From positions 3,657-67,656 of the forward strand of contig JAEOTC010000111.1 in assembly GCA_016840035.1 (NCBI GenBank): a stretch of 64,000 nt of DNA, in the 5' to 3' direction. The stretch comes from Candidatus Hodarchaeota archaeon (GTDB lineage Archaea > Asgardarchaeota > Heimdallarchaeia > Hodarchaeales > Hodarchaeaceae). The translations under genes and the position numbers were made by a program. This document shows, in pieces, positions 1 through 64,000 of this stretch. The notes beneath the pieces were generated by a model. It was not told where the DNA came from. It was given only the letters and a program-made list of their open reading frames with translations, and ran no database searches. Every line of letters starts with the position of its first letter. Within the stretch, counting starts at the first letter, position 1.

Positions 1-738
1 CCACTGAGAATCATTGGTTCTTTCACCCCGATTTCGTAGTTTCTGAGCGGGTAATCCAATCCAGACCTCCCCAGGAGGAATTTTCTCCCCTTTTTTTACA
101 CCTGATTTAGCACCTAAAATAGAATTGTCACCAAATTCAACTCCACAGGCAACAATACTATACGTTCCCACCATGCAGTTTTTTCCAATTTTAGTTGGAC
201 TTACAACAATAGAGGTTCCCTCGTTGGCATGTCCTGTCACAACTGAATTATACCCAATGAAAGAATTATCTCCTATTTCAACTAAACCCGCTGTCTCAAT
301 ATAAGTTCGTGTAGTAATGTATACGTTCTTCCCAACCTTTAATCCGTATAATCGCATTAATTGAGGGAACAAAAGAATACCCCATATGAATGGTAAGGCA
401 GTATAAACCTTTAACATGGACTTGAAGATTCCATCAGCGGTGATTCGTACAGCAACTAATCTTCCTAGAGAGGAATAACGAGGGTAGATTCCAGGCTCGA
501 TAATAAATGGTAGGGTAAATCGGACAACAAATTGCGAATGAATCACTCCAAAGAAGAGGACGGTGAATGAATATGTTAAAAATAGATACAACGGGGACAA
601 TAGATAATGAATTAGTCCTAGATCTGAAGAAGTGACAAGAAAATAAACTAACCAACCTTCTGGAAAGAATGATAAGACTAAAACGATGAATGTAAGTGAA
701 AAATATAGGATTATGCGTAAATCATTAATTACCGCCAT
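1..738 (-). CDS. membrane-anchored hexapeptide-repeat (left-handed beta-helix) acyltransferase-like protein, 3' end cut by window edge
   Basis: Absent from the ORF track because there is no in-window stop. My translation of the minus strand from the ATG at 738 stays open to base 1 (246 codons). It starts MAVINDLRIILYFSLTFIVLVLSFF, has hydrophobic segments, then imperfect hexapeptide repeats (LVEIGDNSFIGYNSVVTGH, IGKNCMVGTYSIVACGVEFGDNSILGAKSGV). Confidence 0.6.
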   Translation of the reverse strand, partial: MAVINDLRIILYFSLTFIVLVLSFFPEGWLVYFLVTSSDLGLIHYLLSPLYLFLTYSFTVLFFGVIHSQFVVRFTLPFIIEPGIYPRYSSLGRLVAVRITADGIFKSMLKVYTALPFIWGILLFPQLMRLYGLKVGKNVYITTRTYIETAGLVEIGDNSFIGYNSVVTGHANEGTSIVVSPTKIGKNCMVGTYSIVACGVEFGDNSILGAKSGVKKGEKIPPGEVWIGLPAQKLRNRGERTNDSQW

Positions 739-840
739 GAACAATAATTTTTCTTCAATGAATAAATCTCTTGAGATATTTCAGTAATCGTTCACTATTT
801 AAACAAGACTTCAGCTATACGTTTCAACCCCTTCTTTTCT

Positions 841-2523
841 GTGATTGGTATGGTAAAGATTAGATGTAGTTTGGTATTACTCTTGTTGGCACTTAATTTC
901 TGTTCAGTTACTTCTACAAATGCTTTAAACACAAATTTTATAAGTACCATTCAAGTTCAAACAGTTAACTTCCCAACTAATACTACTCCATTAGAAGAAA
1001 TTGATTTAGTTTACCCTACAGGTTACCATAATTTATCTCAAGTATATGAAGAATTGAATTTTTTTAATAAATCCGCAGAAACCTTAATTGATTATTCTGA
1101 TATTGGTCTTTCATACAGGAGTAATCCAATTCCACTTATAACTTTAACAAATGAAAAAATACCCGCCTATATGAAGGGAAAAACTTTCATTGTTGCCCAT
1201 CATCATGCAAGGGAATTTTGCACAATTGAACATGTTCTCCGCATGATCAAAGATCTACTCAACGAGTATGGGAGAGACGATCAAACAACTTTCCTTTTAG
1301 ATCACTTTATAGTGTACATTATTGTTACATTAAACCCTGACGCGTTAAATATTGCTCTCTATGAAAATGAATGGCAAAGAAAAACAACTCGACCCATTGA
1401 TGAAGATGGTGATGGGTTATATGACGAAGATCCTCCAGAGGATATCGATAATGATGGACGTATTAGAGAATTTGCTATCGCTAGAAAGGGCATATGGGAG
1501 TGGACAGTCTTCTACGAGGGTATAGACAACGATAATGATTCATTAATCAACGAGGATCGAATTGGAGGAGTAGATCTTAATCGAAATTATCCATTCCATT
1601 GGAATGATAATTCCACAGATAGTGGTTGGGGTAATAATACCTCTTCGTTTACTTTTCCTGGATTTCATCCACTTTCAGAACCAGAATCGCTAGCGTTAAC
1701 TCAGTTTGTGGTACAACACAATTTCACTCAATCATTAAGTTTGCATTCTGGCACAAATACCTCAATGCTTGGATGGTCATACACAAATACATCTCAAGCG
1801 GAAGCTTCACTCTATACTACAATTAAATACCATCTTCAACTCCGAGAAGTGCTTCCAGAAAGCTTCTTTTCACAGGAAAATGAACTGGATTACACAACAG
1901 CGGGAGAATGGGGAGATTGGATGTATTCAACCCAAAATTCAATTCCTATGACATTAGAAATATACCATATGGAAGGGAGTGAAGATTGGTACTATTATGA
2001 GCAAAATTCGACTCATGAAACTTGGTCAAGAAATACTCTATGGGAATACTTCAATCCTCCAGCAGAGAGGATAGATTCTCTCCACGAAGATATAATGCCT
2101 TTTGAGAAATATTGGATAGGTTTAACTCCGTATATCAAATTTAATGGATTTACGAATTGGAGTGTTTCAAACACTGAATATGAAATTATTGTAAATGTGG
2201 CCACAGGATCACAATTCTTTAATACAACAGATAATCCACGAATCATTCTATCTTCTTCGCATAATAATATAATAGAGAATTATACTCGAACTCTTCCAAC
2301 GCTTCTTCGTCATGAGACGGATAAAATTAGGATTCGGATAAACAAAGATATTCCAAATGGTTTCACGATGGATTTGAATGTTACTTCAGAATGGGCTAGT
2401 GATCTATTCCTCCATATAAAAGTTAATTCTACTCAGACAAGACAAACTGAGGGATTTAATCAAATATATCTTCTAGCTAGCATAGCGGTTCTAGTTATAA
2501 TGATGAGAAGAAAAAATCGATGA
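841..2523 (+). CDS. secreted M14-family zinc carboxypeptidase with C-terminal membrane anchor
   Basis: Signal-peptide-like N-terminus. M14 motifs HHHAREF (HxxE), GGVDLNRNYPFHW and SLSLHSG. C-terminal hydrophobic helix plus basic tail (EGFNQIYLLASIAVLVIMMRRKNR). GTG start at 841; the ATG at 850 is equally possible. Confidence 0.8.
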   Translation: MIGMVKIRCSLVLLLLALNFCSVTSTNALNTNFISTIQVQTVNFPTNTTPLEEIDLVYPTGYHNLSQVYEELNFFNKSAETLIDYSDIGLSYRSNPIPLITLTNEKIPAYMKGKTFIVAHHHAREFCTIEHVLRMIKDLLNEYGRDDQTTFLLDHFIVYIIVTLNPDALNIALYENEWQRKTTRPIDEDGDGLYDEDPPEDIDNDGRIREFAIARKGIWEWTVFYEGIDNDNDSLINEDRIGGVDLNRNYPFHWNDNSTDSGWGNNTSSFTFPGFHPLSEPESLALTQFVVQHNFTQSLSLHSGTNTSMLGWSYTNTSQAEASLYTTIKYHLQLREVLPESFFSQENELDYTTAGEWGDWMYSTQNSIPMTLEIYHMEGSEDWYYYEQNSTHETWSRNTLWEYFNPPAERIDSLHEDIMPFEKYWIGLTPYIKFNGFTNWSVSNTEYEIIVNVATGSQFFNTTDNPRIILSSSHNNIIENYTRTLPTLLRHETDKIRIRINKDIPNGFTMDLNVTSEWASDLFLHIKVNSTQTRQTEGFNQIYLLASIAVLVIMMRRKNR

Positions 2524-2531
2524 ATTATTGG

Positions 2532-3575
2532 TTATCTTGTGATTTTCCCCGGTAAGTAAAAATTGTAACTCCTTCGAAGCATACGGGTCTGTAAGTATCG
2601 ATCCATGCGACGTGCAGCCTGGAAAATTACCCATATCTGGCGGTCACCTAAAAATCCATTGTAATATCTATCAACCTCCAAGTAGCTTAACGGTTCTATT
2701 TCTAATTCTGGAACTTCATGTAAATAAAACTCGTTAACAAGTTTAATTAAGCTTGGTATTAATTCTGGCTTTTGTTCCTTAAAAAAATTTGCTAATAGAT
2801 CAATGGTAACTAATCTAAAATCATAGTAACGACTAACAACTTCTTCCAGAAATAATGCCTCCAAGGCCCATCTTAAGAAGGATGGAGCACTTTTCAAAAA
2901 TAGAATGGGTTCCATTGCATCGACAGAGTTTATTCGCACCATTGGTGTACTGGTATCAAGGTAGATTAGTTCTGATGATTCAGATATGCCTGGATCTTCT
3001 GGATCATATCCCTTTACTGCCCAATTTGAGATCTGTCCATCGATTCCGACCTCCAATTTTTGAGATCTCTTGTTAAAAAGCCAAATCTTTGAAAGCTTCC
3101 TCATTATCAGCTTGACCAGTATCTTAATATCGTTTTGAGAAATATCATGATGAATGATCGAATTCCCTATTGAGGAGGAACTAATTTTCTCTTGTGCACA
3201 ATATAGAGCAATGGTTTCATCATTCGATTTAAGCCAGACTGAATCCTCTGGAGGAATCTCAATACCAATTTTAGCCAATATTTGATGGTAAATCTCATAT
3301 GCAGCAATATGTCTCTTTACCTGTCCCTCAGTATCAAATATTGGTAACCTTTTATAGGCAATGGGTTCAGTAGAGTTAACGAATTCGAATACCAAACTTA
3401 TTTCTCCGTAACCCAATATGTGTATTGGGATTTTTCCTTTTTCAGGGTGTAAAGTATTAATAGATCTCTCAAATTCTTGAATTAGGTTGATATCGATCTT
3501 CATTTTGAATCCACAAATTCTTCCAATAGATATTACCTGTTTAGAGAGGCTTCCAGTTAAAAGGATTTGTGTCAT
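2532..3575 (-). CDS. hypothetical protein, possible protein-kinase-like fold
   Basis: Long ORF with an AGAGGT Shine-Dalgarno-like element upstream of the 3575 start. Gly-rich loop LGYGEISLVF followed by AYKRLP, then IDGQISNW and YLDTSTP, resembling a kinase-like catalytic loop and metal-binding Asp. The fold assignment is pattern level only. Alternative start at 3503. Confidence 0.45.
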   Translation of the reverse strand: MTQILLTGSLSKQVISIGRICGFKMKIDINLIQEFERSINTLHPEKGKIPIHILGYGEISLVFEFVNSTEPIAYKRLPIFDTEGQVKRHIAAYEIYHQILAKIGIEIPPEDSVWLKSNDETIALYCAQEKISSSSIGNSIIHHDISQNDIKILVKLIMRKLSKIWLFNKRSQKLEVGIDGQISNWAVKGYDPEDPGISESSELIYLDTSTPMVRINSVDAMEPILFLKSAPSFLRWALEALFLEEVVSRYYDFRLVTIDLLANFFKEQKPELIPSLIKLVNEFYLHEVPELEIEPLSYLEVDRYYNGFLGDRQIWVIFQAARRMDRYLQTRMLRRSYNFYLPGKITR

Positions 3576-3660
3576 TCGTCTAAGTACCTCTCTGCATAGT
3601 ATCTCATTCTATCCAATTCTTTATAATGGGAGTAAAATCTCCTATTTTTTGATTCCTAAT

Positions 3661-4299
3661 ATGAGCTCACCAATAATCAGCTATTTTGGAGGGTCTTGCT
3701 TTCTATTAGAAAGTGAGTCTTTCAAGATATTAATAGATCCAGGGACAAAGGGTATCGGACGAATGAAGGGAGACATAGTTTATGCTACTCATCGCCACTT
3801 TGATCACACAAGAGGGATCAAAGAATTTCTAGTATATAATGATGAATCGTCAATATTGATTAGCAATGAACAAGTAACAGAAAATTACAAAAGTTTTGGA
3901 GAGCGTGTTAAAACTATCGAGAGCGGAGAACAATTGATTTTTGGTGATTTAAAACTGGAATTTGTTCAAGCCAGACATGGAATATTTAAAAGCGAATTGA
4001 ATTTAGCTATTGTAATAAGTACCCCAGATTTCAAATTTGCCCATTTAGGGGATGCAGTCTCCTTCGAGGGTTTGATTGGAATGAAGTTAGATGTTCTAGC
4101 GGTACCAATCGGTGGATTCTTTACCGCATCACCGAAACGTTCAATGGATGAATTAGCTAAATTTGACATACCACCAAAAACCATTATACCCATGCACTGG
4201 TTATTTAGATCTCCTAAAAGATTCTGCAAGAAAATTACAGAACTCTTTCCACAAATGAAATGTATTGTCCCGAAAAAGGGTAAAACTATATCTTATTAA
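3661..4299 (+). CDS. MBL-fold metallo-hydrolase
   Basis: ATHRHFDHTRG (HxHxDH) motif and a later His/Asp ligand context. The track ORF begins at 3487 but would overlap the opposite-strand gene. The ATG at 3661 (MSSPIISYFGGSCFLLE) gives a typical MBL N-terminus. Confidence 0.75.
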   Translation: MSSPIISYFGGSCFLLESESFKILIDPGTKGIGRMKGDIVYATHRHFDHTRGIKEFLVYNDESSILISNEQVTENYKSFGERVKTIESGEQLIFGDLKLEFVQARHGIFKSELNLAIVISTPDFKFAHLGDAVSFEGLIGMKLDVLAVPIGGFFTASPKRSMDELAKFDIPPKTIIPMHWLFRSPKRFCKKITELFPQMKCIVPKKGKTISY

Positions 4300-4314
4300 T
4301 TTGGAGGAAAAATT

Positions 4315-5091
4315 ATGCATATTCAACTAGTATTCAATGTATGGGAAAGTAGAGCTTTCATTGCAAAGGCAATAATGAATCATCCTGATATTCAAGAGCA
4401 TTTAACAACTGGAACTATAGCAATCGGTAGGGGTATAACAAATGCTTTCATTTTACAAGAATTTTTAAATGCTACAGGTAATTCGGATTTTGAAATTGAT
4501 ATTAATAACTATGTTGCGGGAGTGATTGATGGATCATTGTGGATTTCACATCCTGACACCCGAACCCCTGAAGTTATTTTTCGCCAAGGAAAACCTCGCA
4601 TAATACCTATTGCAGATTCAGTAGATTCGTGTAATCTCATTATTAAAGGAGGAAATACCCTTGGTACTGATTGGGTTGCAGGAGTACTATGTGCACATCC
4701 TGAAGGTGGCACAATAGGATCCGTTTATGCTACAGCTATTTCTAGAGGAATTAAAATACTCGTACCAATATCTGTTCAGAAATCAATTCCTTTTCCTGTT
4801 GCAGAAATTGTACCAGAACTTGGGGGACAAAACAAGATCGATTATGCAAGGGGTTTACCTGTTAGTTTATTTCCTATAATAGGGGGAGAAATCTTCTCAG
4901 AAATAGAGGCTATGGATACTATAGCAACAGTTAATGCATACCCAATCGCTGCAGGGGGAGTGTATAATGGTGCAGGTGCCTCTGTGTTTGAAGTTTCAGG
5001 ACCCGATACTGAAGTACAAAAAGTAAAAGACTTATATGAGGAAATAAAAGATATTAAACCATTAAATGTGAATTTGAAACCTCACACTTAA
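4315..5091 (+). CDS. hypothetical protein
   Basis: 258-aa ORF with GGAGG upstream (tttggaggaaaaattATG) and coding-like composition. No motif I can name. Confidence 0.55.
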   Translation: MHIQLVFNVWESRAFIAKAIMNHPDIQEHLTTGTIAIGRGITNAFILQEFLNATGNSDFEIDINNYVAGVIDGSLWISHPDTRTPEVIFRQGKPRIIPIADSVDSCNLIIKGGNTLGTDWVAGVLCAHPEGGTIGSVYATAISRGIKILVPISVQKSIPFPVAEIVPELGGQNKIDYARGLPVSLFPIIGGEIFSEIEAMDTIATVNAYPIAAGGVYNGAGASVFEVSGPDTEVQKVKDLYEEIKDIKPLNVNLKPHT

Positions 5092-5768
5092 AGATATTCG
5101 GACAAATCTAATTCTGTAAATGAATTGATTATCAGATCAGAATCTTTGAGTCTTTCTTCGGTAAAAGACGTCGTTATAGCAATTACAAACATTCCTGCAT
5201 CTTTAGCTGCCTTTATCCCCGCTGGGGTATCTTCAATTGCAATGCATTTTTCTGGTGCAACGTCTAGACTCTCGGCTGCTTTCAAGAAAATATCTGGAAA
5301 GGGTTTACTTCTTAATCCTTTCTCCGCTCCTGTAAGAGAATCGAATGAATTGTCAAGAATTACCTGTTTAAGATTGAACTGGATCTTTTTTATTGATCCT
5401 GAGGAGGCCACACCGATTTTCCACTCGAGTTTTCGTGCTTGATCAATAATTCCATCAATTCCGGGAATTCTGGTTAATTTACTTTTAGCTATTTCGAGAT
5501 ATACTTGATCTTTCAACTTAATTAGATAGGCAATCTTTTCTTCAGTCCCTGAGAGATTAAATAGATTGAAATAATGAGTTACAGATGCTCTAGATGTTCC
5601 CCCCATAATTGGTTCATAATCTGTTCCTATGTCTACCCCGTATTCTTTATCAAATACGATATTCCAGGCACCACAACTTAATGGTTCTGAATCGACGATT
5701 ACTCCGTCACAATCAAGAATCAGAGCTTCTATAGACTTTGTGGAATGGTGACTCGGTCTTTTCTTCAT
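5088..5768 (-). CDS. HAD-superfamily hydrolase (beta-phosphoglucomutase-like subfamily IA)
   Basis: Motif I LILDCDGVIVDSEP (DxDG), SSGS motif II region, K...EDTPAGIKAAKDAG motif III/IV. Confidence 0.85.
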   Translation of the reverse strand: MKKRPSHHSTKSIEALILDCDGVIVDSEPLSCGAWNIVFDKEYGVDIGTDYEPIMGGTSRASVTHYFNLFNLSGTEEKIAYLIKLKDQVYLEIAKSKLTRIPGIDGIIDQARKLEWKIGVASSGSIKKIQFNLKQVILDNSFDSLTGAEKGLRSKPFPDIFLKAAESLDVAPEKCIAIEDTPAGIKAAKDAGMFVIAITTSFTEERLKDSDLIINSFTELDLSEYL

Positions 5769-5784
5769 AAGTGGGAAGGAAAAT

Positions 5785-7077
5785 TCAGAGATTCTTTAAT
5801 GCTGTGGTAATTCTCGTAAGAATTTCATGGATTTGGGATTCTGAGATAATCAATGGGGGTAAAAACTTACTAGTGGCTTTATGATTACCACAATAGTCAC
5901 AAAATACTCCATTTCTTACAGAACTTAGTACAAAGTAAAGGGAAGTAAACTCATCAATAAATTCAATTCCCCACATTAAGCCCCTTCCACGAACTTCTTT
6001 TATCTGAACAGAAAACTCATCATGTAAATGTTTTAACCCATTACCAAATATTTTACCCATTTTCTTAACATGGTCTAAGAATAATGGCTTTGATATTATG
6101 TTCAACATTTCGCGAGTTACGTAACAGCCTAATTCAGACCCCCCTGTGGTAGATATATGGAGAAATGGATCTTCCTCAAATACAGCCTCTAATTCGGGTA
6201 TATAACTTGTTGTTGAGAGTGGATACACTCCTGCACTCATCCCTTTCGCCAAAACGATTATGTCTGGTACCACTTTTTCTGTAGGATAGAGTCCTCCATT
6301 AATCGCCCACATTTTCCCTGTCCTTCCTAGACCTGCTTGTACTTCATCTGCAATCATCATAACATTCTTTTCATTACAAAGCTCGCGTACTTCAGAGAAA
6401 TAACCTTCGGGTGGAATCAGAATTCCTCCTGTTGCGGGGATGGTTTCAAATAGTACACATGCAGTTTCTTCATCAATCGTATTTCTTAATGCATCAATAT
6501 CAGCAAATGGAACTTGTACAAAATCAGATGAATCCCAAAAGAATGGATCTTTAAAACTAGGTGCACATGCCCCAAGAGCAAAACCTGTGACTCCATGATA
6601 GGCCCGTTTAGCCGATATAATTTTCCTTCTTTTTGTAAATGCTCTTGATAATTTTATTGCTAAATCTATCGCTTCACCACCTCCAACAGAAAACATAGTT
6701 TTTGATATTTTTCCTGGTAATAAATCTGCAAGCTGTTTAGCTAATAAAGCTCTTTGTTCGCTTAGTAAATGATGATCACCAATATCAAGACCTAATTCCA
6801 AACCCTCTTTCAACGCCTTGTTAATTTCAGGATGGTGATGACCCAAATTAAATACTCCTCCACTTGTATGACAGTCTATTAATTCTAATGGCTCATTCCC
6901 ATCCTTTCCTTCCAGCATATGAATTTTGATCCCTTCACGTTTGGCTTGAATTACTCCCAATCCAATTTGTCTGAAGAATGATGCCTTCGGTTCAGAAACA
7001 TACTTTGCGTATAATTCTACTAATGTATCTTGATTCTTTGTTCCAAAAACCCTTTTTTCGTGCATATTCCCAATCAT
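5785..7077 (-). CDS. class-III PLP-dependent aminotransferase (ornithine/acetylornithine/GABA type)
   Basis: GGVFNLGHHHPEI, VGGGEAIDLAIKL, MIADEVQAGLGRTGKMWA, DIIVLAKGMSAG (Schiff-base Lys context). Confidence 0.85.
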   Translation of the reverse strand: MIGNMHEKRVFGTKNQDTLVELYAKYVSEPKASFFRQIGLGVIQAKREGIKIHMLEGKDGNEPLELIDCHTSGGVFNLGHHHPEINKALKEGLELGLDIGDHHLLSEQRALLAKQLADLLPGKISKTMFSVGGGEAIDLAIKLSRAFTKRRKIISAKRAYHGVTGFALGACAPSFKDPFFWDSSDFVQVPFADIDALRNTIDEETACVLFETIPATGGILIPPEGYFSEVRELCNEKNVMMIADEVQAGLGRTGKMWAINGGLYPTEKVVPDIIVLAKGMSAGVYPLSTTSYIPELEAVFEEDPFLHISTTGGSELGCYVTREMLNIISKPLFLDHVKKMGKIFGNGLKHLHDEFSVQIKEVRGRGLMWGIEFIDEFTSLYFVLSSVRNGVFCDYCGNHKATSKFLPPLIISESQIHEILTRITTALKNL

Positions 7078-7115
7078 GAATCAAGTAAAATAAAAACATA
7101 TTGAGAGGCAGTAAG

Positions 7116-8075
7116 TTAGAGTGAATAAGCTGTTAGTAAGATTGGTGAGTATAACAACCCAAATATTACTGCTCCTCCTCCACTCGTTATAATAATCGTT
7201 TTAAATAATAATAAAGCGCCTTCCTGATCCTTTCTAATCAGTAAATTACTAATAGCGATAATTTCGATTACTCCAAGTATAAATGGCATCCAGTTGGTTA
7301 TCAGAAGGCCAATATTCATTAAATGGAGGTTCAGAAATACTAACAAGAATACACGCAGGAGAACAATTCCTGCAGTCAAGTAGATTGCCTTTTCTCTACC
7401 CAAAAACACTACTGTAGTAATATCTCCACTTTCCTGGTCGGTTTCAATGTCCATCAACATAGTGGGTAGATGAATTCCCATCACTAAAATTAAATTCAAA
7501 ACTATTCCTAGTAAGATTAGATCTACTTCAACAAGTAAAGTTGATCCCAGTAGCCCAATATAGACTGGTATGAATAAACCTATGATCAGAAAGGTTGTTA
7601 AAACATCCAAAAATGGTTTTGCTTTAAAACGAAATGGAGGAACGGAGTATAGGACGGATCCAGTAATTCCAATTAAAAATGTACCAAAACCCAATAGTAA
7701 TTTTTCAGTAGAGGTAGCGGTTGGAACCAAAACTATGTTGAATGGAATTGATAACATCCAAATTATGGATATCCAAATTAAAATGTGTTGTTTCTTTAGA
7801 GAATTTGAATTTGCTAAAGGATTCCGGAGTGATAATCTACGAGGGTTGAGTGTATCACTTTGTCTATCAAAATACCCGTTCAAACTAAAATGTCCTAGAC
7901 TAAACAGAAAAATCGATACTGAACCTGCTAAAAGGGATTTAAGTGGCAATTGATAGAGGAGAGCTACCATAAGCGCTACTTGAGAGAAAATAAAACCCCA
8001 TTCTGGACGAGACAATATAAATAAATTCCAAATGGATTTTCTCATTGCTAGGAGATCAAATATCTTAATCCTCAT
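7116..8075 (-). CDS. UbiA-family prenyltransferase
   Basis: Multi-pass membrane protein with NGYFDRQSD (NxxxDxxxD) and a second Asp-rich motif MDIETDQESGD. Confidence 0.8.
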   Translation of the reverse strand: MRIKIFDLLAMRKSIWNLFILSRPEWGFIFSQVALMVALLYQLPLKSLLAGSVSIFLFSLGHFSLNGYFDRQSDTLNPRRLSLRNPLANSNSLKKQHILIWISIIWMLSIPFNIVLVPTATSTEKLLLGFGTFLIGITGSVLYSVPPFRFKAKPFLDVLTTFLIIGLFIPVYIGLLGSTLLVEVDLILLGIVLNLILVMGIHLPTMLMDIETDQESGDITTVVFLGREKAIYLTAGIVLLRVFLLVFLNLHLMNIGLLITNWMPFILGVIEIIAISNLLIRKDQEGALLLFKTIIITSGGGAVIFGLLYSPILLTAYSL

Positions 8076-8146
8076 CGAATAGTCTGCAGAATAATTCCTC
8101 TTAAATTCAATATTGAAGTTTGTTGAGGAAATCTATTTGGCCAAAC

Positions 8147-8196
8147 ATATATATTTATAAAGTGTCATACATGTATGCCTGTCATACTGACATACC
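8147..8196 (+). promoter_or_regulatory. TATA-like box followed by a perfect 12-bp palindrome and GTCATAC direct repeats (candidate promoter/operator)
   Basis: atatatatttataaa at 8147-8161. CATACATGTATG (8166-8177) is its own reverse complement. GTCATAC occurs at 8164-8170 and 8181-8187, and GACATAC at 8189-8195. The site lies about 30-80 nt upstream of the CDS at 8227. Confidence 0.35.
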
Positions 8197-8226
8197 AGTA
8201 ATAGCGATGACTTGAAAAGCTTATAG

Positions 8227-8775
8227 GTGAAAAAAATGTCTGAATTTAATGATTGGTCTAGTAAGGATATTGACGACTTGAAAAGAATGAAAAATGTTAC
8301 AATTCGTGGAATTGACTCAGAAATTTATGATGAATTTTCTTCATCAATCAAATCTCTCAAAATGAATATCGGAGAAGCTATCACACAAATGATGCAAGAT
8401 GTTATGGAAGATTTTGGTGATACTTTTCCTAGCTTATCTGCGAAGGAATCACTAGGAAAATTAAAGAGGGATCGAATATCTATTAAAGCTCTTGACACAC
8501 TAAGAATTTCAAAAAAAGATTTAGAAGAAGCAGGAGCTCAAGTTAAGTTTTCTCATGTTGGTAAATTGATATTTGAACCTGATGTCGATCTTGCAACATT
8601 CAATAAGTATGTAAGAGGAATTAACCATTGTGATTATGTAAGAATACCTGCTTTTCTCCCAAAACTCTTATTATTATCCAAAACTCAGTATTGTGGAAGA
8701 GTTGAGCCTTACACAGTTGAAGAGTCAAAGAATAAAACTACAGAAGTGACTCAAGACTTTTATGAAGAGGAATAA
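8227..8775 (+). CDS. hypothetical protein, paralog A of a tandem pair
   Basis: Shares two regions with the next ORF. N-terminal region: VTIRGIDSEIYDEFSSSIKSLKMNIGEAITQMM versus VIVLSEIDENLYNDFQNMARKLSQDDGELLNKLM. C-terminal region: FNKYVRGINHCDYVRIP...KLL...TQYCGRVEPY versus FRKYINSINNCQEVHIP...KLL...TNQCQEIHLS. Confidence 0.6.
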   Translation: MKKMSEFNDWSSKDIDDLKRMKNVTIRGIDSEIYDEFSSSIKSLKMNIGEAITQMMQDVMEDFGDTFPSLSAKESLGKLKRDRISIKALDTLRISKKDLEEAGAQVKFSHVGKLIFEPDVDLATFNKYVRGINHCDYVRIPAFLPKLLLLSKTQYCGRVEPYTVEESKNKTTEVTQDFYEEE

Positions 8776-8801
8776 GAATTTAAATTTGCTAGGTGATTTG
8801 A

Positions 8802-9527
8802 ATGACAGCTCAAATTCTAAACACCGAACAACTTAAATCCTCTCTCTCTCATCAAATTGAAAAACTGAGAGACGATATCGAGTTAAATAATATTCCACAA
8901 GAGGATATTATCGAATTATTCAAATTATTACTTCAAGAACGAGAATTCCTCTTAACTGAAATTGATAACCTACGAACTATACAACAAACCTATGAATCCG
9001 CGTTAAAAAGTAAATCCTATCCCTCTGTGATAGTTTTGTCTGAAATCGATGAAAATCTATATAATGATTTCCAAAATATGGCAAGAAAACTTTCTCAAGA
9101 TGATGGTGAATTATTAAACAAATTGATGAAACTATTTGTATTCCACTATCAAAATGAGAAGTTTCCCAAAATAACCTCCTCTGATTTGATTAGAGAAGTT
9201 ACAGGTTCTGATCAATTAATTAAAATTAAAAATCATAATTCTTTAACGATTACTGATGAAGATCTACAGAGTTTGGATGTAAAAATTGATTTTTTAAAAA
9301 TAGATAAACTCTATCTCGACATTACTCCAGCTAATTTCAGGAAATATATCAATTCAATCAATAATTGTCAGGAAGTGCACATTCCTTTCAAAGTGTCCAA
9401 GCTCCTTGTATATGCTAGAACTAATCAATGTCAAGAAATCCATCTCTCCCCTTCTGATTCAGAAAATTGTTTGGAATATGCTAGGGAAGCAAATCAAGTT
9501 GTAGAAGCTTGGGACAATGAGAAATAG
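8802..9527 (+). CDS. hypothetical protein, paralog B of a tandem pair (extra N-terminal coiled-coil-like segment)
   Basis: See paralog A. It starts 26 nt after paralog A stops, with aggtga upstream of the ATG. Confidence 0.6.
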   Translation: MTAQILNTEQLKSSLSHQIEKLRDDIELNNIPQEDIIELFKLLLQEREFLLTEIDNLRTIQQTYESALKSKSYPSVIVLSEIDENLYNDFQNMARKLSQDDGELLNKLMKLFVFHYQNEKFPKITSSDLIREVTGSDQLIKIKNHNSLTITDEDLQSLDVKIDFLKIDKLYLDITPANFRKYINSINNCQEVHIPFKVSKLLVYARTNQCQEIHLSPSDSENCLEYAREANQVVEAWDNEK

Positions 9528-9610
9528 AGCAATTCACCAAAATAGGGTAAAATTTTCCAACAAGTAAAACTATAAAAATAAAAATGTAAGAGAATTACAT
9601 AATTATAATC

Positions 9611-10282
9611 TTGGTGAAAGCAATTATGAAATTCGGTCCAACCTCCTTTTCGGATGATACAGAACTTACACAGCCTATTACTTCCTTTGGTCCACTGGTT
9701 GCAAAGGGAAATCTATATGCCCCACAAATTTCTACTAATGGGCCTTGTTCAATTGGACAAAACTTAGAAATTGACGTTTCATTGAAAGTAAATGGGCCTT
9801 TGATTGTTAAAGGTTCATTCACTTGTCATAGAGGAGCATCAGCGAAGGTAAATGGCCCAGCAACAATTAACAACGGTATTATTGGGGGAACTATCCGAAT
9901 AAATGGCCCTCTCAGCACACGATATGTTGAAGTTGAATCTTTCAAAGTGAATGGCCCTTTAACCGTAACTGAGGATCTTATCGCGGAAGAAAACGTCGTG
10001 ATTGGAGTTGGAAGGTCGAGTAAAAGACGGGAGAAGCAATCAGTCCTAGTTGGGGGTGTCATTGAGGCTCCTACTATTCGAATCACAAACTACTCATCTA
10101 TGTTTTCCGCTACAAAGATTATCAAAAAAGTAATTGGGATGAAAAACAAATTTGATAGAGTTCTCACTCTAGAAGATTTAACATTTAAGGCTGATACACT
10201 TGAATTAGAAGGTATTGAACTAGAAAATTGTAATACTTCTGAAGTTGGGGAAATAATCTATCTCAAAACTAATAGAGATTGA
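9611..10282 (+). CDS. bactofilin-like beta-helical repeat protein
   Basis: Seven Gly-Pro turns (FGP x2, NGP x5) at residues 9, 27, 44, 62, 82, 99 and 115, giving a 16-20 residue period. Sequence context KVNGPLIVKGSF, KVNGPATINNG, RINGPLSTRYVEV, KVNGPLTVTEDLIAEENVVIG. TTG start at 9611; an ATG at 9626 is possible. Confidence 0.5.
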   Translation: MVKAIMKFGPTSFSDDTELTQPITSFGPLVAKGNLYAPQISTNGPCSIGQNLEIDVSLKVNGPLIVKGSFTCHRGASAKVNGPATINNGIIGGTIRINGPLSTRYVEVESFKVNGPLTVTEDLIAEENVVIGVGRSSKRREKQSVLVGGVIEAPTIRITNYSSMFSATKIIKKVIGMKNKFDRVLTLEDLTFKADTLELEGIELENCNTSEVGEIIYLKTNRD

Positions 10283-10299
10283 TGGATGTACTTTCAAAT

Positions 10300-10332
10300 A
10301 GGAATGAAATTCCTTTCCCCTAATTTTTTTTT
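10300..10332 (+). terminator. hairpin plus T-run terminator candidate
   Basis: AGGAAT-GAA-ATTCCT stem-loop (10300-10314), then a run of nine T at 10324-10332, 18 nt after the stop of the preceding CDS. Confidence 0.4.
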
Positions 10333-10475
10333 ATTAACTTAGGAGTAGAACTACGTCTAAGTATTCAATTTTGATTACTTATTACACTTATTTACTCGAA
10401 TAATGGATGATTTTTCTGTCACAGAATAGTGAGTAGAAATTTATTGCTCTCATTAAACTACAAGAGAATTTCAAG

Positions 10476-11381
10476 ATGAACGTGAACCCTAAAAAAAAAG
10501 AATTAAATCAAATTTCAATTGTTCAAACATTCAAAGGCCTTGTTATACTCGCACGTCCCGCCGATGGGGTTATTATTGGTGGAACTGTTATTCTAGGAAT
10601 GATCATTGGCTTACACAAGCTCCCCAACGCACTACAGATGACCTTAGGTTTAATAGGGGGAATTTTACTTCTTGGTGGGATGGACACATTCAATGATTAT
10701 CTGGATCTTGAAATGGATTCTATATCAAAGCCTTGGAGACCCCTACCTCAAGGATTAGTTAGTCCTACAATTGCCTTATTAGCTGCATTAATTGAAACCC
10801 TTCTTGGTTTAACAATTGGAATTATACTTTTCAATTCTCAAGTTATAATTGTTGGTTTGATTGCAATAATCTTGGCTGTTGTATACTCAAAGAAATTGAA
10901 ACCATATTTTTTAGCAAAAAATCTTATTGTAGCATTTAGTCTATCCTTAGCCTTTCTGGGAGGTGTTTTAGCTGTCAATACAAACCCCCAATTCAATTTG
11001 CACTTCGTTTTAATTCAATTATTAACATTTTTAGCTGCATTGAATTTTGAGATTCATAAGGATCTTGGAGATATTAGTGGAGATTCAAGATATGATGTAA
11101 AGACTATACCTTCTATATTCGGCCGGAAAATTACAGAAAAAGTGGTGATAGTTGGATATAGTTTATGTTGGATCATTGCCTCACTTTTTGTTTTACTATA
11201 CGATTTTGACCTAATTTACTTACTTATCTTAATATTTGCCTTTCTTTTCTTAATAACTGTCTTCTTTTTATTAATCAAAGATTCAGAGAAACATATGGAA
11301 TTAACCAGACGCATGACCAATTTAACTATGGCGTTTATTCTGCTAGGTTTAGCTAGAATTTCCTTAATATCTTTAAACTAA
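10476..11381 (+). CDS. UbiA-family prenyltransferase (DGGGP-synthase-like)
   Basis: FNDYLDLEMDSISKPWRPLPQG (NDxxDxxxD plus RPLP) and second motif KDLGDISGDSRYDVKTIP. About 8-9 hydrophobic segments. Confidence 0.75.
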   Translation: MNVNPKKKELNQISIVQTFKGLVILARPADGVIIGGTVILGMIIGLHKLPNALQMTLGLIGGILLLGGMDTFNDYLDLEMDSISKPWRPLPQGLVSPTIALLAALIETLLGLTIGIILFNSQVIIVGLIAIILAVVYSKKLKPYFLAKNLIVAFSLSLAFLGGVLAVNTNPQFNLHFVLIQLLTFLAALNFEIHKDLGDISGDSRYDVKTIPSIFGRKITEKVVIVGYSLCWIIASLFVLLYDFDLIYLLILIFAFLFLITVFFLLIKDSEKHMELTRRMTNLTMAFILLGLARISLISLN

Positions 11382-11395
11382 AACTCAGTTCTTGT

Positions 11396-12811
11396 TCAGG
11401 TTAAGTTTCTATTTATTGCTCTTCCAGCAATAATTCCAGATATACTTGCCTGAACTAATGACCGGGTAACACCTGCACCGTCCCCTATTGCATATAATCC
11501 TGAAATGGTCGTTTCTAGATCTTTGGAAACCTTGATTTTACTCGAATAATATTTAGTTTCCACTCCGTATAGCAATGTGTTCGAGGAATTGACCCCAGGT
11601 ATAATGTTATCAAGAACCTCAATCATTTCCAAGATGCTACATAGGTGTCTATAGGGAAGAACAAAAGATAAATCCCCAGGAATCGCTTCCTTTAACGTAG
11701 GTTCGATAGCAGATCTTTGAATTCGGTCCGAATTTGAACGTCTTCCTCGTCTTAAGTCTGCAAGTCGCTGAATTATTACATTACCTTTTGTTAATAGGTT
11801 AGCTAACTTACTGATAGATCTACCATATGCGAGGGGATCATCAAAAGGTTCTGTAAAGCGACTACTAACCAACAGAGCAAAATTTGTATTTTTTGTCTCA
11901 TTCTCTGCATTTGAATAAGAGTGACCATTAACAGTAATCCATCGTTCTCCTGTTTCTGGATCATGAACTATTTCTTGAGTTACAATCCCTTTAGGACAAA
12001 CACAGAACGTCCTGCATTCTTGTTCAAACGTTGGAGAATAATACTTCGCCTTAAATTCATATAGAAGATCAGTAAGTTGTGAACTAATTTCTGCTGGTAA
12101 TTCAACTCGTACTCCAATATCTACAGGATTATTTTCTAACTCCAAGCCTATTCTTAAAGACTCATTTCGAGCCCAAGCGGCACCAGAACGCCCTGTTGCC
12201 ATTACTACAAATTTAGACTTATACATTCCTTTATTTGTTCTAACCCCAATAACTTGAGATCTGTCAATAAGAATCTCCTTAGCAATTTCGTCAAAATATA
12301 CAGAAACTTTGGTTGTTGAAACTAAATATTCATACATTGCCAATAAGACATTAAAACATTGATCTGTCCCTATGTGTAACAACCGATAAGGAATAAGTGT
12401 GATTCCATATATTAAGGCCGTTTTTCGAATTTCATCAACTTTCTTTCCCTCTCCAGTAACCAATCGCTCTTTAGAGGCCCCGAAATGAATATATGTTTCC
12501 TCTACTTCACTAATATAATCTTCGAGCTTATTGAGAATAACATAATTAGATAAATATCCCCCAATGTCAGCAGTTAAGGTCAGCTTTCCATCAGAGAAAG
12601 CTCCAGCTCCACCCCATCCCTGCATAATATCGCTCTTGCTAAGATTCCTTTTTTTTACTCTTTCTGATAATTCACTACCACTCTCAAGCATTAGGATTCT
12701 AATATTGGTTTTTTGTGATTTTACTAACTCCAGGGCTGCAAAGATTCCTGCTGGACCTGTACCGACAATGATGATATCGAATTGTTCTAAATTTTCAACT
12801 TCAGGTTGCAT
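11396..12811 (-). CDS. FAD-dependent oxidoreductase (COG2509-like)
   Basis: N-terminal dinucleotide fold FDIIIVGTGPAGIFAALEL...LESG and C-terminal AIGDGAGVTRSLVQASISG. Confidence 0.7.
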   Translation of the reverse strand: MQPEVENLEQFDIIIVGTGPAGIFAALELVKSQKTNIRILMLESGSELSERVKKRNLSKSDIMQGWGGAGAFSDGKLTLTADIGGYLSNYVILNKLEDYISEVEETYIHFGASKERLVTGEGKKVDEIRKTALIYGITLIPYRLLHIGTDQCFNVLLAMYEYLVSTTKVSVYFDEIAKEILIDRSQVIGVRTNKGMYKSKFVVMATGRSGAAWARNESLRIGLELENNPVDIGVRVELPAEISSQLTDLLYEFKAKYYSPTFEQECRTFCVCPKGIVTQEIVHDPETGERWITVNGHSYSNAENETKNTNFALLVSSRFTEPFDDPLAYGRSISKLANLLTKGNVIIQRLADLRRGRRSNSDRIQRSAIEPTLKEAIPGDLSFVLPYRHLCSILEMIEVLDNIIPGVNSSNTLLYGVETKYYSSKIKVSKDLETTISGLYAIGDGAGVTRSLVQASISGIIAGRAINRNLT

Positions 12812-12839
12812 AGAACAAGGTACCTACCTAAGAAACCAA

Positions 12840-14282
12840 TCATGTATCCTTGATCCCAGAAAGATATTTAGCAATTTTTTTTCGAGCATCAACGTCGTAT
12901 TGTTTTAGAATTGCGATATCTTCCATAACTGGGGAGCCTCCACCGTGTACTCCTGCTACTGCAAATACACCACCAATTGAGGAGCATAATGCATCTGATA
13001 TCGATCTATAGAGTTTATAAACATCTTCAGCAGGTACATCTGCCTTACGCTTAATGTATTTCTGAAGAAGAGGACCAATTTTTTCCTCATCAAAGAAATC
13101 TTTCTCAAAAGGAAGTGTTGCGGGTAATCCACCTGATAAATCGGCAAGTGTATCTAATTCATGATAATAATTTTTTCCTGCGTGTTTTCTTCCTACATTA
13201 CAGAACATCGGATCAGGAATCATTGTACCACATTCATCTTTAGTAGCTTTGTAAGCGGCAGCGATTCCACTAGCATATACGAGCTCTGCAACACTAATTA
13301 AATCTGCAAGTTTTGACTGGACATGCTTCTTTTCTTCGATACCATTATACTCGCTCACTAAAGCGGAATATCCTAAAATAATGTCTGTTGACGATGGTTT
13401 GCATCCTGTATAACTATGACGATGATACAAAGCGAAAAGAAGTGCGAGCCATCCTCCGAATTGATGTTCACCTTCATATCCACCCAAGAATACTCTTTCA
13501 TTGGGTATAAAAGTATCATCAAAAACCACTGTTGTTTCTACATCACCAAAATAACCAGCAGGATAAGGATCAAATTCAGATTGTCTTTTTGATTCTGCAC
13601 GAGTGACAAGATACACCCCTTCCCAATCTGCAGGGATTGCAAATGCCACTGCATATTCATCCTCTTCTGAGGTTAAAAACCGAGTTGGAGTGACAATGAT
13701 CTCTTCCGCAACAGAGGCAGCAGTAATATGATGCTTGGCTCCACGGACAACTATTCCATCTTCTTTATGTTCAACAACTCGCAAATACAAGTCAGGATCA
13801 GCTTGTTGATGTGGCCTTAGTGATCGATCTCCCTTCGGATCGGTTTGTGCACAACAACCTACAGTATCATTATCTTGCCAGTCTTGTAACAACTTTAAAA
13901 AGCGTTGATTGTAAGGGCGTTCAGTCATCATTTCAGCTCTCGCAGTTATCACCGATAAAGCGTTTAGAGCATCTACTCCCATACACCGGAAAATACATCC
14001 TCCAGTAAAATGACAGATTTCTCGTGTTAAATCCTGTTTTTTCAATAAGTCATCCACAGATTGATGGATGTGTGTGAATCTATTAATAGTCTTTTTAGTT
14101 AAATGTGACTTAACTAAAATTAGCTCTTTAAATTCTGGATCATCAACACAATCAAATGTCTTACAGAGTACATTTATGGCACCAGCAAGTCTTGAATCAT
14201 CTCTTGCAACCTGTTCACCGTTTATATAGACATTTGGTTTCATTTGATACAATTGTTCTTTATATTGATCGGAAGTTTTCAT
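12840..14282 (-). CDS. abfD: 4-hydroxybutyryl-CoA dehydratase/vinylacetyl-CoA isomerase family protein
   Basis: HpaB/AbfD-family length. Cluster ligand spacing matches AbfD: GGCIFRCMG (Cx3C) and HRHSYTGC (H-x6-C). Also CCAQTDPKGDRSLRP and IVVRGAKHHIT. Confidence 0.75.
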   Translation of the reverse strand: MKTSDQYKEQLYQMKPNVYINGEQVARDDSRLAGAINVLCKTFDCVDDPEFKELILVKSHLTKKTINRFTHIHQSVDDLLKKQDLTREICHFTGGCIFRCMGVDALNALSVITARAEMMTERPYNQRFLKLLQDWQDNDTVGCCAQTDPKGDRSLRPHQQADPDLYLRVVEHKEDGIVVRGAKHHITAASVAEEIIVTPTRFLTSEEDEYAVAFAIPADWEGVYLVTRAESKRQSEFDPYPAGYFGDVETTVVFDDTFIPNERVFLGGYEGEHQFGGWLALLFALYHRHSYTGCKPSSTDIILGYSALVSEYNGIEEKKHVQSKLADLISVAELVYASGIAAAYKATKDECGTMIPDPMFCNVGRKHAGKNYYHELDTLADLSGGLPATLPFEKDFFDEEKIGPLLQKYIKRKADVPAEDVYKLYRSISDALCSSIGGVFAVAGVHGGGSPVMEDIAILKQYDVDARKKIAKYLSGIKDT

Positions 14283-14397
14283 CTATTTCACGTACCAGTG
14301 TATTTTTACCCTTTACTAATTTCTGATAAACATCTTTTAAATCTTCAGAAGGTGATCTTCAGTAAAATATTGGAGAGAGAAATATACCAGAGTTGAA

Positions 14398-14754
14398 GTG
14401 AAAAATATATCTATAGTTACAATAATTTTAAACGATGCTCCTTATGGATCAGAAAGATCCTATAACGGATTGAGATCTGCGATAGCATTACAAAAACAGG
14501 ATGCACAGGTTAATGTTTTTCTTATGGCTGATTCTGTTTACTGCGCGCTGAAAGATCAAACCACCCCTGAAGGATATTATAACATTGGACGAATGATTCG
14601 CGGAGTTACCACAAGAGGAAAAATTGGATCATGTGGAGCCTGTATGGATGCCCGGGGCCTTTCAAACCTAGAATTAATGAAAGGGGTTCATAGAAGCTCT
14701 ATGGCAGAATTAGCAAATTGGATCTTGACCAGTGATAAAGTAATAACGTTCTAA
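14398..14754 (+). CDS. DsrE/YchN-like sulfur-relay family protein
   Basis: 118 aa. IVTIILNDAPYGSERSYNGLRSAIAL is a typical DsrE-fold N-terminus, with a conserved Cys region GSCGACMDARG. GTG start. Confidence 0.6.
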   Translation: MKNISIVTIILNDAPYGSERSYNGLRSAIALQKQDAQVNVFLMADSVYCALKDQTTPEGYYNIGRMIRGVTTRGKIGSCGACMDARGLSNLELMKGVHRSSMAELANWILTSDKVITF

Positions 14755-14777
14755 AACGTGTGAATAGTAGGTAATAA

Positions 14778-17150
14778 TTAAAAACTCATATGTTCCGTAC
14801 GATGGATAATCTCATTTTGTAATTCCACACCTAAATTGACGAACAAATCACTATATCCAGCAACCCTAACAATTAAGTTTCGATATTTTTCAGGATGTTT
14901 CTGAGCATCTCGTAAAGTCTCTACCGAGACTACATTGAATTGGATATGATGACCATCCATTTTGAAATAGGAACGAACAAGATGAGCCACTTTCTGCAGT
15001 GATTTCTCATCATCCAAGAATTTTGGAGAGAATTTTTGATTTAATAGTGTTCCACCAGTTCTCTCATGATCAATTTTAGCAACAGATTTAAGGACTGCAG
15101 TTGGCCCTCTGATATCAGCACCTTGAACTGGAGATACTCCTTCGGAAAGAGGTTCCTTAGCAAGCCGTCCATCCGGTAATGCACCGATCATCCTGCCAAA
15201 ATAGACATGTACTGTTGTAGGAAGTAGATTTACCCGATGATGACCACCCTTGGTATTAGGTCTCCCATCGATGGCATTCCAGTAAATTTCAAACACATCT
15301 TTCATCAAGTTATCTGCATAGTCATCGTCATTCCCATACTTAGGAGTTTTCGTTAGCAATCTCTCTCGTAATGAATTAAAATCTTTAAAGTTATCTTTTA
15401 AGGCAGTTAATAGCTCGACCATTGTCACATGATTGTTTTCATAAATATTATATTTTATCGCCGCGAGAGAATCCGTAATAGATCCTAAACCTACTCCTTG
15501 AATATACGAACTGTTGTACCGCGCTCCTCCATCATTATAGTCTTTACCATTTTTGATACAATCCTTGGTAAGTAGTGACATAAATGGGGTGGGTAGGATT
15601 TGAGCCCACAGTCTTTCAATTATGTTATTCCCTTTGATTTTAATATTAATAAAATAATTCAACTGCTTAGTAAACGCATCAAACAACTCAATATAAGATT
15701 GAAATTCTATGGGATTACCTGTTTGTAATCCAAGTTGATTTCCAGTGTTAGGATCAATACCATTATTCAATGTTATTTCCAGAACTTTAGGTATATTAAA
15801 ATATCCTGTTAGAATATACGCTTCTTTTCCAAAGACTCCTGCTTCTACACATCCCGATGCACCTCCAGAACGGGCATCGATAATTGATTTTCCTTGTCGG
15901 GTTAATTCCTGAATGATAGTGTCAGTATTGAACACAGACGGTTGACCGTAACCGGTTTTAATGATATCTAATGCACGTTTGAGAAATCGATCGGGAGATT
16001 TCCTACTTATTTGAACCATCGAGCTAGGTTGTAATAATCGCATTTCTTCAATAACGTCAAGTAAAACGTAAGATAGTTCATTTACAGCATTTGACCCATC
16101 GCTTTTCACTCCTCCTATATTGATCAAACAGAAATCGGTATATGTATTACTTTCTTCCGCAGTTACTCCCACTTTGGGGGGAGCTGGCTGATTGTTAAAC
16201 TTAATCCAGAAAGATTGTAATAATTCCCTTGCGGATTCTTCCGTTTGCGTCCCTTTCGCTAGATCCTGTTTATAGAGTGGATATAAGTTCTGATCTAATC
16301 GTCCTGGATTGTATGAATCCCATGTATTGAGTTCTGTGATAACTCCTAGATGAATGAACCAATAATGTTGCAAAGCTTCCCACATAGTTTGAGGAGCATT
16401 AGCTGGAACATTTTTACATATTTTTCCAATAGTTTCAAGTTCTTTTTTCCGCTCTGGATCAACTTCTGCTGCTGCTAACTCCAAAGCTTTTTCTGAATAG
16501 CGACCTGCGAATTGAATGAGAGCCTCTGCAGTAATATACATTGCTTTCAGTTCTTCTTTTTTGTCAAGAGCCTCTGGATCGTTGAAAAAATCAATGGATT
16601 GAATACTTTCTTCTATTTCTTTTTGAAAATCGTGCATTCCATGTGTCCAGAGATGTATTCCTCCTACTGTATGTCCAGGAGCTCTCTGTTCCATAAATTC
16701 AGTAAATATACCTGCGTTATACGATTCAATCCACTCACTATCTACACTGGCAAAAATTTTATCTCTAATTGAGCGTCCTTTCCAAAAGGGAGTAATCGTG
16801 TTTGCTTGGATGTTCTTGACTTCTTCATCTACAGAGAAGCTAATCTTCTCACGCGAATGTAGAATCTCGAAGTCTTGTTGTGAATGAGTACAAATCTCTG
16901 GATAAGTAGGTGTAGCTGTAGGTTCAGGTCCGCGTTCTCCAACTATGAGCTCTCCCTTGTTAATACAGATTTTCTTATGTTCTAAAATATATTTAAAAGC
17001 CTGAGCACGTGCAACTGGTATCGAAACTTTATCAGCTGCACCACTTTGGTAATATTCTGTTAGTAGCTTTGCTCTTTCAATCGATAATGAAGGTTGAGCA
17101 TTAATGCTTTGGTCACGAAGTTGTTTTATGCGTTCATTCAAGTCATCCAC
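14778..17150 (-). CDS. glycyl radical enzyme, PFL2/glycerol-dehydratase-like clade
   Basis: 790 aa. C-terminal glycyl radical motif IVRVAGYSDLFVNL and thiyl loop GGASGCVEAG. Confidence 0.9.
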   Translation of the reverse strand: MDDLNERIKQLRDQSINAQPSLSIERAKLLTEYYQSGAADKVSIPVARAQAFKYILEHKKICINKGELIVGERGPEPTATPTYPEICTHSQQDFEILHSREKISFSVDEEVKNIQANTITPFWKGRSIRDKIFASVDSEWIESYNAGIFTEFMEQRAPGHTVGGIHLWTHGMHDFQKEIEESIQSIDFFNDPEALDKKEELKAMYITAEALIQFAGRYSEKALELAAAEVDPERKKELETIGKICKNVPANAPQTMWEALQHYWFIHLGVITELNTWDSYNPGRLDQNLYPLYKQDLAKGTQTEESARELLQSFWIKFNNQPAPPKVGVTAEESNTYTDFCLINIGGVKSDGSNAVNELSYVLLDVIEEMRLLQPSSMVQISRKSPDRFLKRALDIIKTGYGQPSVFNTDTIIQELTRQGKSIIDARSGGASGCVEAGVFGKEAYILTGYFNIPKVLEITLNNGIDPNTGNQLGLQTGNPIEFQSYIELFDAFTKQLNYFINIKIKGNNIIERLWAQILPTPFMSLLTKDCIKNGKDYNDGGARYNSSYIQGVGLGSITDSLAAIKYNIYENNHVTMVELLTALKDNFKDFNSLRERLLTKTPKYGNDDDYADNLMKDVFEIYWNAIDGRPNTKGGHHRVNLLPTTVHVYFGRMIGALPDGRLAKEPLSEGVSPVQGADIRGPTAVLKSVAKIDHERTGGTLLNQKFSPKFLDDEKSLQKVAHLVRSYFKMDGHHIQFNVVSVETLRDAQKHPEKYRNLIVRVAGYSDLFVNLGVELQNEIIHRTEHMSF

Positions 17151-17934
17151 CTACTTGGACTTCTAAACCATAGGTTTCAAGTTGATTTTTAATTTTATTT
17201 AGTTCTTTATCGGAGGGAGTCGTTAATTGATGTGTAAATCGGTAGGATCTATTCAACCTAGGGTATTTTCCCTCGCCTAGTCGATTGTAGGGAAGAATAT
17301 TCACATTTCTGATCGAATTTAGTGATGCCGAAATAAACTCACTGATCTCTTTGATGTTACTTTCTGAGTCTGTGACACCTGGTATGATAGGAATTCGAAT
17401 GATTACCGGAATTTTCCTTGAATCTAAGAATTTCAAATTTTCTAATATTAATTTATTTGACACACCAGTGTATTCTAAGTGTTTTTCATCATCAATAAAT
17501 TTTAAATCATATAAATGCAGATTAACTTTCCCTAGAATCTGTCTCATTATATTTAATGAACTATATCCGGTAGTATCAAGCGTAGTATGAATGTTTTCTT
17601 TATTACATTCTTCAAGAATGGATATCAAGAATTCTGATTGCATAAGTGGCTCTCCTCCCGAAATAGTTACTCCACCACCCGATTCATCAAAAAAAATTAT
17701 GTCCCTCCTTACTTCTTCCATTAGTTCATTTAAACTGATTTCTCTACCTACGACTTCTGAAACCTCAGAATTGGGTTTAAGTATTAATTCTGGTTCTAGC
17801 TGTTGACTTTCTGGATTATGGCACCACCAGCAATTAAGTGGACATCCTTTGAAGAATACAGTGGTGCGAATCCCTGGTCCATCATGTACAGCGAACCGTT
17901 TGATATCAAAAATCATTCCTGATTGAGGTATCAT
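17143..17934 (-). CDS. glycyl-radical enzyme activating protein (radical SAM)
   Basis: FAVHDGPGIRTTVFFKGCPLNCWWCHNPE (CxxxCxxC) and GGGVTISGGEP. Its stop overlaps the start of the glycyl radical enzyme by 8 nt. Confidence 0.9.
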   Translation of the reverse strand: MIPQSGMIFDIKRFAVHDGPGIRTTVFFKGCPLNCWWCHNPESQQLEPELILKPNSEVSEVVGREISLNELMEEVRRDIIFFDESGGGVTISGGEPLMQSEFLISILEECNKENIHTTLDTTGYSSLNIMRQILGKVNLHLYDLKFIDDEKHLEYTGVSNKLILENLKFLDSRKIPVIIRIPIIPGVTDSESNIKEISEFISASLNSIRNVNILPYNRLGEGKYPRLNRSYRFTHQLTTPSDKELNKIKNQLETYGLEVQVGG

Positions 17935-18008
17935 TTCAAGTAAGGAAGATTCTTCTTCATTTAAATTGATTAATACTCCAATAATATATTCTTAAGACAA
18001 AGAACAGT

Positions 18009-19178
18009 TTACTTTCTTCTTTGTTTCCGATAGATGATACTTGTAACTGAAAATATGAGTATTAAACTGACTAGACTAAAACCCGGAGTTGAAGTCGTTG
18101 TTGTTTCCTCATCGGTAGTTGTCATCACATCGGATGTTGTTGTTGTTGGATCTACTGTGGTAGAAGATTCAGAAGTTGTTGTTAATCCTTCAATTGCAGC
18201 AGATACAGAATAATTATAGACATAACTCATGTTTGGAGTAATTACACCAACATCATATCCCTCACTAGATACCTCAACTAAGCAGAGATGATTAGCATCT
18301 GTAAAGTAATAGTCTTCAGGGAGATATGTATCTAATATTGGTCCTGCAATCAATATGTTAGAAAAATCTGAAGTTCCACCTCCAGAAGTTGTATACCACG
18401 TTCCATTTCTGAATGTATTATAGAAGTTATGAGCATGTCCACTTATAACTAAATCTACACCATATTGAACAAATAAGTCATGCCATGCATCTCGAGTATT
18501 TTGTGCAGCAGTAAGTCGATCGGGAGAGGGATTCAGATTCCAAAATGGGGTGTGGGTCATCGCAATTATTCGACTAATATTATTTGTAGCTAAATCATTC
18601 TCTAACCATGCCTGCTGTTCCGCAGCTAAGGTTAGATTCTGAAAATTATTGTATGCAGCATCAATGAAAAAATATGTGTTCAAAACAATGATATGTGTGT
18701 CATTCTGTGGAGTATTAAAACTGTAGTAGACTTCATTTCCAGGATTATCGACATTTGCAACATATGTTTCTAAAGTTGCCTCCGTTTGAAATCCATAATC
18801 ATATTCGTGATTTCCTACTGCGTAAAAGATCGGTATTTCGGCCGCAATAGAACCGAAGTTTGGCCACCAGTATGTATCCCATTGTGCCTGAACAGAACCA
18901 TCCCATACTACATCTCCTGAATGTAAGATGAACTCAATATCATGTTCCTGCTTCAACGTATTAATCATAGTAGCCAGTGTTTCGCATCCTGTATTATCAC
19001 TTTCTTCTGGTCTTGTATCACCAAGAAAAATAAATTTATAGTTGTCAAAGCTTGTGACTTCGTCTAGTGTTTGATCCGAAGAACCTGTAGACACTCCATT
19101 ACATAATATTAATGTTAGGAAAATACCTAGAATGGTTCCTACCTTAATGTAAATCCTCTTCATGTGTTTGCGCTCCAA
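18009..19178 (-). CDS. secreted calcineurin-like metallophosphoesterase with Thr-rich linker and PGF-CTERM tail
   Basis: FLGDTRPE, HSGDVVWDG, GNHEYD and GHAHNF motifs. Signal peptide. Tail TTTTSTPGFSLVSLILIFSVTSIIYRKQRRK. Confidence 0.85.
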   Translation of the reverse strand: MERKHMKRIYIKVGTILGIFLTLILCNGVSTGSSDQTLDEVTSFDNYKFIFLGDTRPEESDNTGCETLATMINTLKQEHDIEFILHSGDVVWDGSVQAQWDTYWWPNFGSIAAEIPIFYAVGNHEYDYGFQTEATLETYVANVDNPGNEVYYSFNTPQNDTHIIVLNTYFFIDAAYNNFQNLTLAAEQQAWLENDLATNNISRIIAMTHTPFWNLNPSPDRLTAAQNTRDAWHDLFVQYGVDLVISGHAHNFYNTFRNGTWYTTSGGGTSDFSNILIAGPILDTYLPEDYYFTDANHLCLVEVSSEGYDVGVITPNMSYVYNYSVSAAIEGLTTTSESSTTVDPTTTTSDVMTTTDEETTTTSTPGFSLVSLILIFSVTSIIYRKQRRK

Positions 19179-19241
19179 GAAATAACGACTGTGAGAATGT
19201 AACTCTATAAATACTTTTCGTCATTTGACTATACTTATGAC

Positions 19242-20117
19242 TCATTCTACTTTCTTTTTCAATTCTGTTTCCCTTATTCGTTGCTTTAAGACTCTTGAGC
19301 TGACAAATAGAGTTAATATCGCTAATTCCAACGATATCCAAGAAGTCTTTGAAGCGGAAGTTTCCCCAGGAAATGAAGTTGAAGCCGTATAAAATTCTAT
19401 TATACTAGAATGTGTATTAGGATCAATAGTTATTGTATAATTATAATAGATGGGAAGAGCAACCTCGACATAAGGAGAATCGGAATATCGGCCGGTTCTT
19501 TCCCAATATCCTTGGTAGTCAACACTTGTAATCTCGATATCTGTAAGCCATTTGATCCATTTATAACCATAAAACCTTGGACACACTAATCTAATCGGAT
19601 AGCCATGATCTGGTGGAAGGGGTACTCCATTCATTTCATATGCTAAGATTACATCATTCCAAAAAGCCTGTTCAATTGTTAAACTTGTTGAATACCCCTG
19701 AGAGGAGTGATCAGGAGTTCTAAAAATAACATCGACTGCTGTTTCGAATTTAAGTTCCACTAAATTTAAGATCTCACTTAAACGGACACCCGTCCAGTTC
19801 GCAACTCCAGTGTATGAACGAGCTCCAGATTCATAAGCAACACAGGTAAGTCTGACAATCTCAGAAGTAACAGGAAGGGCTTTTATCTCACTCAAATTCA
19901 AGGTTAATGGATTATAAACATTACCAATGACTTTTAATTTATACGTTTCAGAATTCAAGTCAAAAAAGTCGATTGCAGTCTTAAAGAATTCGTCATTAGG
20001 AGTTATAGGTGAGTCTATGAAAATTTGAGCATTACCTTTAGGAAAAATCCCAAGAAAACCATATAAAACTAAAGCTACTAAAAAAACAGCTTTCCAATTT
20101 TTTGTAAAAGAAAGCAT
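19242..20117 (-). CDS. sulfite-oxidase-family molybdopterin-binding oxidoreductase domain protein, membrane anchored
   Basis: RLTCVAYESGARSYTGVANWTGVRLSEIL (Mo-ligand Cys context), NGVPLPPDHGYPIRLVCPRFYGYKWIKWL. N-terminal signal and a C-terminal hydrophobic segment. Confidence 0.7.
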   Translation of the reverse strand: MLSFTKNWKAVFLVALVLYGFLGIFPKGNAQIFIDSPITPNDEFFKTAIDFFDLNSETYKLKVIGNVYNPLTLNLSEIKALPVTSEIVRLTCVAYESGARSYTGVANWTGVRLSEILNLVELKFETAVDVIFRTPDHSSQGYSTSLTIEQAFWNDVILAYEMNGVPLPPDHGYPIRLVCPRFYGYKWIKWLTDIEITSVDYQGYWERTGRYSDSPYVEVALPIYYNYTITIDPNTHSSIIEFYTASTSFPGETSASKTSWISLELAILTLFVSSRVLKQRIRETELKKKVE

Positions 20118-20243
20118 GCTAGTAGGTCGGAAAGAGTATTTATTAAGTCTTTTCTCCTTAATAACGATAGTGAATAAAAAATAAACTAAATTTCTGTGGA
20201 ATTATTGATTAAATTTGAGAAAAAAAGAAATGAGTGTATAAAC

Positions 20244-20381
20244 TTATTTTAAATACCCACTAGTAGTAAAATAAGGGACTAGATATCCCATTATGACTCC
20301 CCAAATCACATGACCTATTCCACCAATCATAGTGAGTAAATTGAGATTAAATAAAGGAGCACCTCCCATCATAGGTACCAT
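20244..20381 (-). CDS. possible 45-aa hydrophobic mini-protein (below the ORF-track cutoff)
   Basis: My translation: MVPMMGGAPLFNLNLLTMIGGIGHVIWGVIMGYLVPYFTTSGYLK. It starts 13 nt after the stop of the upstream metallophosphoesterase, with GGGTGA just upstream. There is no other support. Confidence 0.25.
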   Translation of the reverse strand: MVPMMGGAPLFNLNLLTMIGGIGHVIWGVIMGYLVPYFTTSGYLK

Positions 20382-20393
20382 CACCCTCTTCAA

Positions 20394-21599
20394 TCATTTC
20401 CGTTTCCTTTGGATCAAGATGAAAACTATCCCAAAGATTAGATAAAACGAAAATGATGTTGTTTCCTCTGATGTACTAGGTATGGAAGGGATAGAGGAAG
20501 AGGAAATTGACATACTCGCGGTTGTTGTTGTTGGATCCGAAGTTGTTGGATTTGAAGTTATCGGATCAGTTGATGTCGATGTACTACTGATTGATGAAGT
20601 TACGTTGAAGGAATCTCCTAAGGTGATAGATTTATCCGTTTCGTTGAATATAAAAACTTCTACACCCAAATTTAATTCTCCTGCATTTTCAGTGACTGTT
20701 ACATTACAGTAGTGAAATTCAGAGAAGTAGACATCGGAATCTTGCCATTCAGATGTATCTCCATTTGTGTATAAGTCTGCACCTGCTCCACCAGTTGTTA
20801 CATATGTAATACTATTGCGAACTGTCCGATAGTAATAATGATCATGCCCAGAAAATACCAAATCAACGCCATAGTCAATAAAAATTGGATCAAGTACTGA
20901 CCGTACTTCTTGGGCATCATCTACACGTCCCGGGTCACGAACAGAGTAACACGGACGGTGGAAAACAGCTACAACGAATTCAAGTGTATTATTCTCGAGA
21001 TCGTTAATTAACCAATTATATTGGTCGGTTGTAATATCAAATTGCCCAGTCCAATTTTCCTCAGTGTTAATAAAAACGAAATGTATTTGATTCATATAAT
21101 CAAAGCTATAATACCGCTCATTTCCAGGCAGTTCTACGTTAGCTAGATATGTGGAAAAATCTTCGTCAGGAGGACCCCAGTTACTTGGGCCTAAAGCATA
21201 GGTATATCTTTCATGATTTCCTATTGCGTAGTAAAAAGTTACATTCTCTTTCGTTGCGTTTTCGATATCTTCAAAATACCGATCCCAATCATCTTGTTCT
21301 CCACCAGAGTTCACTAAATCCCCAGAATGGACTATGAATTCTAAATTTGGATTATTTTCTACTATAGAGGTAATAATGGCTGCTCTTGTAGGATTGCTAC
21401 TATTCTCATGTGGATAGTTCATATTATCATAATCCCAAGGTTCATGCTGTTGACGACTGTCACCTATTGCAATGAAGTACCAAGAGTTTGAAGATGTACT
21501 TGAAGCAATATTTTCAATTGATCTCTCACCTATCACAATTAGAACCGAAAAAGTCATTAGTAGAATAAGTACGATGAAAATAGATTTATTTTTTGCCAT
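20394..21599 (-). CDS. secreted calcineurin-like metallophosphoesterase (paralog) with Ser/Thr-rich linker and C-terminal anchor
   Basis: AIGDSRQQ, HSGDLVNSGG, GNHERY, GHDHYY. Signal peptide. Tail SFSFYLIFGIVFILIQRKRK. Confidence 0.85.
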   Translation of the reverse strand: MAKNKSIFIVLILLMTFSVLIVIGERSIENIASSTSSNSWYFIAIGDSRQQHEPWDYDNMNYPHENSSNPTRAAIITSIVENNPNLEFIVHSGDLVNSGGEQDDWDRYFEDIENATKENVTFYYAIGNHERYTYALGPSNWGPPDEDFSTYLANVELPGNERYYSFDYMNQIHFVFINTEENWTGQFDITTDQYNWLINDLENNTLEFVVAVFHRPCYSVRDPGRVDDAQEVRSVLDPIFIDYGVDLVFSGHDHYYYRTVRNSITYVTTGGAGADLYTNGDTSEWQDSDVYFSEFHYCNVTVTENAGELNLGVEVFIFNETDKSITLGDSFNVTSSISSTSTSTDPITSNPTTSDPTTTTASMSISSSSIPSIPSTSEETTSFSFYLIFGIVFILIQRKRK

Positions 21600-21638
21600 T
21601 TATATCATCCTTGTCTATTTATCTATAAAGGTAAACGA

Positions 21639-23057
21639 TTATTCACGACCACCCTTTTGAGCAAATGAAATCGCATCCTGAAGATACGCCAATACTTCCC
21701 TCTCTGATGGAGTTGCTTCTACACCCATAGTTGAAACAATATAGCGTCGAATTTCCGCCTCCGTTGGAGGGGATCTTACAATCATTTTTGTGAGATCTTG
21801 CATAAAACCATTTGAAACATCTGTCATTACTTTGGCCATCTGTTTAATAGATTGGGCTTTCATTTCAGCTTCACCCATGTCTGATAGAAATTGGACTCCC
21901 GCTTCTCTTAAACGCCGTGAAAGAGCCTCTCGAGAACCTAAAAACTGAGATATGTTCGCTAGTGACCATGTCAAGATCGAGAATGCTACCAAATAACCAA
22001 CAAGAATACCCATACCTGTCCAACGACTTGGGCCTACAATGTTAAAAGTTGAAAGTCCTAGAGTCCCTATTGCTGCTAAATATAGATTTTTCTGCAAAAA
22101 CTTCGAATCCACATTCCTAGCAAATTTCATGAAGTTAAATGAAATTGGGGCGTATGCAGCTAAAAGAAAAAGATTCCCCACAAATGTTACAATCGAATTC
22201 GCAATCCCAGCCTCCGCACTAACATTTAATATATTGGTAAAGAACCATAAGAATAAAAAGAAGAATGGAAGGAAAAGTCTTTTTTGAGATCTTGACGCTT
22301 TTGCTTGATAGGGGACTCGCATACTTGATCCTGCAGCTGTTAAATAATATATATAAACAATTAAAACAACTGTTGCTACTAAAAAGAGAACCATAAATAT
22401 CATTTCTAAGTTTTCAGGTATCTCAGGTGGTGTTTGACCAAAATGCTCATAATCGGTCCAGTAAAATATATATTGTAATGTGATCGTAATCAATTGGACC
22501 ACAAACAAAATTATTATCGCTACTCCTACAATATAAAAAGATTTTACAAACTGGGCTTTGGAGAAATTGGCCCAAATTTTAAATTGTCTAGTCCAGACAG
22601 CAGCTGTGATGATACAACCACTTAATGCAAAGATATGATGGAAGAGTCTCATTACATGAGTTGCAAAAATCAATAATGTAGCTTGGTCTTCATTTGGGTC
22701 AATTGTGAGATACTCCGCTCCTAAAACTCCAGAAGAGAGGAAAATCTCACTCAAATATGTACATAAACTTAGAATTCCAGCAGAGAACATAAATAAGACA
22801 GAAATCATTAGAGCGGTCCGATAACGCGTTTGAACCTTAGATTCTTCTCTGAGCATAATCCTTGATAATCTATAGGCTAGTATTAATATGAAGAGAGTTA
22901 ATAATAATACAGAGGCCAATACTAGGACTGGAATTTCAGAAAAATTCGATGGATTTGCAAGAAAAGTTGTTATTAATAGATCAACCCAAGTTAAAATCAA
23001 AACTATTATGAGAAGTGTGTCTACATCTGAAAGTGATCGTCTAGACAATTTCGCCAA
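21639..23057 (-). CDS. polytopic membrane protein with soluble C-terminal domain, function unknown
   Basis: 472 aa, about 10 hydrophobic segments, then a roughly 100-aa polar tail. No nameable motif. Confidence 0.55.
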   Translation of the reverse strand: MAKLSRRSLSDVDTLLIIVLILTWVDLLITTFLANPSNFSEIPVLVLASVLLLTLFILILAYRLSRIMLREESKVQTRYRTALMISVLFMFSAGILSLCTYLSEIFLSSGVLGAEYLTIDPNEDQATLLIFATHVMRLFHHIFALSGCIITAAVWTRQFKIWANFSKAQFVKSFYIVGVAIIILFVVQLITITLQYIFYWTDYEHFGQTPPEIPENLEMIFMVLFLVATVVLIVYIYYLTAAGSSMRVPYQAKASRSQKRLFLPFFFLFLWFFTNILNVSAEAGIANSIVTFVGNLFLLAAYAPISFNFMKFARNVDSKFLQKNLYLAAIGTLGLSTFNIVGPSRWTGMGILVGYLVAFSILTWSLANISQFLGSREALSRRLREAGVQFLSDMGEAEMKAQSIKQMAKVMTDVSNGFMQDLTKMIVRSPPTEAEIRRYIVSTMGVEATPSEREVLAYLQDAISFAQKGGRE

Positions 23058-23106
23058 TATCCTTTTTGATGAGAACCTTAGTCTTTCCAGGAATTAATTC
23101 AGGATT

Positions 23107-23397
23107 TTACCAATCAAACCAAAAGGAAGTTTCTTGTTTAGGAGCATAGAGAAGGAAATGCTGATCTTCAGGAATAGCCCCATCCACAACAAGCCATCCT
23201 TGTGGTATAAATTCTTCGAAAAAAACTCTTAGCTTTTTTTCTCTCTCTAAAGATCCCTCATCCTCGTGTAGAGCATCTCGAAGTATATCATGAGCAGCCC
23301 ATCTGTTGCCTTGCTGTGCAGATCCGATTTCAATTAAAACATCAAGACGATCTCGTCTCGTTTTGTATTTTGTTGGTTTAAACTTGATTTTTTTCAT
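23107..23397 (-). CDS. hypothetical protein
   Basis: 96-aa ORF directly upstream of, and on the same strand as, the membrane protein. Basic N-terminus. Confidence 0.45.
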   Translation of the reverse strand: MKKIKFKPTKYKTRRDRLDVLIEIGSAQQGNRWAAHDILRDALHEDEGSLEREKKLRVFFEEFIPQGWLVVDGAIPEDQHFLLYAPKQETSFWFDW

Positions 23398-23463
23398 AAT
23401 TTTCTACCCCTCTAAAGGATAATTAAGAGGATAGCTCTGATTACGGACAGTAGAATCTTATAA

Positions 23464-24546
23464 ATGTTTGGAACATCTGTCGAAAGAAGCTATAGTTCTG
23501 GGGATCAAAGGATGCTTTACATGAACATAGGAAATAGAACAAGAAATGTGAAAGAACTAACAAAAAAACTAGTTAAAGAGAGATTATATGATTTAAATTA
23601 TGGTTCTGACGTTCTTCACGCTTTTAATGCTACTAGTAAACCACATTCGGCATCAGAACCCATTTCTTTAGGAATAGCTCTCATGGATATCGCCTGGCAG
23701 GTTTCTGGAAATATTCCTTCAGAAAAAGAACTTGGTGAAGCGTTCTTCCCTATTCACTGCTTCTTTCTGGGAACTGCTTATCAAGATGATCTTCTAGATT
23801 CTTTAGATACTGAAATCCCAAGACCTCTTGTGGAAACACTAGGAAAATCCACTTGTATGATAATGGGGAATATTTTATACTGTGAAGCTTTACTCTCGTT
23901 GCACTTGCTAAGCAAAGATCATTTGACTCAGGTAAAGCTTCTTGATTGTGGAGAAAAGTTAGTTCGAGACATAATGGAATCTGAAATAACTCGAAGAAAT
24001 CATATTGGAAAAATATTACCTTCAACAGAATTTTTTCGGATGTGGCGTCGTTTAACTCCGAATGGTTTATGTGCAACAATTGGAGGGATCCTAGGAGACT
24101 CATCAGAAGAGGAAATTGGTTTATTGGTAGAAATTGGATTAAATTTTTCTCTAATGGGAAGAATTCTTAAGGAAATCAGTGAAGTATACGGTTTGAAGGG
24201 AGATATTGCGGATAAATTCAAAAATAAACCACCTCAACTTCCCATCACCCTCGCTTTTGAAGCTGCTAATGCTTTCGAACGAAGAAAAATCATAGATGCT
24301 ATACAAATGTTAGCTAAACATCAAAGAGAGGATATAATTAATGAAAATAACAAAGATTTAGACATTTTAATTGATTATATTTCTAAATACGACTCACTTT
24401 CACATTGTTTGAAGATTTTACACGAAATCCTTAAAGAAACGAGAGATTTGATTAGGCAGCTTTCAGATTTGAACCATAGAGATCTGTTAACAAAGATATT
24501 AGATTCGAAACTCCCTCCAACAGCGTTTTCAGTAAAAAATCAATAA
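23464..24546 (+). CDS. divergent isoprenoid-synthase-fold protein (polyprenyl synthetase-like)
   Basis: One clear Asp-rich motif, FFLGTAYQDDLLDSLD (DDxxD). Helical composition. The second Asp-rich motif is degenerate (GDIADKF). Confidence 0.35.
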   Translation: MFGTSVERSYSSGDQRMLYMNIGNRTRNVKELTKKLVKERLYDLNYGSDVLHAFNATSKPHSASEPISLGIALMDIAWQVSGNIPSEKELGEAFFPIHCFFLGTAYQDDLLDSLDTEIPRPLVETLGKSTCMIMGNILYCEALLSLHLLSKDHLTQVKLLDCGEKLVRDIMESEITRRNHIGKILPSTEFFRMWRRLTPNGLCATIGGILGDSSEEEIGLLVEIGLNFSLMGRILKEISEVYGLKGDIADKFKNKPPQLPITLAFEAANAFERRKIIDAIQMLAKHQREDIINENNKDLDILIDYISKYDSLSHCLKILHEILKETRDLIRQLSDLNHRDLLTKILDSKLPPTAFSVKNQ

Positions 24547-24670
24547 TCTAGTTTCATCACATATTCCCCCTGGTTTTCTGAATTAACCCTTTTCTTGACG
24601 AAACATCTTTCTTATCACTACCCATCCCAAAACATAGTTCTTAAGATTGAGATTTTTTTATTACAAGTTC

Positions 24671-25120
24671 ATGGCAGAAATTAAAGAAATTATTGAGTTT
24701 GCTATTAAAAAAGAGATAGAAGCATATGATTTGTACTCAGGTATTGCAGAATCATCAAATAATCCTGCAGTTAAACAACTGCTTAGTGAGATAGCTAATG
24801 ATGAACTTGGCCATAAAGAAGCTTTAGAAAATCTTTCGAGGGCAGACAAGATACTTAATTTCGATATTGATAAAGTCCAAGATCTTAAACTATCTGATCA
24901 CCTGCAAGCGACAACTATTGATGAAGATTCCGATTTACAAGAGACCCTCGTTTTTGCTATGAAAGAAGAAAAAGGGGCTTATGAATTGTACACTCGAATG
25001 GCTAAAGCAGCTGAGACTAAGGAGAATGAAACAGTATTTCAGAAACTTGCTCAGATGGAATTGATTCACAAAAATAAACTTGAGTCTCTCTATGATGATA
25101 TGTTCTACGCTGACAATTAA
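24671..25120 (+). CDS. ferritin-like/rubrerythrin-family diiron domain protein
   Basis: Duplicated half-sites: EIEAYDLY...DELGHKEAL and EEKGAYELY...MELIHKNKL (E...ExxH twice). The track ORF starts at TTG 24647; the ATG at 24671 (MAEIKEI) is preferred. Confidence 0.7.
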   Translation: MAEIKEIIEFAIKKEIEAYDLYSGIAESSNNPAVKQLLSEIANDELGHKEALENLSRADKILNFDIDKVQDLKLSDHLQATTIDEDSDLQETLVFAMKEEKGAYELYTRMAKAAETKENETVFQKLAQMELIHKNKLESLYDDMFYADN

Positions 25121-25154
25121 CTCTACATACGTCGAAAAATTGCAATGGTTTCTT

Positions 25155-25763
25155 CTATCTTTCTATAAACTGCCTAAAGCTATCTAAAGCTACAAATTTA
25201 TCCCAAAATCTAACTAATAATTCAGCGGATCCGAAAGGTTTTAGATAGACATTTTCAGGTATCTCTCTATTTTCTTGAGAGATGATGAGAGCACCTGAAC
25301 TAATGAGTGATGTTAGCATTCCACCTGGTATTAATGGTTGTGGAAGAATTACTATTCCTGGGACTTCCATATGTGGGAAAGGATTGGTTTCAATTATACC
25401 CAAATATACACATACTGATAACTGTAGATCATCTGAATTATAGATCAGGAAAGGTGAAATCTCTTCGTGGAGATGATAGATCTGGGGTTTAGGGTCTTCC
25501 AGTTCACAAACCATTGTTTGTGTAGAAGTAATAAGGATACATTCACATCCTAATTCCTCTAAAACCTCTCTTTTAGTCGCCTCAGTAATTCCTTCATTAA
25601 TTTCTACATGACCACCCGTATTAGTGTATGTAATCTCCCAAAAATCCCCAATTTTCTTCCAATACCTTTCATTTCCTAGAACAAAGAGAAAATCTTCGTT
25701 CCATCGAAGTAACACTCCCGTACCCCATGTTTCATATGATAAAAGATCTTTTATATTCACCAA
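25155..25763 (-). CDS. NUDIX hydrolase
   Basis: Exact Nudix box spacing GHVEINEGITEATKREVLEELGC (Gx5Ex7REUxEExGU). Confidence 0.8.
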   Translation of the reverse strand: MVNIKDLLSYETWGTGVLLRWNEDFLFVLGNERYWKKIGDFWEITYTNTGGHVEINEGITEATKREVLEELGCECILITSTQTMVCELEDPKPQIYHLHEEISPFLIYNSDDLQLSVCVYLGIIETNPFPHMEVPGIVILPQPLIPGGMLTSLISSGALIISQENREIPENVYLKPFGSAELLVRFWDKFVALDSFRQFIER

Positions 25764-25855
25764 TCAGCACCTAGACAACGCTTGTTCATAAAAGTATTAT
25801 CCTCATCACTCTTAGGAGTGAAACATTTAAAGATTCTATTGGTAAGGCCCCCCTT

Positions 25856-26671
25856 ATGGTTTCTGCAGAGACATATTACTTCATTTTAGGATCCCTTATT
25901 CTTCTTCGTCTCCTCGGATTTGTCATTTTTTTTGATTTTTACCGTAAAAATAAGGAATTAAGGTTTTTCCACTTATCGCTGGCAACTCTATTTTATGCCT
26001 TAAGTCCAATCATCGATTTATTTATTCAAGATATTAGCGGAACGTCAACTTATGATTTCCTATATTTCATAAGCGAATTAACAACAGTTTTTGCACTGAT
26101 TCTCTTTATCTATGTATTCATTCAATACACCTCAACAGATAATTCCTATAGATTATGGTTTGCTCTATCAATTATTCTTATAATGCTTGTTCTCACCTAC
26201 CCAGTTATTGGATTTGAATTAAGCATCTTTCTGGTACATATTCTGAATTTATTCTTAATCCTAATAACCATCGCGCATATTATCCGAAAATGGGGAGTTT
26301 TAGCCCAAATTGCTGATAATAGTGCCTACTTCTTCTTCCTTTCTGCAATCATTATAGTGATAAATCTAAGTGTTTCATTCATTGCAGAAAGTCCTGAAAC
26401 TGAATTTCTCCAGTATACAGCCAATGTAGCCATTTCTCTTCTTGCCATTTTTATCTTCGTTCATCTCGAGTACAATCGTTTATCCATTCAGAAATACCTC
26501 CTAAAAGATGATTACTCTCATGCAGTCGCTCAGATATTACAATCCCTGATAGGCAGACTTGAAACCTCACAACGACAGGAAAATAACGAAGCAGCAAAAA
26601 CACTTATTGAAGAAGCAATTGAGGATTGCTTACGTGTTGGAGATCAACTAGCAAAAATCAGAAAAATATAA
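25856..26671 (+). CDS. polytopic membrane protein with short C-terminal helical domain
   Basis: About 6-7 hydrophobic segments, then DDYSHAVAQILQSLIGRLE, which resembles a histidine-kinase H-box. No ATPase domain is present. Confidence 0.5.
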   Translation: MVSAETYYFILGSLILLRLLGFVIFFDFYRKNKELRFFHLSLATLFYALSPIIDLFIQDISGTSTYDFLYFISELTTVFALILFIYVFIQYTSTDNSYRLWFALSIILIMLVLTYPVIGFELSIFLVHILNLFLILITIAHIIRKWGVLAQIADNSAYFFFLSAIIIVINLSVSFIAESPETEFLQYTANVAISLLAIFIFVHLEYNRLSIQKYLLKDDYSHAVAQILQSLIGRLETSQRQENNEAAKTLIEEAIEDCLRVGDQLAKIRKI

Positions 26672-26729
26672 GGAAGCACTCCTCTAATTGAGTAAATATA
26701 TCTTATTCATTAAGGAAACTGTGACTTAA

Positions 26730-27542
26730 ATGACTATGCAGATCATTTTATTGGGAACTGGGACTCCAATTCCTGATCCTAATCGCTCTGGACCAGCATT
26801 GGCTGTTATAAAGGGGGAAAGTGTCTATATTATCGACTTTGGACCTGGTGTGGTTCGAAGAGCGGTAGCTGCAGGTATTAAGCCATCTCAACTTACGACA
26901 GCTTTCCTTACACACATGCATTCAGATCACACGACGGGGTATCCAGATTTGATTTTCACTCCTGCTGTTGAAGGTCGACGTGATCCATTAATGGTTTATG
27001 GCCCTGAAGGATTAAGTTCAATGACTCAAAAAATACTTTCTGCATTTGATATGGATGTACAGGAGAGAAAAACTGGATTAGAACCAACACCAATGTCAGG
27101 TTATGAAGTGGAGGTGAAGGAAATCAGTTCTGGAGTAATCTACTCGAAAGATGAAATTATAGTGGAAGCATTTCCTGTAGAGCATGGATCTTGGCCTGCA
27201 TTTGGATATAAATTCAAATCTCCTACAAAGACAATTGCTATTTCAGGTGATACCTCAAAATCCGAATCTCTCATGAAACATGTAAACAACTGTGATATTC
27301 TAATTCATGAAGTTTATTCAGCTGAAGGCCTAAAAACAAGATCCCCAGACTGGATACATTATCATTCGACTTATCATACCTCTACTTATGAACTAGGCAA
27401 GATCGCACGACGAGTAAAACCAAATTTATTGGTCCTCTACCATCAGCTTTATATGGGAAAGACTGATGATGATCTTATCACCGAGATAAGAACGGAATAC
27501 GCAGGTCCTGTAGTCTCTGGTAAGGACTTAGATATATTCTGA
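26730..27542 (+). CDS. MBL-fold metallo-hydrolase (RNase Z/ElaC-like subgroup)
   Basis: LLGTGTPIPDPNRSGPA N-terminus, LTHMHSDHTTG (HxHxDH), late HEV and YHQ ligand contexts. Confidence 0.8.
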   Translation: MTMQIILLGTGTPIPDPNRSGPALAVIKGESVYIIDFGPGVVRRAVAAGIKPSQLTTAFLTHMHSDHTTGYPDLIFTPAVEGRRDPLMVYGPEGLSSMTQKILSAFDMDVQERKTGLEPTPMSGYEVEVKEISSGVIYSKDEIIVEAFPVEHGSWPAFGYKFKSPTKTIAISGDTSKSESLMKHVNNCDILIHEVYSAEGLKTRSPDWIHYHSTYHTSTYELGKIARRVKPNLLVLYHQLYMGKTDDDLITEIRTEYAGPVVSGKDLDIF

Positions 27543-27906
27543 GTGGTGTCTTCATGACTGAATTTGTCAGACAACTCTAAGAATAGAGCTCTGGACAGGA
27601 TGAGTCACACATCCGCTATCCGGCAAATCGGTACTTCGTGGAGAAATACTGATCCTAAGGATTACTTTCGGGGGGAATACTGCACCTAAATCCTTTACTC
27701 TCAATCAACATCAGTCTATTCAGGTAGCTTCTCCTTCGCCTTTGATGGGTAACTCATCTAACGTAGTTACGAAGGAGTTCAACCCAATTCTCGTAGGAAT
27801 ATTTCGACAATCACCTCTCCTAATAAATATCTACAGGGGATTTCCTTTTAAATTTGTTAGAGAGAGAGGTCTCCGAAACTACTAAAAATGACTGTGTCGG
27901 ACAAAA
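27543..27906. ncRNA. ORF-free, GC-enriched, hairpin-rich intergenic segment: candidate structured RNA or small inserted element (class unknown)
   Basis: No ORF of 60 aa or more in any frame. Hand-counted GC is about 38-48% per 60-nt block, against mid-30s elsewhere. Helices: CTCCTTCG/CGAAGGAG (27731-27738/27770-27777) enclosing GTAAC/GTTAC; CACCTCTCCTAA/TTAGAGAGAGAGGT (27812-27823/27857-27870); GGATG/CATCC; AGGATT/AATCCT. Confidence 0.3.
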
Positions 27907-28830
27907 ATGATAATGGAAATACTATCTAGACCATATAACAAGCAACAAGATTTTCAGAAAATTATGTTATTCTTGGCAGACCTATTTAACAGGACTGGTT
28001 CTTATGAAAACTGGTTTCCTGATAGATTTGAAAATAGTAGCGAATCTCGCGAAGACGGGATCAGAATCTGGGAATTAGATCACGAATCGATAAATTCAGA
28101 AAAAAACAAAATTATAGCATTAACAACCCGTGAATCACCTAAAGATTTTTATCTTCATGTTGATCCATTTTATAGACACATTGAACAAGAAATGGTAGAA
28201 TGGATAGAAAACTATCGTGCGAAGAATATTCCATCAAGCGTTAAGAAATATGAAGTAAAGATTAATATCCTAGAAGGAAATCCAGAACGGGAGAAACTCC
28301 TGTCAAAAATGGGTTATAAAAATCAAAATATCTATGGATATTATCGAATAAGAAAGACTGGTGCTCCACTTCCAACCTTTCCCTGTCCTGAAGGATTCGA
28401 GATTAGAACTCTGAAAAGAGCAGATTACGACCAATTAGCCCTCTTGATTAGAAGAGTGTTCGGACATGGTGATTATTTCACATCAGAGATTTTAGAATGG
28501 CTTGCTAGTTGTTCATTTTATAAAAAAGACTTAGATCTTGTTGTTGTGACACCAGAAGATATTATTGCGTCATTTTGCACCTTTAGGCTGGATCCCACAA
28601 GTCGTATAATTAGTCTTGAGCCAATGGGTACCAATCCTGACTACCGAGGACTTGGACTAGGAAAGGCCATACTTTCAGAGGGAATTAAACGATCTATGAA
28701 GTATGACCCTCCCTTTTTCTATATTGATGGAGCTGCCAATAATCCCGCAGCAAATCGGTTGTATGATGCAACTGGGTTCGCATCAGAATTTGCTATAAAT
28801 TCTTGGGTAAAATCGATAAAATTAGATTAG
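27907..28830 (+). CDS. GNAT-family N-acetyltransferase
   Basis: C-terminal acetyl-CoA loop MGTNPDYRGLGLGKAILSEG and NNPAANRLYDATGF. Confidence 0.75.
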   Translation: MIMEILSRPYNKQQDFQKIMLFLADLFNRTGSYENWFPDRFENSSESREDGIRIWELDHESINSEKNKIIALTTRESPKDFYLHVDPFYRHIEQEMVEWIENYRAKNIPSSVKKYEVKINILEGNPEREKLLSKMGYKNQNIYGYYRIRKTGAPLPTFPCPEGFEIRTLKRADYDQLALLIRRVFGHGDYFTSEILEWLASCSFYKKDLDLVVVTPEDIIASFCTFRLDPTSRIISLEPMGTNPDYRGLGLGKAILSEGIKRSMKYDPPFFYIDGAANNPAANRLYDATGFASEFAINSWVKSIKLD

Positions 28831-28838
28831 GATCCAGT

Positions 28839-31763
28839 CTATGAACAGTTCACGCAACGAGCAACGACTTCTTCATTCTTAATTTTGACCTTCACTCGTC
28901 CACAGGTATCACAAACTTCTGTTCCACACTTCTTACAGACTGATAACAGCTCTGGAGCAAAAGATTTTTTACATCCTTGACATTGTTTGGGAGTATGTTC
29001 AGGACAATAAGTTGCTTCAGTATTAGGATCAAATGCGCTGCATTCCCCGCATAAACTCTGTTCACAAACCTTACATACTTCAGAATGGTCAAGACAAGCA
29101 GTTTTTCCACATTTTTGGCAAAATGTGATGTGTTCACTACAAAAGAGTTTCAAGCAGGTTGTACATACAAAAGTGGGAGGAGAAATTTCAACAGCCAATA
29201 ATGATTGATAGTAATTCTCAGTGCTTATCTGAGGACCGCATCCTTCACACATAAGTTCTGCATTACCATTATAGAGATTAAGATTCAAATGGAACTGATT
29301 AACAGTATCTTGATCACTTTGGTTTAGTTTGATTGAAAGAGGTATTGATAAACGTGGAACCCAATAAACTGATTTTTCAATAATAGAAACATCTGCTTTT
29401 CCAGGTCGATAAAGATCAGGTGGTACTCCTTGGCTTTTAAGAACCTCAATAGATTTATGAAAAGCCTCATAATTTTCCTGTTTTTCTTTAAATAATGCTT
29501 GCCGCTTTTTCTCATTGTTGGCGATTTGTTTTCTAAGTTCTTTCACTCGATCTTCATGTCTCATCTGTTTATTAGAGGTAGAATCAATGGATCTTTCGAT
29601 GGCTCTTATTGAACGTCCCTCTGCGGCACGTGCCTTCCTTTCAGCCTCTAGATTTTCAAGTCTCGAAAGAGTATCATCAAGCTTCTGATTCTCAGTTTGG
29701 AGTTTCTCCTCTAATCCACTAATTTGTGTGGATAATTTGGATAACTCTTTTCCAACTTTCTTCCCAGCAAGTTTTGAAATCTCATTTCTCTCGAATTCTC
29801 TTATGCGTTCCTGATAGATAGATTCCGCTTCAGGAAACGGATTTTGTGTATAGTACCAAATTAAGTTCTCAGGTAGTTTAGTAATTACCTCTTTATCGAA
29901 ATCAAGGAATTTATATCCAGTGAGGGGCTGAATTGCTAAATCCTTGGCAGGGAGGGAAGAAGCATGAATCCCTTCAATAGTAGTAGAATTCCAATCGATC
30001 TTTCGCAGATCAAATGTTCGTGACATTTCCTCCTTTATCTGAACTGGAAATTGTAGTTGTCCTTCTTTAATAGTTCTTTTGATGTCTATCAAAGTTTTTG
30101 TAAAGTACAGTGGAGAGTAGAAAATATTATAGGCTCCAAACTCGAGATTAATTCCATCCTGTTCTGGATTACCTCTGAGGCTCAACCTCTCCATGATTAC
30201 TGGGATGTACTCTTCATTTTCGGGCTTGATCTTAGGTTCAAGAAATCTTTCGGTAATTTTCCCCATAGCAGGCTTCTTAGCTTTGACTGAAACTGCAGAA
30301 ATAACTGTATCCTTTTTCATTTCTGGAGTTGGTTTCTTTTCTTCAGGTTGTACCTTTTTGGGTTTTGGGGGTTTAAGTGTAAGAGCAGATATTTCCGAAT
30401 TCGTTAATGGTCCTTTATGTAGACTTAGTAACCACCGTGTTTGAAGCATATTAACTCCATATCTGGGATTATAAGCAATGAAATTCCCAGGTTTCAGTGC
30501 TCTAATTTTACTCATTAATGATCTAAATTCCTCTTCAGTTCCACCACCACCTTCAAAGACAGGTTTTAGTGCACCTTGGACTTTAGCGATGTCTTGATTG
30601 GTTGCCAATCTACCCAAAACCCAAGTAGCGATATTTGATAACCCACGATAATCTAAATCTCCTGGATTTTGAGTTGCTAGTACACATCCCAACCCTGCTG
30701 CTCTTGCCTGTTTTAACAAGATTAAAAGCGCTGTTTTTGACGGAGGACTCAGAGATCCAGCAGGCATGAATCCATATAACTCATCAAAGTACATGATGGC
30801 GCGTAAACGACTTGTACCTCCTTTTGACCAGGCCCACCTTTGAACTTCCCCTAAAATTTCAGCAACAAAAGTATTTTTTTCGTCTGAATCAGTAATCTTA
30901 CGTAAGTCAAAAACAATTATAGGTGTTTTCTTCTCTTTGGTTGCTAAACCAATAAGCTTATCAAAATCAAGCTCTACACCTGGAACTGCACGGACCATCA
31001 AAGCATTAATATTACGAGCTAATTCTTGACGTTTAGTAGTTGAGATGAATTTATCAACAGAAAGAGAACCCACTTTTTTAAATGGGGGGTCTTGTATTCG
31101 TTCTATTAGAAGGTCTAAACCAACGGTATTTTGCTTTTCGTTCTCCCAAACATGTCGAATAATGTTATTTAGATAGATAACACGATTGTCTGTCGATGCT
31201 GATGTTCCAATTCCAACTCTTGATAGTAACAATTGTATTTTGAGATCTAACGCGCTTAAAACCGCATCAGGCGATTCTTCCATCATCTTTGAATAATTCT
31301 TGGGCTTTTCAAAGTGTGGAGTAAGAGAAATCTGGACTCCAGAGGAATTTTTTGGAGTAATTAATACTGTAGCCACTTTATCTGAATACTCTGCCTCTGC
31401 GGAAAGGTAATCATCACCAAAAGATTCTTCAAGTTTTTCCTCATATAAATTCACCCAATCTTCAGCTATTTCCTCTGGATCTCCACCGCCACGATCGTCT
31501 GCCTCCACTTTTGCATGAATAAGTAATTTATCTTTCGAAAAATCCCCAAAACCAATCCCTAAAGCACCAATATCTCCTTTAGGATCAATAGCAATTACAG
31601 GGATATTTGATCTGACTGCTTCTTCAACTATTGACTTGCACACAACTGTTTTCCCTGAACCACTTGCCCCTAATACCGCAGCATGTGTTAAAAAGGTTGT
31701 AGAAGGTAATTCAAATCTCTCTCCCTCGCTTAGTTTTCCAAGAAAAAACTTCGGATCAGCCAT
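28839..31763 (-). CDS. HerA/DUF853-like P-loop ATPase fused to Lys/Pro linker, coiled coil and Cys-rich multi-zinc C-terminus
   Basis: Walker A GASGSGKT followed by PVIAIDPKGDIG, Walker B AIMYFDELYGFMP, and VLATQNPGDLDY. Coiled-coil-like segment LSKLSTQISGLEEKLQTENQKLDDTLSRLENLEAERKA. The last 139 aa carry 21 Cys and 3 His in CxxC/CxxH pairs. Confidence 0.75.
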   Translation of the reverse strand: MADPKFFLGKLSEGERFELPSTTFLTHAAVLGASGSGKTVVCKSIVEEAVRSNIPVIAIDPKGDIGALGIGFGDFSKDKLLIHAKVEADDRGGGDPEEIAEDWVNLYEEKLEESFGDDYLSAEAEYSDKVATVLITPKNSSGVQISLTPHFEKPKNYSKMMEESPDAVLSALDLKIQLLLSRVGIGTSASTDNRVIYLNNIIRHVWENEKQNTVGLDLLIERIQDPPFKKVGSLSVDKFISTTKRQELARNINALMVRAVPGVELDFDKLIGLATKEKKTPIIVFDLRKITDSDEKNTFVAEILGEVQRWAWSKGGTSRLRAIMYFDELYGFMPAGSLSPPSKTALLILLKQARAAGLGCVLATQNPGDLDYRGLSNIATWVLGRLATNQDIAKVQGALKPVFEGGGGTEEEFRSLMSKIRALKPGNFIAYNPRYGVNMLQTRWLLSLHKGPLTNSEISALTLKPPKPKKVQPEEKKPTPEMKKDTVISAVSVKAKKPAMGKITERFLEPKIKPENEEYIPVIMERLSLRGNPEQDGINLEFGAYNIFYSPLYFTKTLIDIKRTIKEGQLQFPVQIKEEMSRTFDLRKIDWNSTTIEGIHASSLPAKDLAIQPLTGYKFLDFDKEVITKLPENLIWYYTQNPFPEAESIYQERIREFERNEISKLAGKKVGKELSKLSTQISGLEEKLQTENQKLDDTLSRLENLEAERKARAAEGRSIRAIERSIDSTSNKQMRHEDRVKELRKQIANNEKKRQALFKEKQENYEAFHKSIEVLKSQGVPPDLYRPGKADVSIIEKSVYWVPRLSIPLSIKLNQSDQDTVNQFHLNLNLYNGNAELMCEGCGPQISTENYYQSLLAVEISPPTFVCTTCLKLFCSEHITFCQKCGKTACLDHSEVCKVCEQSLCGECSAFDPNTEATYCPEHTPKQCQGCKKSFAPELLSVCKKCGTEVCDTCGRVKVKIKNEEVVARCVNCS

Positions 31764-31894
31764 TTTCCTTTACCACATTATTGTATTTGATGAAAATGAA
31801 TTAAATTAATAAATGAATCCTTTAGTTCACGGAATATATTAAACTAGTCAATTGCAAAAATACCAAGCATTTTCTATTATTTTGGAGGTTGACC

Positions 31895-32920
31895 ATGTCT
31901 TCAGCAAAATTTCCTATAATTACCTTAGAAGGATCTCCAGAAGAGATAGGTATACAACACGGAGAAATTTTGAAAAATAAAATTCATTCTACAGTTACCT
32001 GGTATAAAAAGGTCATATCAAAAGAAGAAAAACAGATATTAACGCTAGTGGAAATTTTTAAATTAACAATCGAGAATTTTGATCCCACTTACGCCTCTGA
32101 AATCGAAGCCATTGCGACTGGGGCTGATATAAATTCTAACTGGATCTATATGCTAAATTCACGTTCTGAAATCATGAATATCTTTCAAAATGAGTGTACT
32201 GCGGCATTTTTTAAGTCGTCAGCAATTTTAGGTCAGAACTGGGATTGGGCCGAAGATCTCGAAAATCTTGCCGTGATCATGAAAATTAAGAAACAAGATG
32301 ACAATAAACCTGACATACTCATGATGACGGAACCAGGCATTATTGGAAAGATTGGATTTAATTCAAATGGATTGGGAGTATGTCTAAATTTTCTTAATTC
32401 CGGAAAATTACCACGAGGTGTTCCAATACATATCCTTCTAAGAAAAGTATTGGAATTATCGAGTATTAACCAAGTTGGAAGATCTATTGGACCTTTTATG
32501 AGTGGAAAATCTGCAAATATTTTGATTGGAGAAAAGTCTGGAGAATATATCGATATCGAATTTGCTAATGATGAGCATTATTATCCGAACACAACTTCAG
32601 ATGCTTTTATTCACACAAATCATTATTTGATGAACAATGCTTTAAACAGTGATACAGAGAAATTAGCCAGTTCTTTCAGCAGGTACAATAAAGCCTTGAA
32701 CATTATTAAGAATAATCCCTCTAAAACAGTAGAGGATATGAAAGGAATATTATTGGATCGCACGAACAAAGCTCTCCCTATCTGTCGCCCCTATGTAGAT
32801 AATCCTGATATTGGGACAGTTGGTACAATATGTACTATAATCATGGACCTGAAAAACGGAAAAATGCACATCACAAAAGGTAGTCCCCTGAATACTCCTT
32901 TTTCTTCTGTTGAACTATAA
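31895..32920 (+). CDS. peptidase C45 / acyl-CoA:6-APA acyltransferase-like Ntn-hydrolase
   Basis: LEGSPEEIGIQHGE N-terminus, candidate autoprocessing nucleophile in QNECTAAFF, and GQNWDW. GGAGGT lies 5 nt upstream of the ATG at 31895 (the track lists TTG at 31889). Confidence 0.7.
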   Translation: MSSAKFPIITLEGSPEEIGIQHGEILKNKIHSTVTWYKKVISKEEKQILTLVEIFKLTIENFDPTYASEIEAIATGADINSNWIYMLNSRSEIMNIFQNECTAAFFKSSAILGQNWDWAEDLENLAVIMKIKKQDDNKPDILMMTEPGIIGKIGFNSNGLGVCLNFLNSGKLPRGVPIHILLRKVLELSSINQVGRSIGPFMSGKSANILIGEKSGEYIDIEFANDEHYYPNTTSDAFIHTNHYLMNNALNSDTEKLASSFSRYNKALNIIKNNPSKTVEDMKGILLDRTNKALPICRPYVDNPDIGTVGTICTIIMDLKNGKMHITKGSPLNTPFSSVEL

Positions 32921-32999
32921 AGCGAGAATTATCTCTCCTTTACCACATTGGTTTCTATTTAAAGGACCCTTTTTATCCATTTTTTAAGGTGTTACTCAT

Positions 33000-34040
33000 A
33001 TGACTGGATATTCTATCAAGGAATTTGATCCCCCAAACGTTGAAGATGATCAATTTTGGGATAATTTCTATTCTTTCTATACAAAATTTGTCAAGGACAT
33101 ACATCCTAACGATCCTCTTACTCCTAAACCACGAATAGTAAAATCATTGAAAGATCCTCATCCAGACTATCACATCAACCATTGGTTGGTATATACTTCC
33201 GATAAGGAAATCGTTGGTTGGGCAGATAATTATATTTCAAAGGAAACTCATCCTGCATACGATACAAACAAACATGTGGCAGGTTGTGATACAGTTATAT
33301 TAAAAGAACATCGTCATAACGGATTAGGGACACAACTCTTCCGATACCACTTGAAAATCGTAAAAAAGTATAATCGTACAATAATCCAAGCTGGAACCTC
33401 TGAGGAATCAGGGCATAATTTCTTAAGGAAATTTGGTGGGAAAGAAGCAATTCAAGGTTCAGAGAATCGTTTGCAGATGAATGAGGTAGATTGGTCACTT
33501 ATGCAGCAGTGGATAGATGATGGCCCAGAAAGAGCAAAAGAGGTGAATCTTGAACGATTCGTTGATGTTTCCGATTCTGATATTGAGGAATATTGTGTAA
33601 TCTATACTGAAACCATGAATCAACAACCCTTCGGAGAGCTTGAAGGGAGAGTAAAGGAAACACCCGATTCACGAAGACAGAGTGAGGAGAGACATCGTAA
33701 AAGAGGAGGAAAATGGACAACTCTGATTTCAAGAGAGAAAAATGGAAGGATCAGTGGTTTAACAGAGGTTTTTTATTACCCAGATAAACCTTCAATGCTT
33801 TATCAAAATTTAACTGGAGTAAAAGAAGAATATCGAGGTAAGGGACTGGGAAAATGGCTTAAAGCAACAATGCTCAAATGGATAAGTGAAGAATACCCAG
33901 ATGTTAAAACAATTGTCACTGGTAATGCCACTACTAATGCACCCATGCTTTCAATTAACCAGAGAATGGGATTTAAAGAATATAAGTCAGGATCGGAATA
34001 TAAATTTCAGGTTGAAGAGCTTGAAAAGCTACTCGATTAA
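33000..34040 (+). CDS. tandem GNAT-domain acetyltransferase
   Basis: Two acetyl-CoA loops: EHRHNGLGTQLFRY and EYRGKGLGKWLKATML, plus NAPMLSINQRMGF. Confidence 0.75.
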   Translation: MTGYSIKEFDPPNVEDDQFWDNFYSFYTKFVKDIHPNDPLTPKPRIVKSLKDPHPDYHINHWLVYTSDKEIVGWADNYISKETHPAYDTNKHVAGCDTVILKEHRHNGLGTQLFRYHLKIVKKYNRTIIQAGTSEESGHNFLRKFGGKEAIQGSENRLQMNEVDWSLMQQWIDDGPERAKEVNLERFVDVSDSDIEEYCVIYTETMNQQPFGELEGRVKETPDSRRQSEERHRKRGGKWTTLISREKNGRISGLTEVFYYPDKPSMLYQNLTGVKEEYRGKGLGKWLKATMLKWISEEYPDVKTIVTGNATTNAPMLSINQRMGFKEYKSGSEYKFQVEELEKLLD

Positions 34041-34292
34041 TATCCTTTATCAGAAATTGTTTAGTTCGTGAGAATAAGAATATTCGAATATTTTGGAAAT
34101 GGAATCTTTCTTTAAAACAAATATATTTTCATATTACATATAAGGGTAGATCAATTAGATCACTTTACAAGTATCCCACCCATCTTAATTAGTTAGAAAA
34201 GCATTGATTGATCTTTAAAATAATAAGGATAGAAGGAAAGGAAGTTACAATACTTCTCACAATTATGATGATCAATAAGGAGATTTAATTTC

Positions 34293-34877
34293 GTGGTAAA
34301 TGTTGGCATTTTAGGAGATATGAACTGCGGGAAAACATCAGTATTTGTACGATTTATGAATTCATTAGCTGCCTCAAATGAGAAAATTATTGCTGGTTCT
34401 CCTGGAGGACCAGAAATGTATACTACTCAGACTGTAGATTTTATTAGATTCACTCATAAGGGATTTATTCATGTCTTATACGGCACTGGAGGACACACAA
34501 CACCTATCACTGATTATTACCGTGTTTACGTTTTAAGAAATGCCAACCGATTCCTTTGCATGTTTGATTTGTCGATTGAATTAGAACCTCAACTAGCTTT
34601 CTACAAGAACCTTGAGATTCCAACGAAGCAAGTAACAATCTTCCTGAACAAATATGATCTCGCACAAGAGAACTATGCTGAATATAAAGAGAAAGTAGAA
34701 GATTTTTTCATTAACGACCAGAAAAAACTGATCAAAGAAATTCTCCCTACAGTCGCGATAAAAGTCGAGGAAGGGAAATTCAAAAAAGAAACAGAAAATT
34801 GTCTGAAAGGAATCCTTGATTTGTGTGAATTTGATAAAGACGCCTCTGCATTCGATGTTTGGAATGGTCAAGGATAA
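34293..34877 (+). CDS. small P-loop GTPase with atypical G3 motif
   Basis: G1 GDMNCGKTS, G2 Thr in TTQTVDF, G3 LYGTGGH (Tyr where the DxxG Asp is expected), G4 LNKYDL (NKxD). GTG start with AAGGAG 10 nt upstream. Confidence 0.7.
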   Translation: MVNVGILGDMNCGKTSVFVRFMNSLAASNEKIIAGSPGGPEMYTTQTVDFIRFTHKGFIHVLYGTGGHTTPITDYYRVYVLRNANRFLCMFDLSIELEPQLAFYKNLEIPTKQVTIFLNKYDLAQENYAEYKEKVEDFFINDQKKLIKEILPTVAIKVEEGKFKKETENCLKGILDLCEFDKDASAFDVWNGQG

Positions 34878-34900
34878 GAATTAAAAAAAAGGTAGGAATA

Positions 34901-35806
34901 ATGGAATCTTCTGATCCTTTTGCTCAACTGGTTGAAACATTATCAGTAATAGAGCATCAGAATCGAATTTTATGCCTGTTGGCGGTGTATTTGGGTCAAA
35001 AAGCAGATCAGAATACAATTCAAGGTATTACTGATATTCTTTCATCTCTTTTAGGGAAAGATGAGCAATTTACTACAGCGAAAACCCGAGGTCTGATCAC
35101 TTCATTAGTGAATGGAGGAATCTTAGAACGGGAACGTGAGAAAGTAATAAGCTCTACGAAAGTTTCCTTCCATTCTATTAGTCCTCTTGGGTATATAGTC
35201 CTGCTATATGTCCTACAAACCTATATTATTAAGATTGACCCTGCTTCTATTAATTGGGATACCACTCGTTTTCAAGACTACGCCGATTCAGAAGAAAAAA
35301 TGCTCTACTATACCATAGATGCATTACTTATTCAAGAGCCTAAAATCAACCGAATTCTTACTTCCCTACGAAGTGGAAAGGATCCCAAGAAAATAAGGCT
35401 ATCGAAACCACTAAATATTCCTTTAGAGAAACTATTTTCAGGAAAAACAGGGAATACAGTATTTAAAATTATGGAGGAATTGATCTGGGATTACTTGCAT
35501 TCTAACACTGGATTAAGTAAATCCACACTCGATCAAACATCAGATTCCTCAATAAGTAGTCCTTTGAAAAAACTTTCCACTTTTTTGATGGTAGAAGAAA
35601 ATTGGGGCAAGGAAAGACGTTTTAGACTGTCAATTCACGGGATATTTCTTTTACCTGTATTTGCTTTGCTTATAAAGCATTTTTCTGTGGATAAATCAAT
35701 ATTCCCATCATTAAAATTATCTCGCTTAGAAAAGGATGAGAATTATTGGATTGCCCTTACAAAGTTAGGAAATTCATTCTTTAAAACAGTATACAGAATA
35801 TCTTAA
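34901..35806 (+). CDS. hypothetical protein, probable tandem winged-helix domains
   Basis: The ATG at 34901 lies 23 nt after the GTPase stop; the track's 34859 start would overlap that gene. Two helix-turn-helix-plus-beta-wing-like segments: ILCLLAVYLGQKADQNTIQGITDIL...GGILEREREKVISSTKVSFHSISPLG and FKIMEELIWDYLHSNTGLSKSTL...MVEENWGKERRFRLSIHG. The fold call is unverified. Confidence 0.4.
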   Translation: MESSDPFAQLVETLSVIEHQNRILCLLAVYLGQKADQNTIQGITDILSSLLGKDEQFTTAKTRGLITSLVNGGILEREREKVISSTKVSFHSISPLGYIVLLYVLQTYIIKIDPASINWDTTRFQDYADSEEKMLYYTIDALLIQEPKINRILTSLRSGKDPKKIRLSKPLNIPLEKLFSGKTGNTVFKIMEELIWDYLHSNTGLSKSTLDQTSDSSISSPLKKLSTFLMVEENWGKERRFRLSIHGIFLLPVFALLIKHFSVDKSIFPSLKLSRLEKDENYWIALTKLGNSFFKTVYRIS

Positions 35807-35886
35807 CGCTATTTTTCTCTACCATTGCGTAAAGTTAAAAACGCAATACTTCTTAGAGTTCCGCCTAGCTTATTGAGGTTATATCA

Positions 35887-37284
35887 GTGCTGAAGATTTC
35901 TGATGAAGCAGGAAATCTACATTATCTCCCTCTTGTAGATATTCATACTCACATAGGAAGGGTGAAAATAGCAACCACAAAGGGTAGTTCTCAACGAATA
36001 AACCAACCTCAAGACATTACCAACCTATACCAGAAATTACAATATGAAATTACCTCACGGATTAGTCAGAACCAAGATAAGTATCCTATTAACATTCCTG
36101 ATGCTCAGGAATGTGTAGAACCCCTTCTTCCTATTGTAAACACAATATTAACCCATCAATCAGCAAAATCAAGAGCTTTCTTGGTAGATGTGATAGTTAC
36201 ATTCCCATTTAATGATATATTTCACTTAAAAACCTCCCCCAAATTTGTAAAAAGCAATCGATATGTACGTTATCAAGTGAATACTTTCGATAACACCTTT
36301 AGATTTCTTCCCTTCTGCCGAGTAGATCCTACCGATTCTGATGCTGTAAATGAGATTCAGAGTTCTATCACTCAGGGAATGTATGGCTTGAAACTCCATC
36401 CACTGTCTCAAGGATGGATTGACAGAATTAAAACTGCAGAGACTATGAATGTATTGAAAACTGCTGGAAATCTGAACATTCCAGTAATTTTCGATGTACC
36501 CAACAAGGGTGTGGCTCTTGATATTACAACCATCACACAAGAGGCGCGTCAAGAATCAGAAAATCCTGTCAAAGTAATACTAGGACATACAGGATTCGAT
36601 TATTCTTCCTCAGAGATATTTGATTGTCTGTCTCAGGAGGGGATGTATGCAGAGACTTCTGGTATGAGAGGAAAGGATGTTGAGATTTTTTTTAATAATG
36701 TCATATCGGTCCCTGATTGGGAAAATAAACTTTTATTTGGCACGGATCACAATTATTTTAGTGTTCTACAGGCAACAGATGTCATAACATTTCTAATTTC
36801 AAACAAGTTTCAAATAATGTTGTTAGAGAATGATATTGAAGCAAAACCACTAGAAATTGCATTTAAAATATTAGGAGGCAATGCTTTAGAGATTATCCCA
36901 ACTGCATGGGATCCTATAACAGAAAAAACCCCTCAATTAAAATTTAAAGTTTTGAAAGACGTTTTCATACAATTTCTAAAGAAATACATAACTTCGGAGG
37001 GAAACTATCTGCGGGTTGATCAAGGCTTCGATGAATCCAGAAAAGAGGTAGTTCAAATCATCACTTTTGGAACTAGTAATACAAAATTCTCTTTTATTAT
37101 ATTTGAAACATCCAATCTACGAGAAATATTATTACAATCTATTCATCCAGCTATTCGAAAAGTAAATTATAGTGAGCAAGCAATATTTCCCGTGCTTTCA
37201 ACTTTAAAATCATTAAAGAGAGCAAAAAAACTTTCCCTAGAGAAATTGCAGGCAACAGTGATTAAAATTTTGTCACAAGAGTGA
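35887..37284 (+). CDS. amidohydrolase-2-like TIM-barrel metal hydrolase with about 130-aa C-terminal extension
   Basis: VDIHTHIGR (HxH), YGLKLHPLSQGW, ILGHTGFDY, LFGTDHNY (metal Asp). GTG start with GAGGT 8 nt upstream. Confidence 0.6.
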   Translation: MLKISDEAGNLHYLPLVDIHTHIGRVKIATTKGSSQRINQPQDITNLYQKLQYEITSRISQNQDKYPINIPDAQECVEPLLPIVNTILTHQSAKSRAFLVDVIVTFPFNDIFHLKTSPKFVKSNRYVRYQVNTFDNTFRFLPFCRVDPTDSDAVNEIQSSITQGMYGLKLHPLSQGWIDRIKTAETMNVLKTAGNLNIPVIFDVPNKGVALDITTITQEARQESENPVKVILGHTGFDYSSSEIFDCLSQEGMYAETSGMRGKDVEIFFNNVISVPDWENKLLFGTDHNYFSVLQATDVITFLISNKFQIMLLENDIEAKPLEIAFKILGGNALEIIPTAWDPITEKTPQLKFKVLKDVFIQFLKKYITSEGNYLRVDQGFDESRKEVVQIITFGTSNTKFSFIIFETSNLREILLQSIHPAIRKVNYSEQAIFPVLSTLKSLKRAKKLSLEKLQATVIKILSQE

Positions 37285-40200
37285 ACATAATGGAATTAAA
37301 AGACTACATATTAGAGACACAATTATATTTTTCCCATGGGATAGAAGTTGAAAATCATTTAGTGAACGAAAGCACAGGGGAAGTTCTAGTCGGAAATGAA
37401 CTGATTGAGACTTGGGAACAAATGTTTGCTGGTGCAGTGAAATACTTAGAAAAGTTGAAAAAAGCAAAACACACACCAAAAGCCATAGCTAAGAAGATCG
37501 TGAAAATTGAGGTAACGGAGGAATTAAAAAGAGAGAAAAGACTCAATTTTATCTTCGTTCACTATCGATTAGGAAAAAAGACAATTCGAGTCAATGTCTT
37601 TGGTCCTGATCCAAATATATCCCAGATCACTTGGTTATTAGAACTTGTTACCCCTCCATGTGAGTATTTGGAAGAAATTGCCTTCTGGATTGATTCTCTT
37701 TACGCTGCCGCTGCTCATGGCCTTTCAAAAGTAAAAAATAAATGTACTCTGTTACCTTTAGGATTAAATCCCATGGAAAAACGAGTACGAAGTGGTTTGA
37801 CTTGTGGCGAACATCATCACATAGGTATTCCCTCCTTTTTCCGTGCACCCGTTTATAACATGCTGAGAAACTATATTCCCCACCTAATTGCGTTAAGTTC
37901 AACTTCTCCGTTTCTCGACCAGAAACCAAGTAGTAAAATAATTTTCAAGGAGAAAGATGGGAAAAAACAAGTGATTAGCAGAGGAATTCATTCGTATCGA
38001 TTAGCAAACAATACTGGTCAAATGGGACCAAACATCCCTCAGTACTTGCCTATTATTGATGATATGACATCTCGAGAAGACTTTGCCAACTCGATACGCA
38101 AAGTTCCCCCTGAGGATCGGATGATAGATCTTTTTCCATATACGGACTATTCGACAATAGAGTTAAGATTTTTCGATGCCCAGCCTTATAAAGAAAACCG
38201 CTTAGCTATGGTTTTACTTATCCAAGCATTAGCTCAGAAAACAAAAAAGTTAATTAAAGATAAATTACCTGTTCCAACTGTATCTTCAAAGAGTTTATAT
38301 GAGAATCGCCGAAAATCAATTCAATTTGGTCTTTTAGCTCAATTTACAAGAGATGAAACCCTAACAGGCGAGTTTGCATGGTATTACAATTATGATATTG
38401 AGAATGGAGTAAAAGCCTCAAAACTATTACATTCCGTTCTAGCCATGCTTATATATATTGAAGATGAAATACTGGATCTTGGTGAGAAATATGTCGACCA
38501 GGTACTATTACCAGTCTTGGGTTCAAAGAAATTTGCCCCTCCATTCACGGTATGTGAATATCTTCTTTCTCTTTACACAGAAAAAAAAGAAAATGCAGCT
38601 GAACTACTCAAAGAATTATACTATGAGGAAAAGCTTTCATACACTCCCGAAGTAGCAGGTGATTTCTCATCATTCCTTGTTGAAAATCCTCCTGACTCTT
38701 TCACAGAGGTCGACACTCAGAAAGCGAACTTAAGTCAGCTTTTGAAGAAAGATATTTCCACAAGAGATGTATTTGCAAGCAAGCCCAAACCAAAACCCAA
38801 AAAACGAAAAAAACCGAAACCAGTAGTTCCCAAAGAAGAACCAGTCGAAGTAACGAAGAAAAAGAAACCAGAGGTAGTACGAGCCAAAAAAGAACCTAAG
38901 AAAAAGGTTCCTAGTAAAAAACCAAAGGTTGTAGAGCCTACTAAACCTAAAAAGCCTGTTAAAAAAGTTACACCTAAGAAGGAAGTAAAAAAGAAACCTA
39001 TAGATCCGAAACTTACTCCTATCAAAGAAGAACCGCAGGTTTTCTCCGCATTTGATGAAAATGAGGATCTTGAGATCTATTCTCCGATGATCGAAATTGA
39101 ACCTAAGTATCAGAAAATTAATTCTAAAATTGCGAATATAATGAGAACACGCCGTCAAGAAATTGAGACAAAGCGTGTAGTCTTCTTTCGTGAACATCTG
39201 AAGGAGGAAGAGTCGTCTTTCAAACCTTTCCCAAAAAAAAGAGCAGCGATTTTTCCCGCTCTATTTTCTGGCCCTGAATTATTTGGATATATTGAACTTA
39301 CATTTGGTGACATTAAGAAAGTTATGTATCAATTTCGTAATAATCCAATTACTCTGAAATTTTATGATAACCAAACAGACAAAGAAATCTCTTCCATTAG
39401 AACTTTTATTGATATTTCTAGAATTGAAAAACGTCAAATGGTAAGAATTCCATGTTCCGTTAACCTAGGAGAATTATATGGGAAGTTACAAATCAGAGTA
39501 GAAGCCGTCACTTCCACAAATCACAGATTACTACCTGAAAACTTTACATTTAAAACAGAACGCAAAGATGACATTAGTATTTCTCCTAAAGAATTCTATA
39601 TAACAAGTAACTTTGGTTCTGTAGAGTGCATTTACAAAGCGACCAATGATTCCAAGAAAGAAGAACGAGGGGAATTAACACTCATATTAGCAACACAAGC
39701 AGCAGCAACACCAATAGTCCTTTATGAGGAGAAATTTTCTCTTCAGCCTCGTGCTTCATATGAGTTGGCCAGGAGTATTGATTTATCCATTGATTACCAG
39801 CATAGTTCTTTTTATATCATTGCCCGTGTAACTACAGGGATGCTTAAGAAAAATCGATCATTTAAGAGTATACGCGTACCAGTATTACGTGAAATTGTGG
39901 TTGATTGGTCTTATGAAACAAAGGCTGGTTCTAAAAATGACCTTTGGCAAGGGGTGGAATCCAAAACACACTACTCTGTCGATTTTGTTTTTCATTTTCT
40001 TCGATCTTTACCTCCTGTAACCATAACTATTTATATAAACACGTTTCCTCAAGGAGAAACAAAGAAATTAACGAGCTTACGGTTGAAGCGGTACATAGAT
40101 AAAGGGGATGAGTTTCGTGCACCAACAGTCAAATTCAAAACCCCTAAAAAATGCGGTTACTTAATATTCGATGCACAAATTCGGACAGAAAAAGGTATTC

Positions 40201-40289
40201 TACCAATGCATTTAATCTCCGAACCAATTGGGGTATATGCATTGACTACTAAAGCCACATTCGAAGAAAGACGAAATTTAGATCTGTAA
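37281..40289 (+). CDS. GCS2/YbdK-type carboxylate-amine ligase fused to Lys/Pro-rich linker and about 430-aa beta-rich C-terminal region
   Basis: Motif-by-motif match to my recollection of E. coli YbdK: HGIEVENHLVN (LGIELEMQVVN), LLELVTPPCEY (MLELATDVC), CGEHHHIGIP (GQHVHVG), LRNYIPHLIALSSTSPF (FVPHFIALSAASPY), STIELRFFDAQP (GTVEVRVMDTP). The GTG at 37281 overlaps the upstream stop by 4 nt; the ATG at 37290 is an alternative. Confidence 0.8.
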   Translation: MNIMELKDYILETQLYFSHGIEVENHLVNESTGEVLVGNELIETWEQMFAGAVKYLEKLKKAKHTPKAIAKKIVKIEVTEELKREKRLNFIFVHYRLGKKTIRVNVFGPDPNISQITWLLELVTPPCEYLEEIAFWIDSLYAAAAHGLSKVKNKCTLLPLGLNPMEKRVRSGLTCGEHHHIGIPSFFRAPVYNMLRNYIPHLIALSSTSPFLDQKPSSKIIFKEKDGKKQVISRGIHSYRLANNTGQMGPNIPQYLPIIDDMTSREDFANSIRKVPPEDRMIDLFPYTDYSTIELRFFDAQPYKENRLAMVLLIQALAQKTKKLIKDKLPVPTVSSKSLYENRRKSIQFGLLAQFTRDETLTGEFAWYYNYDIENGVKASKLLHSVLAMLIYIEDEILDLGEKYVDQVLLPVLGSKKFAPPFTVCEYLLSLYTEKKENAAELLKELYYEEKLSYTPEVAGDFSSFLVENPPDSFTEVDTQKANLSQLLKKDISTRDVFASKPKPKPKKRKKPKPVVPKEEPVEVTKKKKPEVVRAKKEPKKKVPSKKPKVVEPTKPKKPVKKVTPKKEVKKKPIDPKLTPIKEEPQVFSAFDENEDLEIYSPMIEIEPKYQKINSKIANIMRTRRQEIETKRVVFFREHLKEEESSFKPFPKKRAAIFPALFSGPELFGYIELTFGDIKKVMYQFRNNPITLKFYDNQTDKEISSIRTFIDISRIEKRQMVRIPCSVNLGELYGKLQIRVEAVTSTNHRLLPENFTFKTERKDDISISPKEFYITSNFGSVECIYKATNDSKKEERGELTLILATQAAATPIVLYEEKFSLQPRASYELARSIDLSIDYQHSSFYIIARVTTGMLKKNRSFKSIRVPVLREIVVDWSYETKAGSKNDLWQGVESKTHYSVDFVFHFLRSLPPVTITIYINTFPQGETKKLTSLRLKRYIDKGDEFRAPTVKFKTPKKCGYLIFDAQIRTEKGILPMHLISEPIGVYALTTKATFEERRNLDL
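38781..39015 (+). repeat. low-complexity Lys/Pro-coding tract (aaa/aag/cca/cct rich) inside the ligase fusion gene
   Basis: Encodes KPKPKPKKRKKPKPVVPKEEPVEVTKKKKPEVVRAKKEPKKKVPSKKPKVVEPTKPKKPVKKVTPKKEVKKKPIDPK. It also generates long Phe-rich antisense pseudo-ORFs. Confidence 0.7.
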
Positions 40290-40394
40290 TGAAATACCTA
40301 TGAATTTGGATTGACCTTAAAGGATGTAATTTTTAAAGGACACATCAACCTAGACTGAAACAACTCAAGATAACTATAGCAAGGAGACTTTCTC

Positions 40395-41684
40395 ATGACC
40401 AAAATTCCATTGAATGTTGTAAATGTTGGCAATATTGAGGGAAGAGCTTATCTTCATCCTCAAGACATAGAAAAATTGGAAATTAATGAATTCGATTATG
40501 TAAAAATGGTAACTGAATGGGAGGATTGGGGAGCAGTTCAGATTCTTTTATCAGATGAGGTAGAGCAGGGTACAATTGCAGTAGATGGTAGCGTACTTTC
40601 ATCAGCGAATATATCGGATGGTGATGCGGTTGAAGTCGACGTAGTTACTGCTACAGCAGGTATCAAATCGATTAAGCTGGGAATCGAACCTCTTGCTGGT
40701 CAAGAAGTGGAAGAAGCGATTTTATGGATTGCTACTGAATTTGAACAACTTTCTACCCTTTTAAAAAATCGTCCAGTGTTCAATAATCTACAAATCGGAT
40801 GGGAAGATTGTCCAATAGGTAATTTAACAGTCAGATTTCTCGGTGCAGACCCTCCGATACCTGAGGAGAATATTGGAATTGTGGATCCCACTGGAAGAGA
40901 AGTGGAGATTAATATAATTCCATTTACTGAAATGAGTTTTAACGCCGTATTGGTTCTTGATGTCTCAGGAAGCATGTCCAAGAAAGATATGAAAGTACAG
41001 AACATTAGTGGTGCATTAGAAGGTTTAAAAAAGGGATTAGATGAGTCAAATGAACTGAATCAGTTTATAGAAAAATTCCAAGATGGAAAGAAAGTTTCTA
41101 GAGTTGATGCAGCTGCGATGGCAATAATGTTATTCATGTCATTGAAGATTGCTAAAGGATGGGGAGAACAAATCCAATTGTTAACTTTTTCCGGTGAAGT
41201 GGAAAAATTTGCTCTCGGAGAGGCAAACGTAATCTCATGTGTTGGAGAAACGAAGAAAGCAGGAATCGAAAGCATCATAGACCATGTTGTTCAGAAAACT
41301 GCTGAAAGTACTGGTTTAACATTCCTAAGTGGTGCTATAGATCAAGCATATAAGAGCATCGCTAGTTTTGATGATAATCCCACTATCCAGAAGAAGAATC
41401 CAACCATGATTATTGTTCTTACTGATGGTAATCCAAATAAAGGAAATGGGCTAGGAGTCAATCCCATTCCAGTTGTCAAACAGCATGTTGAACAATTACC
41501 TGAAGTCGTGCTGTATGCAATTGGATTAGGAGAAGCTGATCGGTTAATGCTTCGCAAAATCGGTGAAATGGGTCGTGGGGGAAGCCTGATGGCGGACGAC
41601 TTGGAAACACTGATCGATTTCTATGATTCACTTGCTCAGAATTTCCAGATGGTCGTAAAAATGAAGAAGGAGCCCGAAGACTAA
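40395..41684 (+). CDS. CDC48-N-like (double-psi barrel-like) domain fused to a von Willebrand factor A domain
   Basis: N-terminus RAYLHPQDIEKLEINEFDYVKMV...GTIAVDGSVLSSANISDGDAVEV resembles CDC48/VAT N domains. vWA MIDAS AVLVLDVSGSMS (DxSxS), plus LLTFSG and IIVLTDGNPN. AAGGAG lies upstream. Confidence 0.7.
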   Translation: MTKIPLNVVNVGNIEGRAYLHPQDIEKLEINEFDYVKMVTEWEDWGAVQILLSDEVEQGTIAVDGSVLSSANISDGDAVEVDVVTATAGIKSIKLGIEPLAGQEVEEAILWIATEFEQLSTLLKNRPVFNNLQIGWEDCPIGNLTVRFLGADPPIPEENIGIVDPTGREVEINIIPFTEMSFNAVLVLDVSGSMSKKDMKVQNISGALEGLKKGLDESNELNQFIEKFQDGKKVSRVDAAAMAIMLFMSLKIAKGWGEQIQLLTFSGEVEKFALGEANVISCVGETKKAGIESIIDHVVQKTAESTGLTFLSGAIDQAYKSIASFDDNPTIQKKNPTMIIVLTDGNPNKGNGLGVNPIPVVKQHVEQLPEVVLYAIGLGEADRLMLRKIGEMGRGGSLMADDLETLIDFYDSLAQNFQMVVKMKKEPED

Positions 41685-41886
41685 TTTTATCTTAATCCTC
41701 CCCTTTATTTTTCATTTTAATTTTCTCCCCTACGACGAAAGTTCAATTTAAACCTTTATTCATCGCAAACACTCATGATTAAGGCAAAAATCGGGACTAA
41801 AAATCTCTAAACCGTCTTTAATCTAATTAAATTCCGTAGGAAAAGGACTAGATTTTTATACTTCAATCAAGATTGCAATGTCCCCC

Positions 41887-41912
41887 CTTTGCGAAAGGGT
41901 TAATTTCCATAT
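41887..41912 (+). promoter_or_regulatory. BRE/TATA-like promoter candidate upstream of AMP phosphorylase
   Basis: ttgcgaaagggttaatttccatataa lies 19-44 nt upstream of the ATG at 41931 and is preceded by a C-tract. A related element, cgaaagttcaatttaaa, begins at 41736. Confidence 0.3.
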
Positions 41913-41930
41913 AAAATTTTAGGTGAAGAT

Positions 41931-43454
41931 ATGCCAGAATACAAGGTCGTAACCTCTGATTTAGATCCAAAAGACGCTGTAATTGTGTCTACCGAAAATA
42001 ATCAGCATATAGTAACACAAGCAAAATTCTCGTTATCATTTAAAGGAACTGAAGAAAAGGTTGGACAGGTTTTCAAATTAAAATGCTTTTTAGAAGAAGA
42101 TGAAATAGGACTCTCGCAGGTCATGATGAATCGACTTGGAGTAGCAGAAGGGGATCTAGTCCGTTTGCAATCTATTGGAAGAACAATCTCCAGAAGCTTT
42201 TCTCTAATTAAGCAAAGAATAGCTCAACCAGGAAGAATGTTTACTAAAAACGAAATAGATCAGATTATTAGTGACATCACTCTGGATAATATGACTCCAC
42301 TTGAAGAATCCGTTTTTCTCACTTCCCAAATGCTCCAAGAGTGGAGTATCGGCGAGGTTGAACATCTAACCAATGCCATAGCTTATTCGGGACAAGTAAT
42401 AAATTGGGGGGAAACTGTGATCTTTGACAAGCATTCTTTAGGTGGTGTTCCCGGTAACAAAGTTACACTTCTTGTTGTTCCCATCATTGCAGCTGCTGGT
42501 TTAACTATTCCCAAAACCTCATCTCGTGCCATTACAAGCCCTTCAGGTACAGCTGATACTATGGAAGCACTTGGGTGTACGATTGAATTCACAATTGATG
42601 AAATGGTGGACATGGCACATAAGGTTGGAGGCCTTATTGCATGGACTGGAGGGTTAAATCTTGTTCCCGCAGATGAAAAGATAATCCGTGATGTTCAGTA
42701 TCCATTAGGGATCGATCCAGAACCAATGATGATGGCTTCTGTGATTTCTAAGAAAGTCGCCATGGGAGTGAAATTTTTAGTACTTGATATACCAACAGGT
42801 TATGGTACGAAAGTAGCATCTCTTGATGATGGAAAGCGAATTGCCCATAAATTTGCTGAATTAGGGCGATTACTTGGTATTAGAATTGAAAGTGGCATTA
42901 CTTACGGTAGCTCACCTGTTGGTAACGCTATTGGCCCTGCATTAGAAGCACAAGAGGCTCTTACTAGTCTTAAAAATCCTTTAGAGGCCCCTCATTCTCT
43001 AGTAGGCAAGAGTACATCTCTCGCAGGGATCCTCTTAGAGATGGCTGGAAAAGCAATTACAGGTACCGGGCAAGAGATGGCGTATGAGATACTAAATTCT
43101 GGGAAGGCATATCAGAAATTTCAGGAGATTATAGAAGCTCAAGATGCCGATCCAAATCTTAAACCAGAAGATATCGAGATTGGAAAAGCGAGTTATGACT
43201 ATCTAGCCCCGCAAAGTGGGTATGTAGTTGAAATCAACAATAAAGTGATTGTTCGAGCTGCTCGTGCAGCTGGTGCTCCAATGGATAAACGTGCAGGAGT
43301 TTTTTTCCATAAGAAGAAAGATTCTGTGAAACGAGGAGAACCTCTATTTACGCTGTACTCAGCAAATGAGAAAAAACTTACCGCTGCTCAAGCAGAGTTA
43401 ACTAAAGGAGATTTACCAGTAACAATTGAGGGTATGCTATTAGCACGAGAATAA
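41931..43454 (+). CDS. deoA: AMP phosphorylase (archaeal thymidine-phosphorylase-family enzyme)
   Basis: About 500-aa archaeal form with an N-terminal extension. DKHSLGGVPGNKVTL, KTSSRAITSPSGTADTMEALG, PLGIDPEPMMMASVISKK. Confidence 0.85.
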   Translation: MPEYKVVTSDLDPKDAVIVSTENNQHIVTQAKFSLSFKGTEEKVGQVFKLKCFLEEDEIGLSQVMMNRLGVAEGDLVRLQSIGRTISRSFSLIKQRIAQPGRMFTKNEIDQIISDITLDNMTPLEESVFLTSQMLQEWSIGEVEHLTNAIAYSGQVINWGETVIFDKHSLGGVPGNKVTLLVVPIIAAAGLTIPKTSSRAITSPSGTADTMEALGCTIEFTIDEMVDMAHKVGGLIAWTGGLNLVPADEKIIRDVQYPLGIDPEPMMMASVISKKVAMGVKFLVLDIPTGYGTKVASLDDGKRIAHKFAELGRLLGIRIESGITYGSSPVGNAIGPALEAQEALTSLKNPLEAPHSLVGKSTSLAGILLEMAGKAITGTGQEMAYEILNSGKAYQKFQEIIEAQDADPNLKPEDIEIGKASYDYLAPQSGYVVEINNKVIVRAARAAGAPMDKRAGVFFHKKKDSVKRGEPLFTLYSANEKKLTAAQAELTKGDLPVTIEGMLLARE

Positions 43455-43458
43455 ACTA

Positions 43459-43857
43459 TTGATTGGAATGAAACCATCCACAAAAGTACCCCTGGATATA
43501 TTATCTCAATTTGTTGCTCATTGTAATTCTATACCCGAGAAAACTGTTATTATTGTTGAAGGCAAACGAGATATTGAAGCATTAGAGTTAATTGGTATCA
43601 AGTTAACCAATGGTACTATTCTCGCGAAAAAAGGTCAATCTGTTTCCAATCTTGTAAATTTAATTCAACGTACTCCTGTAATCATCCTTCTCCCAGATTT
43701 TGATAAGGAGGGAAAGCATCTACGGGGCAAAATTCTCAAAGAACTTCAGAAGTATAAAGGACATGGACTTATTGACCCCATTCCGAGGCAGCTCTTGTTT
43801 AAATTTTGTCGAGCCACCCGAATTAATGAAATTGAGGAGCTTAAACAGTTTTCATAA
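43459..43857 (+). CDS. small Toprim-domain protein (UPF0292-like)
   Basis: VIIVEGKRDIEAL (Toprim Glu) and ILLPDFDKEGKHLR (DxD). 132 aa. TTG at 43459 or ATG at 43468. Confidence 0.7.
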   Translation: MIGMKPSTKVPLDILSQFVAHCNSIPEKTVIIVEGKRDIEALELIGIKLTNGTILAKKGQSVSNLVNLIQRTPVIILLPDFDKEGKHLRGKILKELQKYKGHGLIDPIPRQLLFKFCRATRINEIEELKQFS

Positions 43858-44078
43858 CTGTCTTTCAGAACCAAAGATAGTTTTATTAACTGAAATCCAT
43901 CTCCTTAAACGTGAAAACCATTCGATAAGCTTTCAACTGGGATTTTTTCTCCAATAGGAAACAAGTCACATGAAATATGAAACATGGTTTAATAAATTCA
44001 CGTAAGATCTCCAGGTACTTCTTCAAGAGGAATATCACTTACAATGTTACAATATAAACCATTTCAGGAGAGATACAA

Positions 44079-44909
44079 GTGATAAGAGATGAAAGACTCT
44101 TTTATCCCAAACGTACCACGATTGCCAGCTTTCCTGGAGGTAAAAGTGATCGGAAAAAACATTTACCTCTATATAATTCACTTCCAAAAAAAATTCCGTA
44201 TCTCATTGAACCTTTCGCTGGCCTTGCTAATGTTTTCATTACAATTTCTCCTCGAGTTTCACACGTCTGGTTAAACGACAAAGATCCCGAAATTTTTTCC
44301 CTTCTATCATGTTTAAATGACCCCTCATTATTACCCGAACTTATAGAAACCATAAAATCATTAGAACCAGTTGAGAGATCTGATTATTATCATTGGAAAC
44401 ACCTTGCTCCAACTAATATTATGGATCGTACTATTAGACGATTGATTATTCTAAACTGCTCCCCTAATGGAGCTGGAGGAGGGTACAGCAGTGAGAAAGC
44501 ACATCGAAAGTGGTATCAAAACAAACCACCAATTTGGCAAACTCTTCACCAGTTATTCCAAGAAAAAAAGGTGAGAATAACTAATTGGGATTATGAAGAA
44601 GTTCTTGGATCACTCTCGCAGGATACCGAGATCAAAGAATGTTTTGTTTATTTAGATCCCCCTTATTATGATGTAGCTGAAAAAGGGGCATTATACGGCA
44701 AAAAATATAATCAAATTGATATAGAGAGATTGAAAACCTTCTTAAGTGCTTTACCAATGCAATGGTTATTATCAAATCGAGATTCTCCCATTGTTCGCGA
44801 TATCTTTAAGGAATATTACCTATTGCGATATAATACATACAATGATATGAATAATACCCGGAACAATAACCCAGAGCTTCTTATTAGCAATTATTCGCTA
44901 ATTTCATGA
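44079..44909 (+). CDS. Dam-family (D12 class) N6-adenine DNA methyltransferase
   Basis: FPGGKSDRKKHL (GGK), EPFAGLANVF (motif I), LNDKDPEIFSLL, FVYLDPPYYDV (DPPY catalytic motif). GTG start. Confidence 0.85.
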   Translation: MIRDERLFYPKRTTIASFPGGKSDRKKHLPLYNSLPKKIPYLIEPFAGLANVFITISPRVSHVWLNDKDPEIFSLLSCLNDPSLLPELIETIKSLEPVERSDYYHWKHLAPTNIMDRTIRRLIILNCSPNGAGGGYSSEKAHRKWYQNKPPIWQTLHQLFQEKKVRITNWDYEEVLGSLSQDTEIKECFVYLDPPYYDVAEKGALYGKKYNQIDIERLKTFLSALPMQWLLSNRDSPIVRDIFKEYYLLRYNTYNDMNNTRNNNPELLISNYSLIS

Positions 44910-44964
44910 CCCTAAAATCGTTTTTCCACAGTTTGGACAAGTCTGATGGTCGAGGGTTAAAAGA

Positions 44965-45384
44965 TTAGGAAATTCTGTATCCACAAAAGGGACATGTTTG
45001 AGTCCCAAAATCTAATGATGACCCACAACCTTCACATGCATATGGTTCAGGTTCTATAAAATGCTCCTCTGGCACATCCATCAATCCACACTTCGAACAT
45101 CTTCTCAATCCCTGTTCAAAACTGGCTCCACACTGAGGACAAAATTCATTTTCCATTTCTGGTAACTTGTATACCTTTCCACCTTCTCTAATATTATGTA
45201 AACCTTTTTTATCTACAAAAATCTGAGTATGACCGCACGTAAGGCATGTCAAAGATTGCAGACTAGCTGTTCTCCCATTTGGGAGACTAATGACAGGCAC
45301 AGTCCTACCAAATGGGAGTGTGACATAATGTGGGCCGCTTATCTTTGTACCTCCACATATTGGACATTCTTGTGTGAATCTCAT
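44965..45384 (-). CDS. triple zinc-ribbon protein
   Basis: Three CxxC...CxxC pairs: CPIC...CLTC, CPQC...CSKC, CEGC...CPFC. Confidence 0.6.
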   Translation of the reverse strand: MRFTQECPICGGTKISGPHYVTLPFGRTVPVISLPNGRTASLQSLTCLTCGHTQIFVDKKGLHNIREGGKVYKLPEMENEFCPQCGASFEQGLRRCSKCGLMDVPEEHFIEPEPYACEGCGSSLDFGTQTCPFCGYRIS

Positions 45385-45470
45385 TTTTTCTCACAGATAT
45401 AGTGTTAAGGAGATTTAATAAAACTTCCTTTCTTGGAACTCTCCTCCTACTCATAAATTACACCTCGAGA

Positions 45471-45490
45471 GCGAAAGTTCAAAATGACCT
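45471..45490 (+). promoter_or_regulatory. BRE/TATA-like promoter candidate upstream of tdh
   Basis: gcgaaagttcaaaatgacct lies about 46-65 nt upstream of the ATG at 45536. The same cgaaagttcaa 11-mer occurs at 41736-41746. Confidence 0.25.
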
Positions 45491-45535
45491 CCAAGCAAAC
45501 ATATACCAAGTGAAATTTTGGAGTTTTATCAGATC

Positions 45536-46612
45536 ATGCAAGCTATTATGAAGACTAAGGAAGAGAAAGGGTTTGAAATTCGTGAAACGCCGGAACCAGC
45601 CATTCAACATGGAAATGAAGTCAAGCTTAAGATTGATGTTTCAAGTATTTGTGGTACAGATCACCACATGTGGGTTTACGATCAATGGGCCCAAAAACGT
45701 CTTCCTCCAGCTATTCCTTTCGTAGCTGGCCATGAAGCTGGATTAGAAGTTGTGGATATTGGATCTGATGTAAAAAATCTTCAAATAGGGGATAAAGTGA
45801 GTCTTGAATGTCATGAGGCATGTGGTACCTGTTATCAATGCAGATCAGATCGAATGCACATCTGTAGTAATACCAAGATTTTTGGTGTAGATAAGGACGG
45901 TATTTTTGCAGAATATGCTGTTATTCCAGAATTAAATGCAATAAAGAATGATGATAATCTTGATCCAGCCATTGCTTCTCTTCAGGATCCATTAGGGAAT
46001 GCAGTACATACCATATTACCGAAGGATAACATAGAAGATATCGCAGGTAAAAATGTTCTTATCACCGGTGCAGGGCCTATTGGATTAATGGCAATTCCTG
46101 TTGTGAAGATGCTTGGAGCAGGTCAAGTATTCGTGACTGCAGGGGGGAATAATCTACTAAGATTAGAGACTGCGAAAAAACTAGGTGCTGATTTGGTTCT
46201 TAATGCCCGTGAAGAAGGAGATAAAATTCCCAAAATCATTAAAGATGCCACAGATGGAGTAGGGGTTGATGTTCTTCTTGAAATGGCGGGAAATATTTAT
46301 GCTCTCAAACATGGTCTAGAAGCACTAACGTATGGAGGTCGAGTTTCATTACTGGGATTCTTTCCAGGTTCCATTGAATTCGATATTAATTCGCTAATGA
46401 TTAGTAAGGGAGCGAGTGTCTATGGAATTGCCGGTCGACGTATGTTCCAAACTTGGCAGGTCATGAAAGGCCTACTAAAGTCAAAAGAATTACAAGATAA
46501 ATTAAAAAATAATATTATAACACATCGAATTAATATGAGTAATTGGGAGAAAGGTATGACAGAAATTCACGAAAAACGCGCTATTAAAGTCGTGATGGAT
46601 CCATTCAAATAA
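45536..46612 (+). CDS. tdh: zinc-dependent (MDR-type) L-threonine 3-dehydrogenase
   Basis: The N-terminus MQAIMKTKEEKGFEI resembles archaeal TDHs. ICGTDHHMWVYDQWAQKR, GHEAGLEVVDIG, structural Zn CGTCYQCRSDRMHIC (Cx2Cx2Cx7C), GAGPIGLMA. Confidence 0.85.
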   Translation: MQAIMKTKEEKGFEIRETPEPAIQHGNEVKLKIDVSSICGTDHHMWVYDQWAQKRLPPAIPFVAGHEAGLEVVDIGSDVKNLQIGDKVSLECHEACGTCYQCRSDRMHICSNTKIFGVDKDGIFAEYAVIPELNAIKNDDNLDPAIASLQDPLGNAVHTILPKDNIEDIAGKNVLITGAGPIGLMAIPVVKMLGAGQVFVTAGGNNLLRLETAKKLGADLVLNAREEGDKIPKIIKDATDGVGVDVLLEMAGNIYALKHGLEALTYGGRVSLLGFFPGSIEFDINSLMISKGASVYGIAGRRMFQTWQVMKGLLKSKELQDKLKNNIITHRINMSNWEKGMTEIHEKRAIKVVMDPFK

Positions 46613-46625
46613 AAAGGGACGTTTA

Positions 46626-47588
46626 ATGAACAATATACTTGTCACTGGTGCCGCAGGTCAAATAGGTACGGAATTAGTTACTGCTCTACGCCAACGATAT
46701 GGAAAAGATGCCGTTGTAATTGCTACTGGCCGTCGTACTCAACTTCCAGCATATATAAAGAATAGTGGCCCTTTCTGCTATTTAAATGTCTTAGACAAGA
46801 ATCAGATAGAAGAAACAGCCTTTGAAAATAACGTTGATACGATTTATCATATGGCATCCATTCTAAGTGCTGTTGGAGAACAAAAACCACAACTAGCTTG
46901 GGACATCAACATGAATGGTTTGTATAATGTCCTTGAGGTAGCAAGAACATATGATATCAGTGTCATGTGGCCTTCATCGATTGCTGCATTTGGTCCTGAC
47001 ACCCCCAAAGTGAATACTCCGAATGATACGATTCTACGGCCTACGACAATATATGGGGTCTCTAAAGTCGCGGGGGAACTCTTAGCGGAGTATTACTTTC
47101 AGAAATTTGGGGTCGATGTACGATCAGTTAGATATCCTGGTATTATTAGTAGTGAAACACCTCCAGGCGGTGGAACAACAGATTATGCAGTAGCTATTTA
47201 TTACGATGCTGTACAAAAGGGTTCGTATTCTTGTTTCGTTAGAGAGGATACTATTTTACCTATGATGTATATGCCTGATGCAATTAAAGCCTTGGTCGAT
47301 TTAGCAGAAGCAGATAATTCTAGATTGACACATAGAGTTTACAACATTGGATCCATGAGTTTCAGCGCAGGTACTCTTGCAGAATCCATAAAAGAATTGA
47401 TTCCTGATTTTACGGTTAAATATAAGCCTGATTTCCGTCAAGAGATTGCAGATTCATGGCCACAGTCAGTAGATGACTCATTAGCCCGTTCAGAGTGGAA
47501 CTGGGAACCCAAATATGATTTACACAAGATGACGAAAGAAATGATTGGAAAACTTGAAGCAAAGTTTAGTAAAGATAAGGACTTCTAA
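46626..47588 (+). CDS. SDR/GalE-like NAD-dependent L-threonine dehydrogenase family protein
   Basis: ILVTGAAGQIGTELV, YGVSKVAGE (YxxxK), RYPGIISSETPPGGGTTDYAV. These motifs are characteristic of the short-chain TDH clade rather than sugar epimerases. Assignment is from memory of that family. Confidence 0.65.
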   Translation: MNNILVTGAAGQIGTELVTALRQRYGKDAVVIATGRRTQLPAYIKNSGPFCYLNVLDKNQIEETAFENNVDTIYHMASILSAVGEQKPQLAWDINMNGLYNVLEVARTYDISVMWPSSIAAFGPDTPKVNTPNDTILRPTTIYGVSKVAGELLAEYYFQKFGVDVRSVRYPGIISSETPPGGGTTDYAVAIYYDAVQKGSYSCFVREDTILPMMYMPDAIKALVDLAEADNSRLTHRVYNIGSMSFSAGTLAESIKELIPDFTVKYKPDFRQEIADSWPQSVDDSLARSEWNWEPKYDLHKMTKEMIGKLEAKFSKDKDF

Positions 47589-47878
47589 CGACCAAATATT
47601 CGTTCTTTCCACCCCTTCTTTCTGAAATGTTTGTGCCACTGTCTTAGTATCTCATCTGCGCAATCGTATGGCCCAGTAAGAGCATAAAAATCAATGCCAA
47701 CGTTTACAGCGCATTTATGAAGATATTGTCGGTCAATTTGCGCTTCTGAAAGATGGATTGTCTTCATTCTTGTGATAGCCTGATAGAAAATTAACTCATA
47801 TCCCTTTTCAATCCTTCTCATTTCGCAAAAGTAATTTTGACTTGAGGGCAGTTGAAATCGTATTTTCTCATCAGACAC
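47585..47878 (-). CDS. hypothetical protein
   Basis: 97-aa ORF, convergent with the preceding gene (4-nt overlap of the ends). Confidence 0.4.
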   Translation of the reverse strand: MSDEKIRFQLPSSQNYFCEMRRIEKGYELIFYQAITRMKTIHLSEAQIDRQYLHKCAVNVGIDFYALTGPYDCADEILRQWHKHFRKKGWKERIFGR

Positions 47879-47993
47879 TTGCTTAATCCCGATTTAAATT
47901 TCCTTAGTGTTTTTATAATCCTTTCTTATCATATGAATTTATATTGAGAGATTTCTTGCATTTGAAGAAATAGAAGGAATGAGGGCAAATTTG

Positions 47994-49451
47994 CTATAAA
48001 TTCGCTTCATTCTTTCCTTCCATCAAAGGATATTTTCGGAATAATAATGCACCGAGAATTAGAATGACTCCCGCTACTGGCCCAACTAATAGTAAGCCAG
48101 CTGGTCCCGTATTCAATAAACCTGATTCTGTGGTAAACGTTTCTGAGAAATACTCTCTTCCAAACAATGTTAAGAGGATTCCTAAAATAAGATCACCTGC
48201 TGCAGCAAAAAACCAGTCTACTACTCCTTGAGCAGCAAAATACATTGATTCTCTTCTCTGTCCTGTCAATTTTTCGTCATAGTCGATAACATCAGAGAAT
48301 ACAGAATAGCCCAATACCATTACACCCCCAACAGGGATTCCTACAATTATAATTGTTAATAAAGTCTGGAAGAGAGTAAAATTTTTCCATCCGTCACTGG
48401 TTACTACTTGTAGAGTGTCATCAGCTGTAACAGTAAATGATACGGAATTTTCTGGGGTTATAAATGGAATTTGGCCTAGAAATATGATAAGCCAAGTTAG
48501 GATGCCAAATGAGAGACAGCAATAGTAGTATAATTTGGCTTTTCCGACACGTTTGGATAATATTGTAATAAAAGGAATAGAGGCAATAGCTGAAATTACA
48601 AATATTCCAGATATTAAGGAGACAAGAATATCATCTGGGGCCAATCCAAGATAATCCTGAGCAATCATTGGGAGAGCTGCAAGTAACATTGATTCAGCTA
48701 ACATTAGTGTACTTACCGTTGCTAAATAACTTGGAAAAAAACTTTTATTCCTAAAAGTCTGTTTAAGAGATTCAATCATTCCGAAATGAGCGGGTACAAC
48801 GTTAGGATTTTCTTTAACCCCGAAAAATACCACAACCATTCCTATAAATGTTAATACTGCAACTGGTAGGGTGGCATAAAAGGCTGTTATTTTTGAATCT
48901 CCTCCTGGTGTATCAAAAACTCCTCGGAGAATTGGGAACAATAAAATCCCCAGTATGGTTCCCAGGAGTACAAAAAAAGTTCTAAGTGAATTATATGTAG
49001 TTCTTTGATATTTCTCTGTGGCTATTTCAGGAAGGAGAGCAAGATAAGGATTAACCACAGCCGCATTAGTCCATCGAAAACCCCCATAACTAATCAATAA
49101 CCAAACTAAGATCATTAATGTATCGTCGAAAGGACATGCAAAAGTCAAAGCGAAAAAGAAAACCCAGACAGGAGTTAGGAAGAAGAAGGGCCGCCTTCTA
49201 CCAAATCGAGTTTTCAAATTATCAGAAAATCGTGCCACAGGAACATTTATTAGTCCTTCACTAAGCTTGGCAGAGAATGTAACCCCAGTTACAAAGAGCG
49301 CATCAAAATTAGATGGGGTTATAAGTACTTCCTTCAAATAAAAGCCAATTACGAATACATTTAATATATTCGACATCATTGTGCTTCCAAAATTGCCAAA
49401 AGCCCATGAAAAACCCTGTAAACGTCGTGGTATATATTCAGCAACAGTCAT
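47994..49451 (-). CDS. MFS/GPH-family (MelB-like) cation symporter
   Basis: About 12 hydrophobic segments and a loop 2-3 motif, FGRRRPFFF. Confidence 0.7.
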   Translation of the reverse strand: MTVAEYIPRRLQGFSWAFGNFGSTMMSNILNVFVIGFYLKEVLITPSNFDALFVTGVTFSAKLSEGLINVPVARFSDNLKTRFGRRRPFFFLTPVWVFFFALTFACPFDDTLMILVWLLISYGGFRWTNAAVVNPYLALLPEIATEKYQRTTYNSLRTFFVLLGTILGILLFPILRGVFDTPGGDSKITAFYATLPVAVLTFIGMVVVFFGVKENPNVVPAHFGMIESLKQTFRNKSFFPSYLATVSTLMLAESMLLAALPMIAQDYLGLAPDDILVSLISGIFVISAIASIPFITILSKRVGKAKLYYYCCLSFGILTWLIIFLGQIPFITPENSVSFTVTADDTLQVVTSDGWKNFTLFQTLLTIIIVGIPVGGVMVLGYSVFSDVIDYDEKLTGQRRESMYFAAQGVVDWFFAAAGDLILGILLTLFGREYFSETFTTESGLLNTGPAGLLLVGPVAGVILILGALLFRKYPLMEGKNEANL

Positions 49452-49600
49452 TTTTGATTCACCAAAGAAATCATTAAGTAAAAATATGACCTACATGGAT
49501 CGGTTAAATAAATTTTCATCAAACTTCATCCCTTCCAGTTGTTTCTTCCCCTATGATTATTTTAAAAGAAGATAATTAAAATACTCAATAATCCTTTAAG

Positions 49601-50140
49601 TTGAGTAGAATGAAATTTCAACAAATCATAACCTTGTTGAAAAAGTGTAGGATTGAGGGAGGATTTTGGATCGATGCAGGATGTGGGAATGGAACCTTTA
49701 CCTTCCCTTTAGCTACTTTAGCTGATAGGGTACTTGCCATTGACAAGAATAAGGATAATTTAAGTTATTTAAATTCGAAAATATCTACTGAAACAAATAT
49801 ATTCACACAACAAGTCAATTTTAACAAACCGAAATGGTATGATCAGTTAGTTGATGGAATTTTTTTTGGATTTTCACTCCATTATCACCCAGTTCACAAA
49901 ATTGCTTTAGAAAATGCGTTTAATCAACTTAAAACGGGAGGAAATATTATTATCTTTGAATATGCCTCAAAAAAACCTGTATCATGGGTTCCCTATCCAT
50001 TACCTGTAGAGGAATTGACCTCAATCTTTAGTGAGCTTTCATTTACGAATATAAAATTAGTTGATACTCTCCCATCACGTAGGAGAAGCCCTTTTTGGGA
50101 TAACGGATCCTACCTTTTAAGAGCCGAAAAAACTCAATGA
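49601..50140 (+). CDS. class I SAM-dependent methyltransferase
   Basis: Motif I WIDAGCGNGTFTFPLA and post-I VLAIDKN. TTG at 49601 or ATG at 49610. Confidence 0.75.
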   Translation: MSRMKFQQIITLLKKCRIEGGFWIDAGCGNGTFTFPLATLADRVLAIDKNKDNLSYLNSKISTETNIFTQQVNFNKPKWYDQLVDGIFFGFSLHYHPVHKIALENAFNQLKTGGNIIIFEYASKKPVSWVPYPLPVEELTSIFSELSFTNIKLVDTLPSRRRSPFWDNGSYLLRAEKTQ

Positions 50141-50301
50141 CAGAAAATTCTGTTTAATCTGTTCAGGAAAATTGCCTTTTGACAGATTACTATCCATTAA
50201 AGAGTAAATTCTTATTAAGTAAGGAAAATATTTTCTATTATCCTTTCTGTTTTATTAGTACTCTTTAAGCCTATTAATCATCAAATAATGGAGAATAAAC
50301 C

Positions 50302-52419
50302 ATGAATAGACTTCCTGAAAGAATTAAATATCTACAAACTTTAGCTGAGAACCTGATTTGGGTATGGAAACCTAAGGCGCGTGAATTATTCAAAATCTTG
50401 GATCATCCTGCATGGCACTCAACTGGTCACAATCCTGTTCATATGTTACAGATTATCCCCCAAGAAAGACTTAATGCAGCTGCTGAAGATCCTTCATTCT
50501 TAAAAAAATATGACTCTATGGTTCACACATTTCAGGAAATCTTAGAAACTCAGGATACATGGTTTTCCAAACAACATCCAGACTATAAAGGGAAAATTGC
50601 ATATCTATCAACTGAATACGGATTGCATCAATCTTTACCTATCTATTCTGGAGGCTTGGGAATTCTAAGTGGAGATCATGTTAAAGAAAGTAGCGATCTC
50701 GGTCTTCCTTTTGTGGGACTTGGTTTTATTTATCCTCAGGGTTACTTTAAACAGACAATTCCACGAAATGGATGGCAACAAGCTGATTATCACTATCTTG
50801 ATTTCTCAAAATCACCAATTAAACCTGTTCCAGAAAACGGTGATACCCAACTAATTATTGAACTTAAGTATCCTACTTCTCTTTTCCTTCGCGTTTGGAC
50901 AATGAAAGTCGGTAGAACTCCATTATATTTAATGGACACCGATATAGAACAGAATCAGCCTTGGGATAGAGGATTGTCTGCTCGTTTATATGGGGGAGAT
51001 CGGGAAATGCGTATCCGTCAAGAAATCGTTTTAGGTTTCGGTGCACTAAAAATTCTCTCACATTTTGGCTTTAACCCGGATATTTATCACCTAAATGAAG
51101 GTCATACTTCTTTTGCTACCCTAGAACTAATTCGAAGAGAAATGCTTGATAACGGACTGACTTTTAAGGAAGCAAAGGACGAAGTTCGGAAGAAAATAGT
51201 ATTTACTACCCATACACCTGTGAGTGCCGGTCATGATCAATTTTCCTTTGCTCTAGTGGCTAAATATTTCCAGAATTATTGGGAATCGTTAAATATCAGC
51301 CGTGAGGACTTTTTATCCCTTGGTGCGTTTGACTGGGGTCACGGTCAGGGGCCACGATTCAATATGACAACTCTGGGTATCCGAATGAGTCGGTATCAAA
51401 ATGCAGTTTCAAGACTGAATGGTGAAGTTAGTCGTGAGATGTGGAAAAATCTCTATTCCAACCCAGAATTCCATTCTCGTCCACCGTTATCATATGTAAC
51501 GAATGGTGTTCATGTTCCCACATGGGTAAGTGGACCTTTTCAGAATCTCTATAGACGATACTTAGGGAAGAATTGGTCCCGACAACAGGATAATCCTGAT
51601 ATTTGGGAAAAAATCGATGACATTCCAAATACCGAACTCTGGAAAACCCGTCTTGAAGCTCGTAAGCGTATGTTTTCATTCTTACGAGAAAGGACGCGTG
51701 CTCACCGTATTCAAGGTGATCGTGATTCACGATTAACACTTGCAGGAGGAGCTTTGCTTGATCCAGAAGCTTTAACCATTGGTTTCGCCAGACGCTTTGC
51801 CACTTACAAACGAGCGGGATTAATATTCCAAGATATTCAGAGAATCAAAGCTAATTTGCTAGATCCTTATACTCCTGTACAGATCATCTTTGCTGGAAAA
51901 GCTCATCCACAGGATGACGCTGGAAAACATGTCCTTCAGGGGATCTTCAAAAAGGTTGTTTCTGGGGAGTATGGCGGAAGAATTGCATTTATTGAGGATT
52001 ATGATATGCAAATCGGGAGATATTTAGTCCAGGGATGTGATGTTTGGTTGAATACACCTGAAAAACCAATGGAGGCATCTGGAACTTCTGGTATGAAAGC
52101 AGCTATGAATGGAGTTGTAAACTTCTCGATTTTGGATGGTTGGTGGCCTGAAGGGTATCGAGGTAGCAACGGTTATGTGATTGGGGGACAAGAGTTCTCA
52201 GATTACGAAGAGCAAAATAGATATGATGCCGAAAGTCTTTACAAGATCCTTGAATCTGAGATTCGACCAATGTTTTACAAGCGAAATGCTGAGAATATTC
52301 CAGTAGAATGGTGTGAAGTTATTAAGAACTCAATCAAGACTGTTACTCCGCAGTTTTCGGCCCGAAGAATGCTCAAAGAATATGTACAAAATGCTTATCT
52401 ACCAGAAAAAGCAGATTAA
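50302..52419 (+). CDS. glgP: alpha-glucan phosphorylase (GT35)
   Basis: YSGGLGILSGDHVKESSDLGLPFVGLGFIYPQGYF, and the PLP-Lys region EKPMEASGTSGMKAAMNG. Confidence 0.9.
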   Translation: MNRLPERIKYLQTLAENLIWVWKPKARELFKILDHPAWHSTGHNPVHMLQIIPQERLNAAAEDPSFLKKYDSMVHTFQEILETQDTWFSKQHPDYKGKIAYLSTEYGLHQSLPIYSGGLGILSGDHVKESSDLGLPFVGLGFIYPQGYFKQTIPRNGWQQADYHYLDFSKSPIKPVPENGDTQLIIELKYPTSLFLRVWTMKVGRTPLYLMDTDIEQNQPWDRGLSARLYGGDREMRIRQEIVLGFGALKILSHFGFNPDIYHLNEGHTSFATLELIRREMLDNGLTFKEAKDEVRKKIVFTTHTPVSAGHDQFSFALVAKYFQNYWESLNISREDFLSLGAFDWGHGQGPRFNMTTLGIRMSRYQNAVSRLNGEVSREMWKNLYSNPEFHSRPPLSYVTNGVHVPTWVSGPFQNLYRRYLGKNWSRQQDNPDIWEKIDDIPNTELWKTRLEARKRMFSFLRERTRAHRIQGDRDSRLTLAGGALLDPEALTIGFARRFATYKRAGLIFQDIQRIKANLLDPYTPVQIIFAGKAHPQDDAGKHVLQGIFKKVVSGEYGGRIAFIEDYDMQIGRYLVQGCDVWLNTPEKPMEASGTSGMKAAMNGVVNFSILDGWWPEGYRGSNGYVIGGQEFSDYEEQNRYDAESLYKILESEIRPMFYKRNAENIPVEWCEVIKNSIKTVTPQFSARRMLKEYVQNAYLPEKAD

Positions 52420-52439
52420 TATTCCTATTTGATCGATTT

Positions 52440-53030
52440 TTATTCTAACATGGCTAGAGCATTATCTTGCCATGTTTTAATCTGGGCATCAGATTTGCGT
52501 CCAATAAGGGTTGCAATCTCCTGACTGTGTTTTCCTAAAAGATCATTAATGGTATTGATTCCAGCAGTAGTTAGCTTGTCAAAGGCTGCTTTTCCGATTC
52601 CCTTAACTTCTTGAACAGATGTTTCTTTTGTGAATTTAGGAGAGGGTTTTGAAACAGGTTTTACTTCTGGTTCAGCGATCGGTTCAGGTTTAGGCTCAAC
52701 TTTGGGTTTGACAACTTTTTTAACAGGAGCAGCTTTCTTTTTGGGTTTTGGAGCTACAACTGGTTTTTCTTTTCGTGGTTTTGGCTTAGGAATAGCAATA
52801 GTCGAGGGGGTTTTCGTTAAAATTTTGCCAGTTTCCATGCATATCCAGATATGTTGCATTTTTTCGGCACTCGGTAAATATCGTTCTCCTAGATCATAAA
52901 TTGCCCCAGGACAAGACTCCTTGTGGTTTACTTTTGAGACTCTGTATTTTTTCGGAACGTGCTTTTTAAGCCATCGTTTTCCAATAATGTATTCTTCACC
53001 AGGTTTACCAAGCGTCTGTTTCCATGACAT
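52440..53030 (-). CDS. Lys/Pro-rich protein with C-terminal helix-hairpin-helix motif
   Basis: Central KPKPRKEKPVVAPKPKKKAAPVKKVVKPKVEPKPEPIAEPEVKP. C-terminal VKGIGKAAFDKLTTAGINTINDL (HhH GIG). Confidence 0.5.
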   Translation of the reverse strand: MSWKQTLGKPGEEYIIGKRWLKKHVPKKYRVSKVNHKESCPGAIYDLGERYLPSAEKMQHIWICMETGKILTKTPSTIAIPKPKPRKEKPVVAPKPKKKAAPVKKVVKPKVEPKPEPIAEPEVKPVSKPSPKFTKETSVQEVKGIGKAAFDKLTTAGINTINDLLGKHSQEIATLIGRKSDAQIKTWQDNALAMLE

Positions 53031-53187
53031 ACAATCAAATCCAAGAAATTCTAAGTATTAAAATTGGTTTATTTTGAAATTAACCTTGTTTCAATCCTCT
53101 GTTCTTTACGTTTTTTACGATTATTCTTCCTCCTTTTAGTTTCGAGTTAATTAGTTTCATAAATAATTGAAATACTCAGTATTTATC

Positions 53188-54171
53188 ATGTCTGATAGGA
53201 AAAAAGTAGGAGTTTTCTGTTCAGGAGGGGATGCACCAGGAATGAACGCTGCATTACGGTCTATAGTCCGAAGAGGGATCGCTCAAGGGTTAAATATTGT
53301 AGCAATCCATCGAGGTTATAAGGGAATTCTCGATGAAGCATTTGAAAAGATGATTCCTCGTTCAGTAGGAAACATCATCCAGACTGGGGGGACTGTTATC
53401 AAAACAGCAAGATGTGAGCGCTTTTACAAAGAGGAAGGAGTACGTCAAGCTGCTGAAATACTTAAGAGCTATGAATTTGATGGATTAATTGCTATTGGAG
53501 GAGATGGAACTTTTCGTGGGTTATTAGAACTCCAGAAAGTCTGGGATGGGCAGATAATCGGTATTCCAGGCACAATTGACAATGATATTTATGGTACAGA
53601 TTATACAATAGGGTTTGATACTGCTATAGATACCGCCATTCAAGCTCTTGATAGAATCCGGGATACTGCAGATTCCCATGAGCGTGTATTTATTGTTGAG
53701 GTGATGGGACGACATTCTGGATTTATTGCGTTAAAAGTTGGCATTGGTAGTGGTGCAGAGGAAATACTTATCCCTGAGGATGAACCCATAGACCTAAAAG
53801 CTGTTGCTAAACGAATAAAGGATGCAAGAGACAGAGGAAAGACGAGCTTGATAATTATTGTAGCAGAAGGTGTCAGTAAACCAGATATATTCACTTTTTG
53901 TAAAAAACTAACAACACAACCTGGACTGGAGTTTTCGACACATATCTCCATTCTGGGCCATTTACAACGTGGAGGTTCACCAAGTGCAGTTGATAGATGG
54001 AATGCAACCCGAATGGGAGCTTATGCCGTAGACTGCATACTCGGAGGAGATTCTGGTATTATGGTGGGAGAACAGAATCTGAAGTTAGTTAAGGTACCCC
54101 TGAAAGATACACAGAAGAAAAAATCAATTGATCGGTATGCCCATTCATTAATTCGGGATTTAGCTATTTAA
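53188..54171 (+). CDS. pfkA: ATP-dependent 6-phosphofructokinase (PfkA family)
   Basis: VGVFCSGGDAPGMNAALR, IGGDGTFRG, IPGTIDNDI, VMGRHSG, LGHLQRGG. Gly in GGDG and PGT indicates ATP rather than PPi specificity. The ATG at 53188 is preferred over the TTG at 53167. Confidence 0.9.
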   Translation: MSDRKKVGVFCSGGDAPGMNAALRSIVRRGIAQGLNIVAIHRGYKGILDEAFEKMIPRSVGNIIQTGGTVIKTARCERFYKEEGVRQAAEILKSYEFDGLIAIGGDGTFRGLLELQKVWDGQIIGIPGTIDNDIYGTDYTIGFDTAIDTAIQALDRIRDTADSHERVFIVEVMGRHSGFIALKVGIGSGAEEILIPEDEPIDLKAVAKRIKDARDRGKTSLIIIVAEGVSKPDIFTFCKKLTTQPGLEFSTHISILGHLQRGGSPSAVDRWNATRMGAYAVDCILGGDSGIMVGEQNLKLVKVPLKDTQKKKSIDRYAHSLIRDLAI

Positions 54172-54182
54172 TTCTTTCAATA

Positions 54183-54920
54183 CTAGTCAATCACGCTAAC
54201 TTTCTTGATGCCTAAATAGTGTTCTTGAATTTTTGGGGAATTTAAGAGTTCCTTAGAGGGTCCTTCATGCACCTTCTTACCAATAGCAAGCACATATCCT
54301 CTGTCACTAATTTTTAGACTTTGTTTGGCATTCTGTTCTACAAGAAGAATAGTAGTCCCTGAATCTCGAATTTCGATTAACTTTTTCAGGATTTCTCGAA
54401 CAAGCTTAGGTGCTAACGCTGCTGTAGGTTCATCTAGACAAAGCAGTTCTGGTTTATTAACCATAGCACGTGCTAATGCAAGCATTTGACGCTCTCCACC
54501 TGAGAGATTACTTGCTTTTTCGGAATCACGTCCTTTAATCCCAGGAAAAAGATCATATAGCTCTGAATACGAATATCTGTCTTTTGATGGCAAATAAGCA
54601 CCCATTTCCAGATTTTCCTGTACAGTCAATGCTCTAAATACATTATTCAATTGGGGGACGTATCCAATACCTAGTTTTGCAATTTTATTTGCAGACTTAC
54701 CTTCTACACGACGGTTTTTGAACGATATTGTACCATCAAATGGTTTTAGGAATCCTACGATCGTTTTCATTAAAGTGGATTTACCTGATCCATTTGGTCC
54801 TATAATGGATACAAATTCTCCCTTTTCAACATTTATAGAAATGCTGTCAATAATAATAGCCTTATCATACCCTCCAGTTACGTCGGAAACTTCTAAAAAC
54901 ACTTTACTCACCCTCATCAC
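54183..54920 (-). CDS. livF: branched-chain amino acid ABC transporter ATP-binding protein
   Basis: Walker A GPNGSGKST, signature LSGGERQ, Walker B LLCLDEP. LivF-type length. Confidence 0.9.
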   Translation of the reverse strand: MMRVSKVFLEVSDVTGGYDKAIIIDSISINVEKGEFVSIIGPNGSGKSTLMKTIVGFLKPFDGTISFKNRRVEGKSANKIAKLGIGYVPQLNNVFRALTVQENLEMGAYLPSKDRYSYSELYDLFPGIKGRDSEKASNLSGGERQMLALARAMVNKPELLCLDEPTAALAPKLVREILKKLIEIRDSGTTILLVEQNAKQSLKISDRGYVLAIGKKVHEGPSKELLNSPKIQEHYLGIKKVSVID

Positions 54921-55707
54921 CTAGATATGCATCTAGAACATTGGGATTCTCTTGGATTTCTTTTGGAGACCCATCTGCAATGATTTCTCCCTTACTTAAG
55001 ACAAAAACATGATCACTGGATTCCATGATAACATCCATGTTATGTTCTACAATGAAAAAGGTTGTTGATTCCTTTCTAAGTTGGTCGATTTTTTCAAATA
55101 TCCGGTTTGATAAAACTGGATTGACACCGGCAACGGGTTCATCTAATAGGATTACCTTTCCAGAAGTCATCAATGCTCTTCCCAAGGCTAATAGTTTACG
55201 CTGTCCCCCGCTTAGCACTTCAGCTTTTTCCTTTGCTAGATGAGATATTTCTAAAAAGTCGAGTATCTCCATTGCTTTCTTAGCAAACGTAAGTTCTTCT
55301 TCCTCCCAAGTAGATTTATGGAGTAACTTCCTAAAAACATCTACTAGTACTTTTTTTAAATTCTCACCTGGATGAAACTGTGATGCGATAAGCATGTTTT
55401 CTAGGACGGTCAATTTCGGGAAAATTTGAGTAACTTGGAAGGTACGTACTAATCCTTCCCGAGCAAGTAAATGCATCTTTTGGTCATTGATGATTTTTCC
55501 TTCAAAAAGGATATTACCAGTAGTCTCTTCATCCTGGGATATGACATTTGTTATCAAATTGAATAATGTACTCTTACCTGACCCATTAGGACCTATTAAT
55601 CCAATAATTTGTTGTTTTTTCAGAGTTACACTCACGTTTTTTAACGCTTGAAGTCCACTGAAATTTTTATTTACATTTTGAGTTTCTAATACTGCGATTT
55701 TAATCAC
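54904..55707 (-). CDS. livG: branched-chain amino acid ABC transporter ATP-binding protein
   Basis: GPNGSGKST, LSGGQRK, ILLDEPVAGVNP. Overlaps livF by 17 nt. Confidence 0.9.
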   Translation of the reverse strand: MIKIAVLETQNVNKNFSGLQALKNVSVTLKKQQIIGLIGPNGSGKSTLFNLITNVISQDEETTGNILFEGKIINDQKMHLLAREGLVRTFQVTQIFPKLTVLENMLIASQFHPGENLKKVLVDVFRKLLHKSTWEEEELTFAKKAMEILDFLEISHLAKEKAEVLSGGQRKLLALGRALMTSGKVILLDEPVAGVNPVLSNRIFEKIDQLRKESTTFFIVEHNMDVIMESSDHVFVLSKGEIIADGSPKEIQENPNVLDAYLGDEGE

Positions 55708-56975
55708 CTACCTACTCGATCATCATTTCCATCGGCTTCCTCGATAACTGAATCTGTCTTATTAACATGCTCTGAAACAGCTAACTCAGCCACTGTTTGT
55801 ATTGGACGTTCTGGAAATATACCTTTTGGACGATATATAAGGAATAGGATTAATAATATGCCAAAAAAGAATTGTGGGTAATATTCGGGAGGATTAATTA
55901 CAACTATTTCTTGGAAAAAGGATATAGGGTTCAGTGATAAAAGAAAATCTCCTATGATTGGTATATGACTTGAGATTTGTTGGTAGAAATCGCTTAATGG
56001 GTTCAGAATCCCAACTATTCGACTAACAAGCGTGTCAATATCTCCCGTTAACGTTCGGGATATATATTCAATACTCCACACAAGCAGACTTCCGAAAATT
56101 ACGCCCCTGTTATTTCCTATTCCCCCAATAATCACTATTATCCACAAGAAGAAAGTATAATAAGGAGGAAATCCATCAGGGGAAAATCCAACAATATAAA
56201 GTGCCCAAATTCCTCCTGCAAGTCCTGCGAGAGCACTACTCACAACAAATGCTTTGATTCTGTATTCAACAATGTCAACACCAAGACTTTCTGCAGCTAG
56301 ATCATTATCGCGAATTGATTTCAATACACGTCCAAATGGAGAATTATATATAATTTCCACAAACAGATAGACAAGAAGGAACACAGCAGTGATAGAAAAG
56401 AGAAAGAGGAAGTCAGCAATTAGGGTTGATGGTAGAACAATATTCCCTAAGACTAGGTCGGAAGTAATATTTGATCGGAAGATATTTTCTACAGTTAAAC
56501 CCAAAGTTCCTCCTGCTTCAGATCTATTTTGAGGCCATGCTATCCACGTTTCTGCCCGTAATACTGTACGTACGATTTCACCTACTGCAATAGTAGTAAT
56601 TGCTAGATAGTCTTCTCTCAGATCTAATGTTGGTAAGGCAAGGAGATATCCAAAAAACCCTGCAACGACCATACCAATAGGAATTGCAATAAAAATTGGA
56701 AATTTGAACAAATACATCAGTCCAGTAGTGTAACATCCCACCATAAAAAACGCGATTTTTCCAAAATTAGAAATCCCAGTTACTCCGACTTCAAGATTCA
56801 GAGATAGGGCTGCAATGCCGAAAATACCTGCGTAAGAAAATAATGGGAGCGTCAAGTTCAGTGGATTTGGAATAACAAAAGATAGAAGAAAAGTTAACAG
56901 GATAAAGGATGAAAACCAACCTCCAATAATCAGTAGAATTCTATGACCCTTTAGGTATAATCTTGATGTTTGCAT
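55704..56975 (-). CDS. livM: branched-chain amino acid ABC transporter permease
   Basis: Polytopic. GISNFGKIAFFMVGCY and GGIGNNRGVIFGS are typical of LivM. Overlaps livG by 4 nt. Confidence 0.85.
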   Translation of the reverse strand: MQTSRLYLKGHRILLIIGGWFSSFILLTFLLSFVIPNPLNLTLPLFSYAGIFGIAALSLNLEVGVTGISNFGKIAFFMVGCYTTGLMYLFKFPIFIAIPIGMVVAGFFGYLLALPTLDLREDYLAITTIAVGEIVRTVLRAETWIAWPQNRSEAGGTLGLTVENIFRSNITSDLVLGNIVLPSTLIADFLFLFSITAVFLLVYLFVEIIYNSPFGRVLKSIRDNDLAAESLGVDIVEYRIKAFVVSSALAGLAGGIWALYIVGFSPDGFPPYYTFFLWIIVIIGGIGNNRGVIFGSLLVWSIEYISRTLTGDIDTLVSRIVGILNPLSDFYQQISSHIPIIGDFLLSLNPISFFQEIVVINPPEYYPQFFFGILLILFLIYRPKGIFPERPIQTVAELAVSEHVNKTDSVIEEADGNDDRVGR

Positions 56976-56987
56976 TTTAATTTTCTC

Positions 56988-59441
56988 CTAACGATCTTTC
57001 GCCAAATCCTCACCATAGATACCTGTAGGTTTAATTAACAAAACCATTACTAAGATCATAAAACCAATTGCTACCTGATAGAGCTCACCTAATAAACTTG
57101 GTTCCACATTAAAAACATGACTAGACAAATCACCAAGAATGATAGGTATTTCGAGTCGAATCTGTCCAAACGTTGTAGTTCGCATTGTAGAAATTAAAAA
57201 TGCACCAAAAACCTCTGCAAATCCAATAATATAACCAGCCACAATTGATCCTCGATAACTACCAATTCCTCCTAGAATTACTACCGCGAATGTTGGTAAC
57301 AACAATAAAAATCCTCTGTCTGGAAAAAGTGTCATATTAGCTAAGAATCGCAATACTCCACCCATTCCCGCTAAACCAGCTCCGATTACCCAAACTAATG
57401 CAATAATAAGCCCTTTCGAGATTCCAGAGGCTTGGGCGAGATCAGGATTATCAGCCATTGCACGCATAGCCTTTCCAAGTTTTGTGCGTGTGATTAGCAA
57501 ATCTATCATAATTACAAATATGATTCCAATAATAATTACGAGTACATGAAGGTCATATAATGTTGGTTGACCCAAAATTTGAAGGGAGTGTTGCGAAAAC
57601 GATTGTGAAAATGCATCAGTAAGTAAAACTCGTATGATAAATGATACTCCAATACTAGCAATCATTAACGTCATAGGCGTTGCATCTCGAGCACGTAAAG
57701 GACGAAAAACTAGAAAATCGACAACTAAGGCGAGGAAAGCACTCGCAAGACAAGCAACTGCCAGATTAACAATTAGTAAAGGAATAAATGGTATTATTAC
57801 GAAATTTATCCCGAGGACTGTACTCAAAAATTCTTCCAAAAACACTAGCAGTGGAGAGACAATCGGCTCAATCGAGGTTACGATATTAGTAAACCCAGCA
57901 TCAGTTAAAAATGCTTCTAGTGCAACTAGGAATGGTGGTAACCCAGTTATAACAATATATGGACCATAAACAACCAATTCTCCATGAGAGAAATTAGCAA
58001 AATTCAGAATTTTGAACGTTAGGGAGAGACCAATCCCGAGAAGAATATAGATACTACCAATAAAGAATGAACTTCGGAAGATGATAAGTACAATATCCAC
58101 ACCAACCTCAGGAAGCCCATAAGACTCGAAAAATAGTAAGTAGGATCTCAAAAAAACAATTAAGAATATGGGAAACGGAAATGCAATAAATTTCCATGAA
58201 GTTTGTTCTTTCAAGCTTACAAGGAAAGCCTGAAAATCTACTTTCGGTGTAACCAATTTCAGAAGTAGTGGCCCAATTAATATTTCAAAGAGAATTCTTT
58301 GGTTTAGATTTACAACTGAAGGAAATGGAAAGATCACACCTAAGAGAGAAAAAGTAGGCCACACTAAAACCACTTTAGAACCCAGAAAATCTAAGGGTAT
58401 TATCAAAGTCAACCCTAATCCAATAAGGAATATCAACAATAATATTGCCTGAGAATTGACTAGATTTGCTAATGAAGTTTTTAAAGTAATCCGTTGCGAA
58501 AAATATTTAACTATCTCAGCTTTCCAGACGTATAGAATGGCCATTAGCCCATAAATTATATATAAAACTGTATATGAAGTGTCTGAAACTCCAAATAAGG
58601 AATTATTCAGAAAAAACGCAAAGAATCCCAATCCCCCGAACAATAAAAAGATTAAACCCCAAACTGTAGACAATATTGTAGCTTGACGTTTTAGATTAAT
58701 ATCGGATTTAATCCTTTGAAAACTCCAAACGATTAATAGAATCCCGAAGAAAATTTCTAATCCAATTTTAATTTTGAAATTAGTTATTGCTGGGTAGGGA
58801 AAGTTAATTCCTATTTCAAATTGTTTCAAACTAATCCTTGCACCAGAGCTAATGAGTTCTAGTGGTACAATGACTAATAACCCTATTCCAAGGATGAGAG
58901 AGAAAATTGAAAATATGTTGTGACGAAAGATAACAGCCAATGGTGTAGTCATCTGATACACTTTTTGAGAGAAAGCAGGAATTCTTTCACGCCAGGTGTA
59001 CACAAATAGCACAGGGCCGTATACAAGGCAAAAATACGTAATTATATTACTTGAAACTCCAAATAGTGGCATATCCAACACAGAACTAAATACTCCAAGA
59101 CAACCGAAGATAAAAAAGACGAAACTCCATAATAATGCTAGTAATTTGATTAGAAAACTAGTTTGATAACGAGTATTCAGTTTAGGAATAGACCACAATA
59201 GAACTAGAGGTCCTAAGAAGAGCTCAATGAAAATTCTTGAACTAAAATTTTGTATGTCAGGATAAGGTATTACTGTTCCATTAAGTAGCATCTCACTCCA
59301 AACTATTACTATTCCAGAAGTAAGCAATTCAAGGGGAAGCACTAGAATTAATCCTGTTCCTAGCAGAAAAAAAAAGCGGATAACAGGTTTGGATTGTAAG
59401 GGGGACTTGAAAGAACTCGTACTCATATTTAGTTCACGCAA
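56988..59441 (-). CDS. livH: LivH-type permease with about 460-aa N-terminal extension built from about 156-aa membrane-module repeats
   Basis: The LivH core starts near GSIYILLGIGLSLTFKILNFANFSHGEL (residue about 461) and contains GGIGSYRGSIVAG. In the N-terminal part, PLEL/PLEL/PLDF occur at residues 36, 193 and 349. YPYP/FPYP/FPFP occur at about 59, 214 and 371. LFGVS occurs at 126 and 282. Confidence 0.8.
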   Translation of the reverse strand: MRELNMSTSSFKSPLQSKPVIRFFFLLGTGLILVLPLELLTSGIVIVWSEMLLNGTVIPYPDIQNFSSRIFIELFLGPLVLLWSIPKLNTRYQTSFLIKLLALLWSFVFFIFGCLGVFSSVLDMPLFGVSSNIITYFCLVYGPVLFVYTWRERIPAFSQKVYQMTTPLAVIFRHNIFSIFSLILGIGLLVIVPLELISSGARISLKQFEIGINFPYPAITNFKIKIGLEIFFGILLIVWSFQRIKSDINLKRQATILSTVWGLIFLLFGGLGFFAFFLNNSLFGVSDTSYTVLYIIYGLMAILYVWKAEIVKYFSQRITLKTSLANLVNSQAILLLIFLIGLGLTLIIPLDFLGSKVVLVWPTFSLLGVIFPFPSVVNLNQRILFEILIGPLLLKLVTPKVDFQAFLVSLKEQTSWKFIAFPFPIFLIVFLRSYLLFFESYGLPEVGVDIVLIIFRSSFFIGSIYILLGIGLSLTFKILNFANFSHGELVVYGPYIVITGLPPFLVALEAFLTDAGFTNIVTSIEPIVSPLLVFLEEFLSTVLGINFVIIPFIPLLIVNLAVACLASAFLALVVDFLVFRPLRARDATPMTLMIASIGVSFIIRVLLTDAFSQSFSQHSLQILGQPTLYDLHVLVIIIGIIFVIMIDLLITRTKLGKAMRAMADNPDLAQASGISKGLIIALVWVIGAGLAGMGGVLRFLANMTLFPDRGFLLLLPTFAVVILGGIGSYRGSIVAGYIIGFAEVFGAFLISTMRTTTFGQIRLEIPIILGDLSSHVFNVEPSLLGELYQVAIGFMILVMVLLIKPTGIYGEDLAKDR

Positions 59442-59538
59442 ACACTTTGATTTAATGGTTAACTTTGTTATTGGTTATTATTCATCAATTTTTCTAAAAA
59501 AAAAAGAGAATTGAGAAATGAAACCACTTTTAAGGTTT

Positions 59539-61014
59539 CTATTTCTTCTGTTTTCTCCTTCGTAGTCTGGATACAACAACCCATATTCCAAATAATGCAG
59601 TAACTATGGGAATTGCTTCAAAACCTGGTGTAGCTGTAGTCGTTGTTGTTTCCTCGGGTTCTGTGGTAGTAGTTGTCGTTTCTCCAGGTTCAGTTGTAGT
59701 TGTCTCTAATTGGAAATTCTCTGGATCTACAAAATTATTGTATAGTGTAACACCATCTGCTGCAGTCCAATTTCCTACAGCGTGTACTGAACCATCTTGG
59801 AATTGCCAAACATCATACGATGATTGGGTAACATCTCCAAGATTTGAAAATGTTTTATTTCCTGTGGCACCAACGTACCCCTTACCTGCTGCTGCCATTT
59901 CAGCGTTAATAAGGGCACCATCATAAGAACCAGCGGCCTCGATAGCATAAGCACCAACCATCAATGCATCATAGGCAAAATCAGAGAACAAACTAATTTG
60001 TCCACCATAATAGGCAAGACCTGCTGCATTGAGGGCTTGTAAACTGGCGTTATAGTCATCAAACCTACCTTCACCTGTACCAAATGAATGAGGGCGAGTT
60101 CCCAAAGTATATTGAGCATCTTGCACTATAGTAGGTGTTGTGTGACTAGAATTGAGAAGAGATGCATCAGCAATACCATCTGTTCCAAAAACAGGTAAAT
60201 CTACTCCTGCATTACGAAGTTCAGTTATAAATGAACCTCCATCTGTAATATAGGAAATCAATCCAATTGCTTCAGCGGTAACTGCAGCTTTGATTGATGT
60301 TACGGTAACAGAGAAGTCAGTAGTCCCTGGTAAATAGCTGATTTGGTTCATAACATTTCCACCTAAATCACGGAAAGAGGCTTTTAAACCATCACCAAAA
60401 CCAGTTCCATAATCATCTCCACGGTGGACAATTACGATATTTTCATATCCAGTATCATTCAATAAAGCAGCTAAACCTTCTGCTTGTAACGCATCTGTTG
60501 GAACAGTTCTCCAGAAGTAATCAAAAGATGAATCAGAAAGCATTGCTGCTGTAGACGCATATGAAATCTGGACTATATGATCATCTTTTGCTCGTTCGGC
60601 CACGGCTCTAGAAGCGGACGATCCTGCCGCACCAATAATTAATTCAACACCAGAAGCTTTTACTGCTTCGTAGGCTACAACTGCTGCAGCTTCTTCTGCT
60701 TTTGAGTCTTGGATATTTAGTGTAACATTGAAGCTAAAATCACCTGAGCGATTGATCTCCCAAGCTGCTGCTCGTACACCATCTAATAACCCTTGTCCAA
60801 GGGATTCGAGTTCTCCTGAAATAGGCGCTAAAACTCCAATCTCATAAACAACAGTAGGTGATCCAGATGGTGAATTTACAGAAACTGGTTTTGCTTGAAC
60901 GGCAGACAATCCACTTAATCCTAGGAGAAGGAGTGTCATACCGATCATCAACATTTTTTTATATGTTTTCACATTTTTCACATCTTTTTCGATTATGAAG
61001 ATTTCTTTTACCAA
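59539..61014 (-). CDS. LivJ/type-I periplasmic-binding-protein-like substrate-binding protein with Thr-rich linker and PGF-CTERM anchor
   Basis: Signal peptide MLMIGMTLLLLGLSGLSAVQA. IGVLAPISGELESLGQG and GAAGSSASRAVA are typical of Leu/Ile/Val-binding proteins. Tail TTTTATPGFEAIPIVTALFGIWVVVSRLRRRKQKK. The start is uncertain: TTG at 61014 or ATG at 60954. Confidence 0.85.
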   Translation of the reverse strand: MVKEIFIIEKDVKNVKTYKKMLMIGMTLLLLGLSGLSAVQAKPVSVNSPSGSPTVVYEIGVLAPISGELESLGQGLLDGVRAAAWEINRSGDFSFNVTLNIQDSKAEEAAAVVAYEAVKASGVELIIGAAGSSASRAVAERAKDDHIVQISYASTAAMLSDSSFDYFWRTVPTDALQAEGLAALLNDTGYENIVIVHRGDDYGTGFGDGLKASFRDLGGNVMNQISYLPGTTDFSVTVTSIKAAVTAEAIGLISYITDGGSFITELRNAGVDLPVFGTDGIADASLLNSSHTTPTIVQDAQYTLGTRPHSFGTGEGRFDDYNASLQALNAAGLAYYGGQISLFSDFAYDALMVGAYAIEAAGSYDGALINAEMAAAGKGYVGATGNKTFSNLGDVTQSSYDVWQFQDGSVHAVGNWTAADGVTLYNNFVDPENFQLETTTTEPGETTTTTTEPEETTTTTATPGFEAIPIVTALFGIWVVVSRLRRRKQKK

Positions 61015-61379
61015 ATGTTAATAGTGATACTTGACTCATTCAAGATATTCCAAAAACATAACCCCTAATCATCGTGATCAGTAATTGGAGTGAACTCAAG
61101 TCCCAGAAATTCTAAGATCAAATCGTAGATAACCCTCCTTAACCCAAACACCCAGAAGACATCAGAAAACTCATCTATTCGGTTTGGATTAAGGGAAGCT
61201 CACTGGCATTAATAAAAATACCAGTGCCACATAATCTCAATAAATCTGCTATCAAGCAATCCGAATCGAATCATTAACATTCGAGGAAAATCCTCTAAAA
61301 ACACGGTATATAAGACTTGTTTATATTGCAATTACATTTTCACAATATGGGTGTGCTTGAGATCGAATTTACTACATTA

Positions 61380-62216
61380 TCACTCATATTTCTGGTAATA
61401 TTTATTTGCTGCAGTTACCGCTTTTGATGTATCAACAGCTATACGCTTCTGCCACCAAAAAGTATCAATAGCATAGAAGAATATCGCTGCTAGGAAAAAG
61501 AGAAATGAGACTGAATCAATGGGTTGTTGTACTAGTAAGTCATAAGTTAACTTCGCAGCCATAATTATTAAAGAATAGCCAAATGAAAGAAAGACGTAAC
61601 TTAAAGTATCAATATATAGCCAATTTTTGATCCAATTAACCCCTGCGAATTCGATATATGATCCTACAAAAATTGCTATGAAAAGTAAACCTAGTTCATC
61701 TGCAAAATAAAAGGCAAAGAAGGCGCAAATCGCCCGAAGATATAAGAAATATTGATCTCTCCGTGTTTCACCAAATCGTGCTTCGAAGAAGATCATCGGG
61801 AGTATTAATAAGACTCCAGGAAGAAAGAATTGATCCACTGGAGCCTCAACAACTCGACTTATCGACAAAGTAAATATACTTACCATTCCCCATGCAAAAC
61901 CTACATAGTAAGAGTAACCAAAGGAAGAATCCCAAGGGTGGTACTTCCACTTTTTTGAACTCACACCCCAGTAATCTGTTATGTACCCAAGAATCAGGCC
62001 AAACCAAAAAAAAGACCAATACTGTAACTCTGGCTCAAAAACGATCTCATAAAGAACCATATATAGGATTCCCAATCCTAAACACAGCCAATCATTACGG
62101 GTTTTGTTGTTCAGCCATAGTACAAATGGAACACCGAATAGAAAAAACCCTAAGTCCCATAAAGGTATCAAGGGCTCAAATTCCTCTGGTAGCAACATGA
62201 ATAAGTCTCTCTTCAA
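61380..62216 (-). CDS. polytopic membrane protein, function unknown
   Basis: 278 aa, about 8 hydrophobic segments, aromatic-rich. Confidence 0.5.
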   Translation of the reverse strand: MKRDLFMLLPEEFEPLIPLWDLGFFLFGVPFVLWLNNKTRNDWLCLGLGILYMVLYEIVFEPELQYWSFFWFGLILGYITDYWGVSSKKWKYHPWDSSFGYSYYVGFAWGMVSIFTLSISRVVEAPVDQFFLPGVLLILPMIFFEARFGETRRDQYFLYLRAICAFFAFYFADELGLLFIAIFVGSYIEFAGVNWIKNWLYIDTLSYVFLSFGYSLIIMAAKLTYDLLVQQPIDSVSFLFFLAAIFFYAIDTFWWQKRIAVDTSKAVTAANKYYQKYE

Positions 62217-62441
62217 ATTTAACTGGAAAAATAAAGTTTGATTTGCTTGCTAGTTCGTGAAATTCCCTAGTAATTCGATATTTCACAGTTTAGAGCAGAG
62301 ATTTTTAATACTATTGGGGAACTACTAAAGTTCATCTAGTTATTTTTCCTATAGGTTTGATATTTCCATCTTCGTAGGAGAATTTTTATTGATAAGCCTA
62401 TTTTTCTCCCAATTGAGAAAATAATTGACAGGAAATTCTAA

Positions 62442-62786
62442 GTGTTGGCTATGGTATCTGTAATTGATGAGAAAGAGTTTGCAGAGAAAATCAGGTCGAA
62501 TCTTGCGACTAATAATCCCCGTCCTTTAGTTGTTGATTGTTTCACTGATTGGTGCCCTCCATGTAAGGCCTCTGCTCCTGTTTATAAAACACTAAGTGAG
62601 AAATATACGGGAGCAGACTTTGTGAAGATAAATGTGGACAATAATCCTGGCGTTGCTCATAAACTGAATGTTCAAGGAGTTCCTACATTCGCTATATTGC
62701 GAGGAAATAAACTTATTGCTAAGATAGTTGGCGCAGATATGCGTAAAGTTGAGAAGAAAATCAAAGAAGCCCTTGAAAATTCATAA
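62442..62786 (+). CDS. trxA: thioredoxin
   Basis: Active site DWCPPCK (CxxC), then GVPTF and the cis-Pro context. GTG at 62442 or ATG at 62451. Confidence 0.85.
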   Translation: MLAMVSVIDEKEFAEKIRSNLATNNPRPLVVDCFTDWCPPCKASAPVYKTLSEKYTGADFVKINVDNNPGVAHKLNVQGVPTFAILRGNKLIAKIVGADMRKVEKKIKEALENS

Positions 62787-62789
62787 TTC

Positions 62790-62822
62790 TTGAATTTTCA
62801 TTATTCAAAAGATTTCTTTTTT
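62790..62822 (+). terminator. hairpin plus T-run terminator candidate after trx
   Basis: TTGAAT-tttcatt-ATTCAA (62790-62808) followed by tttctttttt (62814-62823). Confidence 0.4.
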
Positions 62823-62866
62823 GTAGTATTCCACTAGATTAATTTTGAGGTTTAATCTACCTCCTT

Positions 62867-62885
62867 CGCTACGTTTTAATTTTCC
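62867..62885 (+). promoter_or_regulatory. BRE/TATA-like promoter candidate upstream of the J-domain gene
   Basis: cgctacgttttaattttcc lies about 36-54 nt upstream of the ATG at 62921 and is preceded by the C-rich cctcc, echoing the elements at 41887 and 45471. Confidence 0.25.
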
Positions 62886-62920
62886 ATGCCGTCTGCCTTA
62901 TCAGGTAGCGAGTTCTGATT

Positions 62921-63790
62921 ATGCCATCTACTGATTATTACAAATCGCTAGGCGTCTCAAAGAATGCTTCTAAGAGCGAAATAAAGAAAGCTTATCGCAA
63001 ATTAGCATTGAAATATCATCCTGATAGAGCCTCAAAAAGTGGAATTGACCCAAAAAAAGCTGAAGAGAAATTCAAAGAGATCTCAGAGGCTTATTCGATA
63101 TTATCAGATGAGAAGAAACGGCAACAATATGATCAATTTGGGCCAGATTACTTTTCAAAATTTAAGGGGCAAGGAGGATTTCGCACTACAGTCGATCCGT
63201 TTGAAATTTTCTCACAATTCTTCGGAGGGTCTTCAGGGGGATTCTCATTTCAGAATATGGGTGGTTCACGATTTTCAAATTTCCAAAGACAAGCTCAACC
63301 TCAAAAGGGATCAGATATTCAGATTCCATTCAAGGTTTCTACTTCTGAATTAGCTATCGATGGAACTATCTTAAAAAAGGTTATTAGTCTGAAAAGACGT
63401 TATTCTGATGGCACAGAAAAGGTAGAAAAGATCCGAATACCCATCCCAAAAAATGTGACGGATGGGAAAACTCTACGAATCCCTGAAAAAGGAAATCATG
63501 GAAAACAGGGGGGGCCAAATGGTGACTTATTGGTGAAAATTTCCCTTGTTGATGATATTTTAGCCATTCCAATATCAGTATTTCTTGCTATCCGAGGTTC
63601 AGAAGGATTGTCAATTAAATCTCCATCTGGTGATAATTTAAGAGGAATAGTTCCCCCTAATACACAGGAAGGAGATCTATTAGACTTTACAAGTGATCTC
63701 GGGACTGTCAAAAAAATTCGAGTTGTATACCGATATCCCACGAAATTAACAGAAAAGCAAATCTCACTATTGAATGAATTAATTGAGTAG
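62921..63790 (+). CDS. J-domain co-chaperone lacking the Cys-rich zinc-finger region (CbpA/type II DnaJ-like)
   Basis: [32 protein letters not shown] (HPD), G/F-rich [15 protein letters not shown]-terminal beta-domain [13 protein letters not shown]. No CxxCxGxG repeats. Confidence 0.85.
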
Positions 63791-63820
63791 AATTGAATAT
63801 CTTTGATATTTTAAGAAGAA

Positions 63821-64000
63821 TTACGTTATTTTTTCGTTCTGGCCTTTAAGGTGTATGTTGATGATCGTTCTTCTTCCAATATCATTCAGAATATTCTCAA
63901 ATCCCTCTTTATTGATTTCTTGAACTGTATAGCGGTGGGTAGGCCTTATATGATGATAAATGTTATCCCCAAGAAATAAAAGGACAAATTTAACAGAATG
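63821..64000 (-). CDS. 3' end of an unidentified CDS entering from the right window edge
   Basis: My translation of the minus strand is open for 59 codons and ends at TAA (63823-63821): ...FLGDNIYHHIRPTHRYTVQEINKEGFENILNDIGRRTIINIHLKGQNEKIT. The product is not recognised. Confidence 0.3.
   Translation of the reverse strand, partial: HSVKFVLLFLGDNIYHHIRPTHRYTVQEINKEGFENILNDIGRRTIINIHLKGQNEKIT

Follow-up and report, generated by a model that had tools for sequence, protein, structure and literature searches.

A HerA/YjgR-type ATPase with a conserved coiled-coil and predicted zinc-binding arm is encoded beside a small GTPase gene in Asgard archaea

The window, a stretch of 64,000 nucleotides from a Candidatus Hodarchaeota contig, carries on its reverse strand an uninterrupted reading frame for a 974-aa protein (P0001) in which a P-loop ATPase domain is followed by a basic linker, a β-platform, a coiled-coil hairpin and a terminal array of CxxC/CxxH knuckles. 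Four genes lie beyond its 5' end on the opposite strand, encoding a C45-type peptidase, a double-GNAT protein, a small GTPase and a 315-aa protein (Table 1).

Table 1. Positions in the window of the ATPase gene, its segments and the neighbouring genes.
Feature	Positions	Strand	Basis or remark
Whole gene P0001, 974 aa + stop	28839..31763	(-)	full-length homologs at 31-90% identity
HerA/YjgR-type P-loop ATPase domain, aa 1-455	30399..31763	(-)	Pfam, PADLOC and PDB matches
Walker A GASGSGKT, aa 32-39	31647..31670	(-)	invariant in 25 homologs
Walker B IMYFDE, aa 323-328	30780..30797	(-)	D327 and E328 invariant
Basic Lys/Pro-rich linker, aa 456-505, pI 9.9	30249..30398	(-)	length and sequence variable in homolog alignment
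β-platform, first half, aa 506-640	29844..30248	(-)	AF2 model and bacterial homology
Helical segment with antiparallel coiled-coil hairpin	29409..29843	(-)	AF2 model, conservation, fold searches
Return strands completing the β-platform, aa 786-835	29259..29408	(-)	AF2 models; W801 and P803 conserved
Zinc array (predicted), aa 836-974, 12 CxxC/CxxH knuckles	28842..29258	(-)	conservation, AF2 model, structural matches
C45-type peptidase	31889-32920	(+)	lineage-specific insertion; Pfam
Double-GNAT gene	33000-34040	(+)	lineage-specific insertion; Pfam
Small GTPase, 194 aa, conserved gene partner	34293..34877	(+)	adjacency in 17 loci
315-aa protein after GTPase	34859..35806	(+)	Hodarchaeales/LC_3 arrangement; link to ATPase uncertain

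The earlier note had described a HerA/DUF853-like ATPase of 974 aa, a description borne out by the open frame, by recovery of every motif it quoted (with Walker A, IDPKGD at residues 59-64, YFDE at 325-328 and ATQNPGDLDY at 363-372) and by a match of the ATPase core to DUF87/HerA (Pfam PF01935) at 31.9 bits against a cut-off of 23.2. The match to HerA_C (PF05872, YjgR/DUF853) reached 19.2 bits, under the cut-off of 22, and many homologs carry PF05872 matches. Walker A and B, which conform to the superfamily consensus forms GxxxxGK[ST] and hhhhDE, were invariant together with KQAR and TQNPGD in an alignment of 25 homologs. Searches with the ATPase domain returned weak PDB matches to YjgR (11kk, the sequence match covering residues 7-82 at E 9e-4) and HerA (8wiv), while PADLOC matched its mad8 model at E 7e-14 together with several HerA defence models, in each case through the generic ATPase core only. 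Canonical HerA of the HerA-NurA type bears an N-terminal HAS β-barrel ahead of the ATPase; this barrel is absent from the 974-aa protein because Walker A starts at residue 32, leaving ~25 residues before the core. Membership of the FtsK/HerA superfamily suggests that the core would assemble into a hexameric ring around a central pore.

Beyond the core, the linker contains the stretch KPPKPKKVQPEEKKP reported previously (residues 463-477) and leads into the first half of the platform, which is homologous to bacterial relatives (hhalign 98.4%) and is built on long strands at residues 546-567 and 570-585 (AF2 model m96f13a56b7ab). The coiled coil that had been proposed from heptad-like sequence was recovered as a high-confidence antiparallel hairpin of ~100 Å, with helices at residues 646-714 and 720-778 (AF2 model of residues 500-840, platform and hairpin, pLDDT 89), and its tip displays a conserved AEGxS..A.ERSI.S motif in which S725 is invariant. 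The return strands carry YWVPR and NLNLYNGN and have an equivalent strand in the bacterial forms. Foldseek searches of the PDB with the platform-hairpin and tail models gave no match at E ≤ 1e-3, VIA-align of the platform-hairpin model matched the hairpin and found no fold match for the β-platform, and ESM-Atlas feature searches with tail and platform returned just unnamed clusters below 0.9. No Pfam model covers the arm or the zinc array.

The last 139 residues hold 21 Cys and 3 His, as the earlier note had counted, and the first 800 residues hold only two Cys, so that the placement of 21 of 23 cysteines within the tail has a hypergeometric P of 9e-17. All 11 knuckles previously listed are real and a twelfth, CEGC at residues 839-842, had been overlooked; 12 knuckles supply 24 ligands, which fits the about six zinc sites predicted for the tail. 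Cysteine positions were invariant or at least 90% conserved among 25 Asgard homologs (31-90% identity), and the number of finger modules varies between homologs. The tail was modelled by AF2 as a rod of fingers (residues 795-974, pLDDT 84; above 88 over residues 865-974), in which we infer, from spacing and DSSP pattern only, that knuckle i pairs with knuckle i+2. Read from the sequence, the spacing C928-x2-C-x11-C-x2-C-x4-C-x2-C-x15-C-x2-C973 is compatible with an eight-ligand cross-brace. The earlier note had suggested that the zinc array may be the effector or recognition part, a role that is conjectural; the tail is acidic (pI about 5.1-5.8), which favors protein docking over nucleic-acid binding.

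A likeness to B-box fingers, suggested in the earlier note, was not upheld: zf-B_box (PF00643) was unmatched at E up to 10, the nearest B-box-like scores being an ANCHR-like BBOX at E 3.6 and the KAP1 B-box region at Z 2.6, and the best, if weak, structural matches of the modelled tail were to FYVE-type, PHD and LIM cross-brace fingers (Z 3-5.1; VIA Z 4.2-4.8 for FYVE domains). The AN1 finger (PF01428) was likewise rejected, at 14.3 bits against a cut-off of 27.9 and with a Z of only 3.5 for Cuz1 AN1. FYVE domains are recognized by the signatures WxxD, R(R/K)HHCR and RVC. Here the last module reads LLSVCKKCG in place of RRHHCRxCG and only ARCVNC resembles RVC; together with a Pfam FYVE (PF01363) score of 14.6 bits, under the cut-off of 27.8, these missing motifs exclude true FYVE membership.

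Homologs with the zinc tail occur across Asgard lineages and in Nitrososphaerota, Thermoproteota, Undinarchaeota and Woesearchaeota, and the Cys/His ligands are retained in the Asgard, Nitrososphaerota, Undin- and Woesearchaeota copies. The earlier note had allowed that the tail might prove to be lineage noise or the protein a member of a characterized family with identical architecture; conservation across phyla argues against the former, and no such family was found in Pfam, NCBIfam, PADLOC, the PDB or the literature searched, in which the combination of HerA-type ATPase, coiled coil and zinc array is undescribed. The ATPase gene is syntenic and almost always present within the genus (19 of 21) and has a patchy distribution among Asgard genomes (about 27 of 400). 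Thousands of bacterial proteins contain the same arm, among them ~800-aa relatives in which the cysteines are absent. An Mrr_cat-arm fusion is homologous to the arm of the ATPase (hhalign 97.7%), in two lineages the gene for a CC/Cys-array protein overlaps the SNF2/Helicase_C gene lying upstream of it, and a Cys array of similar structure (TM 0.39-0.48) is found in phage Amidoligase_2 proteins. One hit, a eukaryote-type C2H2 protein (P0135), was spurious. Phage and plasmid sequence searches found no copies of the ATPase, on which ground a mobile-element origin was rejected, and this absence, retention in small DPANN genomes and housekeeping neighbours (a DPANN copy sits between TFB-like and ABCE1-like genes) favor a cellular role.

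The gene had also been described as monocistronic and divergent from a C45 peptidase gene. The C45 neighbour is real in the window; the partnerless reading was not sustained, since the ATPase and GTPase genes, separated here by two inserted genes, lie side by side in 17 further loci, drawn from the genus, LC_3 and G133, and the GTPase adjoins the ATPase in every genus locus with enough flank. The insertion is confined to the window, G058 and G061 (C45 only), with fragments in G062, and is missing from 13 other loci; the C45 and GNAT genes are thus recent arrivals in a divergent intergenic region and lie outside the system. The two genes diverge in Hodarchaeales and LC_3 and run in the same direction, 42 nt apart, in G133, from another Asgard family; in G129 the arrangement is consistent across a contig break. 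GTPase orthologs were found in 23 of 400 Asgard genomes, 20 of which also encode the ATPase; in the other three (G397-G399) a full-length ATPase was not detected. A PDB sequence search with the GTPase returned nothing useful. The 315-aa protein has no Pfam or PDB match, and the 299-aa wHTH and 297-aa genes beside the Thor-labelled copy have no detectable homology to its gene. NurA, Mre11, Rad50 or any other nuclease partner was absent beside the ATPase gene in the window and in 20+ related loci. No such GTPase is encoded near the more distant homologs, of 30-35% identity (those of Baldr-, Undin-, Woese- and Nitrososphaerota and the paralog-like copies of Hodarchaeales), so the GTPase is not essential to the core activity of the family.

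The Asgard ATPase therefore shows one of the marks of a small-GTPase effector, conserved gene linkage to one particular GTPase, and this adjacency suggests an undescribed switch-plus-motor pair. The account we favor, held tentatively and at a little short of an even chance, is that the protein is a ring translocase coupled to the GTPase, with acidic zinc arms onto which proteins dock. The HerA/YjgR-clade P-loop motor would form a hexameric ring that threads a polymer, each subunit being joined through its flexible basic linker to a rigid arm of platform, hairpin and zinc rod, the last built of cross-braced finger modules around some six structural zinc sites. DNA or nucleoprotein would be the likeliest polymer to be threaded, a case drawn wholly from the company that such arms keep elsewhere: the same arm occurs fused to an Mrr nuclease domain, and related arms are encoded in operons with SNF2 helicases. 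The six acidic arms of the ring would serve as docking antennae for proteins, and the GTPase might act as a switch set by its bound nucleotide, which by binding the arm would gate or localize the motor. Less probably, and in our estimate unlikely, the arm, with its coiled coil and FYVE-like zinc fingers, truly works as a GTPase-binding effector module through which the small GTPase switch would recruit or gate the hexameric translocase, making the Asgard pair a prokaryotic counterpart of the Rab/Arf-effector logic of EEA1 and rabphilin.

The protein may instead be a stand-alone housekeeping HerA/YjgR-like motor, like its bacterial, DPANN and Nitrososphaerota relatives, its adjacency to the GTPase gene reflecting co-regulation or genomic accident; divergent neighbours could, perhaps, share a promoter and nothing more. 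The wider family mostly lacks a conserved neighbour, the bacterial relatives combine ATPase and arm with no GTPase, and three genomes have the GTPase without the ATPase. The adjacency has nevertheless been kept through a switch from divergent to co-directional orientation and through a two-gene insertion, and the GTPase, itself of a rare family, co-occurs with the ATPase in nearly all of the genomes that have it, for which reasons we regard a stand-alone motor as doubtful, if still a serious possibility.

A ligase-amidohydrolase-CDC48N/vWA trio within 2.5 kb of the ATPase gene in Hodarchaeales, LC_3 and, differently ordered, a Thor-labelled contig raises the prospect that the ATPase is the motor or unfoldase of a putative protein-tagging module, with coiled-coil arms that recognize tagged substrates in the manner of Mpa/ARC-Pup; the resemblance of the tail to the Cys array of phage Amidoligase_2 proteins would accord with such a role. 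The trio is, however, far more widespread than the ATPase and its linkage is loose: of 400 Asgard genomes, 240 encode the GCS2 ligase and about 27 the ATPase, and in G133, G129 and G116 the genes for ligase and ATPase either occupy separate contigs or are over 500 kb from each other. This phyletic distribution rules out an obligate tie, FtsK/HerA motors are mostly DNA pumps, and we consider the tagging role improbable.

An antiviral motor of the HerA class (Sir2-HerA, DUF4297-HerA or MADS Mad7/8 type) with the zinc array as its sensor would be consistent with the PADLOC matches, the patchy Asgard distribution, the variable number of finger modules and the Mrr nuclease fused to the same arm elsewhere. 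Those PADLOC matches, however, are confined to the generic core, no nuclease, Sir2 or methylase partner or defence island was found in the window or related loci, and the gene is syntenic within the genus, retained beside TFB-like and ABCE1-like genes in reduced DPANN genomes and without phage or plasmid copies, all of which make a defence role quite improbable. That the Cys-rich tail is functionless, lineage-specific low-complexity noise, a notion to which only the differing module number lends itself, has a negligible chance and is already refuted by ligands invariant across the full range of identities and phyla, by the confident AF2 model and by reuse of the array in other architectures.

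Returning to the proposed GTPase-coupled translocase, its arm and zinc array, over half of the 974 aa, have no Pfam model, solved relative or literature that we found, yet they are kept in archaea as far apart as DPANN and Asgard. As a reusable module the arm is attached to three kinds of DNA enzyme (HerA-type ATPases, Mrr nucleases and SNF2 helicase partners), and identifying what it binds would therefore annotate several unknown families together. The Asgard ATPase-GTPase pair offers a tractable two-protein system in which to ask whether GTPase-effector coupling to motors predated eukaryotes.

Among known systems, YjgR/DUF853 (PF05872; 11kk) shares the FtsK/HerA-type core near the N-terminus, the missing HAS barrel and, as for the present protein, the lack of a known partner or function; YjgR is ~500 aa, whereas the present protein adds a 520-aa tethered arm (platform, hairpin and predicted six-zinc rod) and, in Asgard, a GTPase gene partner. 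Canonical HerA systems (HerA-NurA, Sir2-/DUF4297-HerA (8wiv) and MADS Mad7/Mad8) belong to the same ATPase superfamily and lack the C-terminal arm and zinc array; conversely, the present protein has no HAS barrel, no nuclease, Sir2 or DUF4297 neighbour and no MADS operon, a set of eight genes in which MAD7/8 form an ATPase-nuclease module (PMC13662399). The bacterial ~800-aa HerA-like proteins (for example P0079 of Clostridiaceae and P0103 of Calycomorphotria hydatis), likewise uncharacterized, are homologous in ATPase, platform, hairpin and final W-x-P strand (29-32% identity, with 73-82% of the query covered; hhalign E 4e-15) and differ in having no Cys array, no GTPase neighbour and a hairpin tip with a hydrophobic stretch rich in Gly and Ala.

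HP0958/FlgZ (3na7) also places a zinc module after an antiparallel hairpin (Z 9.6, for the hairpin only), but with a single C4 ribbon and neither ATPase nor β-platform. EEA1, rabphilin-3A, melanophilin/Slp, RIM and the Rubicon RH domain resemble the present protein in following a long coiled coil with C-terminal cross-brace fingers, and the top tail matches fell among them (RIM, 2cjs_C, Z 5.1; EEA1, 1joc, Slp4, 5x6t, and melanophilin, 2zet, Z 4.7-4.8), over about 50 residues at about 3 Å and with Z in the generic cross-brace range. Unlike these FYVE-type effectors, the present protein has a fused ring ATPase and six predicted zinc sites rather than two, and it lacks the PI3P-binding signature motifs. 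Its link to a small GTPase is genetic.

The gene in question is open over its whole length and codes for 974 aa, and the HerA/YjgR-type motifs quoted for it in the earlier note were all recovered. The protein passes the gathering score of Pfam DUF87, the HerA central domain (31.9 bits against 23.2), and lies slightly under the cut-off for HerA_C/DUF853 (19.2 bits against 22), with PADLOC and NCBIfam matches confined to the ATPase core. In an alignment of 25 full-length homologs the Walker A and Walker B motifs, KQAR (351-354) and TQNPGD (364-369) are invariant. A basic linker (aa 456-505, pI 9.9) leads to the arm, which comprises a beta platform, a coiled-coil hairpin, return strands and a terminal zinc array (aa 836-974). 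The ATPase contains a Lys/Pro-rich tether, as does the GCS2 ligase encoded nearby, and in both proteins the tether joins catalytic and accessory parts.

Coordinates of features in the window and in compared loci (L numbers)
Sequence	Positions	Feature	Remarks
Window	28839-31763 (-)	Zinc-tailed ATPase gene	
Window	30333-30377	Lys/Pro-rich tether of the ATPase	KPPKPKKVQPEEKKP
Window	31789-31833	~45-nt block	CTAAAGGATTCATTTATTAATTTAATTCATTT...; ~25-70 nt 5' of ATPase ATG
Window	31889-34040	C45-type peptidase and double-GNAT genes	Inserted in ATPase/GTPase divergent intergenic region, one sub-lineage
Window	34293-34877 (+)	Small GTPase gene	G1 GDMNCGKT; G4 NKYD; G3 GTGGH, without Asp
Window	34293-41684	Five genes, GTPase to CDC48N-vWA	
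Window	within 37281-40289	GCS2 ligase	With Lys/Pro-rich tether
L039 (genome G062)	11554-11796	C45 peptidase and GNAT remnants	39 aa and 27 aa
L061 (genome G398)	8121-11767	GTPase ortholog and flanks	47% identity; no HerA-type neighbour
L073	6001-7629	P0134, Mrr_cat protein	
L075	4343-7896	Long-Cys-array protein overlapping stop of upstream SNF2-family helicase gene	Archaeal metagenome contig
L076	367-3920	As L075	Archaeal metagenome contig
L077	1-2326	As L075	Archaeal metagenome contig
L082	5019-10363	Woesearchaeota zinc-tailed ATPase, 858 aa	Between TFB-like and ABCE1-like genes, named from N-terminal sequence only

Of the final 139 residues, 21 are Cys and 3 are His, and together they make up 12 C-x2-C/H knuckles; residues 1-800 contain just two Cys (hypergeometric P = 9e-17 for the clustering). 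The knuckles listed in the earlier note are all present, and the list had overlooked one, CEGC at 839-842. Conservation among homologs, which that note had proposed as its own test, was borne out: across the 25-homolog alignment seven tail cysteines are invariant and a further twelve Cys/His positions are kept in at least 90% of sequences, and the tail is therefore not lineage noise. Knuckle number ranges from 5 to 19 per homolog, homologs of 1020 aa gaining four through an additional ~50-aa segment, and Asgard tails are acidic (pI 5.1-5.8).

AF2 modelling of aa 500-840 from a 42-sequence alignment (pLDDT 89) predicted a sheet with long strands at 546-567, 570-585, 792-813 and 821-829, together with a coiled-coil hairpin ~100 Å long whose antiparallel helices span 646-714 and 720-778. 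The tail model (aa 795-974; pLDDT 84, above 88 from aa 865 on) consists of short hairpins, each with CxxC at the turn followed by CxxH/C on a helical turn. Neither model matched the PDB at E <= 1e-3 in Foldseek. In VIA searches the mid model matched folds solely through its coiled coil and never through the beta platform; the tail model, searched exhaustively, scored highest against the RIM zinc finger (Z 5.1), then against FYVE domains and the fingers of the Rab effectors Slp4, melanophilin and rabphilin, which are related to FYVE (Z 4.2-4.8), with lower values for PHD, LIM and AN1. Such scores are typical of generic cross-brace binuclear fingers and give no strong fold match. The B-box likeness suggested earlier found no support, Pfam B-box, FYVE and AN1 being under threshold or absent in the tail, which also lacks the FYVE phosphoinositide signature. 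From spacing and predicted secondary structure we infer that the tail may form three binuclear cross-brace modules in which knuckle i pairs with knuckle i+2.

Full-length homologs range from 90% down to ~31% identity. By the source names of its homologs (Hodarchaeales, with part of the records under Heimdall-, Hermod- or Thorarchaeota) the window belongs to an Asgard archaeon. Among 400 Asgard genomes the distribution is patchy (19 of 21 in the window's genus plus a handful of other families); the tail-bearing architecture also occurs in Nitrososphaerota (P0077, P0120), Thermoproteota clusters, Baldrarchaeota, Undinarchaeota and Woesearchaeota, and no copies were found in the phage and plasmid collections searched. 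Against 1.84 billion cluster representatives, aa 480-974 retrieved just 33 proteins at E <= 1e-3, the majority DUF87 ATPases. In P0131 and P0134 a Pfam Mrr_cat endonuclease domain is fused to the same arm. The alignment of P0131 runs from the platform over the hairpin to the return strands (hhalign 97.7%, E 2e-12), and that of P0134 covers the late coiled coil and the zinc array (tblastn E 4e-13); both proteins also carry a Zn-ribbon, and the Mrr_cat Atlas cluster has 122 members, mainly Methanobacteriota. P0133, P0136, P0137 and P0140 combine an unknown N-domain and a coiled coil with very long Cys arrays of 15-residue period (C-x2-C-x4-C-x2-H-x3). The P0136 and P0140 genes each overlap an upstream SNF2/Helicase_C gene, a pairing that looks like an undescribed helicase/zinc-array operon. 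The Atlas fold search returned archaeal DUF87 clusters, one Mrr_cat cluster and phage Amidoligase_2 clusters; the phage (Uroviricota) proteins, ~390-426 aa, have a Cys array structurally like the tail (TM 0.39-0.48), and 14% of one cluster carries a LIM annotation.

The ATPase gene does diverge from a C45 peptidase gene in the window, as previously stated; locus comparison shows this arrangement to be recent. By tblastn of loci from 20 genomes, C45 and GNAT genes are limited to the window's closest relatives, and a ~195-aa GTPase gene directly adjoins the ATPase gene in every genus locus with enough flank (intergenic gaps ~215-920 bp). One relative, G061, has the peptidase alone, and the remnants in G062 suggest later deletion there. 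The ~45-nt block upstream of the ATPase gene, kept in the five closest relatives with or without the insertion, is probably its core promoter.

In the Asgard lineage LC_3 and two other contigs the GTPase is again the divergent neighbour; behind it come genes for a ~310-aa protein, an amidohydrolase, the GCS2 ligase (~1000 aa) and a CDC48N-vWA protein, and the window holds the same five genes. In G133, which belongs to another family, the GTPase gene precedes the ATPase gene on the same strand, with 42 nt between them; in G129 a contig end truncates the GTPase, and the ATPase gene begins 80 nt into another contig. GTPase orthologs are rare: among 400 Asgard genomes 23 have one, and 20 of these 23 also encode the ATPase. 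The GCS2 ligase, by contrast, is present in 240 of the 400 and is unlinked to the ATPase in G133, G129 and G116; the GTPase link is therefore tight and that of the ligase, amidohydrolase and CDC48N-vWA genes loose. The window GTPase falls barely under the cut-off of its best Pfam match, GTP_EFTU (26.3 against 26.5 bits). The G398 ortholog is flanked by a 223-aa unknown protein on one side and by a JAB/MPN protease and then a 520-aa unknown protein on the other.

The best-supported reading is a putative hexameric HerA/YjgR-clade motor that would dock proteins through six coiled-coil/zinc arms, each on a tether, and that in one Asgard subfamily would be coupled to a dedicated small GTPase. Judged from the superfamily and from the arm's links with a nuclease and with SNF2 helicases, the motor's substrate would be DNA or nucleoprotein. 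A stand-alone motor would suit the examined loci of homologs at 30-35% identity and of non-Asgard homologs, which have no such GTPase nearby and no other recurrent partner, their neighbours being housekeeping genes (TFB-like and ABCE1-like in a Woesearchaeote); it sits poorly with the tight GTPase link. A motor serving a ligase module would fit the shared five-gene order and is disfavored by the loose linkage of the ligase. Membership of a defence system is unlikely, and the locus holds nothing like MADS Mad7/8, an ATPase-nuclease pair inside an eight-gene operon (PMC13662399). Bacterial relatives of ~800 aa lack the cysteines of the zinc array; their ATPase, platform and hairpin correspond to those of the Asgard protein, and so does the last strand (hhalign 98.4%, E 4e-15).

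Follow-up and report, generated by a model that had tools for sequence, protein, structure and literature searches.

Five consecutive genes (g1 to g5) lie on the same strand in the stretch of DNA analysed here, a 64,000-nucleotide portion of a contig of Candidatus Hodarchaeota archaeon (hereafter the window). A preliminary description had read them as one unit encoding an atypical small GTPase, a tandem winged-helix protein, an amidohydrolase, a GCS2-type ligase fusion and a CDC48-N/vWA protein. The locus raises the question of which of these genes belong together, and whether their products could modify proteins or make a small metabolite. The locus was compared with 89 related loci.

Gene layout and the conserved unit

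The reading of the window bore out the five plus-strand ORFs, their coordinates (Table 1) and their junctions. The genes g1 and g2 overlap by 19 nt if g2 starts at TTG 34859, the start of the longest ORF, or are 23 nt apart if it starts at ATG 34901, which the ortholog alignment prefers; the g2/g3 spacing is 80 nt, g3 and g4 overlap by 4 nt (GTGA), with ATG 37290 as an alternative g4 start, and 105 nt separate g4 from g5. Shine-Dalgarno-like elements (AGGAG, GAGGT, AAGGAG) are present upstream of g1, g3 and g5, and the T-rich stretch after the g5 stop codon is likely the end of the transcription unit. These short gaps are not the reason to consider the arrangement beyond chance; the reason is its conservation in other genomes.

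Table 1. Features of the locus, numbered from the first nucleotide of the window
Feature	Coordinates	Strand	Basis
g1, atypical small GTPase, 194 aa	34293..34877	+	ORF, weak GTPase matches, motifs
g2, ~300 aa, possible N-terminal winged helix	34901..35806	+	start from ortholog alignment
g3, 465 aa, core component	35887..37284	+	Amidohydro_2 matches, invariant residues
g4, 1002 aa, core component	37281..40289	+	
g4 N-terminal catalytic domain, residues 1-470	37281..38690	+	Pfam GCS2, Foldseek, invariant residues
g4 disordered Lys/Pro-rich basic linker, residues 498-617	38772..39131	+	pLDDT <50
g4 C-terminal all-beta array, Ig/macroglobulin-like sandwich domains, residues about 650-990	39228..40250	+	AF2, Foldseek
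g5, 429 aa	40395..41684	+	
g5 N-terminal module, residues 1-180, CDC48-N-like double-psi barrel and second small domain	40395..40934	+	CDC48_N, Foldseek
g5 vWA domain with intact MIDAS, and short acidic C-terminal tail	40935..41684	+	Pfam VWA, invariant residues
T-rich stretch after g5 stop	41685..41730	+	read directly from sequence

The conserved unit consists of three genes (g3, g4 and g5), not five; this module is Asgard-restricted and is present in the window in its Hodarchaeales version. The three genes lie no further than ~10 kb apart in Hodarchaeales, Heimdallarchaeia, Jord/Freya, Sigyn, Asgardarchaeia and Thor, and g3 is linked to the ligase gene at 35 of 80 loci and additionally at L087. 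Of the proposed five-gene unit, the part that stands is the co-conservation across Asgard classes of the ligase gene with the amidohydrolase and vWA genes, as the suggested neighbourhood search revealed; g1 and g2 are found only in Hodarchaeales loci. The arrangement differs by clade: g3-g4-g5 in Hodarchaeales, g5(-)...g3-g4 in Heimdall, g4(+) g5(-) g3(-) in Jord/Freya and Asgardarchaeia, g5-x-g4 in Sigyn, and g4...g5(-) g3(-) in Thor, where the linkage is loose (~10 kb, with unrelated genes between). The linkage is absent from several Loki-type loci; at one locus of this type, a single case, the place of the hydrolase between g5 and the ligase gene is taken by a ceramidase-like amidase. No conserved small tag protein was found in the module neighbourhoods, and our literature search found no publication describing the module.

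The genes g1 and g2 are, together with a divergent HerA-like ATPase, additions to the module seen only in Hodarchaeales. The reading of g1 as an atypical GTPase agrees with its weak matches to GTPase models (GTP_EFTU, 6e-6; small_GTP, 8e-7), with the presence of G1 (GxxxxGKT) and G4 (NKxD), in which GxMNCGKTS and LNKYD are invariant, and with a G3 represented by an invariant YGTGGH without Asp; the gene is confined to Hodarchaeales-type loci (8 of 16, and the window). In contrast, the tandem winged-helix assignment of g2 was not supported: the window protein has zero matches in Pfam, NCBIfam or PDB, faint HTH or winged-helix matches appear in 1-3 of 9 orthologs, and no homologs occur among the non-Hodarchaeales loci. 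Co-oriented directly upstream of the module, g1 and g2 probably supply regulation in Hodarchaeales.

Domains and conserved residues of the three core proteins

The matches of the g3, g4 and g5 families are all to Asgard archaea, and the predicted catalytic and metal-binding residues of the three proteins are conserved. From its motifs and predicted model, the N-terminal domain of g4 is assigned as an ATP-dependent carboxylate-amine ligase of GCS2/YbdK fold, with fold and motifs intact, as had been proposed: it matches Pfam GCS2 with 28.4 bits (cut-off 21), superposes with YbdK (1tt4/1r8g; Foldseek E 1e-13, TM 0.72-0.74), is modelled with pLDDT mostly >90, and residues E22, E24, H178, H180, R240, E294 and R296 are invariant across 64 homologs. 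That g4 is not an ordinary stand-alone YbdK is indicated by its score against the NCBIfam YbdK model (59.8, cut-off 176.4) and by its homologs, since all that were found are Asgard proteins of 900-1400 aa. The linker that follows reaches a net charge of +26 over its most basic 80 aa; comparable basic linkers are present in Hodarchaeales, Heimdall and Jord/Freya homologs and lacking in the Thor ligases. The beta array, modelled confidently by AF2 and poorly conserved in sequence, resembles in Foldseek searches the MG domains of complement C5 and alpha-2-macroglobulin, and transglutaminase beta domains. As modelled, these ~500 aa of non-catalytic, interaction-type domains are atypical for a metabolic enzyme.

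The amidohydrolase call for g3 was likewise sustained at the family level: Pfam Amidohydro_2 matches the window protein only with E=0.046, and 18 of 19 family members, with a best value of 4e-14. The protein comprises an Amidohydro_2-type TIM-barrel metal hydrolase (residues about 1-340) and a C-terminal extension of ~120 aa; its invariant residues (D18, H20, H22, K169, H171, H234 and D287) include the predicted metal ligands. Most of the Amidohydro_2 enzymes that have been characterised act as decarboxylases, hydratases or lactonases.

In g5, the CDC48-N/vWA architecture was recovered. The CDC48_N model is below cut-off in the window protein and matches every one of the 51 family members, at best with 1.9e-9, and Foldseek relates the N-terminal module to p97 N-D1 (2e-11); a profile of this module, run against 1.84 billion representatives, retrieved no more than 45 proteins, and those with a named source are all from Asgard archaea. 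The VWA match is above cut-off (35.9 bits, cut-off 23.8), and the MIDAS residues D189-x-S191-x-S193 (40959-40973), T309 and D344 are invariant in sets of 20 and 51 sequences. The AF2 model has a pLDDT of 87 and a pTM of 0.86. Within Hodarchaeales, g5 is 79-95% identical versus 55-83% for the ligase; a conserved final residue was not found among the g5 C-termini compared. In two genomes a g5 paralog with a C-terminal ubiquitin-like (Ubl) domain, ending in ...STAG(G), adjoins RING-like, JAB, E2 and E1 genes within ubiquitin operons, and one MAG carries both g5 copies (L040 and L085). These paralogs give indirect support for a tie between the g5 family and protein modification.

A proposed writer/eraser system and the alternatives

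The reading that we favour, tentatively and with somewhat less than even confidence, is that g3, g4 and g5 make up a system of writer, eraser and adaptor that reversibly forms an amide bond and that acts on g5 or by way of it. As the writer, g4 would activate a carboxylate to an acyl-phosphate and join it to an amine. As the eraser, g3 would hydrolyse this bond or process the same substrate; its reversal of the ligation, suggested earlier, is something that we infer. The protein partner would be g5, either the modified target or an adaptor that presents targets, because an acidic group is proposed to bind to its MIDAS ion and a protein to its barrel domain. Such a system would be analogous to pupylation or tubulin-tail ligation in logic, not in ancestry. 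If true, a module that writes and erases an amide-bond modification operates in the closest archaeal relatives of eukaryotes. Points in favour are the linkage kept in differing arrangements by Asgard-only families, the intact ligase fold and motifs, the invariant hydrolase metal ligands and MIDAS, the interaction-type ligase domains, a g5 far better conserved than the enzymes, the Ubl-fused paralog and the ceramidase-like amidase at the hydrolase position. Against it count the failure to find a conserved tag protein or a conserved g5 C-terminal residue, the rarity, to our knowledge, of amide cleavage among characterised Amidohydro_2 enzymes, the FluG precedent, the loose Thor linkage, the lack of linkage at several Loki-type loci and the solitary ceramidase case. 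Also in its favour, PafA and Dop show that the GS/GCS ligase superfamily is able to act on proteins (PMC2588565).

A close rival, possible if doubtful, is a small-molecule pathway of the FluG type, in which the product of g4 would be an amide metabolite, of gamma-glutamyl type or otherwise, for example a protected amine or a signalling compound. In this pathway g3 would act on the same small molecule, and g5 would serve as a scaffold or regulator, not as a substrate. The relatives of g4 in the GCS2/YbdK family use free amino acids as substrates, which favours this pathway, as does the failure to find a tag protein. Moreover, Amidohydro_2 and a gamma-glutamyl ligase are a recurrent pair. They are fused in FluG, which has been proposed to process a gamma-glutamylated intermediate, its presumed substrate being a small metabolite (PMC6478659). 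Short ligases (~550 aa, lacking the beta array) directly followed by g3 in L050, L061 and L073 fit it too. However, a small-molecule pathway leaves unexplained why a highly conserved MIDAS/CDC48-N protein is linked almost universally and why the ligase has a large interaction-type C-terminus. In addition, the neighbourhoods hold no conserved gene that could serve transport or an intermediate step, and the GNAT and C45 genes once cited for a metabolite product are specific to the window genome.

The eukaryotic GATOR1 complex, a regulator of Rag GTPases, includes DEPDC5/Iml1 as a subunit, and g5 could be the archaeal counterpart of the NTD+SABA half of this protein, working with nearby small GTPases while the enzymes give metabolic input; we regard this as improbable. 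DEPDC5/Sea1 chains are among the top Foldseek matches over the whole g5 length (E about 3e-11, TM 0.34-0.37, rmsd 9-11 A, 440-458 columns), but vWA-only proteins such as ITIH1 reach TM-scores at least as good. The DEPDC5 NTD resembles the Sec18/NSF N-domain and SABA resembles Sec23 (PMC8534245), and a published Asgard GATOR1 search gave NPRL2-like proteins and no DEPDC5; nonetheless, the Pfam IML1 model matches 0 of 51 g5 family members, an exhaustive profile search returns Asgard proteins only, and g5 lacks the SHEN, DEP and CTD domains. GTPase genes are found near the module (g1 in Hodarchaeales, Ras-like in Heimdall, Arf/Gtr1-like in L083), but they belong to different families from clade to clade, and Thor and Jord have none.

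Slightly more improbable still is that g5, like CoxE, NorD or CbbO, grips an acidic residue of a client (g3 or g4) for metal-site assembly or remodelling. The intact MIDAS, the metal dependence of both partner enzymes and weak VWA_CoxE matches in 23 of 51 g5 family members agree with such a chaperone, which would, however, leave unexplained the Ubl-fused paralogs and the retention of both ligase and hydrolase, and none of the neighbourhoods has a MoxR-type AAA+ partner. Very improbable is adjacency through inherited synteny only, which the housekeeping genes between members in Thor and Heimdall (ABC ATPase, PFK, MetRS, band-7) would fit, since all three pairwise adjacencies occur and the genes stay within ~10 kb at 30-45% protein identity despite repeated reshuffling of order and strand, a pattern not expected from passive synteny.

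Relation to known systems

The YbdK/GCS2 ligases (PF04107; E. coli YbdK) share the catalytic fold and hallmark motifs with g4, which in contrast falls well short of the cut-offs of the YbdK and GCL families, has a catalytic domain ~100 aa larger, is fused to the basic linker and to a beta-sandwich array of ~350 aa, and is an Asgard-only protein linked to vWA and Amidohydro_2 genes. With pupylation (PafA, Dop, Pup) the module has in common an ATP-dependent GS/GCS-superfamily ligase paired with an enzyme that may undo the bond, and a possible protein target (PMC2588565); nevertheless, g4 has no Pup_ligase Pfam match, the candidate eraser is not a ligase paralog but an unrelated hydrolase of TIM-barrel type, and no Pup-like tag, proteasome or Mpa genes are near. 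FluG/NodGS also couples an Amidohydro_2 domain to an ATP-dependent carboxylate-amine ligase (PMC6478659), but the ligase of FluG is GSI-like and not of the GCS2 type, both domains are in one polypeptide and the vWA partner is absent. The top Foldseek matches of g5, DEPDC5/Iml1 NTD+SABA (GATOR1/SEACIT) and p97/CDC48 N-D1, similarly place a CDC48/NSF-N-like barrel before a three-layer alpha/beta domain; g5 has no sequence similarity to either, and carries a true vWA with MIDAS instead of an AAA domain or SABA. Finally, two Asgard ubiquitin operons (Ub, E1, E2, RING, JAB) have a Ubl-bearing g5 paralog as a conserved neighbour; in the window, the module includes none of the E1, E2 and JAB genes, and g5 lacks a Ubl domain.

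Organization of the locus and linkage of the triad

An ORF check of the window found five genes on the plus strand at the positions assigned to them in the preliminary description, and its junctions were reproduced when read from the sequence. g1 (small GTPase) and g2 (a protein of about 300 residues) overlap by 19 nt if the longest g2 ORF is taken, or are separated by 23 nt if g2 begins at ATG 34901, the start favoured by the ortholog alignment; 80 nt lie between g2 and the hydrolase gene g3, g3 and the ligase gene g4 overlap at GTGA, and 105 nt separate g4 from g5, whose product carries a CDC48-N-like and a vWA domain. In the sequence, elements of the AGGAG type lie just ahead of g1, g3 and g5, a T-rich tract is present 3' of g5, and the following gene, encoding an AMP phosphorylase, has a separate AT-rich upstream region. 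The N-domains of g5 and of this AMP phosphorylase show no similarity, therefore a recent duplication was ruled out. The window has a GC content of about 36% with no compositional break, and its nearest relatives are Hodarchaeota/Hodarchaeales MAGs (83-95% protein identity).

Divergent from and upstream of g1, the gene for a HerA-like ATPase is kept in eight Hodarchaeales-type loci besides the window; its product matches the PADLOC model mad8 (7e-14) and HerA models, and was alone in doing so, since none of g1-g5 matched the PADLOC defence models. The C45 and GNAT genes, which had been cited in favour of a metabolite pathway, proved in the locus comparison to be peculiar to the window genome: they are missing from the related loci, with only short fragments retained in L001, and so the pair looks like a genome-specific insertion, or like genes lost elsewhere.

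One genome was scanned for each GTDB species, which yielded 217 loci with a relative of the ligase, 80 of which were fetched and analyzed by tblastn and ORF clustering along with nine further loci. This comparative genomics was the decisive step in recognizing that g3, g4 and g5 (the triad) are linked across Asgard classes, in differing arrangements that include all three pairwise adjacencies. The five-gene unit originally proposed thus holds for these three genes, which are co-conserved across the classes, but not for g1 and g2, which like the HerA-like ATPase are confined to Hodarchaeales loci; profiles of both, run against all ORFs of all loci, gave no match outside them. In the Heimdall-type loci g5 was found in 9 of 11, the two remaining contigs being too short, and in the Thor-type loci in 15 of the 21 whose flank reaches about 9.5-11 kb. 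The triad is conserved and restricted to Asgard archaea, with its catalytic and metal sites intact. In a collection of 5.8 billion proteins the homologs of g3, g4 and g5 bear Asgard names, except for a few MAGs placed under other phyla, and an exhaustive profile search with the 178 N-terminal positions of g5 returned 45 proteins among 1.84 billion representatives, every named one being Asgard. All ten distant matches to this module that were tested have a vWA domain directly after it.

Several loci show individual features. In a Thor chromosome (L069, CP070658.1) the ligase is split into ORFs of 793 and 409 residues, either by a frameshift or as a pseudogene, and g5 is absent within 11 kb. In four Heimdall-type loci (L017, L022, L024, L027) the stretch between g5 and g3/g4 carries the gene of a Ras-family GTPase that has a long tail of low complexity, and in six Jord/Freya-type loci (L028, L031, L032, L036, L037, L039) the triad is accompanied, in two arrangements, by the families F36 (coiled-coil, about 505-530 aa) and F45 (about 93-116 aa). 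A gene for a PQQ-like beta-propeller protein adjoins the ligase in the Sigyn locus L038 and in L088, from a MAG labelled Thermoplasmatota, where the ligase has 892 residues and neither a vWA nor an amidohydrolase neighbour.

Regarding the two Hodarchaeales genes, g1 encodes a very conserved small GTPase with motifs G1 and G4 and a G3 (YGTGGH) that lacks the Asp; its Pfam and NCBIfam matches all fall under the respective cut-offs. The g2 protein of the window gave no significant match, and faint wH/HTH matches were obtained for one to three of nine orthologs, which make g2 a possible winged-helix protein and do not bear out the tandem arrangement first assigned to it. When profiles of the clade-specific accessory families (g1, g2, F4, F6, F36, F45, F27, HerA and others) were compared with one another, just a P-loop match between g1 and HerA was recovered.

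Features of the window and of related Asgard loci (L-numbers)
Feature	Locus and position	Strand	Remarks
HerA/FtsK-like P-loop ATPase, 974 aa	window 28839-31763	-	long coiled coil; Cys-rich zinc-ribbon-like C-terminus
C45/AAT Ntn-hydrolase and tandem-GNAT protein	window 31889-34040	+	between HerA-like gene and g1
g1-g5	window 34293-41684	+	
AMP phosphorylase-like gene and conserved 132-aa ORF	window 41931-43454, 43459-43857	+	trail g5 in several Hodarchaeales loci
Triad, Hodarchaeales-type	16 loci		g3-g4-g5 contiguous; g3 in 14, g5 in 12; both in 10/10 with both flanks
Triad, Heimdall-type	11 loci		g3-g4 adjacent, g5 about 8.7 kb upstream on other strand; g3 in 11/11
Triad, Jord/Freya, L037/L039, Asgardarchaeia L087			g4(+) g5(-) g3(-)
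Triad, Sigyn			g5-x-g4
Triad, L089	L089		vWA-g4
Triad, Thor-type	38 loci		g5(-) g3(-) about 9.5-11 kb downstream of g4
Short ligase	L050, L061, L073		directly followed by g3
g5 paralogs with C-terminal Ubl	L083 10001-11764; L085 2225-3964; also L081, L082, L084		
Ceramidase-like amidase	L086 11413-13077		between g5 and ligase
PQQ-like beta-propeller protein	L038 2219-2848		adjoins ligase
PQQ-like beta-propeller protein	L088 8624-9946		adjoins ligase

Predicted proteins of the triad

The product of g4 is a predicted ATP-dependent carboxylate-amine ligase. It matches Pfam GCS2 (PF04107) with partial coverage at 28.4 bits (gathering score 21; E 1.4e-6), and Foldseek relates its catalytic domain to the YbdK fold (1tt4_A and 1r8g_A; E 1e-13, target TM 0.72-0.74). 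The GCS2/YbdK motifs for metal, ATP and substrate (GxExE, HxH, ALSxxSP and TxExR) are intact, as had been read from the sequence; all of 64 sequences share E22, E24, H178, H180, S209, R240, E294 and R296, and P210 is invariant in an alignment of 29 and conserved in at least 90% of the 64. An ordinary YbdK ortholog is not what was found: all curated YbdK/GCL cut-offs are far missed (best equivalog score, NCBIfam TIGR02050 and PRK13515-13518, 59.8 bits; cut-off 176.4), and g4 is placed by sequence in a distinct clade that is neither ordinary YbdK nor GCL. In the AlphaFold model, for which 64 homologs were used (pLDDT 80.8), residues 1-470 form a confident catalytic domain and 498-617 a disordered linker rich in Lys and Pro; a long helix then leads to an all-beta array at about 650-990. 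This C-terminus matches beta sandwiches of the macroglobulin and transglutaminase type in Foldseek.

Amidohydro_2 (PF04909) is matched by 18 of 19 g3 orthologs (best E 4.3e-14), the window protein scoring 13.9 bits, under the cut-off of 26.4. Its metal-site residues D18, H20, H22, K169, H171, H234 and D287 are invariant and follow the HxH ... H ... H ... D ligand pattern of the TIM-barrel amidohydrolase superfamily. The Amidohydro_2 family takes in decarboxylases, hydratases and lactonases, and its track record is mostly non-amidase.

Both domains assigned to the very highly conserved g5 protein were recovered. Its vWA domain scores 35.9 bits in Pfam (cut-off 23.8), and the MIDAS (DxSxS...T...D; D189, S191, S193, T309, D344) is intact and invariant in alignments. 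CDC48_N is matched by all 51 family members (best 1.9e-9), the window protein reaching 27.6 bits, under the cut-off of 35.1, and the model (pLDDT 87, pTM 0.86) retrieves p97 N-D1 at 2e-11. In Heimdallarchaeia (P0166-P0195; L017, L018, L021, L023, L027) the g5 orthologs bear hyper-acidic C-terminal tails of 60-80 residues in which a EVELALEEEYGGPGEDIA motif is conserved; about two thirds of them finish with acidic residues followed by Tyr (e.g. EEDY, DEY), resembling the tails of alpha-tubulin. The ligase linker is strongly basic in this same clade. In the g5 family as a whole no conserved terminal residue was found. A comparison of linker charge with g5 tail charge gave a Spearman value of -0.50 (n=32); given that the points are phylogenetically non-independent, this is only a hint of charge complementarity.

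Candidate functions and ties to ubiquitin

If the predicted activities hold, g4 would form an amide bond through an acyl-phosphate, g3 would reverse this amide or process the same substrate, and g5 would be the target or an adaptor. A protein-directed version of this scheme, with g4 as writer, g3 as eraser and g5 as adaptor, is proposed tentatively, as possible but somewhat short of probable. It is favoured by the interaction-type C-terminus of g4, the very high conservation of g5, and the fact that ubiquitin operons have recruited members of the g5 family. A subfamily of g5 paralogs, with 36-38% identity to g5, is extended by a linker and, at the C-terminus, by a ubiquitin-like domain (Ubl) that ends in ...STAG(G) and zero to six further residues. 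In two genomes (L083 and L085) the gene lies beside those for RING-like, JAB, E2 and E1 proteins and directly downstream of one for a coiled-coil protein, and one of these loci also has a ubiquitin gene; the MAG JAFGBX01 holds both the Ubl-fused paralog (L085) and an ordinary g5 beside the ligase (L040). In addition, the second gene downstream of the ligase in the Heimdall-type loci L017, L022, L024 and L027, following that for MetRS, encodes a ubiquitin E2.

The protein-directed role is weakened since no tag protein was found, g5 lacks a conserved terminal residue, and the known activities of Amidohydro_2 are mostly of other kinds. It is weakened too by the precedent that FluG sets for small-molecule pathways of the gamma-glutamyl type (PMC6478659), which speaks for the alternative that the triad makes a small molecule; the lack of genes that would serve intermediate metabolic steps argues against this alternative, which we regard as somewhat less likely than the protein-directed scheme, and in favour of a protein-directed role. 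There is also a modest chance that the triad is something more unusual than a carboxylate-amine ligase system.

In one Loki-type genome (L086) a neutral/alkaline ceramidase-like amidase (Pfam E 5e-22) is encoded near the ligase and g3 is absent within 10 kb; this gene, sought in the other loci, is present in L086 alone, a single case that may represent the displacement of g3 by another amidase.

Comparison with known systems

Among known archaea, the Asgard group, and within it especially Hodarchaeales, is most closely related to eukaryotes, and gene sets that are Asgard-specific and widely conserved are candidates for pre-eukaryotic cell biology. The triad joins a putative protein-interaction hub (CDC48-N plus MIDAS-vWA), whose paralogs sit in ubiquitin operons, with two predicted enzymes, an ATP-dependent ligase for amides and a hydrolase. 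A full-text literature search found no description of the g4 and g5 families or of how their genes are linked, and the database labels read only 'glutamate-cysteine ligase family protein', 'VWA domain-containing protein' and 'amidohydrolase family protein'; the domains are known, and their combination and Asgard restriction appear undescribed.

Unlike the pupylation enzymes PafA and Dop (PF03136), g4 has no Pup_ligase domain among its Pfam matches at E<=0.1, and neither a Pup-like tag nor proteasome/Mpa genes were found at any of the 89 loci. The small conserved neighbours F45, F9, F22 and F6 were considered as Pup-like tags and rejected, as they lack a conserved C-terminus; F45 ends in ...SQ in three closely related sequences only.

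Together with p97/CDC48 N-D1, the top Foldseek matches of g5 are the DEPDC5/Sea1 chains of GATOR1/SEACIT (E about 3e-11; TM 0.34-0.37; rmsd 9-11 A along the full length of g5), with TM-scores not above those to vWA-only proteins. The NTD of DEPDC5 resembles NSF-N and its SABA domain resembles Sec23 (PMC8534245). NPRL2-like proteins, and no DEPDC5, were found in a published survey of Asgard archaea. In contrast to DEPDC5, g5 stops after the vWA domain and lacks SHEN, DEP and CTD, and longin-type neighbours akin to the DEPDC5 partners NPRL2/3 were not found near the triad in the loci compared. None of 51 g5 family members matches Pfam IML1, no sequence link to DEPDC5/Iml1 emerged from Pfam, a PDB profile search or the exhaustive profile search (no eukaryote-sized match), and a Sec23_trunk signature was not found in Thor g5 orthologs; the relation is thus a lead from the predicted structure. 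A joint reading seems improbable, in which the triad would be an Asgard-specific, ubiquitin-independent protein modification, g4 modifying g5 (e.g. its acidic tail) or using it to deliver targets, g3 acting as eraser, and the NTD+SABA half of the eukaryotic DEPDC5 descending from the archaeal g5 family.

Should the triad make a small molecule, this would be an Asgard-specific metabolite or signal, in parallel to the unsolved FluG/NodGS problem. Should it instead carry out a reversible protein modification, a second conjugation chemistry would have existed beside ubiquitin in the eukaryotic stem lineage, acyl-phosphate-based like pupylation.

Follow-up and report, generated by a model that had tools for sequence, protein, structure and literature searches.

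Gene content and integrity of the locus

The window, a stretch of 64,000 nucleotides from a Candidatus Hodarchaeota genome (GenBank assembly GCA_016840035.1, contig JAEOTC010000111.1), carries a gene for a large ligase-like protein (GCS2L), flanked by genes for an amidohydrolase (AMH) and a VWA-domain protein. Their coordinates, together with those of the features discussed below, are collected in Table 1.

Table 1. Genes and protein features at the GCS2L locus (positions in the window; residues numbered in the 1002-codon frame)
Feature	Position	Strand	Basis or remark
974-aa HerA-like gene	28839..31763	-	upstream of the gene cluster at every Hodarchaeales locus
Small GTPase (194 aa) and overlapping 315-aa protein of unassigned family	34293..35806	+	cluster members in Hodarchaeales only
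AMH, 465-aa Amidohydro_2-type TIM-barrel metallohydrolase	35887..37284	+	Pfam, conservation, synteny
GCS2L gene	37281..40289	+	ORF from GTG 37281; probable start ATG 37290 (999 aa)
YbdK/GCS2-fold ATP-dependent carboxylate-amine ligase domain (residues 5-475)	37293..38705	+	AlphaFold2, Foldseek, profile against PDB
HGIEVEN, GhExE metal-binding signature (E22, E24)	37335..37355	+	conservation and YbdK alignment
FGPDPNISQITWLLELVTPP block with invariant E121	37599..37658	+	family-specific, near-invariant; served as scan pattern
GEHHHIG...NYIPHLIALSSTSPF (H178, H180 invariant)	37806..37913	+	sole stretch seen by Pfam GCS2
TIELRFFDAQ, E-x-R motif (E294, R296, D299 invariant)	38154..38183	+	107-sequence alignment and YbdK profile match
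Disordered linker (residues 498-615)	38772..39125	+	pLDDT 30-50; composition
Long helix leading into the beta module (residues 616-643)	39126..39209	+	AlphaFold2 models
Beta-sandwich 1 (residues 650-746)	39228..39518	+	AlphaFold2 models, Foldseek
Beta-sandwich 2 (residues 754-868)	39540..39884	+	AlphaFold2 models, Foldseek
Beta-sandwich 3 (residues 872-990), conserved K-x-P-K motif at 952-957	39894..40250	+	AlphaFold2, Foldseek, conservation
VWA partner, 429 aa, CDC48_N-like double-psi barrel and VWA	40395..41684	+	domain search, conservation, synteny

The 1002-codon frame, whose stop codon lies inside the end coordinate, was confirmed in the window, and the three-part architecture assigned to it in a preliminary description made from the sequence alone agrees with the AlphaFold2 segments. 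Its GTG shares bases with the TGA of AMH, the stop of which overlaps or abuts the start of GCS2L. A length of 999 aa is likelier, since the ATG (MELKDY...) agrees with the start position of the 83%-identical orthologue at locus L005. Full-length orthologues with 30-83% identity are found in Hodarchaeales. The GCS2L sequence is present in DNA metagenomes only; expression data were looked for and none were found.

An assembly chimera, a possibility raised by the preliminary description, or a false gene fusion across the linker would be compatible with the low complexity of the linker and the low coverage of the source metagenomes (about 5x). However, N-domain, linker and C-terminal module follow one another in this order in over 100 proteins, drawn from independent assemblies of several Asgard classes. 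Logan contigs of three runs match the region across the linker at 100% identity; contig X1 (record 2, 38239-39479) and two contigs from separate runs pass through it without mismatches, joints or loose ends. An artefact is therefore effectively refuted and retains next to no probability. GCS2L is a real, conserved protein confined to Asgard archaea.

The ligase domain

The AlphaFold2 model of GCS2L, built from a 107-sequence alignment, has a mean pLDDT of 83.8. The globular N-domain and the three beta-sandwiches are modelled with pLDDT above 90, with a helix at residues 479-495, a disordered linker and a second helix between them. The preliminary description had placed a ligase core at about residues 1-490; the core stands as a globular domain, with its end nearer to residue 475. 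No signal peptide or membrane segment was noted in GCS2L, and the protein was called cytoplasmic.

Kinship with YbdK is solid only by family profile and by fold, not by single sequence. Pfam GCS2 detects only residues 169-216 (48 residues), at 28.4 bits. The top NCBIfam matches are carboxylate-amine or Glu-Cys ligase models, with the YbdK/GshA models reaching at most 59 bits against equivalog cut-offs of 176-437, and a PDB search with the single sequence gives an E-value of about 0.7 at best. By contrast, the family profile matches YbdK (1r8g/1tt4) with an E-value of 2e-10 over three colinear motifs, and Foldseek matches the domain model to the same structures (1tt4/1r8g; E 3e-13, TM 0.75 on target). 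The preliminary claim that every YbdK signature was matched was thus too strong for the single sequence.

Conservation is concentrated in the motifs. E121, H178, H180, E294, R296 and D299 are invariant across the 107 ligase sequences, and E22 and E24 are kept in at least 90% of them; overall identity between distant members is only 23-30%. In the profile alignment HGIEVEN pairs with YbdK PFTLGIELE; GhExE is the signature of the carboxylate-amine ligase superfamily, the protein ligase PafA included (PMC2588565). The domain retains every canonical metal, ATP and acyl-phosphate motif of carboxylate-amine ligases and is therefore very probably active as an ATP-dependent amide-bond-forming enzyme.

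GCS2L and the YbdK/GCS2 ligases (PF04107) accordingly have in common the fold, three catalytic motifs (GhExE; GxHxH...PH-IALS-SP; T-E-R-D) and presumably ATP-dependent acyl-phosphate chemistry. YbdK is a single domain of about 370 aa, whereas the GCS2L ligase domain is larger by some 120 aa owing to insertions, carries family-specific invariant blocks such as FGPDPNISQITW, falls short of every NCBIfam equivalog cut-off, continues into a disordered tether and three beta-sandwiches in the same polypeptide, and is encoded in a conserved triad whose other members are a VWA protein and an amidohydrolase.

The linker and the C-terminal module

The Lys/Pro core of the linker (residues 501-578, nt 38781-39014) is as basic as had been described, with 34 K/R and 17 P in 78 residues and a net charge of +26. 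After it comes an acidic stretch, short and conserved (FSAFDENEDLEIY...EPKYQKI), and the region contains no tandem DNA repeat of note. Across the Heimdall and Loki groups the linker keeps its basic composition but not its sequence, while Thorarchaeia-type ligases and those of a second paralogue lack the linker and keep the rest of the module.

Across 37 loci, the more basic the ligase patch, the longer and more acidic the tail of the VWA protein encoded near it (Spearman 0.91 for the two charges), a clade-structured covariation behind which stand only about 4-5 independent clades. Patch and tail are both missing in Thor and in paralogue 2; in Hodarchaeales the patch is +14 to +31 and the tail -1 to -2, and in the other Heimdall clade they are +50 to +121 and -27 to -36, respectively. 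Because the linker is absent from the Thor-type and paralogue-2 proteins and its charge tracks the VWA tail, the pattern points to protein-protein electrostatics rather than to nucleic-acid or membrane tethering.

Modelled by itself, the C-terminal part reaches a pLDDT of 90.5 and a pTM of 0.83, and the sandwiches pack rigidly against one another. Three beta modules of 110-140 aa had been proposed; the number was right and the three example peptides fall in sandwiches 1, 2 and 3 respectively, but the modules measure about 95-120 aa, and the long preceding helix had been omitted. In Foldseek the C-terminal part matches best to the MG arrays of complement C5/C3, of bacterial alpha-2-macroglobulin and of CD109, and to the TG2, TG3 and protein 4.2 barrels (E 2e-11 to 1e-7, with TM only 0.2-0.3 and 10-14% identity), and no well-known GCS2-fused domain emerged. 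As modelled, the fold is a generic macroglobulin/FN3-like beta-sandwich. It shares with MG, FN3 and transglutaminase C-terminal barrel arrays the tandem Ig-like arrangement, but has no thioester, no bait region and no Pfam A2M or FN3 match, and forms its own sequence family, almost confined to these ligases. A search for the module as an independent domain in 1.84 billion representative proteins yielded only 26 relatives, almost every one from the same ligase family, and a Pfam search found no match for it in GCS2L or in eight diverse family members. The architecture is thus unusual for GCS2 enzymes, as had been suspected. Since only structural Gly/Pro residues are conserved in it, the triple beta-sandwich is predicted to be a platform, not an enzyme. 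Of the roles suggested earlier for the linker, the best fit is that of a flexible tether leading to a binding platform.

Partner genes and their distribution

The ligase gene is nearly always beside or near AMH and VWA genes. Homologues of both lie within 10 kb of it in Hodarchaeales, other Heimdallarchaeia, Freya/Jord and Thor, and of the GTDB loci that extend at least 8 kb to either side of it, all 13 contain both. In Freya/Jord the whole triad is duplicated, the second ligase paralogue having its own AMH and VWA paralogues (L051, L056, L061). All three families are confined to Asgard. This suggests a previously undescribed, Asgard-restricted three-gene module, a context that is decisive for the interpretation and was absent from the preliminary description, whose own reading is supported in part. 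In the ligase neighbourhoods examined, conservation does not extend to any substrate, tag protein, proteasome gene or CDC48 ATPase. Membership of the small GTPase and the 315-aa protein in the system is uncertain.

AMH is matched weakly by Pfam Amidohydro_2 in the window (E 0.046) and significantly in its orthologues. D18, H20, H22, K169, H171, H234 and D287 are invariant in the family, so that the metal ligands are intact. Its weak PDB matches are LigW or gamma-resorcylate decarboxylases, which are small-molecule Amidohydro_2 enzymes.

The VWA partner of the window is acidic (pI 4.5, net -29) and has a complete MIDAS site (invariant D189-x-S191-x-S193, T309 and D344). It shares the VWA fold and this site with Rpn10-like and archaeal VWA proteins, but has an N-terminal CDC48_N-like barrel where the Rpn10 type has UIMs; its profile retrieved only ITIH heavy chains and archaeal VWA2 from the PDB, and not Rpn10. 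Close paralogues (36-49% identity) carry a fused C-terminal ubiquitin and lie inside E1/E2/JAB/ubiquitin clusters in one Hodarchaeota and one Lokiarchaeota MAG. These paralogues, which recall the VWA proteins of the ubiquitin-proteasome system, provide a protein-level link for the triad.

Possible functions of the module

The reading that we favour, tentatively and at somewhat less than an even chance, is that GCS2L is the ligase subunit of an Asgard-only, scaffolded three-protein module, probably a protein-directed writer/eraser. The ligase would act on a macromolecule, most likely a protein, activating a carboxylate there and joining it to an amine, in the manner of PafA or protein-tail-editing enzymes. 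The beta-sandwich platform and the VWA partner may keep the substrate in place or present it, unless the substrate is the VWA partner itself; AMH would reverse the modification or ready the substrate. Rather than anchoring the ligase to nucleic acid, the basic tether would be an electrostatic leash that binds the acidic VWA partner and the poly-acidic tail it carries. PafA/Dop, from the same superfamily and related to GCS2 (PMC2588565), offers a precedent in which a GS-fold enzyme ligates a protein carboxylate to lysine and an amide-cleaving enzyme is encoded in the same locus. The likeness is one of logic only: GCS2L has no Pfam Pup-ligase match, neither a Pup-like gene nor proteasome or Mpa genes lie near it, and the hydrolase has the TIM barrel of an amidohydrolase instead of being a paralogue of PafA.

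Counting against a protein-directed role, besides the lack of a conserved substrate, tag protein, proteasome gene or CDC48 ATPase nearby and the small number of independent clades behind the charge covariation, the closest solved relatives of the ligase (YbdK, a weak gamma-Glu-Cys ligase) and, weakly, of AMH (LigW type) are small-molecule enzymes, and the NCBIfam best matches of the ligase point the same way. The module could instead produce an amide metabolite, of the gamma-glutamyl type or another (for instance a thiol, an osmolyte or a compound used in signalling), with AMH supplying or recycling the amine, as proposed for FluG/NodGS-type pairs, and the beta-sandwiches and VWA partner merely organising an oligomeric enzyme complex. 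FluG, an amidohydrolase fused to a GS-like ligase, with bacterial clusters that pair both, is a small-molecule precedent (PMC6478659). In the FluG/NodGS type (fungi, plants, Streptomyces SCO6961/6962), whose substrates are thought to be small molecules, amidohydrolase and GS-fold amide ligase are coupled by fusion or adjacency, as in the triad, and AMH likewise keeps H-x-H and the invariant Lys, His and Asp as metal ligands. There, however, the ligase is GSI-like rather than GCS2-like, and VWA partner, beta-sandwich platform and disordered tether are all missing. Neither a MIDAS-VWA/CDC48_N partner present in all lineages nor a 350-aa beta-sandwich platform with a charge-matched disordered tether has a role in known small-molecule ligase pathways. 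The wide miss of the Glu-Cys ligase cut-offs and the VWA paralogue in ubiquitin clusters also speak against a metabolite product, which we regard as possible but rather unlikely.

The protein-directed reading also has to be set against two others. The preliminary description had suggested, as one option, tethering to nucleic acid or a membrane surface; the linker, histone-H1-like in its K/P/S/T composition, would then anchor the ligase on DNA, RNA or acidic lipids. Its KPKK/KKPxV composition is like that of eukaryotic basic tails, the family profile weakly matches the Lys-rich tails of Nop56/58, CBF5 and CAF-1, and a basic linker is kept in the Heimdall and Loki groups. Those PDB matches, however, are low-complexity (E 0.015 or worse), Pfam/NCBIfam searches detected no nucleic-acid-binding domain or membrane segment in GCS2L, and the absence of the linker from otherwise complete modules and its covariation with the VWA tail do not fit such an anchor, which appears improbable. 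An anti-virus defence island that includes the divergently transcribed HerA-like ATPase is more improbable by far. The HerA-like gene matches the PADLOC HerA/mad8 models and recurs in all Hodarchaeales loci, but it is missing from the loci of all other clades, and PADLOC has no match for the ligase, AMH, VWA, GTPase or 315-aa protein. The triad itself behaves as a vertically inherited gene set, near-universal in Asgard, rather than as a patchy island.

Integrity and start of the ligase gene

The ligase open reading frame runs through 1002 codons without interruption, and the coordinates and three example peptides given for it in the preliminary description are correct. Its GTG at 37281 shares bases with the TGA that ends the gene upstream, which encodes an Amidohydro_2-type protein (AMH), and an ATG at 37290 opens a protein beginning MELKDY..., a start identical to that of the orthologue at locus L005 (83% identity). 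In the orthologous locus L001, the ligase start forms an ATGA overlap with the preceding gene. Based on the GTG/TGA overlap, the shared start and the ATGA overlap, the ligase protein is probably 999 aa long and translationally coupled to the gene upstream.

A chimera joined across the low-complexity linker, which had been raised as a possibility, is extremely unlikely in view of the recurrence of the same architecture in other genomes and of Logan contigs from three marine-sediment runs, which are 100% identical to the ligase gene and span the linker without a joint or loose end. The G+C content of the window is 33-39%, with no compositional break at the ligase gene. Scans of the window for tRNA and Rfam families found no feature, and a tandem-repeat scan found nothing relevant.

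Features of the ligase protein, its neighbourhood and related loci (nucleotide positions in the window unless a locus or residues are given)
Feature	Position	Strand	Length	Description
HerA/DUF87-like ATPase	28839-31763	-	974 aa	central region weakly like SMC/JetC coiled coils
Acyltransferase-like gene, then tandem-GNAT acetyltransferase	31889-34040	+		first gene acyl-CoA:6-APA acyltransferase-like (Ntn-hydrolase, PF03417)
Small GTPase	34293-34877	+	194 aa	Ras/Roc-like; 19-nt overlap with next gene
Protein after GTPase	34859-35806	+	315 aa	no family match
AMH	35887-37284		465 aa	Amidohydro_2-type TIM-barrel protein, upstream of ligase
Ligase	37281-40289	+	1002 codons	
Logan contig X1	38239-39479			crosses linker, 100% identity
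Logan contig X3	38575-38948			crosses linker, 100% identity
Logan contig X2	38681-39133			crosses linker, 100% identity
VWA partner	40395-41684	+	429 aa	CDC48_N-like barrel and VWA domain, downstream of ligase
Phosphorylase-like gene	41931-43454	+	507 aa	resembles archaeal AMP phosphorylase / thymidine phosphorylase family
N-terminal domain of ligase	residues 5-475			confident (AlphaFold2)
Helix	residues 479-495			AlphaFold2
Disordered stretch	residues 498-615			pLDDT 30-50 (AlphaFold2)
Linker core	residues 501-578 (nt 38781-39014)		78 residues	32 K, 2 R, 17 P; net charge +26
Helix	residues 616-643			AlphaFold2
All-beta domain 1	residues 650-746			AlphaFold2
All-beta domain 2	residues 754-868			AlphaFold2
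All-beta domain 3	residues 872-990			AlphaFold2
Stand-alone module P0130	L085:1022-2020		332 aa	triple beta-sandwich
VWA-ubiquitin paralogue	L087:10001-11764			Hodarchaeota MAG; inside ThiF(E1)/UQ_con(E2)/JAB/ubiquitin cluster
VWA-ubiquitin paralogue	L089:2225-3964			Lokiarchaeota MAG; inside ThiF(E1)/UQ_con(E2)/JAB/ubiquitin cluster
Tailed VWA partner	L002:906-2354	-		conserved E-E-Y-G-G-A/P-G-E motif in tail
Tailed VWA partner	L021:819-2303	-		same motif
Tailed VWA partner	L031:1142-2617	-		same motif
UQ_con E2 gene	L002:16095-16556			~3 kb downstream of ligase

A divergent member of the GCS2 superfamily

Public records label the ligase merely as a 'glutamate-cysteine ligase family protein' or as 'hypothetical'. 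With the single sequence, the Pfam model GCS2 (PF04107) passed its cut-off of 21 with 28.4 bits, though the match is confined to residues 169-216 (model positions 118-167 of 291). The NCBIfam YbdK/GshA models (TIGR02050 and NF010039-45) fell short: the best reached 59.8 bits where 176.4 are required, and the rest at most 59 bits against 332-437. A PDB search gave nothing better than E ~0.7. The preliminary description held that the core matches every YbdK signature; these single-sequence searches do not bear this out, and establishing the relationship required a family profile together with a structure model. The family profile matched the YbdK structures 1r8g and 1tt4 in the PDB (E 2e-10), with three motifs aligned in the same order (profile/YbdK: pFthGiEiE/PFTLGIELE; GeHhHig...PHLIALsxnSPF/GQHVHVG...PHFIALSAASPY; TIElRfFDaq/TVEVRVMDTP), and YbdK structures ranked first in a Foldseek search with the AlphaFold2 model (E 3e-13, probability 1.00, TM 0.72-0.75 on the target, 16% identity).

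The catalytic motifs are conserved throughout the family. The GhExE motif, which binds metal, is present as HGIEVEN at residues 19-25, with E22 and E24 conserved in at least 90% of the 107 aligned sequences, and E121, H178, H180, H201, E294, R296 and D299 are invariant in the same alignment at identities down to 23-30%. The central G-x-H-x-H motif and P-H-x-I-A-L-S-x-x-S-P block are likewise present, as is the C-terminal T-x-E-x-R-x-x-D motif. Carboxylate-amine/ammonia ligases, a superfamily that also includes the Pup ligase PafA, have GhExE as their signature (PMC2588565). In Pfam and NCBIfam scans of the ligase, only GCS2-type models were matched; no Gln-synt (GSI-type) model matched and no Pup-ligase model appeared at E <=0.01. 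The ligase domain is a divergent, insertion-bearing and very probably active member of the GCS2 superfamily, and by the NCBIfam cut-offs it does not qualify as an equivalog of YbdK or any glutamate-cysteine ligase; those YbdK/GshA equivalogs are single-domain proteins of ~370 aa, whereas the protein described here, at 1002 aa, carries two further regions. The 'glutamate-cysteine ligase' label would probably give a false impression of glutathione-type thiol synthesis in metabolic reconstructions.

A basic linker and a triple beta-sandwich module

The AlphaFold2 model, built with the 107-sequence alignment, has a mean pLDDT of 83.8 and agrees with the preliminary description in placing three beta modules after the linker, with a ligase core slightly shorter and sandwiches slightly smaller than had been proposed. 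The linker core is followed by a short acidic stretch that is conserved at the order level. Heimdall- and Loki-type proteins also have a basic, low-complexity linker, which is ~80 to ~400 residues long and not conserved in sequence.

Modelled alone, residues 607-1002 gave a pLDDT of 90.5 and a pTM of 0.83, and the three sandwiches are therefore predicted to pack as a single rigid unit. Pfam returned no match for residues 571-1002 even at an E of 1, and a Pfam scan of eight diverse family members found no C-terminal domain apart from a single sub-threshold ASH match. Foldseek matched the module to tandem Ig-like arrays at E 2e-11 to 1e-7, including the macroglobulin domains of C5/C3, bacterial alpha-2-macroglobulin and CD109, the C-terminal barrels of transglutaminase and protein 4.2, and FN3 arrays. 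With TM values of only 0.2-0.3 and 10-14% identity, the predicted fold class is generic. This applies also to the likeness to the alpha-2-macroglobulin/complement MG proteins, whose sequence family, thioester domain and bait region are all missing from the module.

As a sequence family, the module is narrowly distributed. Local jackhmmer searches showed homology among Hodarchaeales, other Heimdallarchaeia and Loki/Freya-type proteins of 1340-1410 aa, with a marginal link to Thor. A search of 1.84 billion cluster representatives with a profile built from 20 C-terminal sequences, run without a word index, recovered only 26 proteins at E <=1e-3, mostly family members or fragments starting in or after the linker. 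P0130, whose upstream genes are unrelated and lie on the opposite strand, shows that the triple beta-sandwich can exist without the ligase domain; P0135 (locus L086) sits at the edge of its contig, with a gene for a VWA partner immediately after it. Since only Gly and Pro positions are conserved, we read the module as a putative scaffold or binding platform. A variant family member of 1239 aa from a JGI metagenome (P0119) has a different architecture, in which the GCS2 motif falls near residue 760 after a long N-terminal extension and the C-terminus carries double zinc-ribbon domains.

An Asgard-restricted triad

Among known prokaryotes, Asgard archaea are the nearest relatives of eukaryotes, and to our knowledge most of their lineage-specific proteins are uncharacterised. 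All 123 matches in a full-length search (950-1400 aa) came from Asgard MAGs, and a scan in which each GTDB species was represented by one genome recovered 145 relatives, all Asgard except for a few records with doubtful labels. In these searches the ligase was found in Heimdall-, Loki-, Freya/Jord-, Sigyn- and Thor-type genomes and nowhere else; the families of AMH and of the VWA partner encoded downstream are likewise restricted to Asgard archaea. No eukaryotic homologue was found.

The presumed active-site residues of both partners are intact. AMH is only weakly recognised by Pfam Amidohydro_2 in the window (13.9 bits against a cut-off of 26.4; orthologues 30-43 bits), its profile has no significant match in the PDB and its weak matches are to Amidohydro_2 decarboxylases (E >=0.02), so that it may be either a hydrolase or a decarboxylase. 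Its putative metal ligands D18, H20, H22, K169, H171, H234 and D287 are invariant. The VWA partner exceeds the cut-offs of Pfam VWA and VWA_2, and its MIDAS is complete (D189-x-S191-x-S193, T309 and D344, invariant in 24 sequences).

Homologues of both partners lie near the ligase in four further loci of Heimdall, Freya and Thor lineages. Comparison of 80 GTDB loci, many with truncated flanks, identified a VWA homologue in 46 and an AMH homologue in 37; all 13 loci with at least 8 kb of flank on each side carry both, with AMH adjacent or within 10 kb. Gene order varies among clades: AMH-ligase-VWA is contiguous in Hodarchaeales, other Heimdall genomes have AMH-ligase with the VWA gene ~7 kb upstream on the opposite strand, in Freya/Jord the ligase is followed by convergent VWA and AMH genes, and in Thor VWA-AMH lies ~6-7 kb downstream. 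In genomes with two paralogues, the second ligase copy is adjoined by a second VWA and AMH pair (L051, L056 and L061). Freyarchaeia and Jordarchaeia genomes carry two complete triads (L035 and L051, both on CP147778.1; L032 and L061, both in isolate RPF2), the second copy having neither basic linker nor acidic tail. This conserved neighbourhood provides strong evidence that the triad is a functional module. In the literature searched, no description of the ligase family or the triad was found. The catalytic fold and the generic annotation of the gene in public MAGs are already known; no earlier account seems to exist of the ligase-tether-triple-sandwich architecture, of the C-terminal sequence family or of the Asgard-wide triad.

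Linker charge and the ubiquitin connection

VWA partners of the Heimdall clade outside Hodarchaeales bear C-terminal poly-acidic (Asp/Glu) tails of 50-60 residues, many ending in ...EDEY or ...EDDY, which recall the -EEY tail of alpha-tubulin. The net charge of the ligase basic patch and the acidic charge of the adjacent VWA tail are correlated over 37 loci (Spearman 0.91, clade-structured, with perhaps 4-5 independent contrasts). Both are missing in Thor and in paralogue 2; patch and tail charges are +14 to +31 and -1 to -2 in Hodarchaeales, +15 to +58 and -1 to -7 in Freya/Jord, and +50 to +121 and -27 to -36 in other Heimdall genomes. Because of this clade structure the correlation is suggestive, a hint of linker-tail coupling that falls short of proof. 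The VWA partner in the window is acidic overall (pI 4.5, net -29), and together with the correlated charges this favours a putative electrostatic leash between ligase and VWA protein over the nucleic-acid or membrane tether that had been suggested for so basic a linker; we consider a nucleic-acid tether unlikely.

A C-terminal ubiquitin domain ending in ...PASTAG(G) is found on paralogues of the VWA partner (36-49% identity; L087 and L089, also P0322); this fused domain shares 54% identity with the free 120-aa ubiquitin encoded in its own cluster. The position of these paralogues within E1/E2/JAB clusters links the VWA partner family, on present evidence, to protein-level signalling. No ligase or AMH homologue was found among the neighbours of the VWA-ubiquitin paralogue. 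A UQ_con E2 gene lies downstream of the ligase at one Heimdallarchaeota locus and may be coincidental.

Possible function of the triad

The best-supported interpretation is that the ligase is a scaffolded carboxylate-amine ligase acting in a three-protein complex on a macromolecular substrate, probably a protein. AMH would serve as a reversing or priming hydrolase, the VWA protein as adaptor or target, and the basic linker as a leash for the acidic VWA partner. There is a precedent in PafA, whose GCS2-related fold can join a protein carboxylate to lysine (PMC2588565). Unlike PafA/Dop, the ligase has neither a Pup, proteasome and Mpa neighbourhood nor Pup_ligase membership: five inspected loci contain no Pup, proteasome or AAA genes, and no conserved small Pup-like ORF or partner C-terminal residue common to all clades was found in the inspected loci. 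The main alternative is a small-molecule pathway, since FluG and related bacterial clusters also couple an amidohydrolase to a GS-fold ligase, with substrates presumed to be small molecules (PMC6478659). The triad shares this amidohydrolase adjacency with FluG/NodGS-type pairs but not their GSI-type (Gln-synt_C) ligase, and we regard such a pathway as possible, if somewhat doubtful. That the triad belongs to a defence island, as its HerA-like neighbour might suggest, is very unlikely: PADLOC had no match for any triad protein, for which reason this reading was set aside, and the HerA-like neighbour is confined to Hodarchaeales.

Returning to a protein substrate, we offer tentatively, and as a rather speculative extension, that the triad may be an Asgard-specific protein-modification system operating without E1/E2, in which a GS-fold 'writer' would amidate or extend acidic residues or tails, either on the VWA partner or on its clients, and a metallo-amidohydrolase 'eraser' would reverse this. 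Its logic would resemble an archaeal counterpart of pupylation or of tubulin tail tyrosination/glutamylation cycles, evolutionarily entangled with the Asgard ubiquitin system via the VWA-ubiquitin paralogue. If true, the archaeal ancestors of eukaryotes would have possessed a second covalent-modification system unrelated to ubiquitin, and the linker would be a clean case of co-evolution between a disordered basic tether and the acidic tail of its partner. This proposal, the mechanism of which we infer, is directly testable. Even read conservatively, the data add a new branch of multidomain proteins to the carboxylate-amine ligase superfamily, and they define a beta-sandwich sequence family that is likewise new. 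The enzyme is large and highly conserved, and with its two fixed partners it forms a conserved, lineage-defining module in archaeal relatives of eukaryotes.

Other neighbouring genes

The HerA/DUF87-like gene is divergent from the cluster and occupies the same place in all Hodarchaeales loci; it is absent at the loci of other clades. The acyltransferase-like and tandem-GNAT genes between it and the GTPase gene are missing from the orthologous locus L001. The GTPase and the 315-aa protein precede AMH as a pair in Hodarchaeales, and unrelated Arf/Ras-like GTPases occur within 10 kb of the ligase at L002 and L003, where one L003 neighbour has a faint longin-domain match. The phosphorylase-like gene follows the VWA partner, whose N-terminal barrel has a weak match to the AMP phosphorylase N-terminal domain (TIGR03327, E 8e-4).
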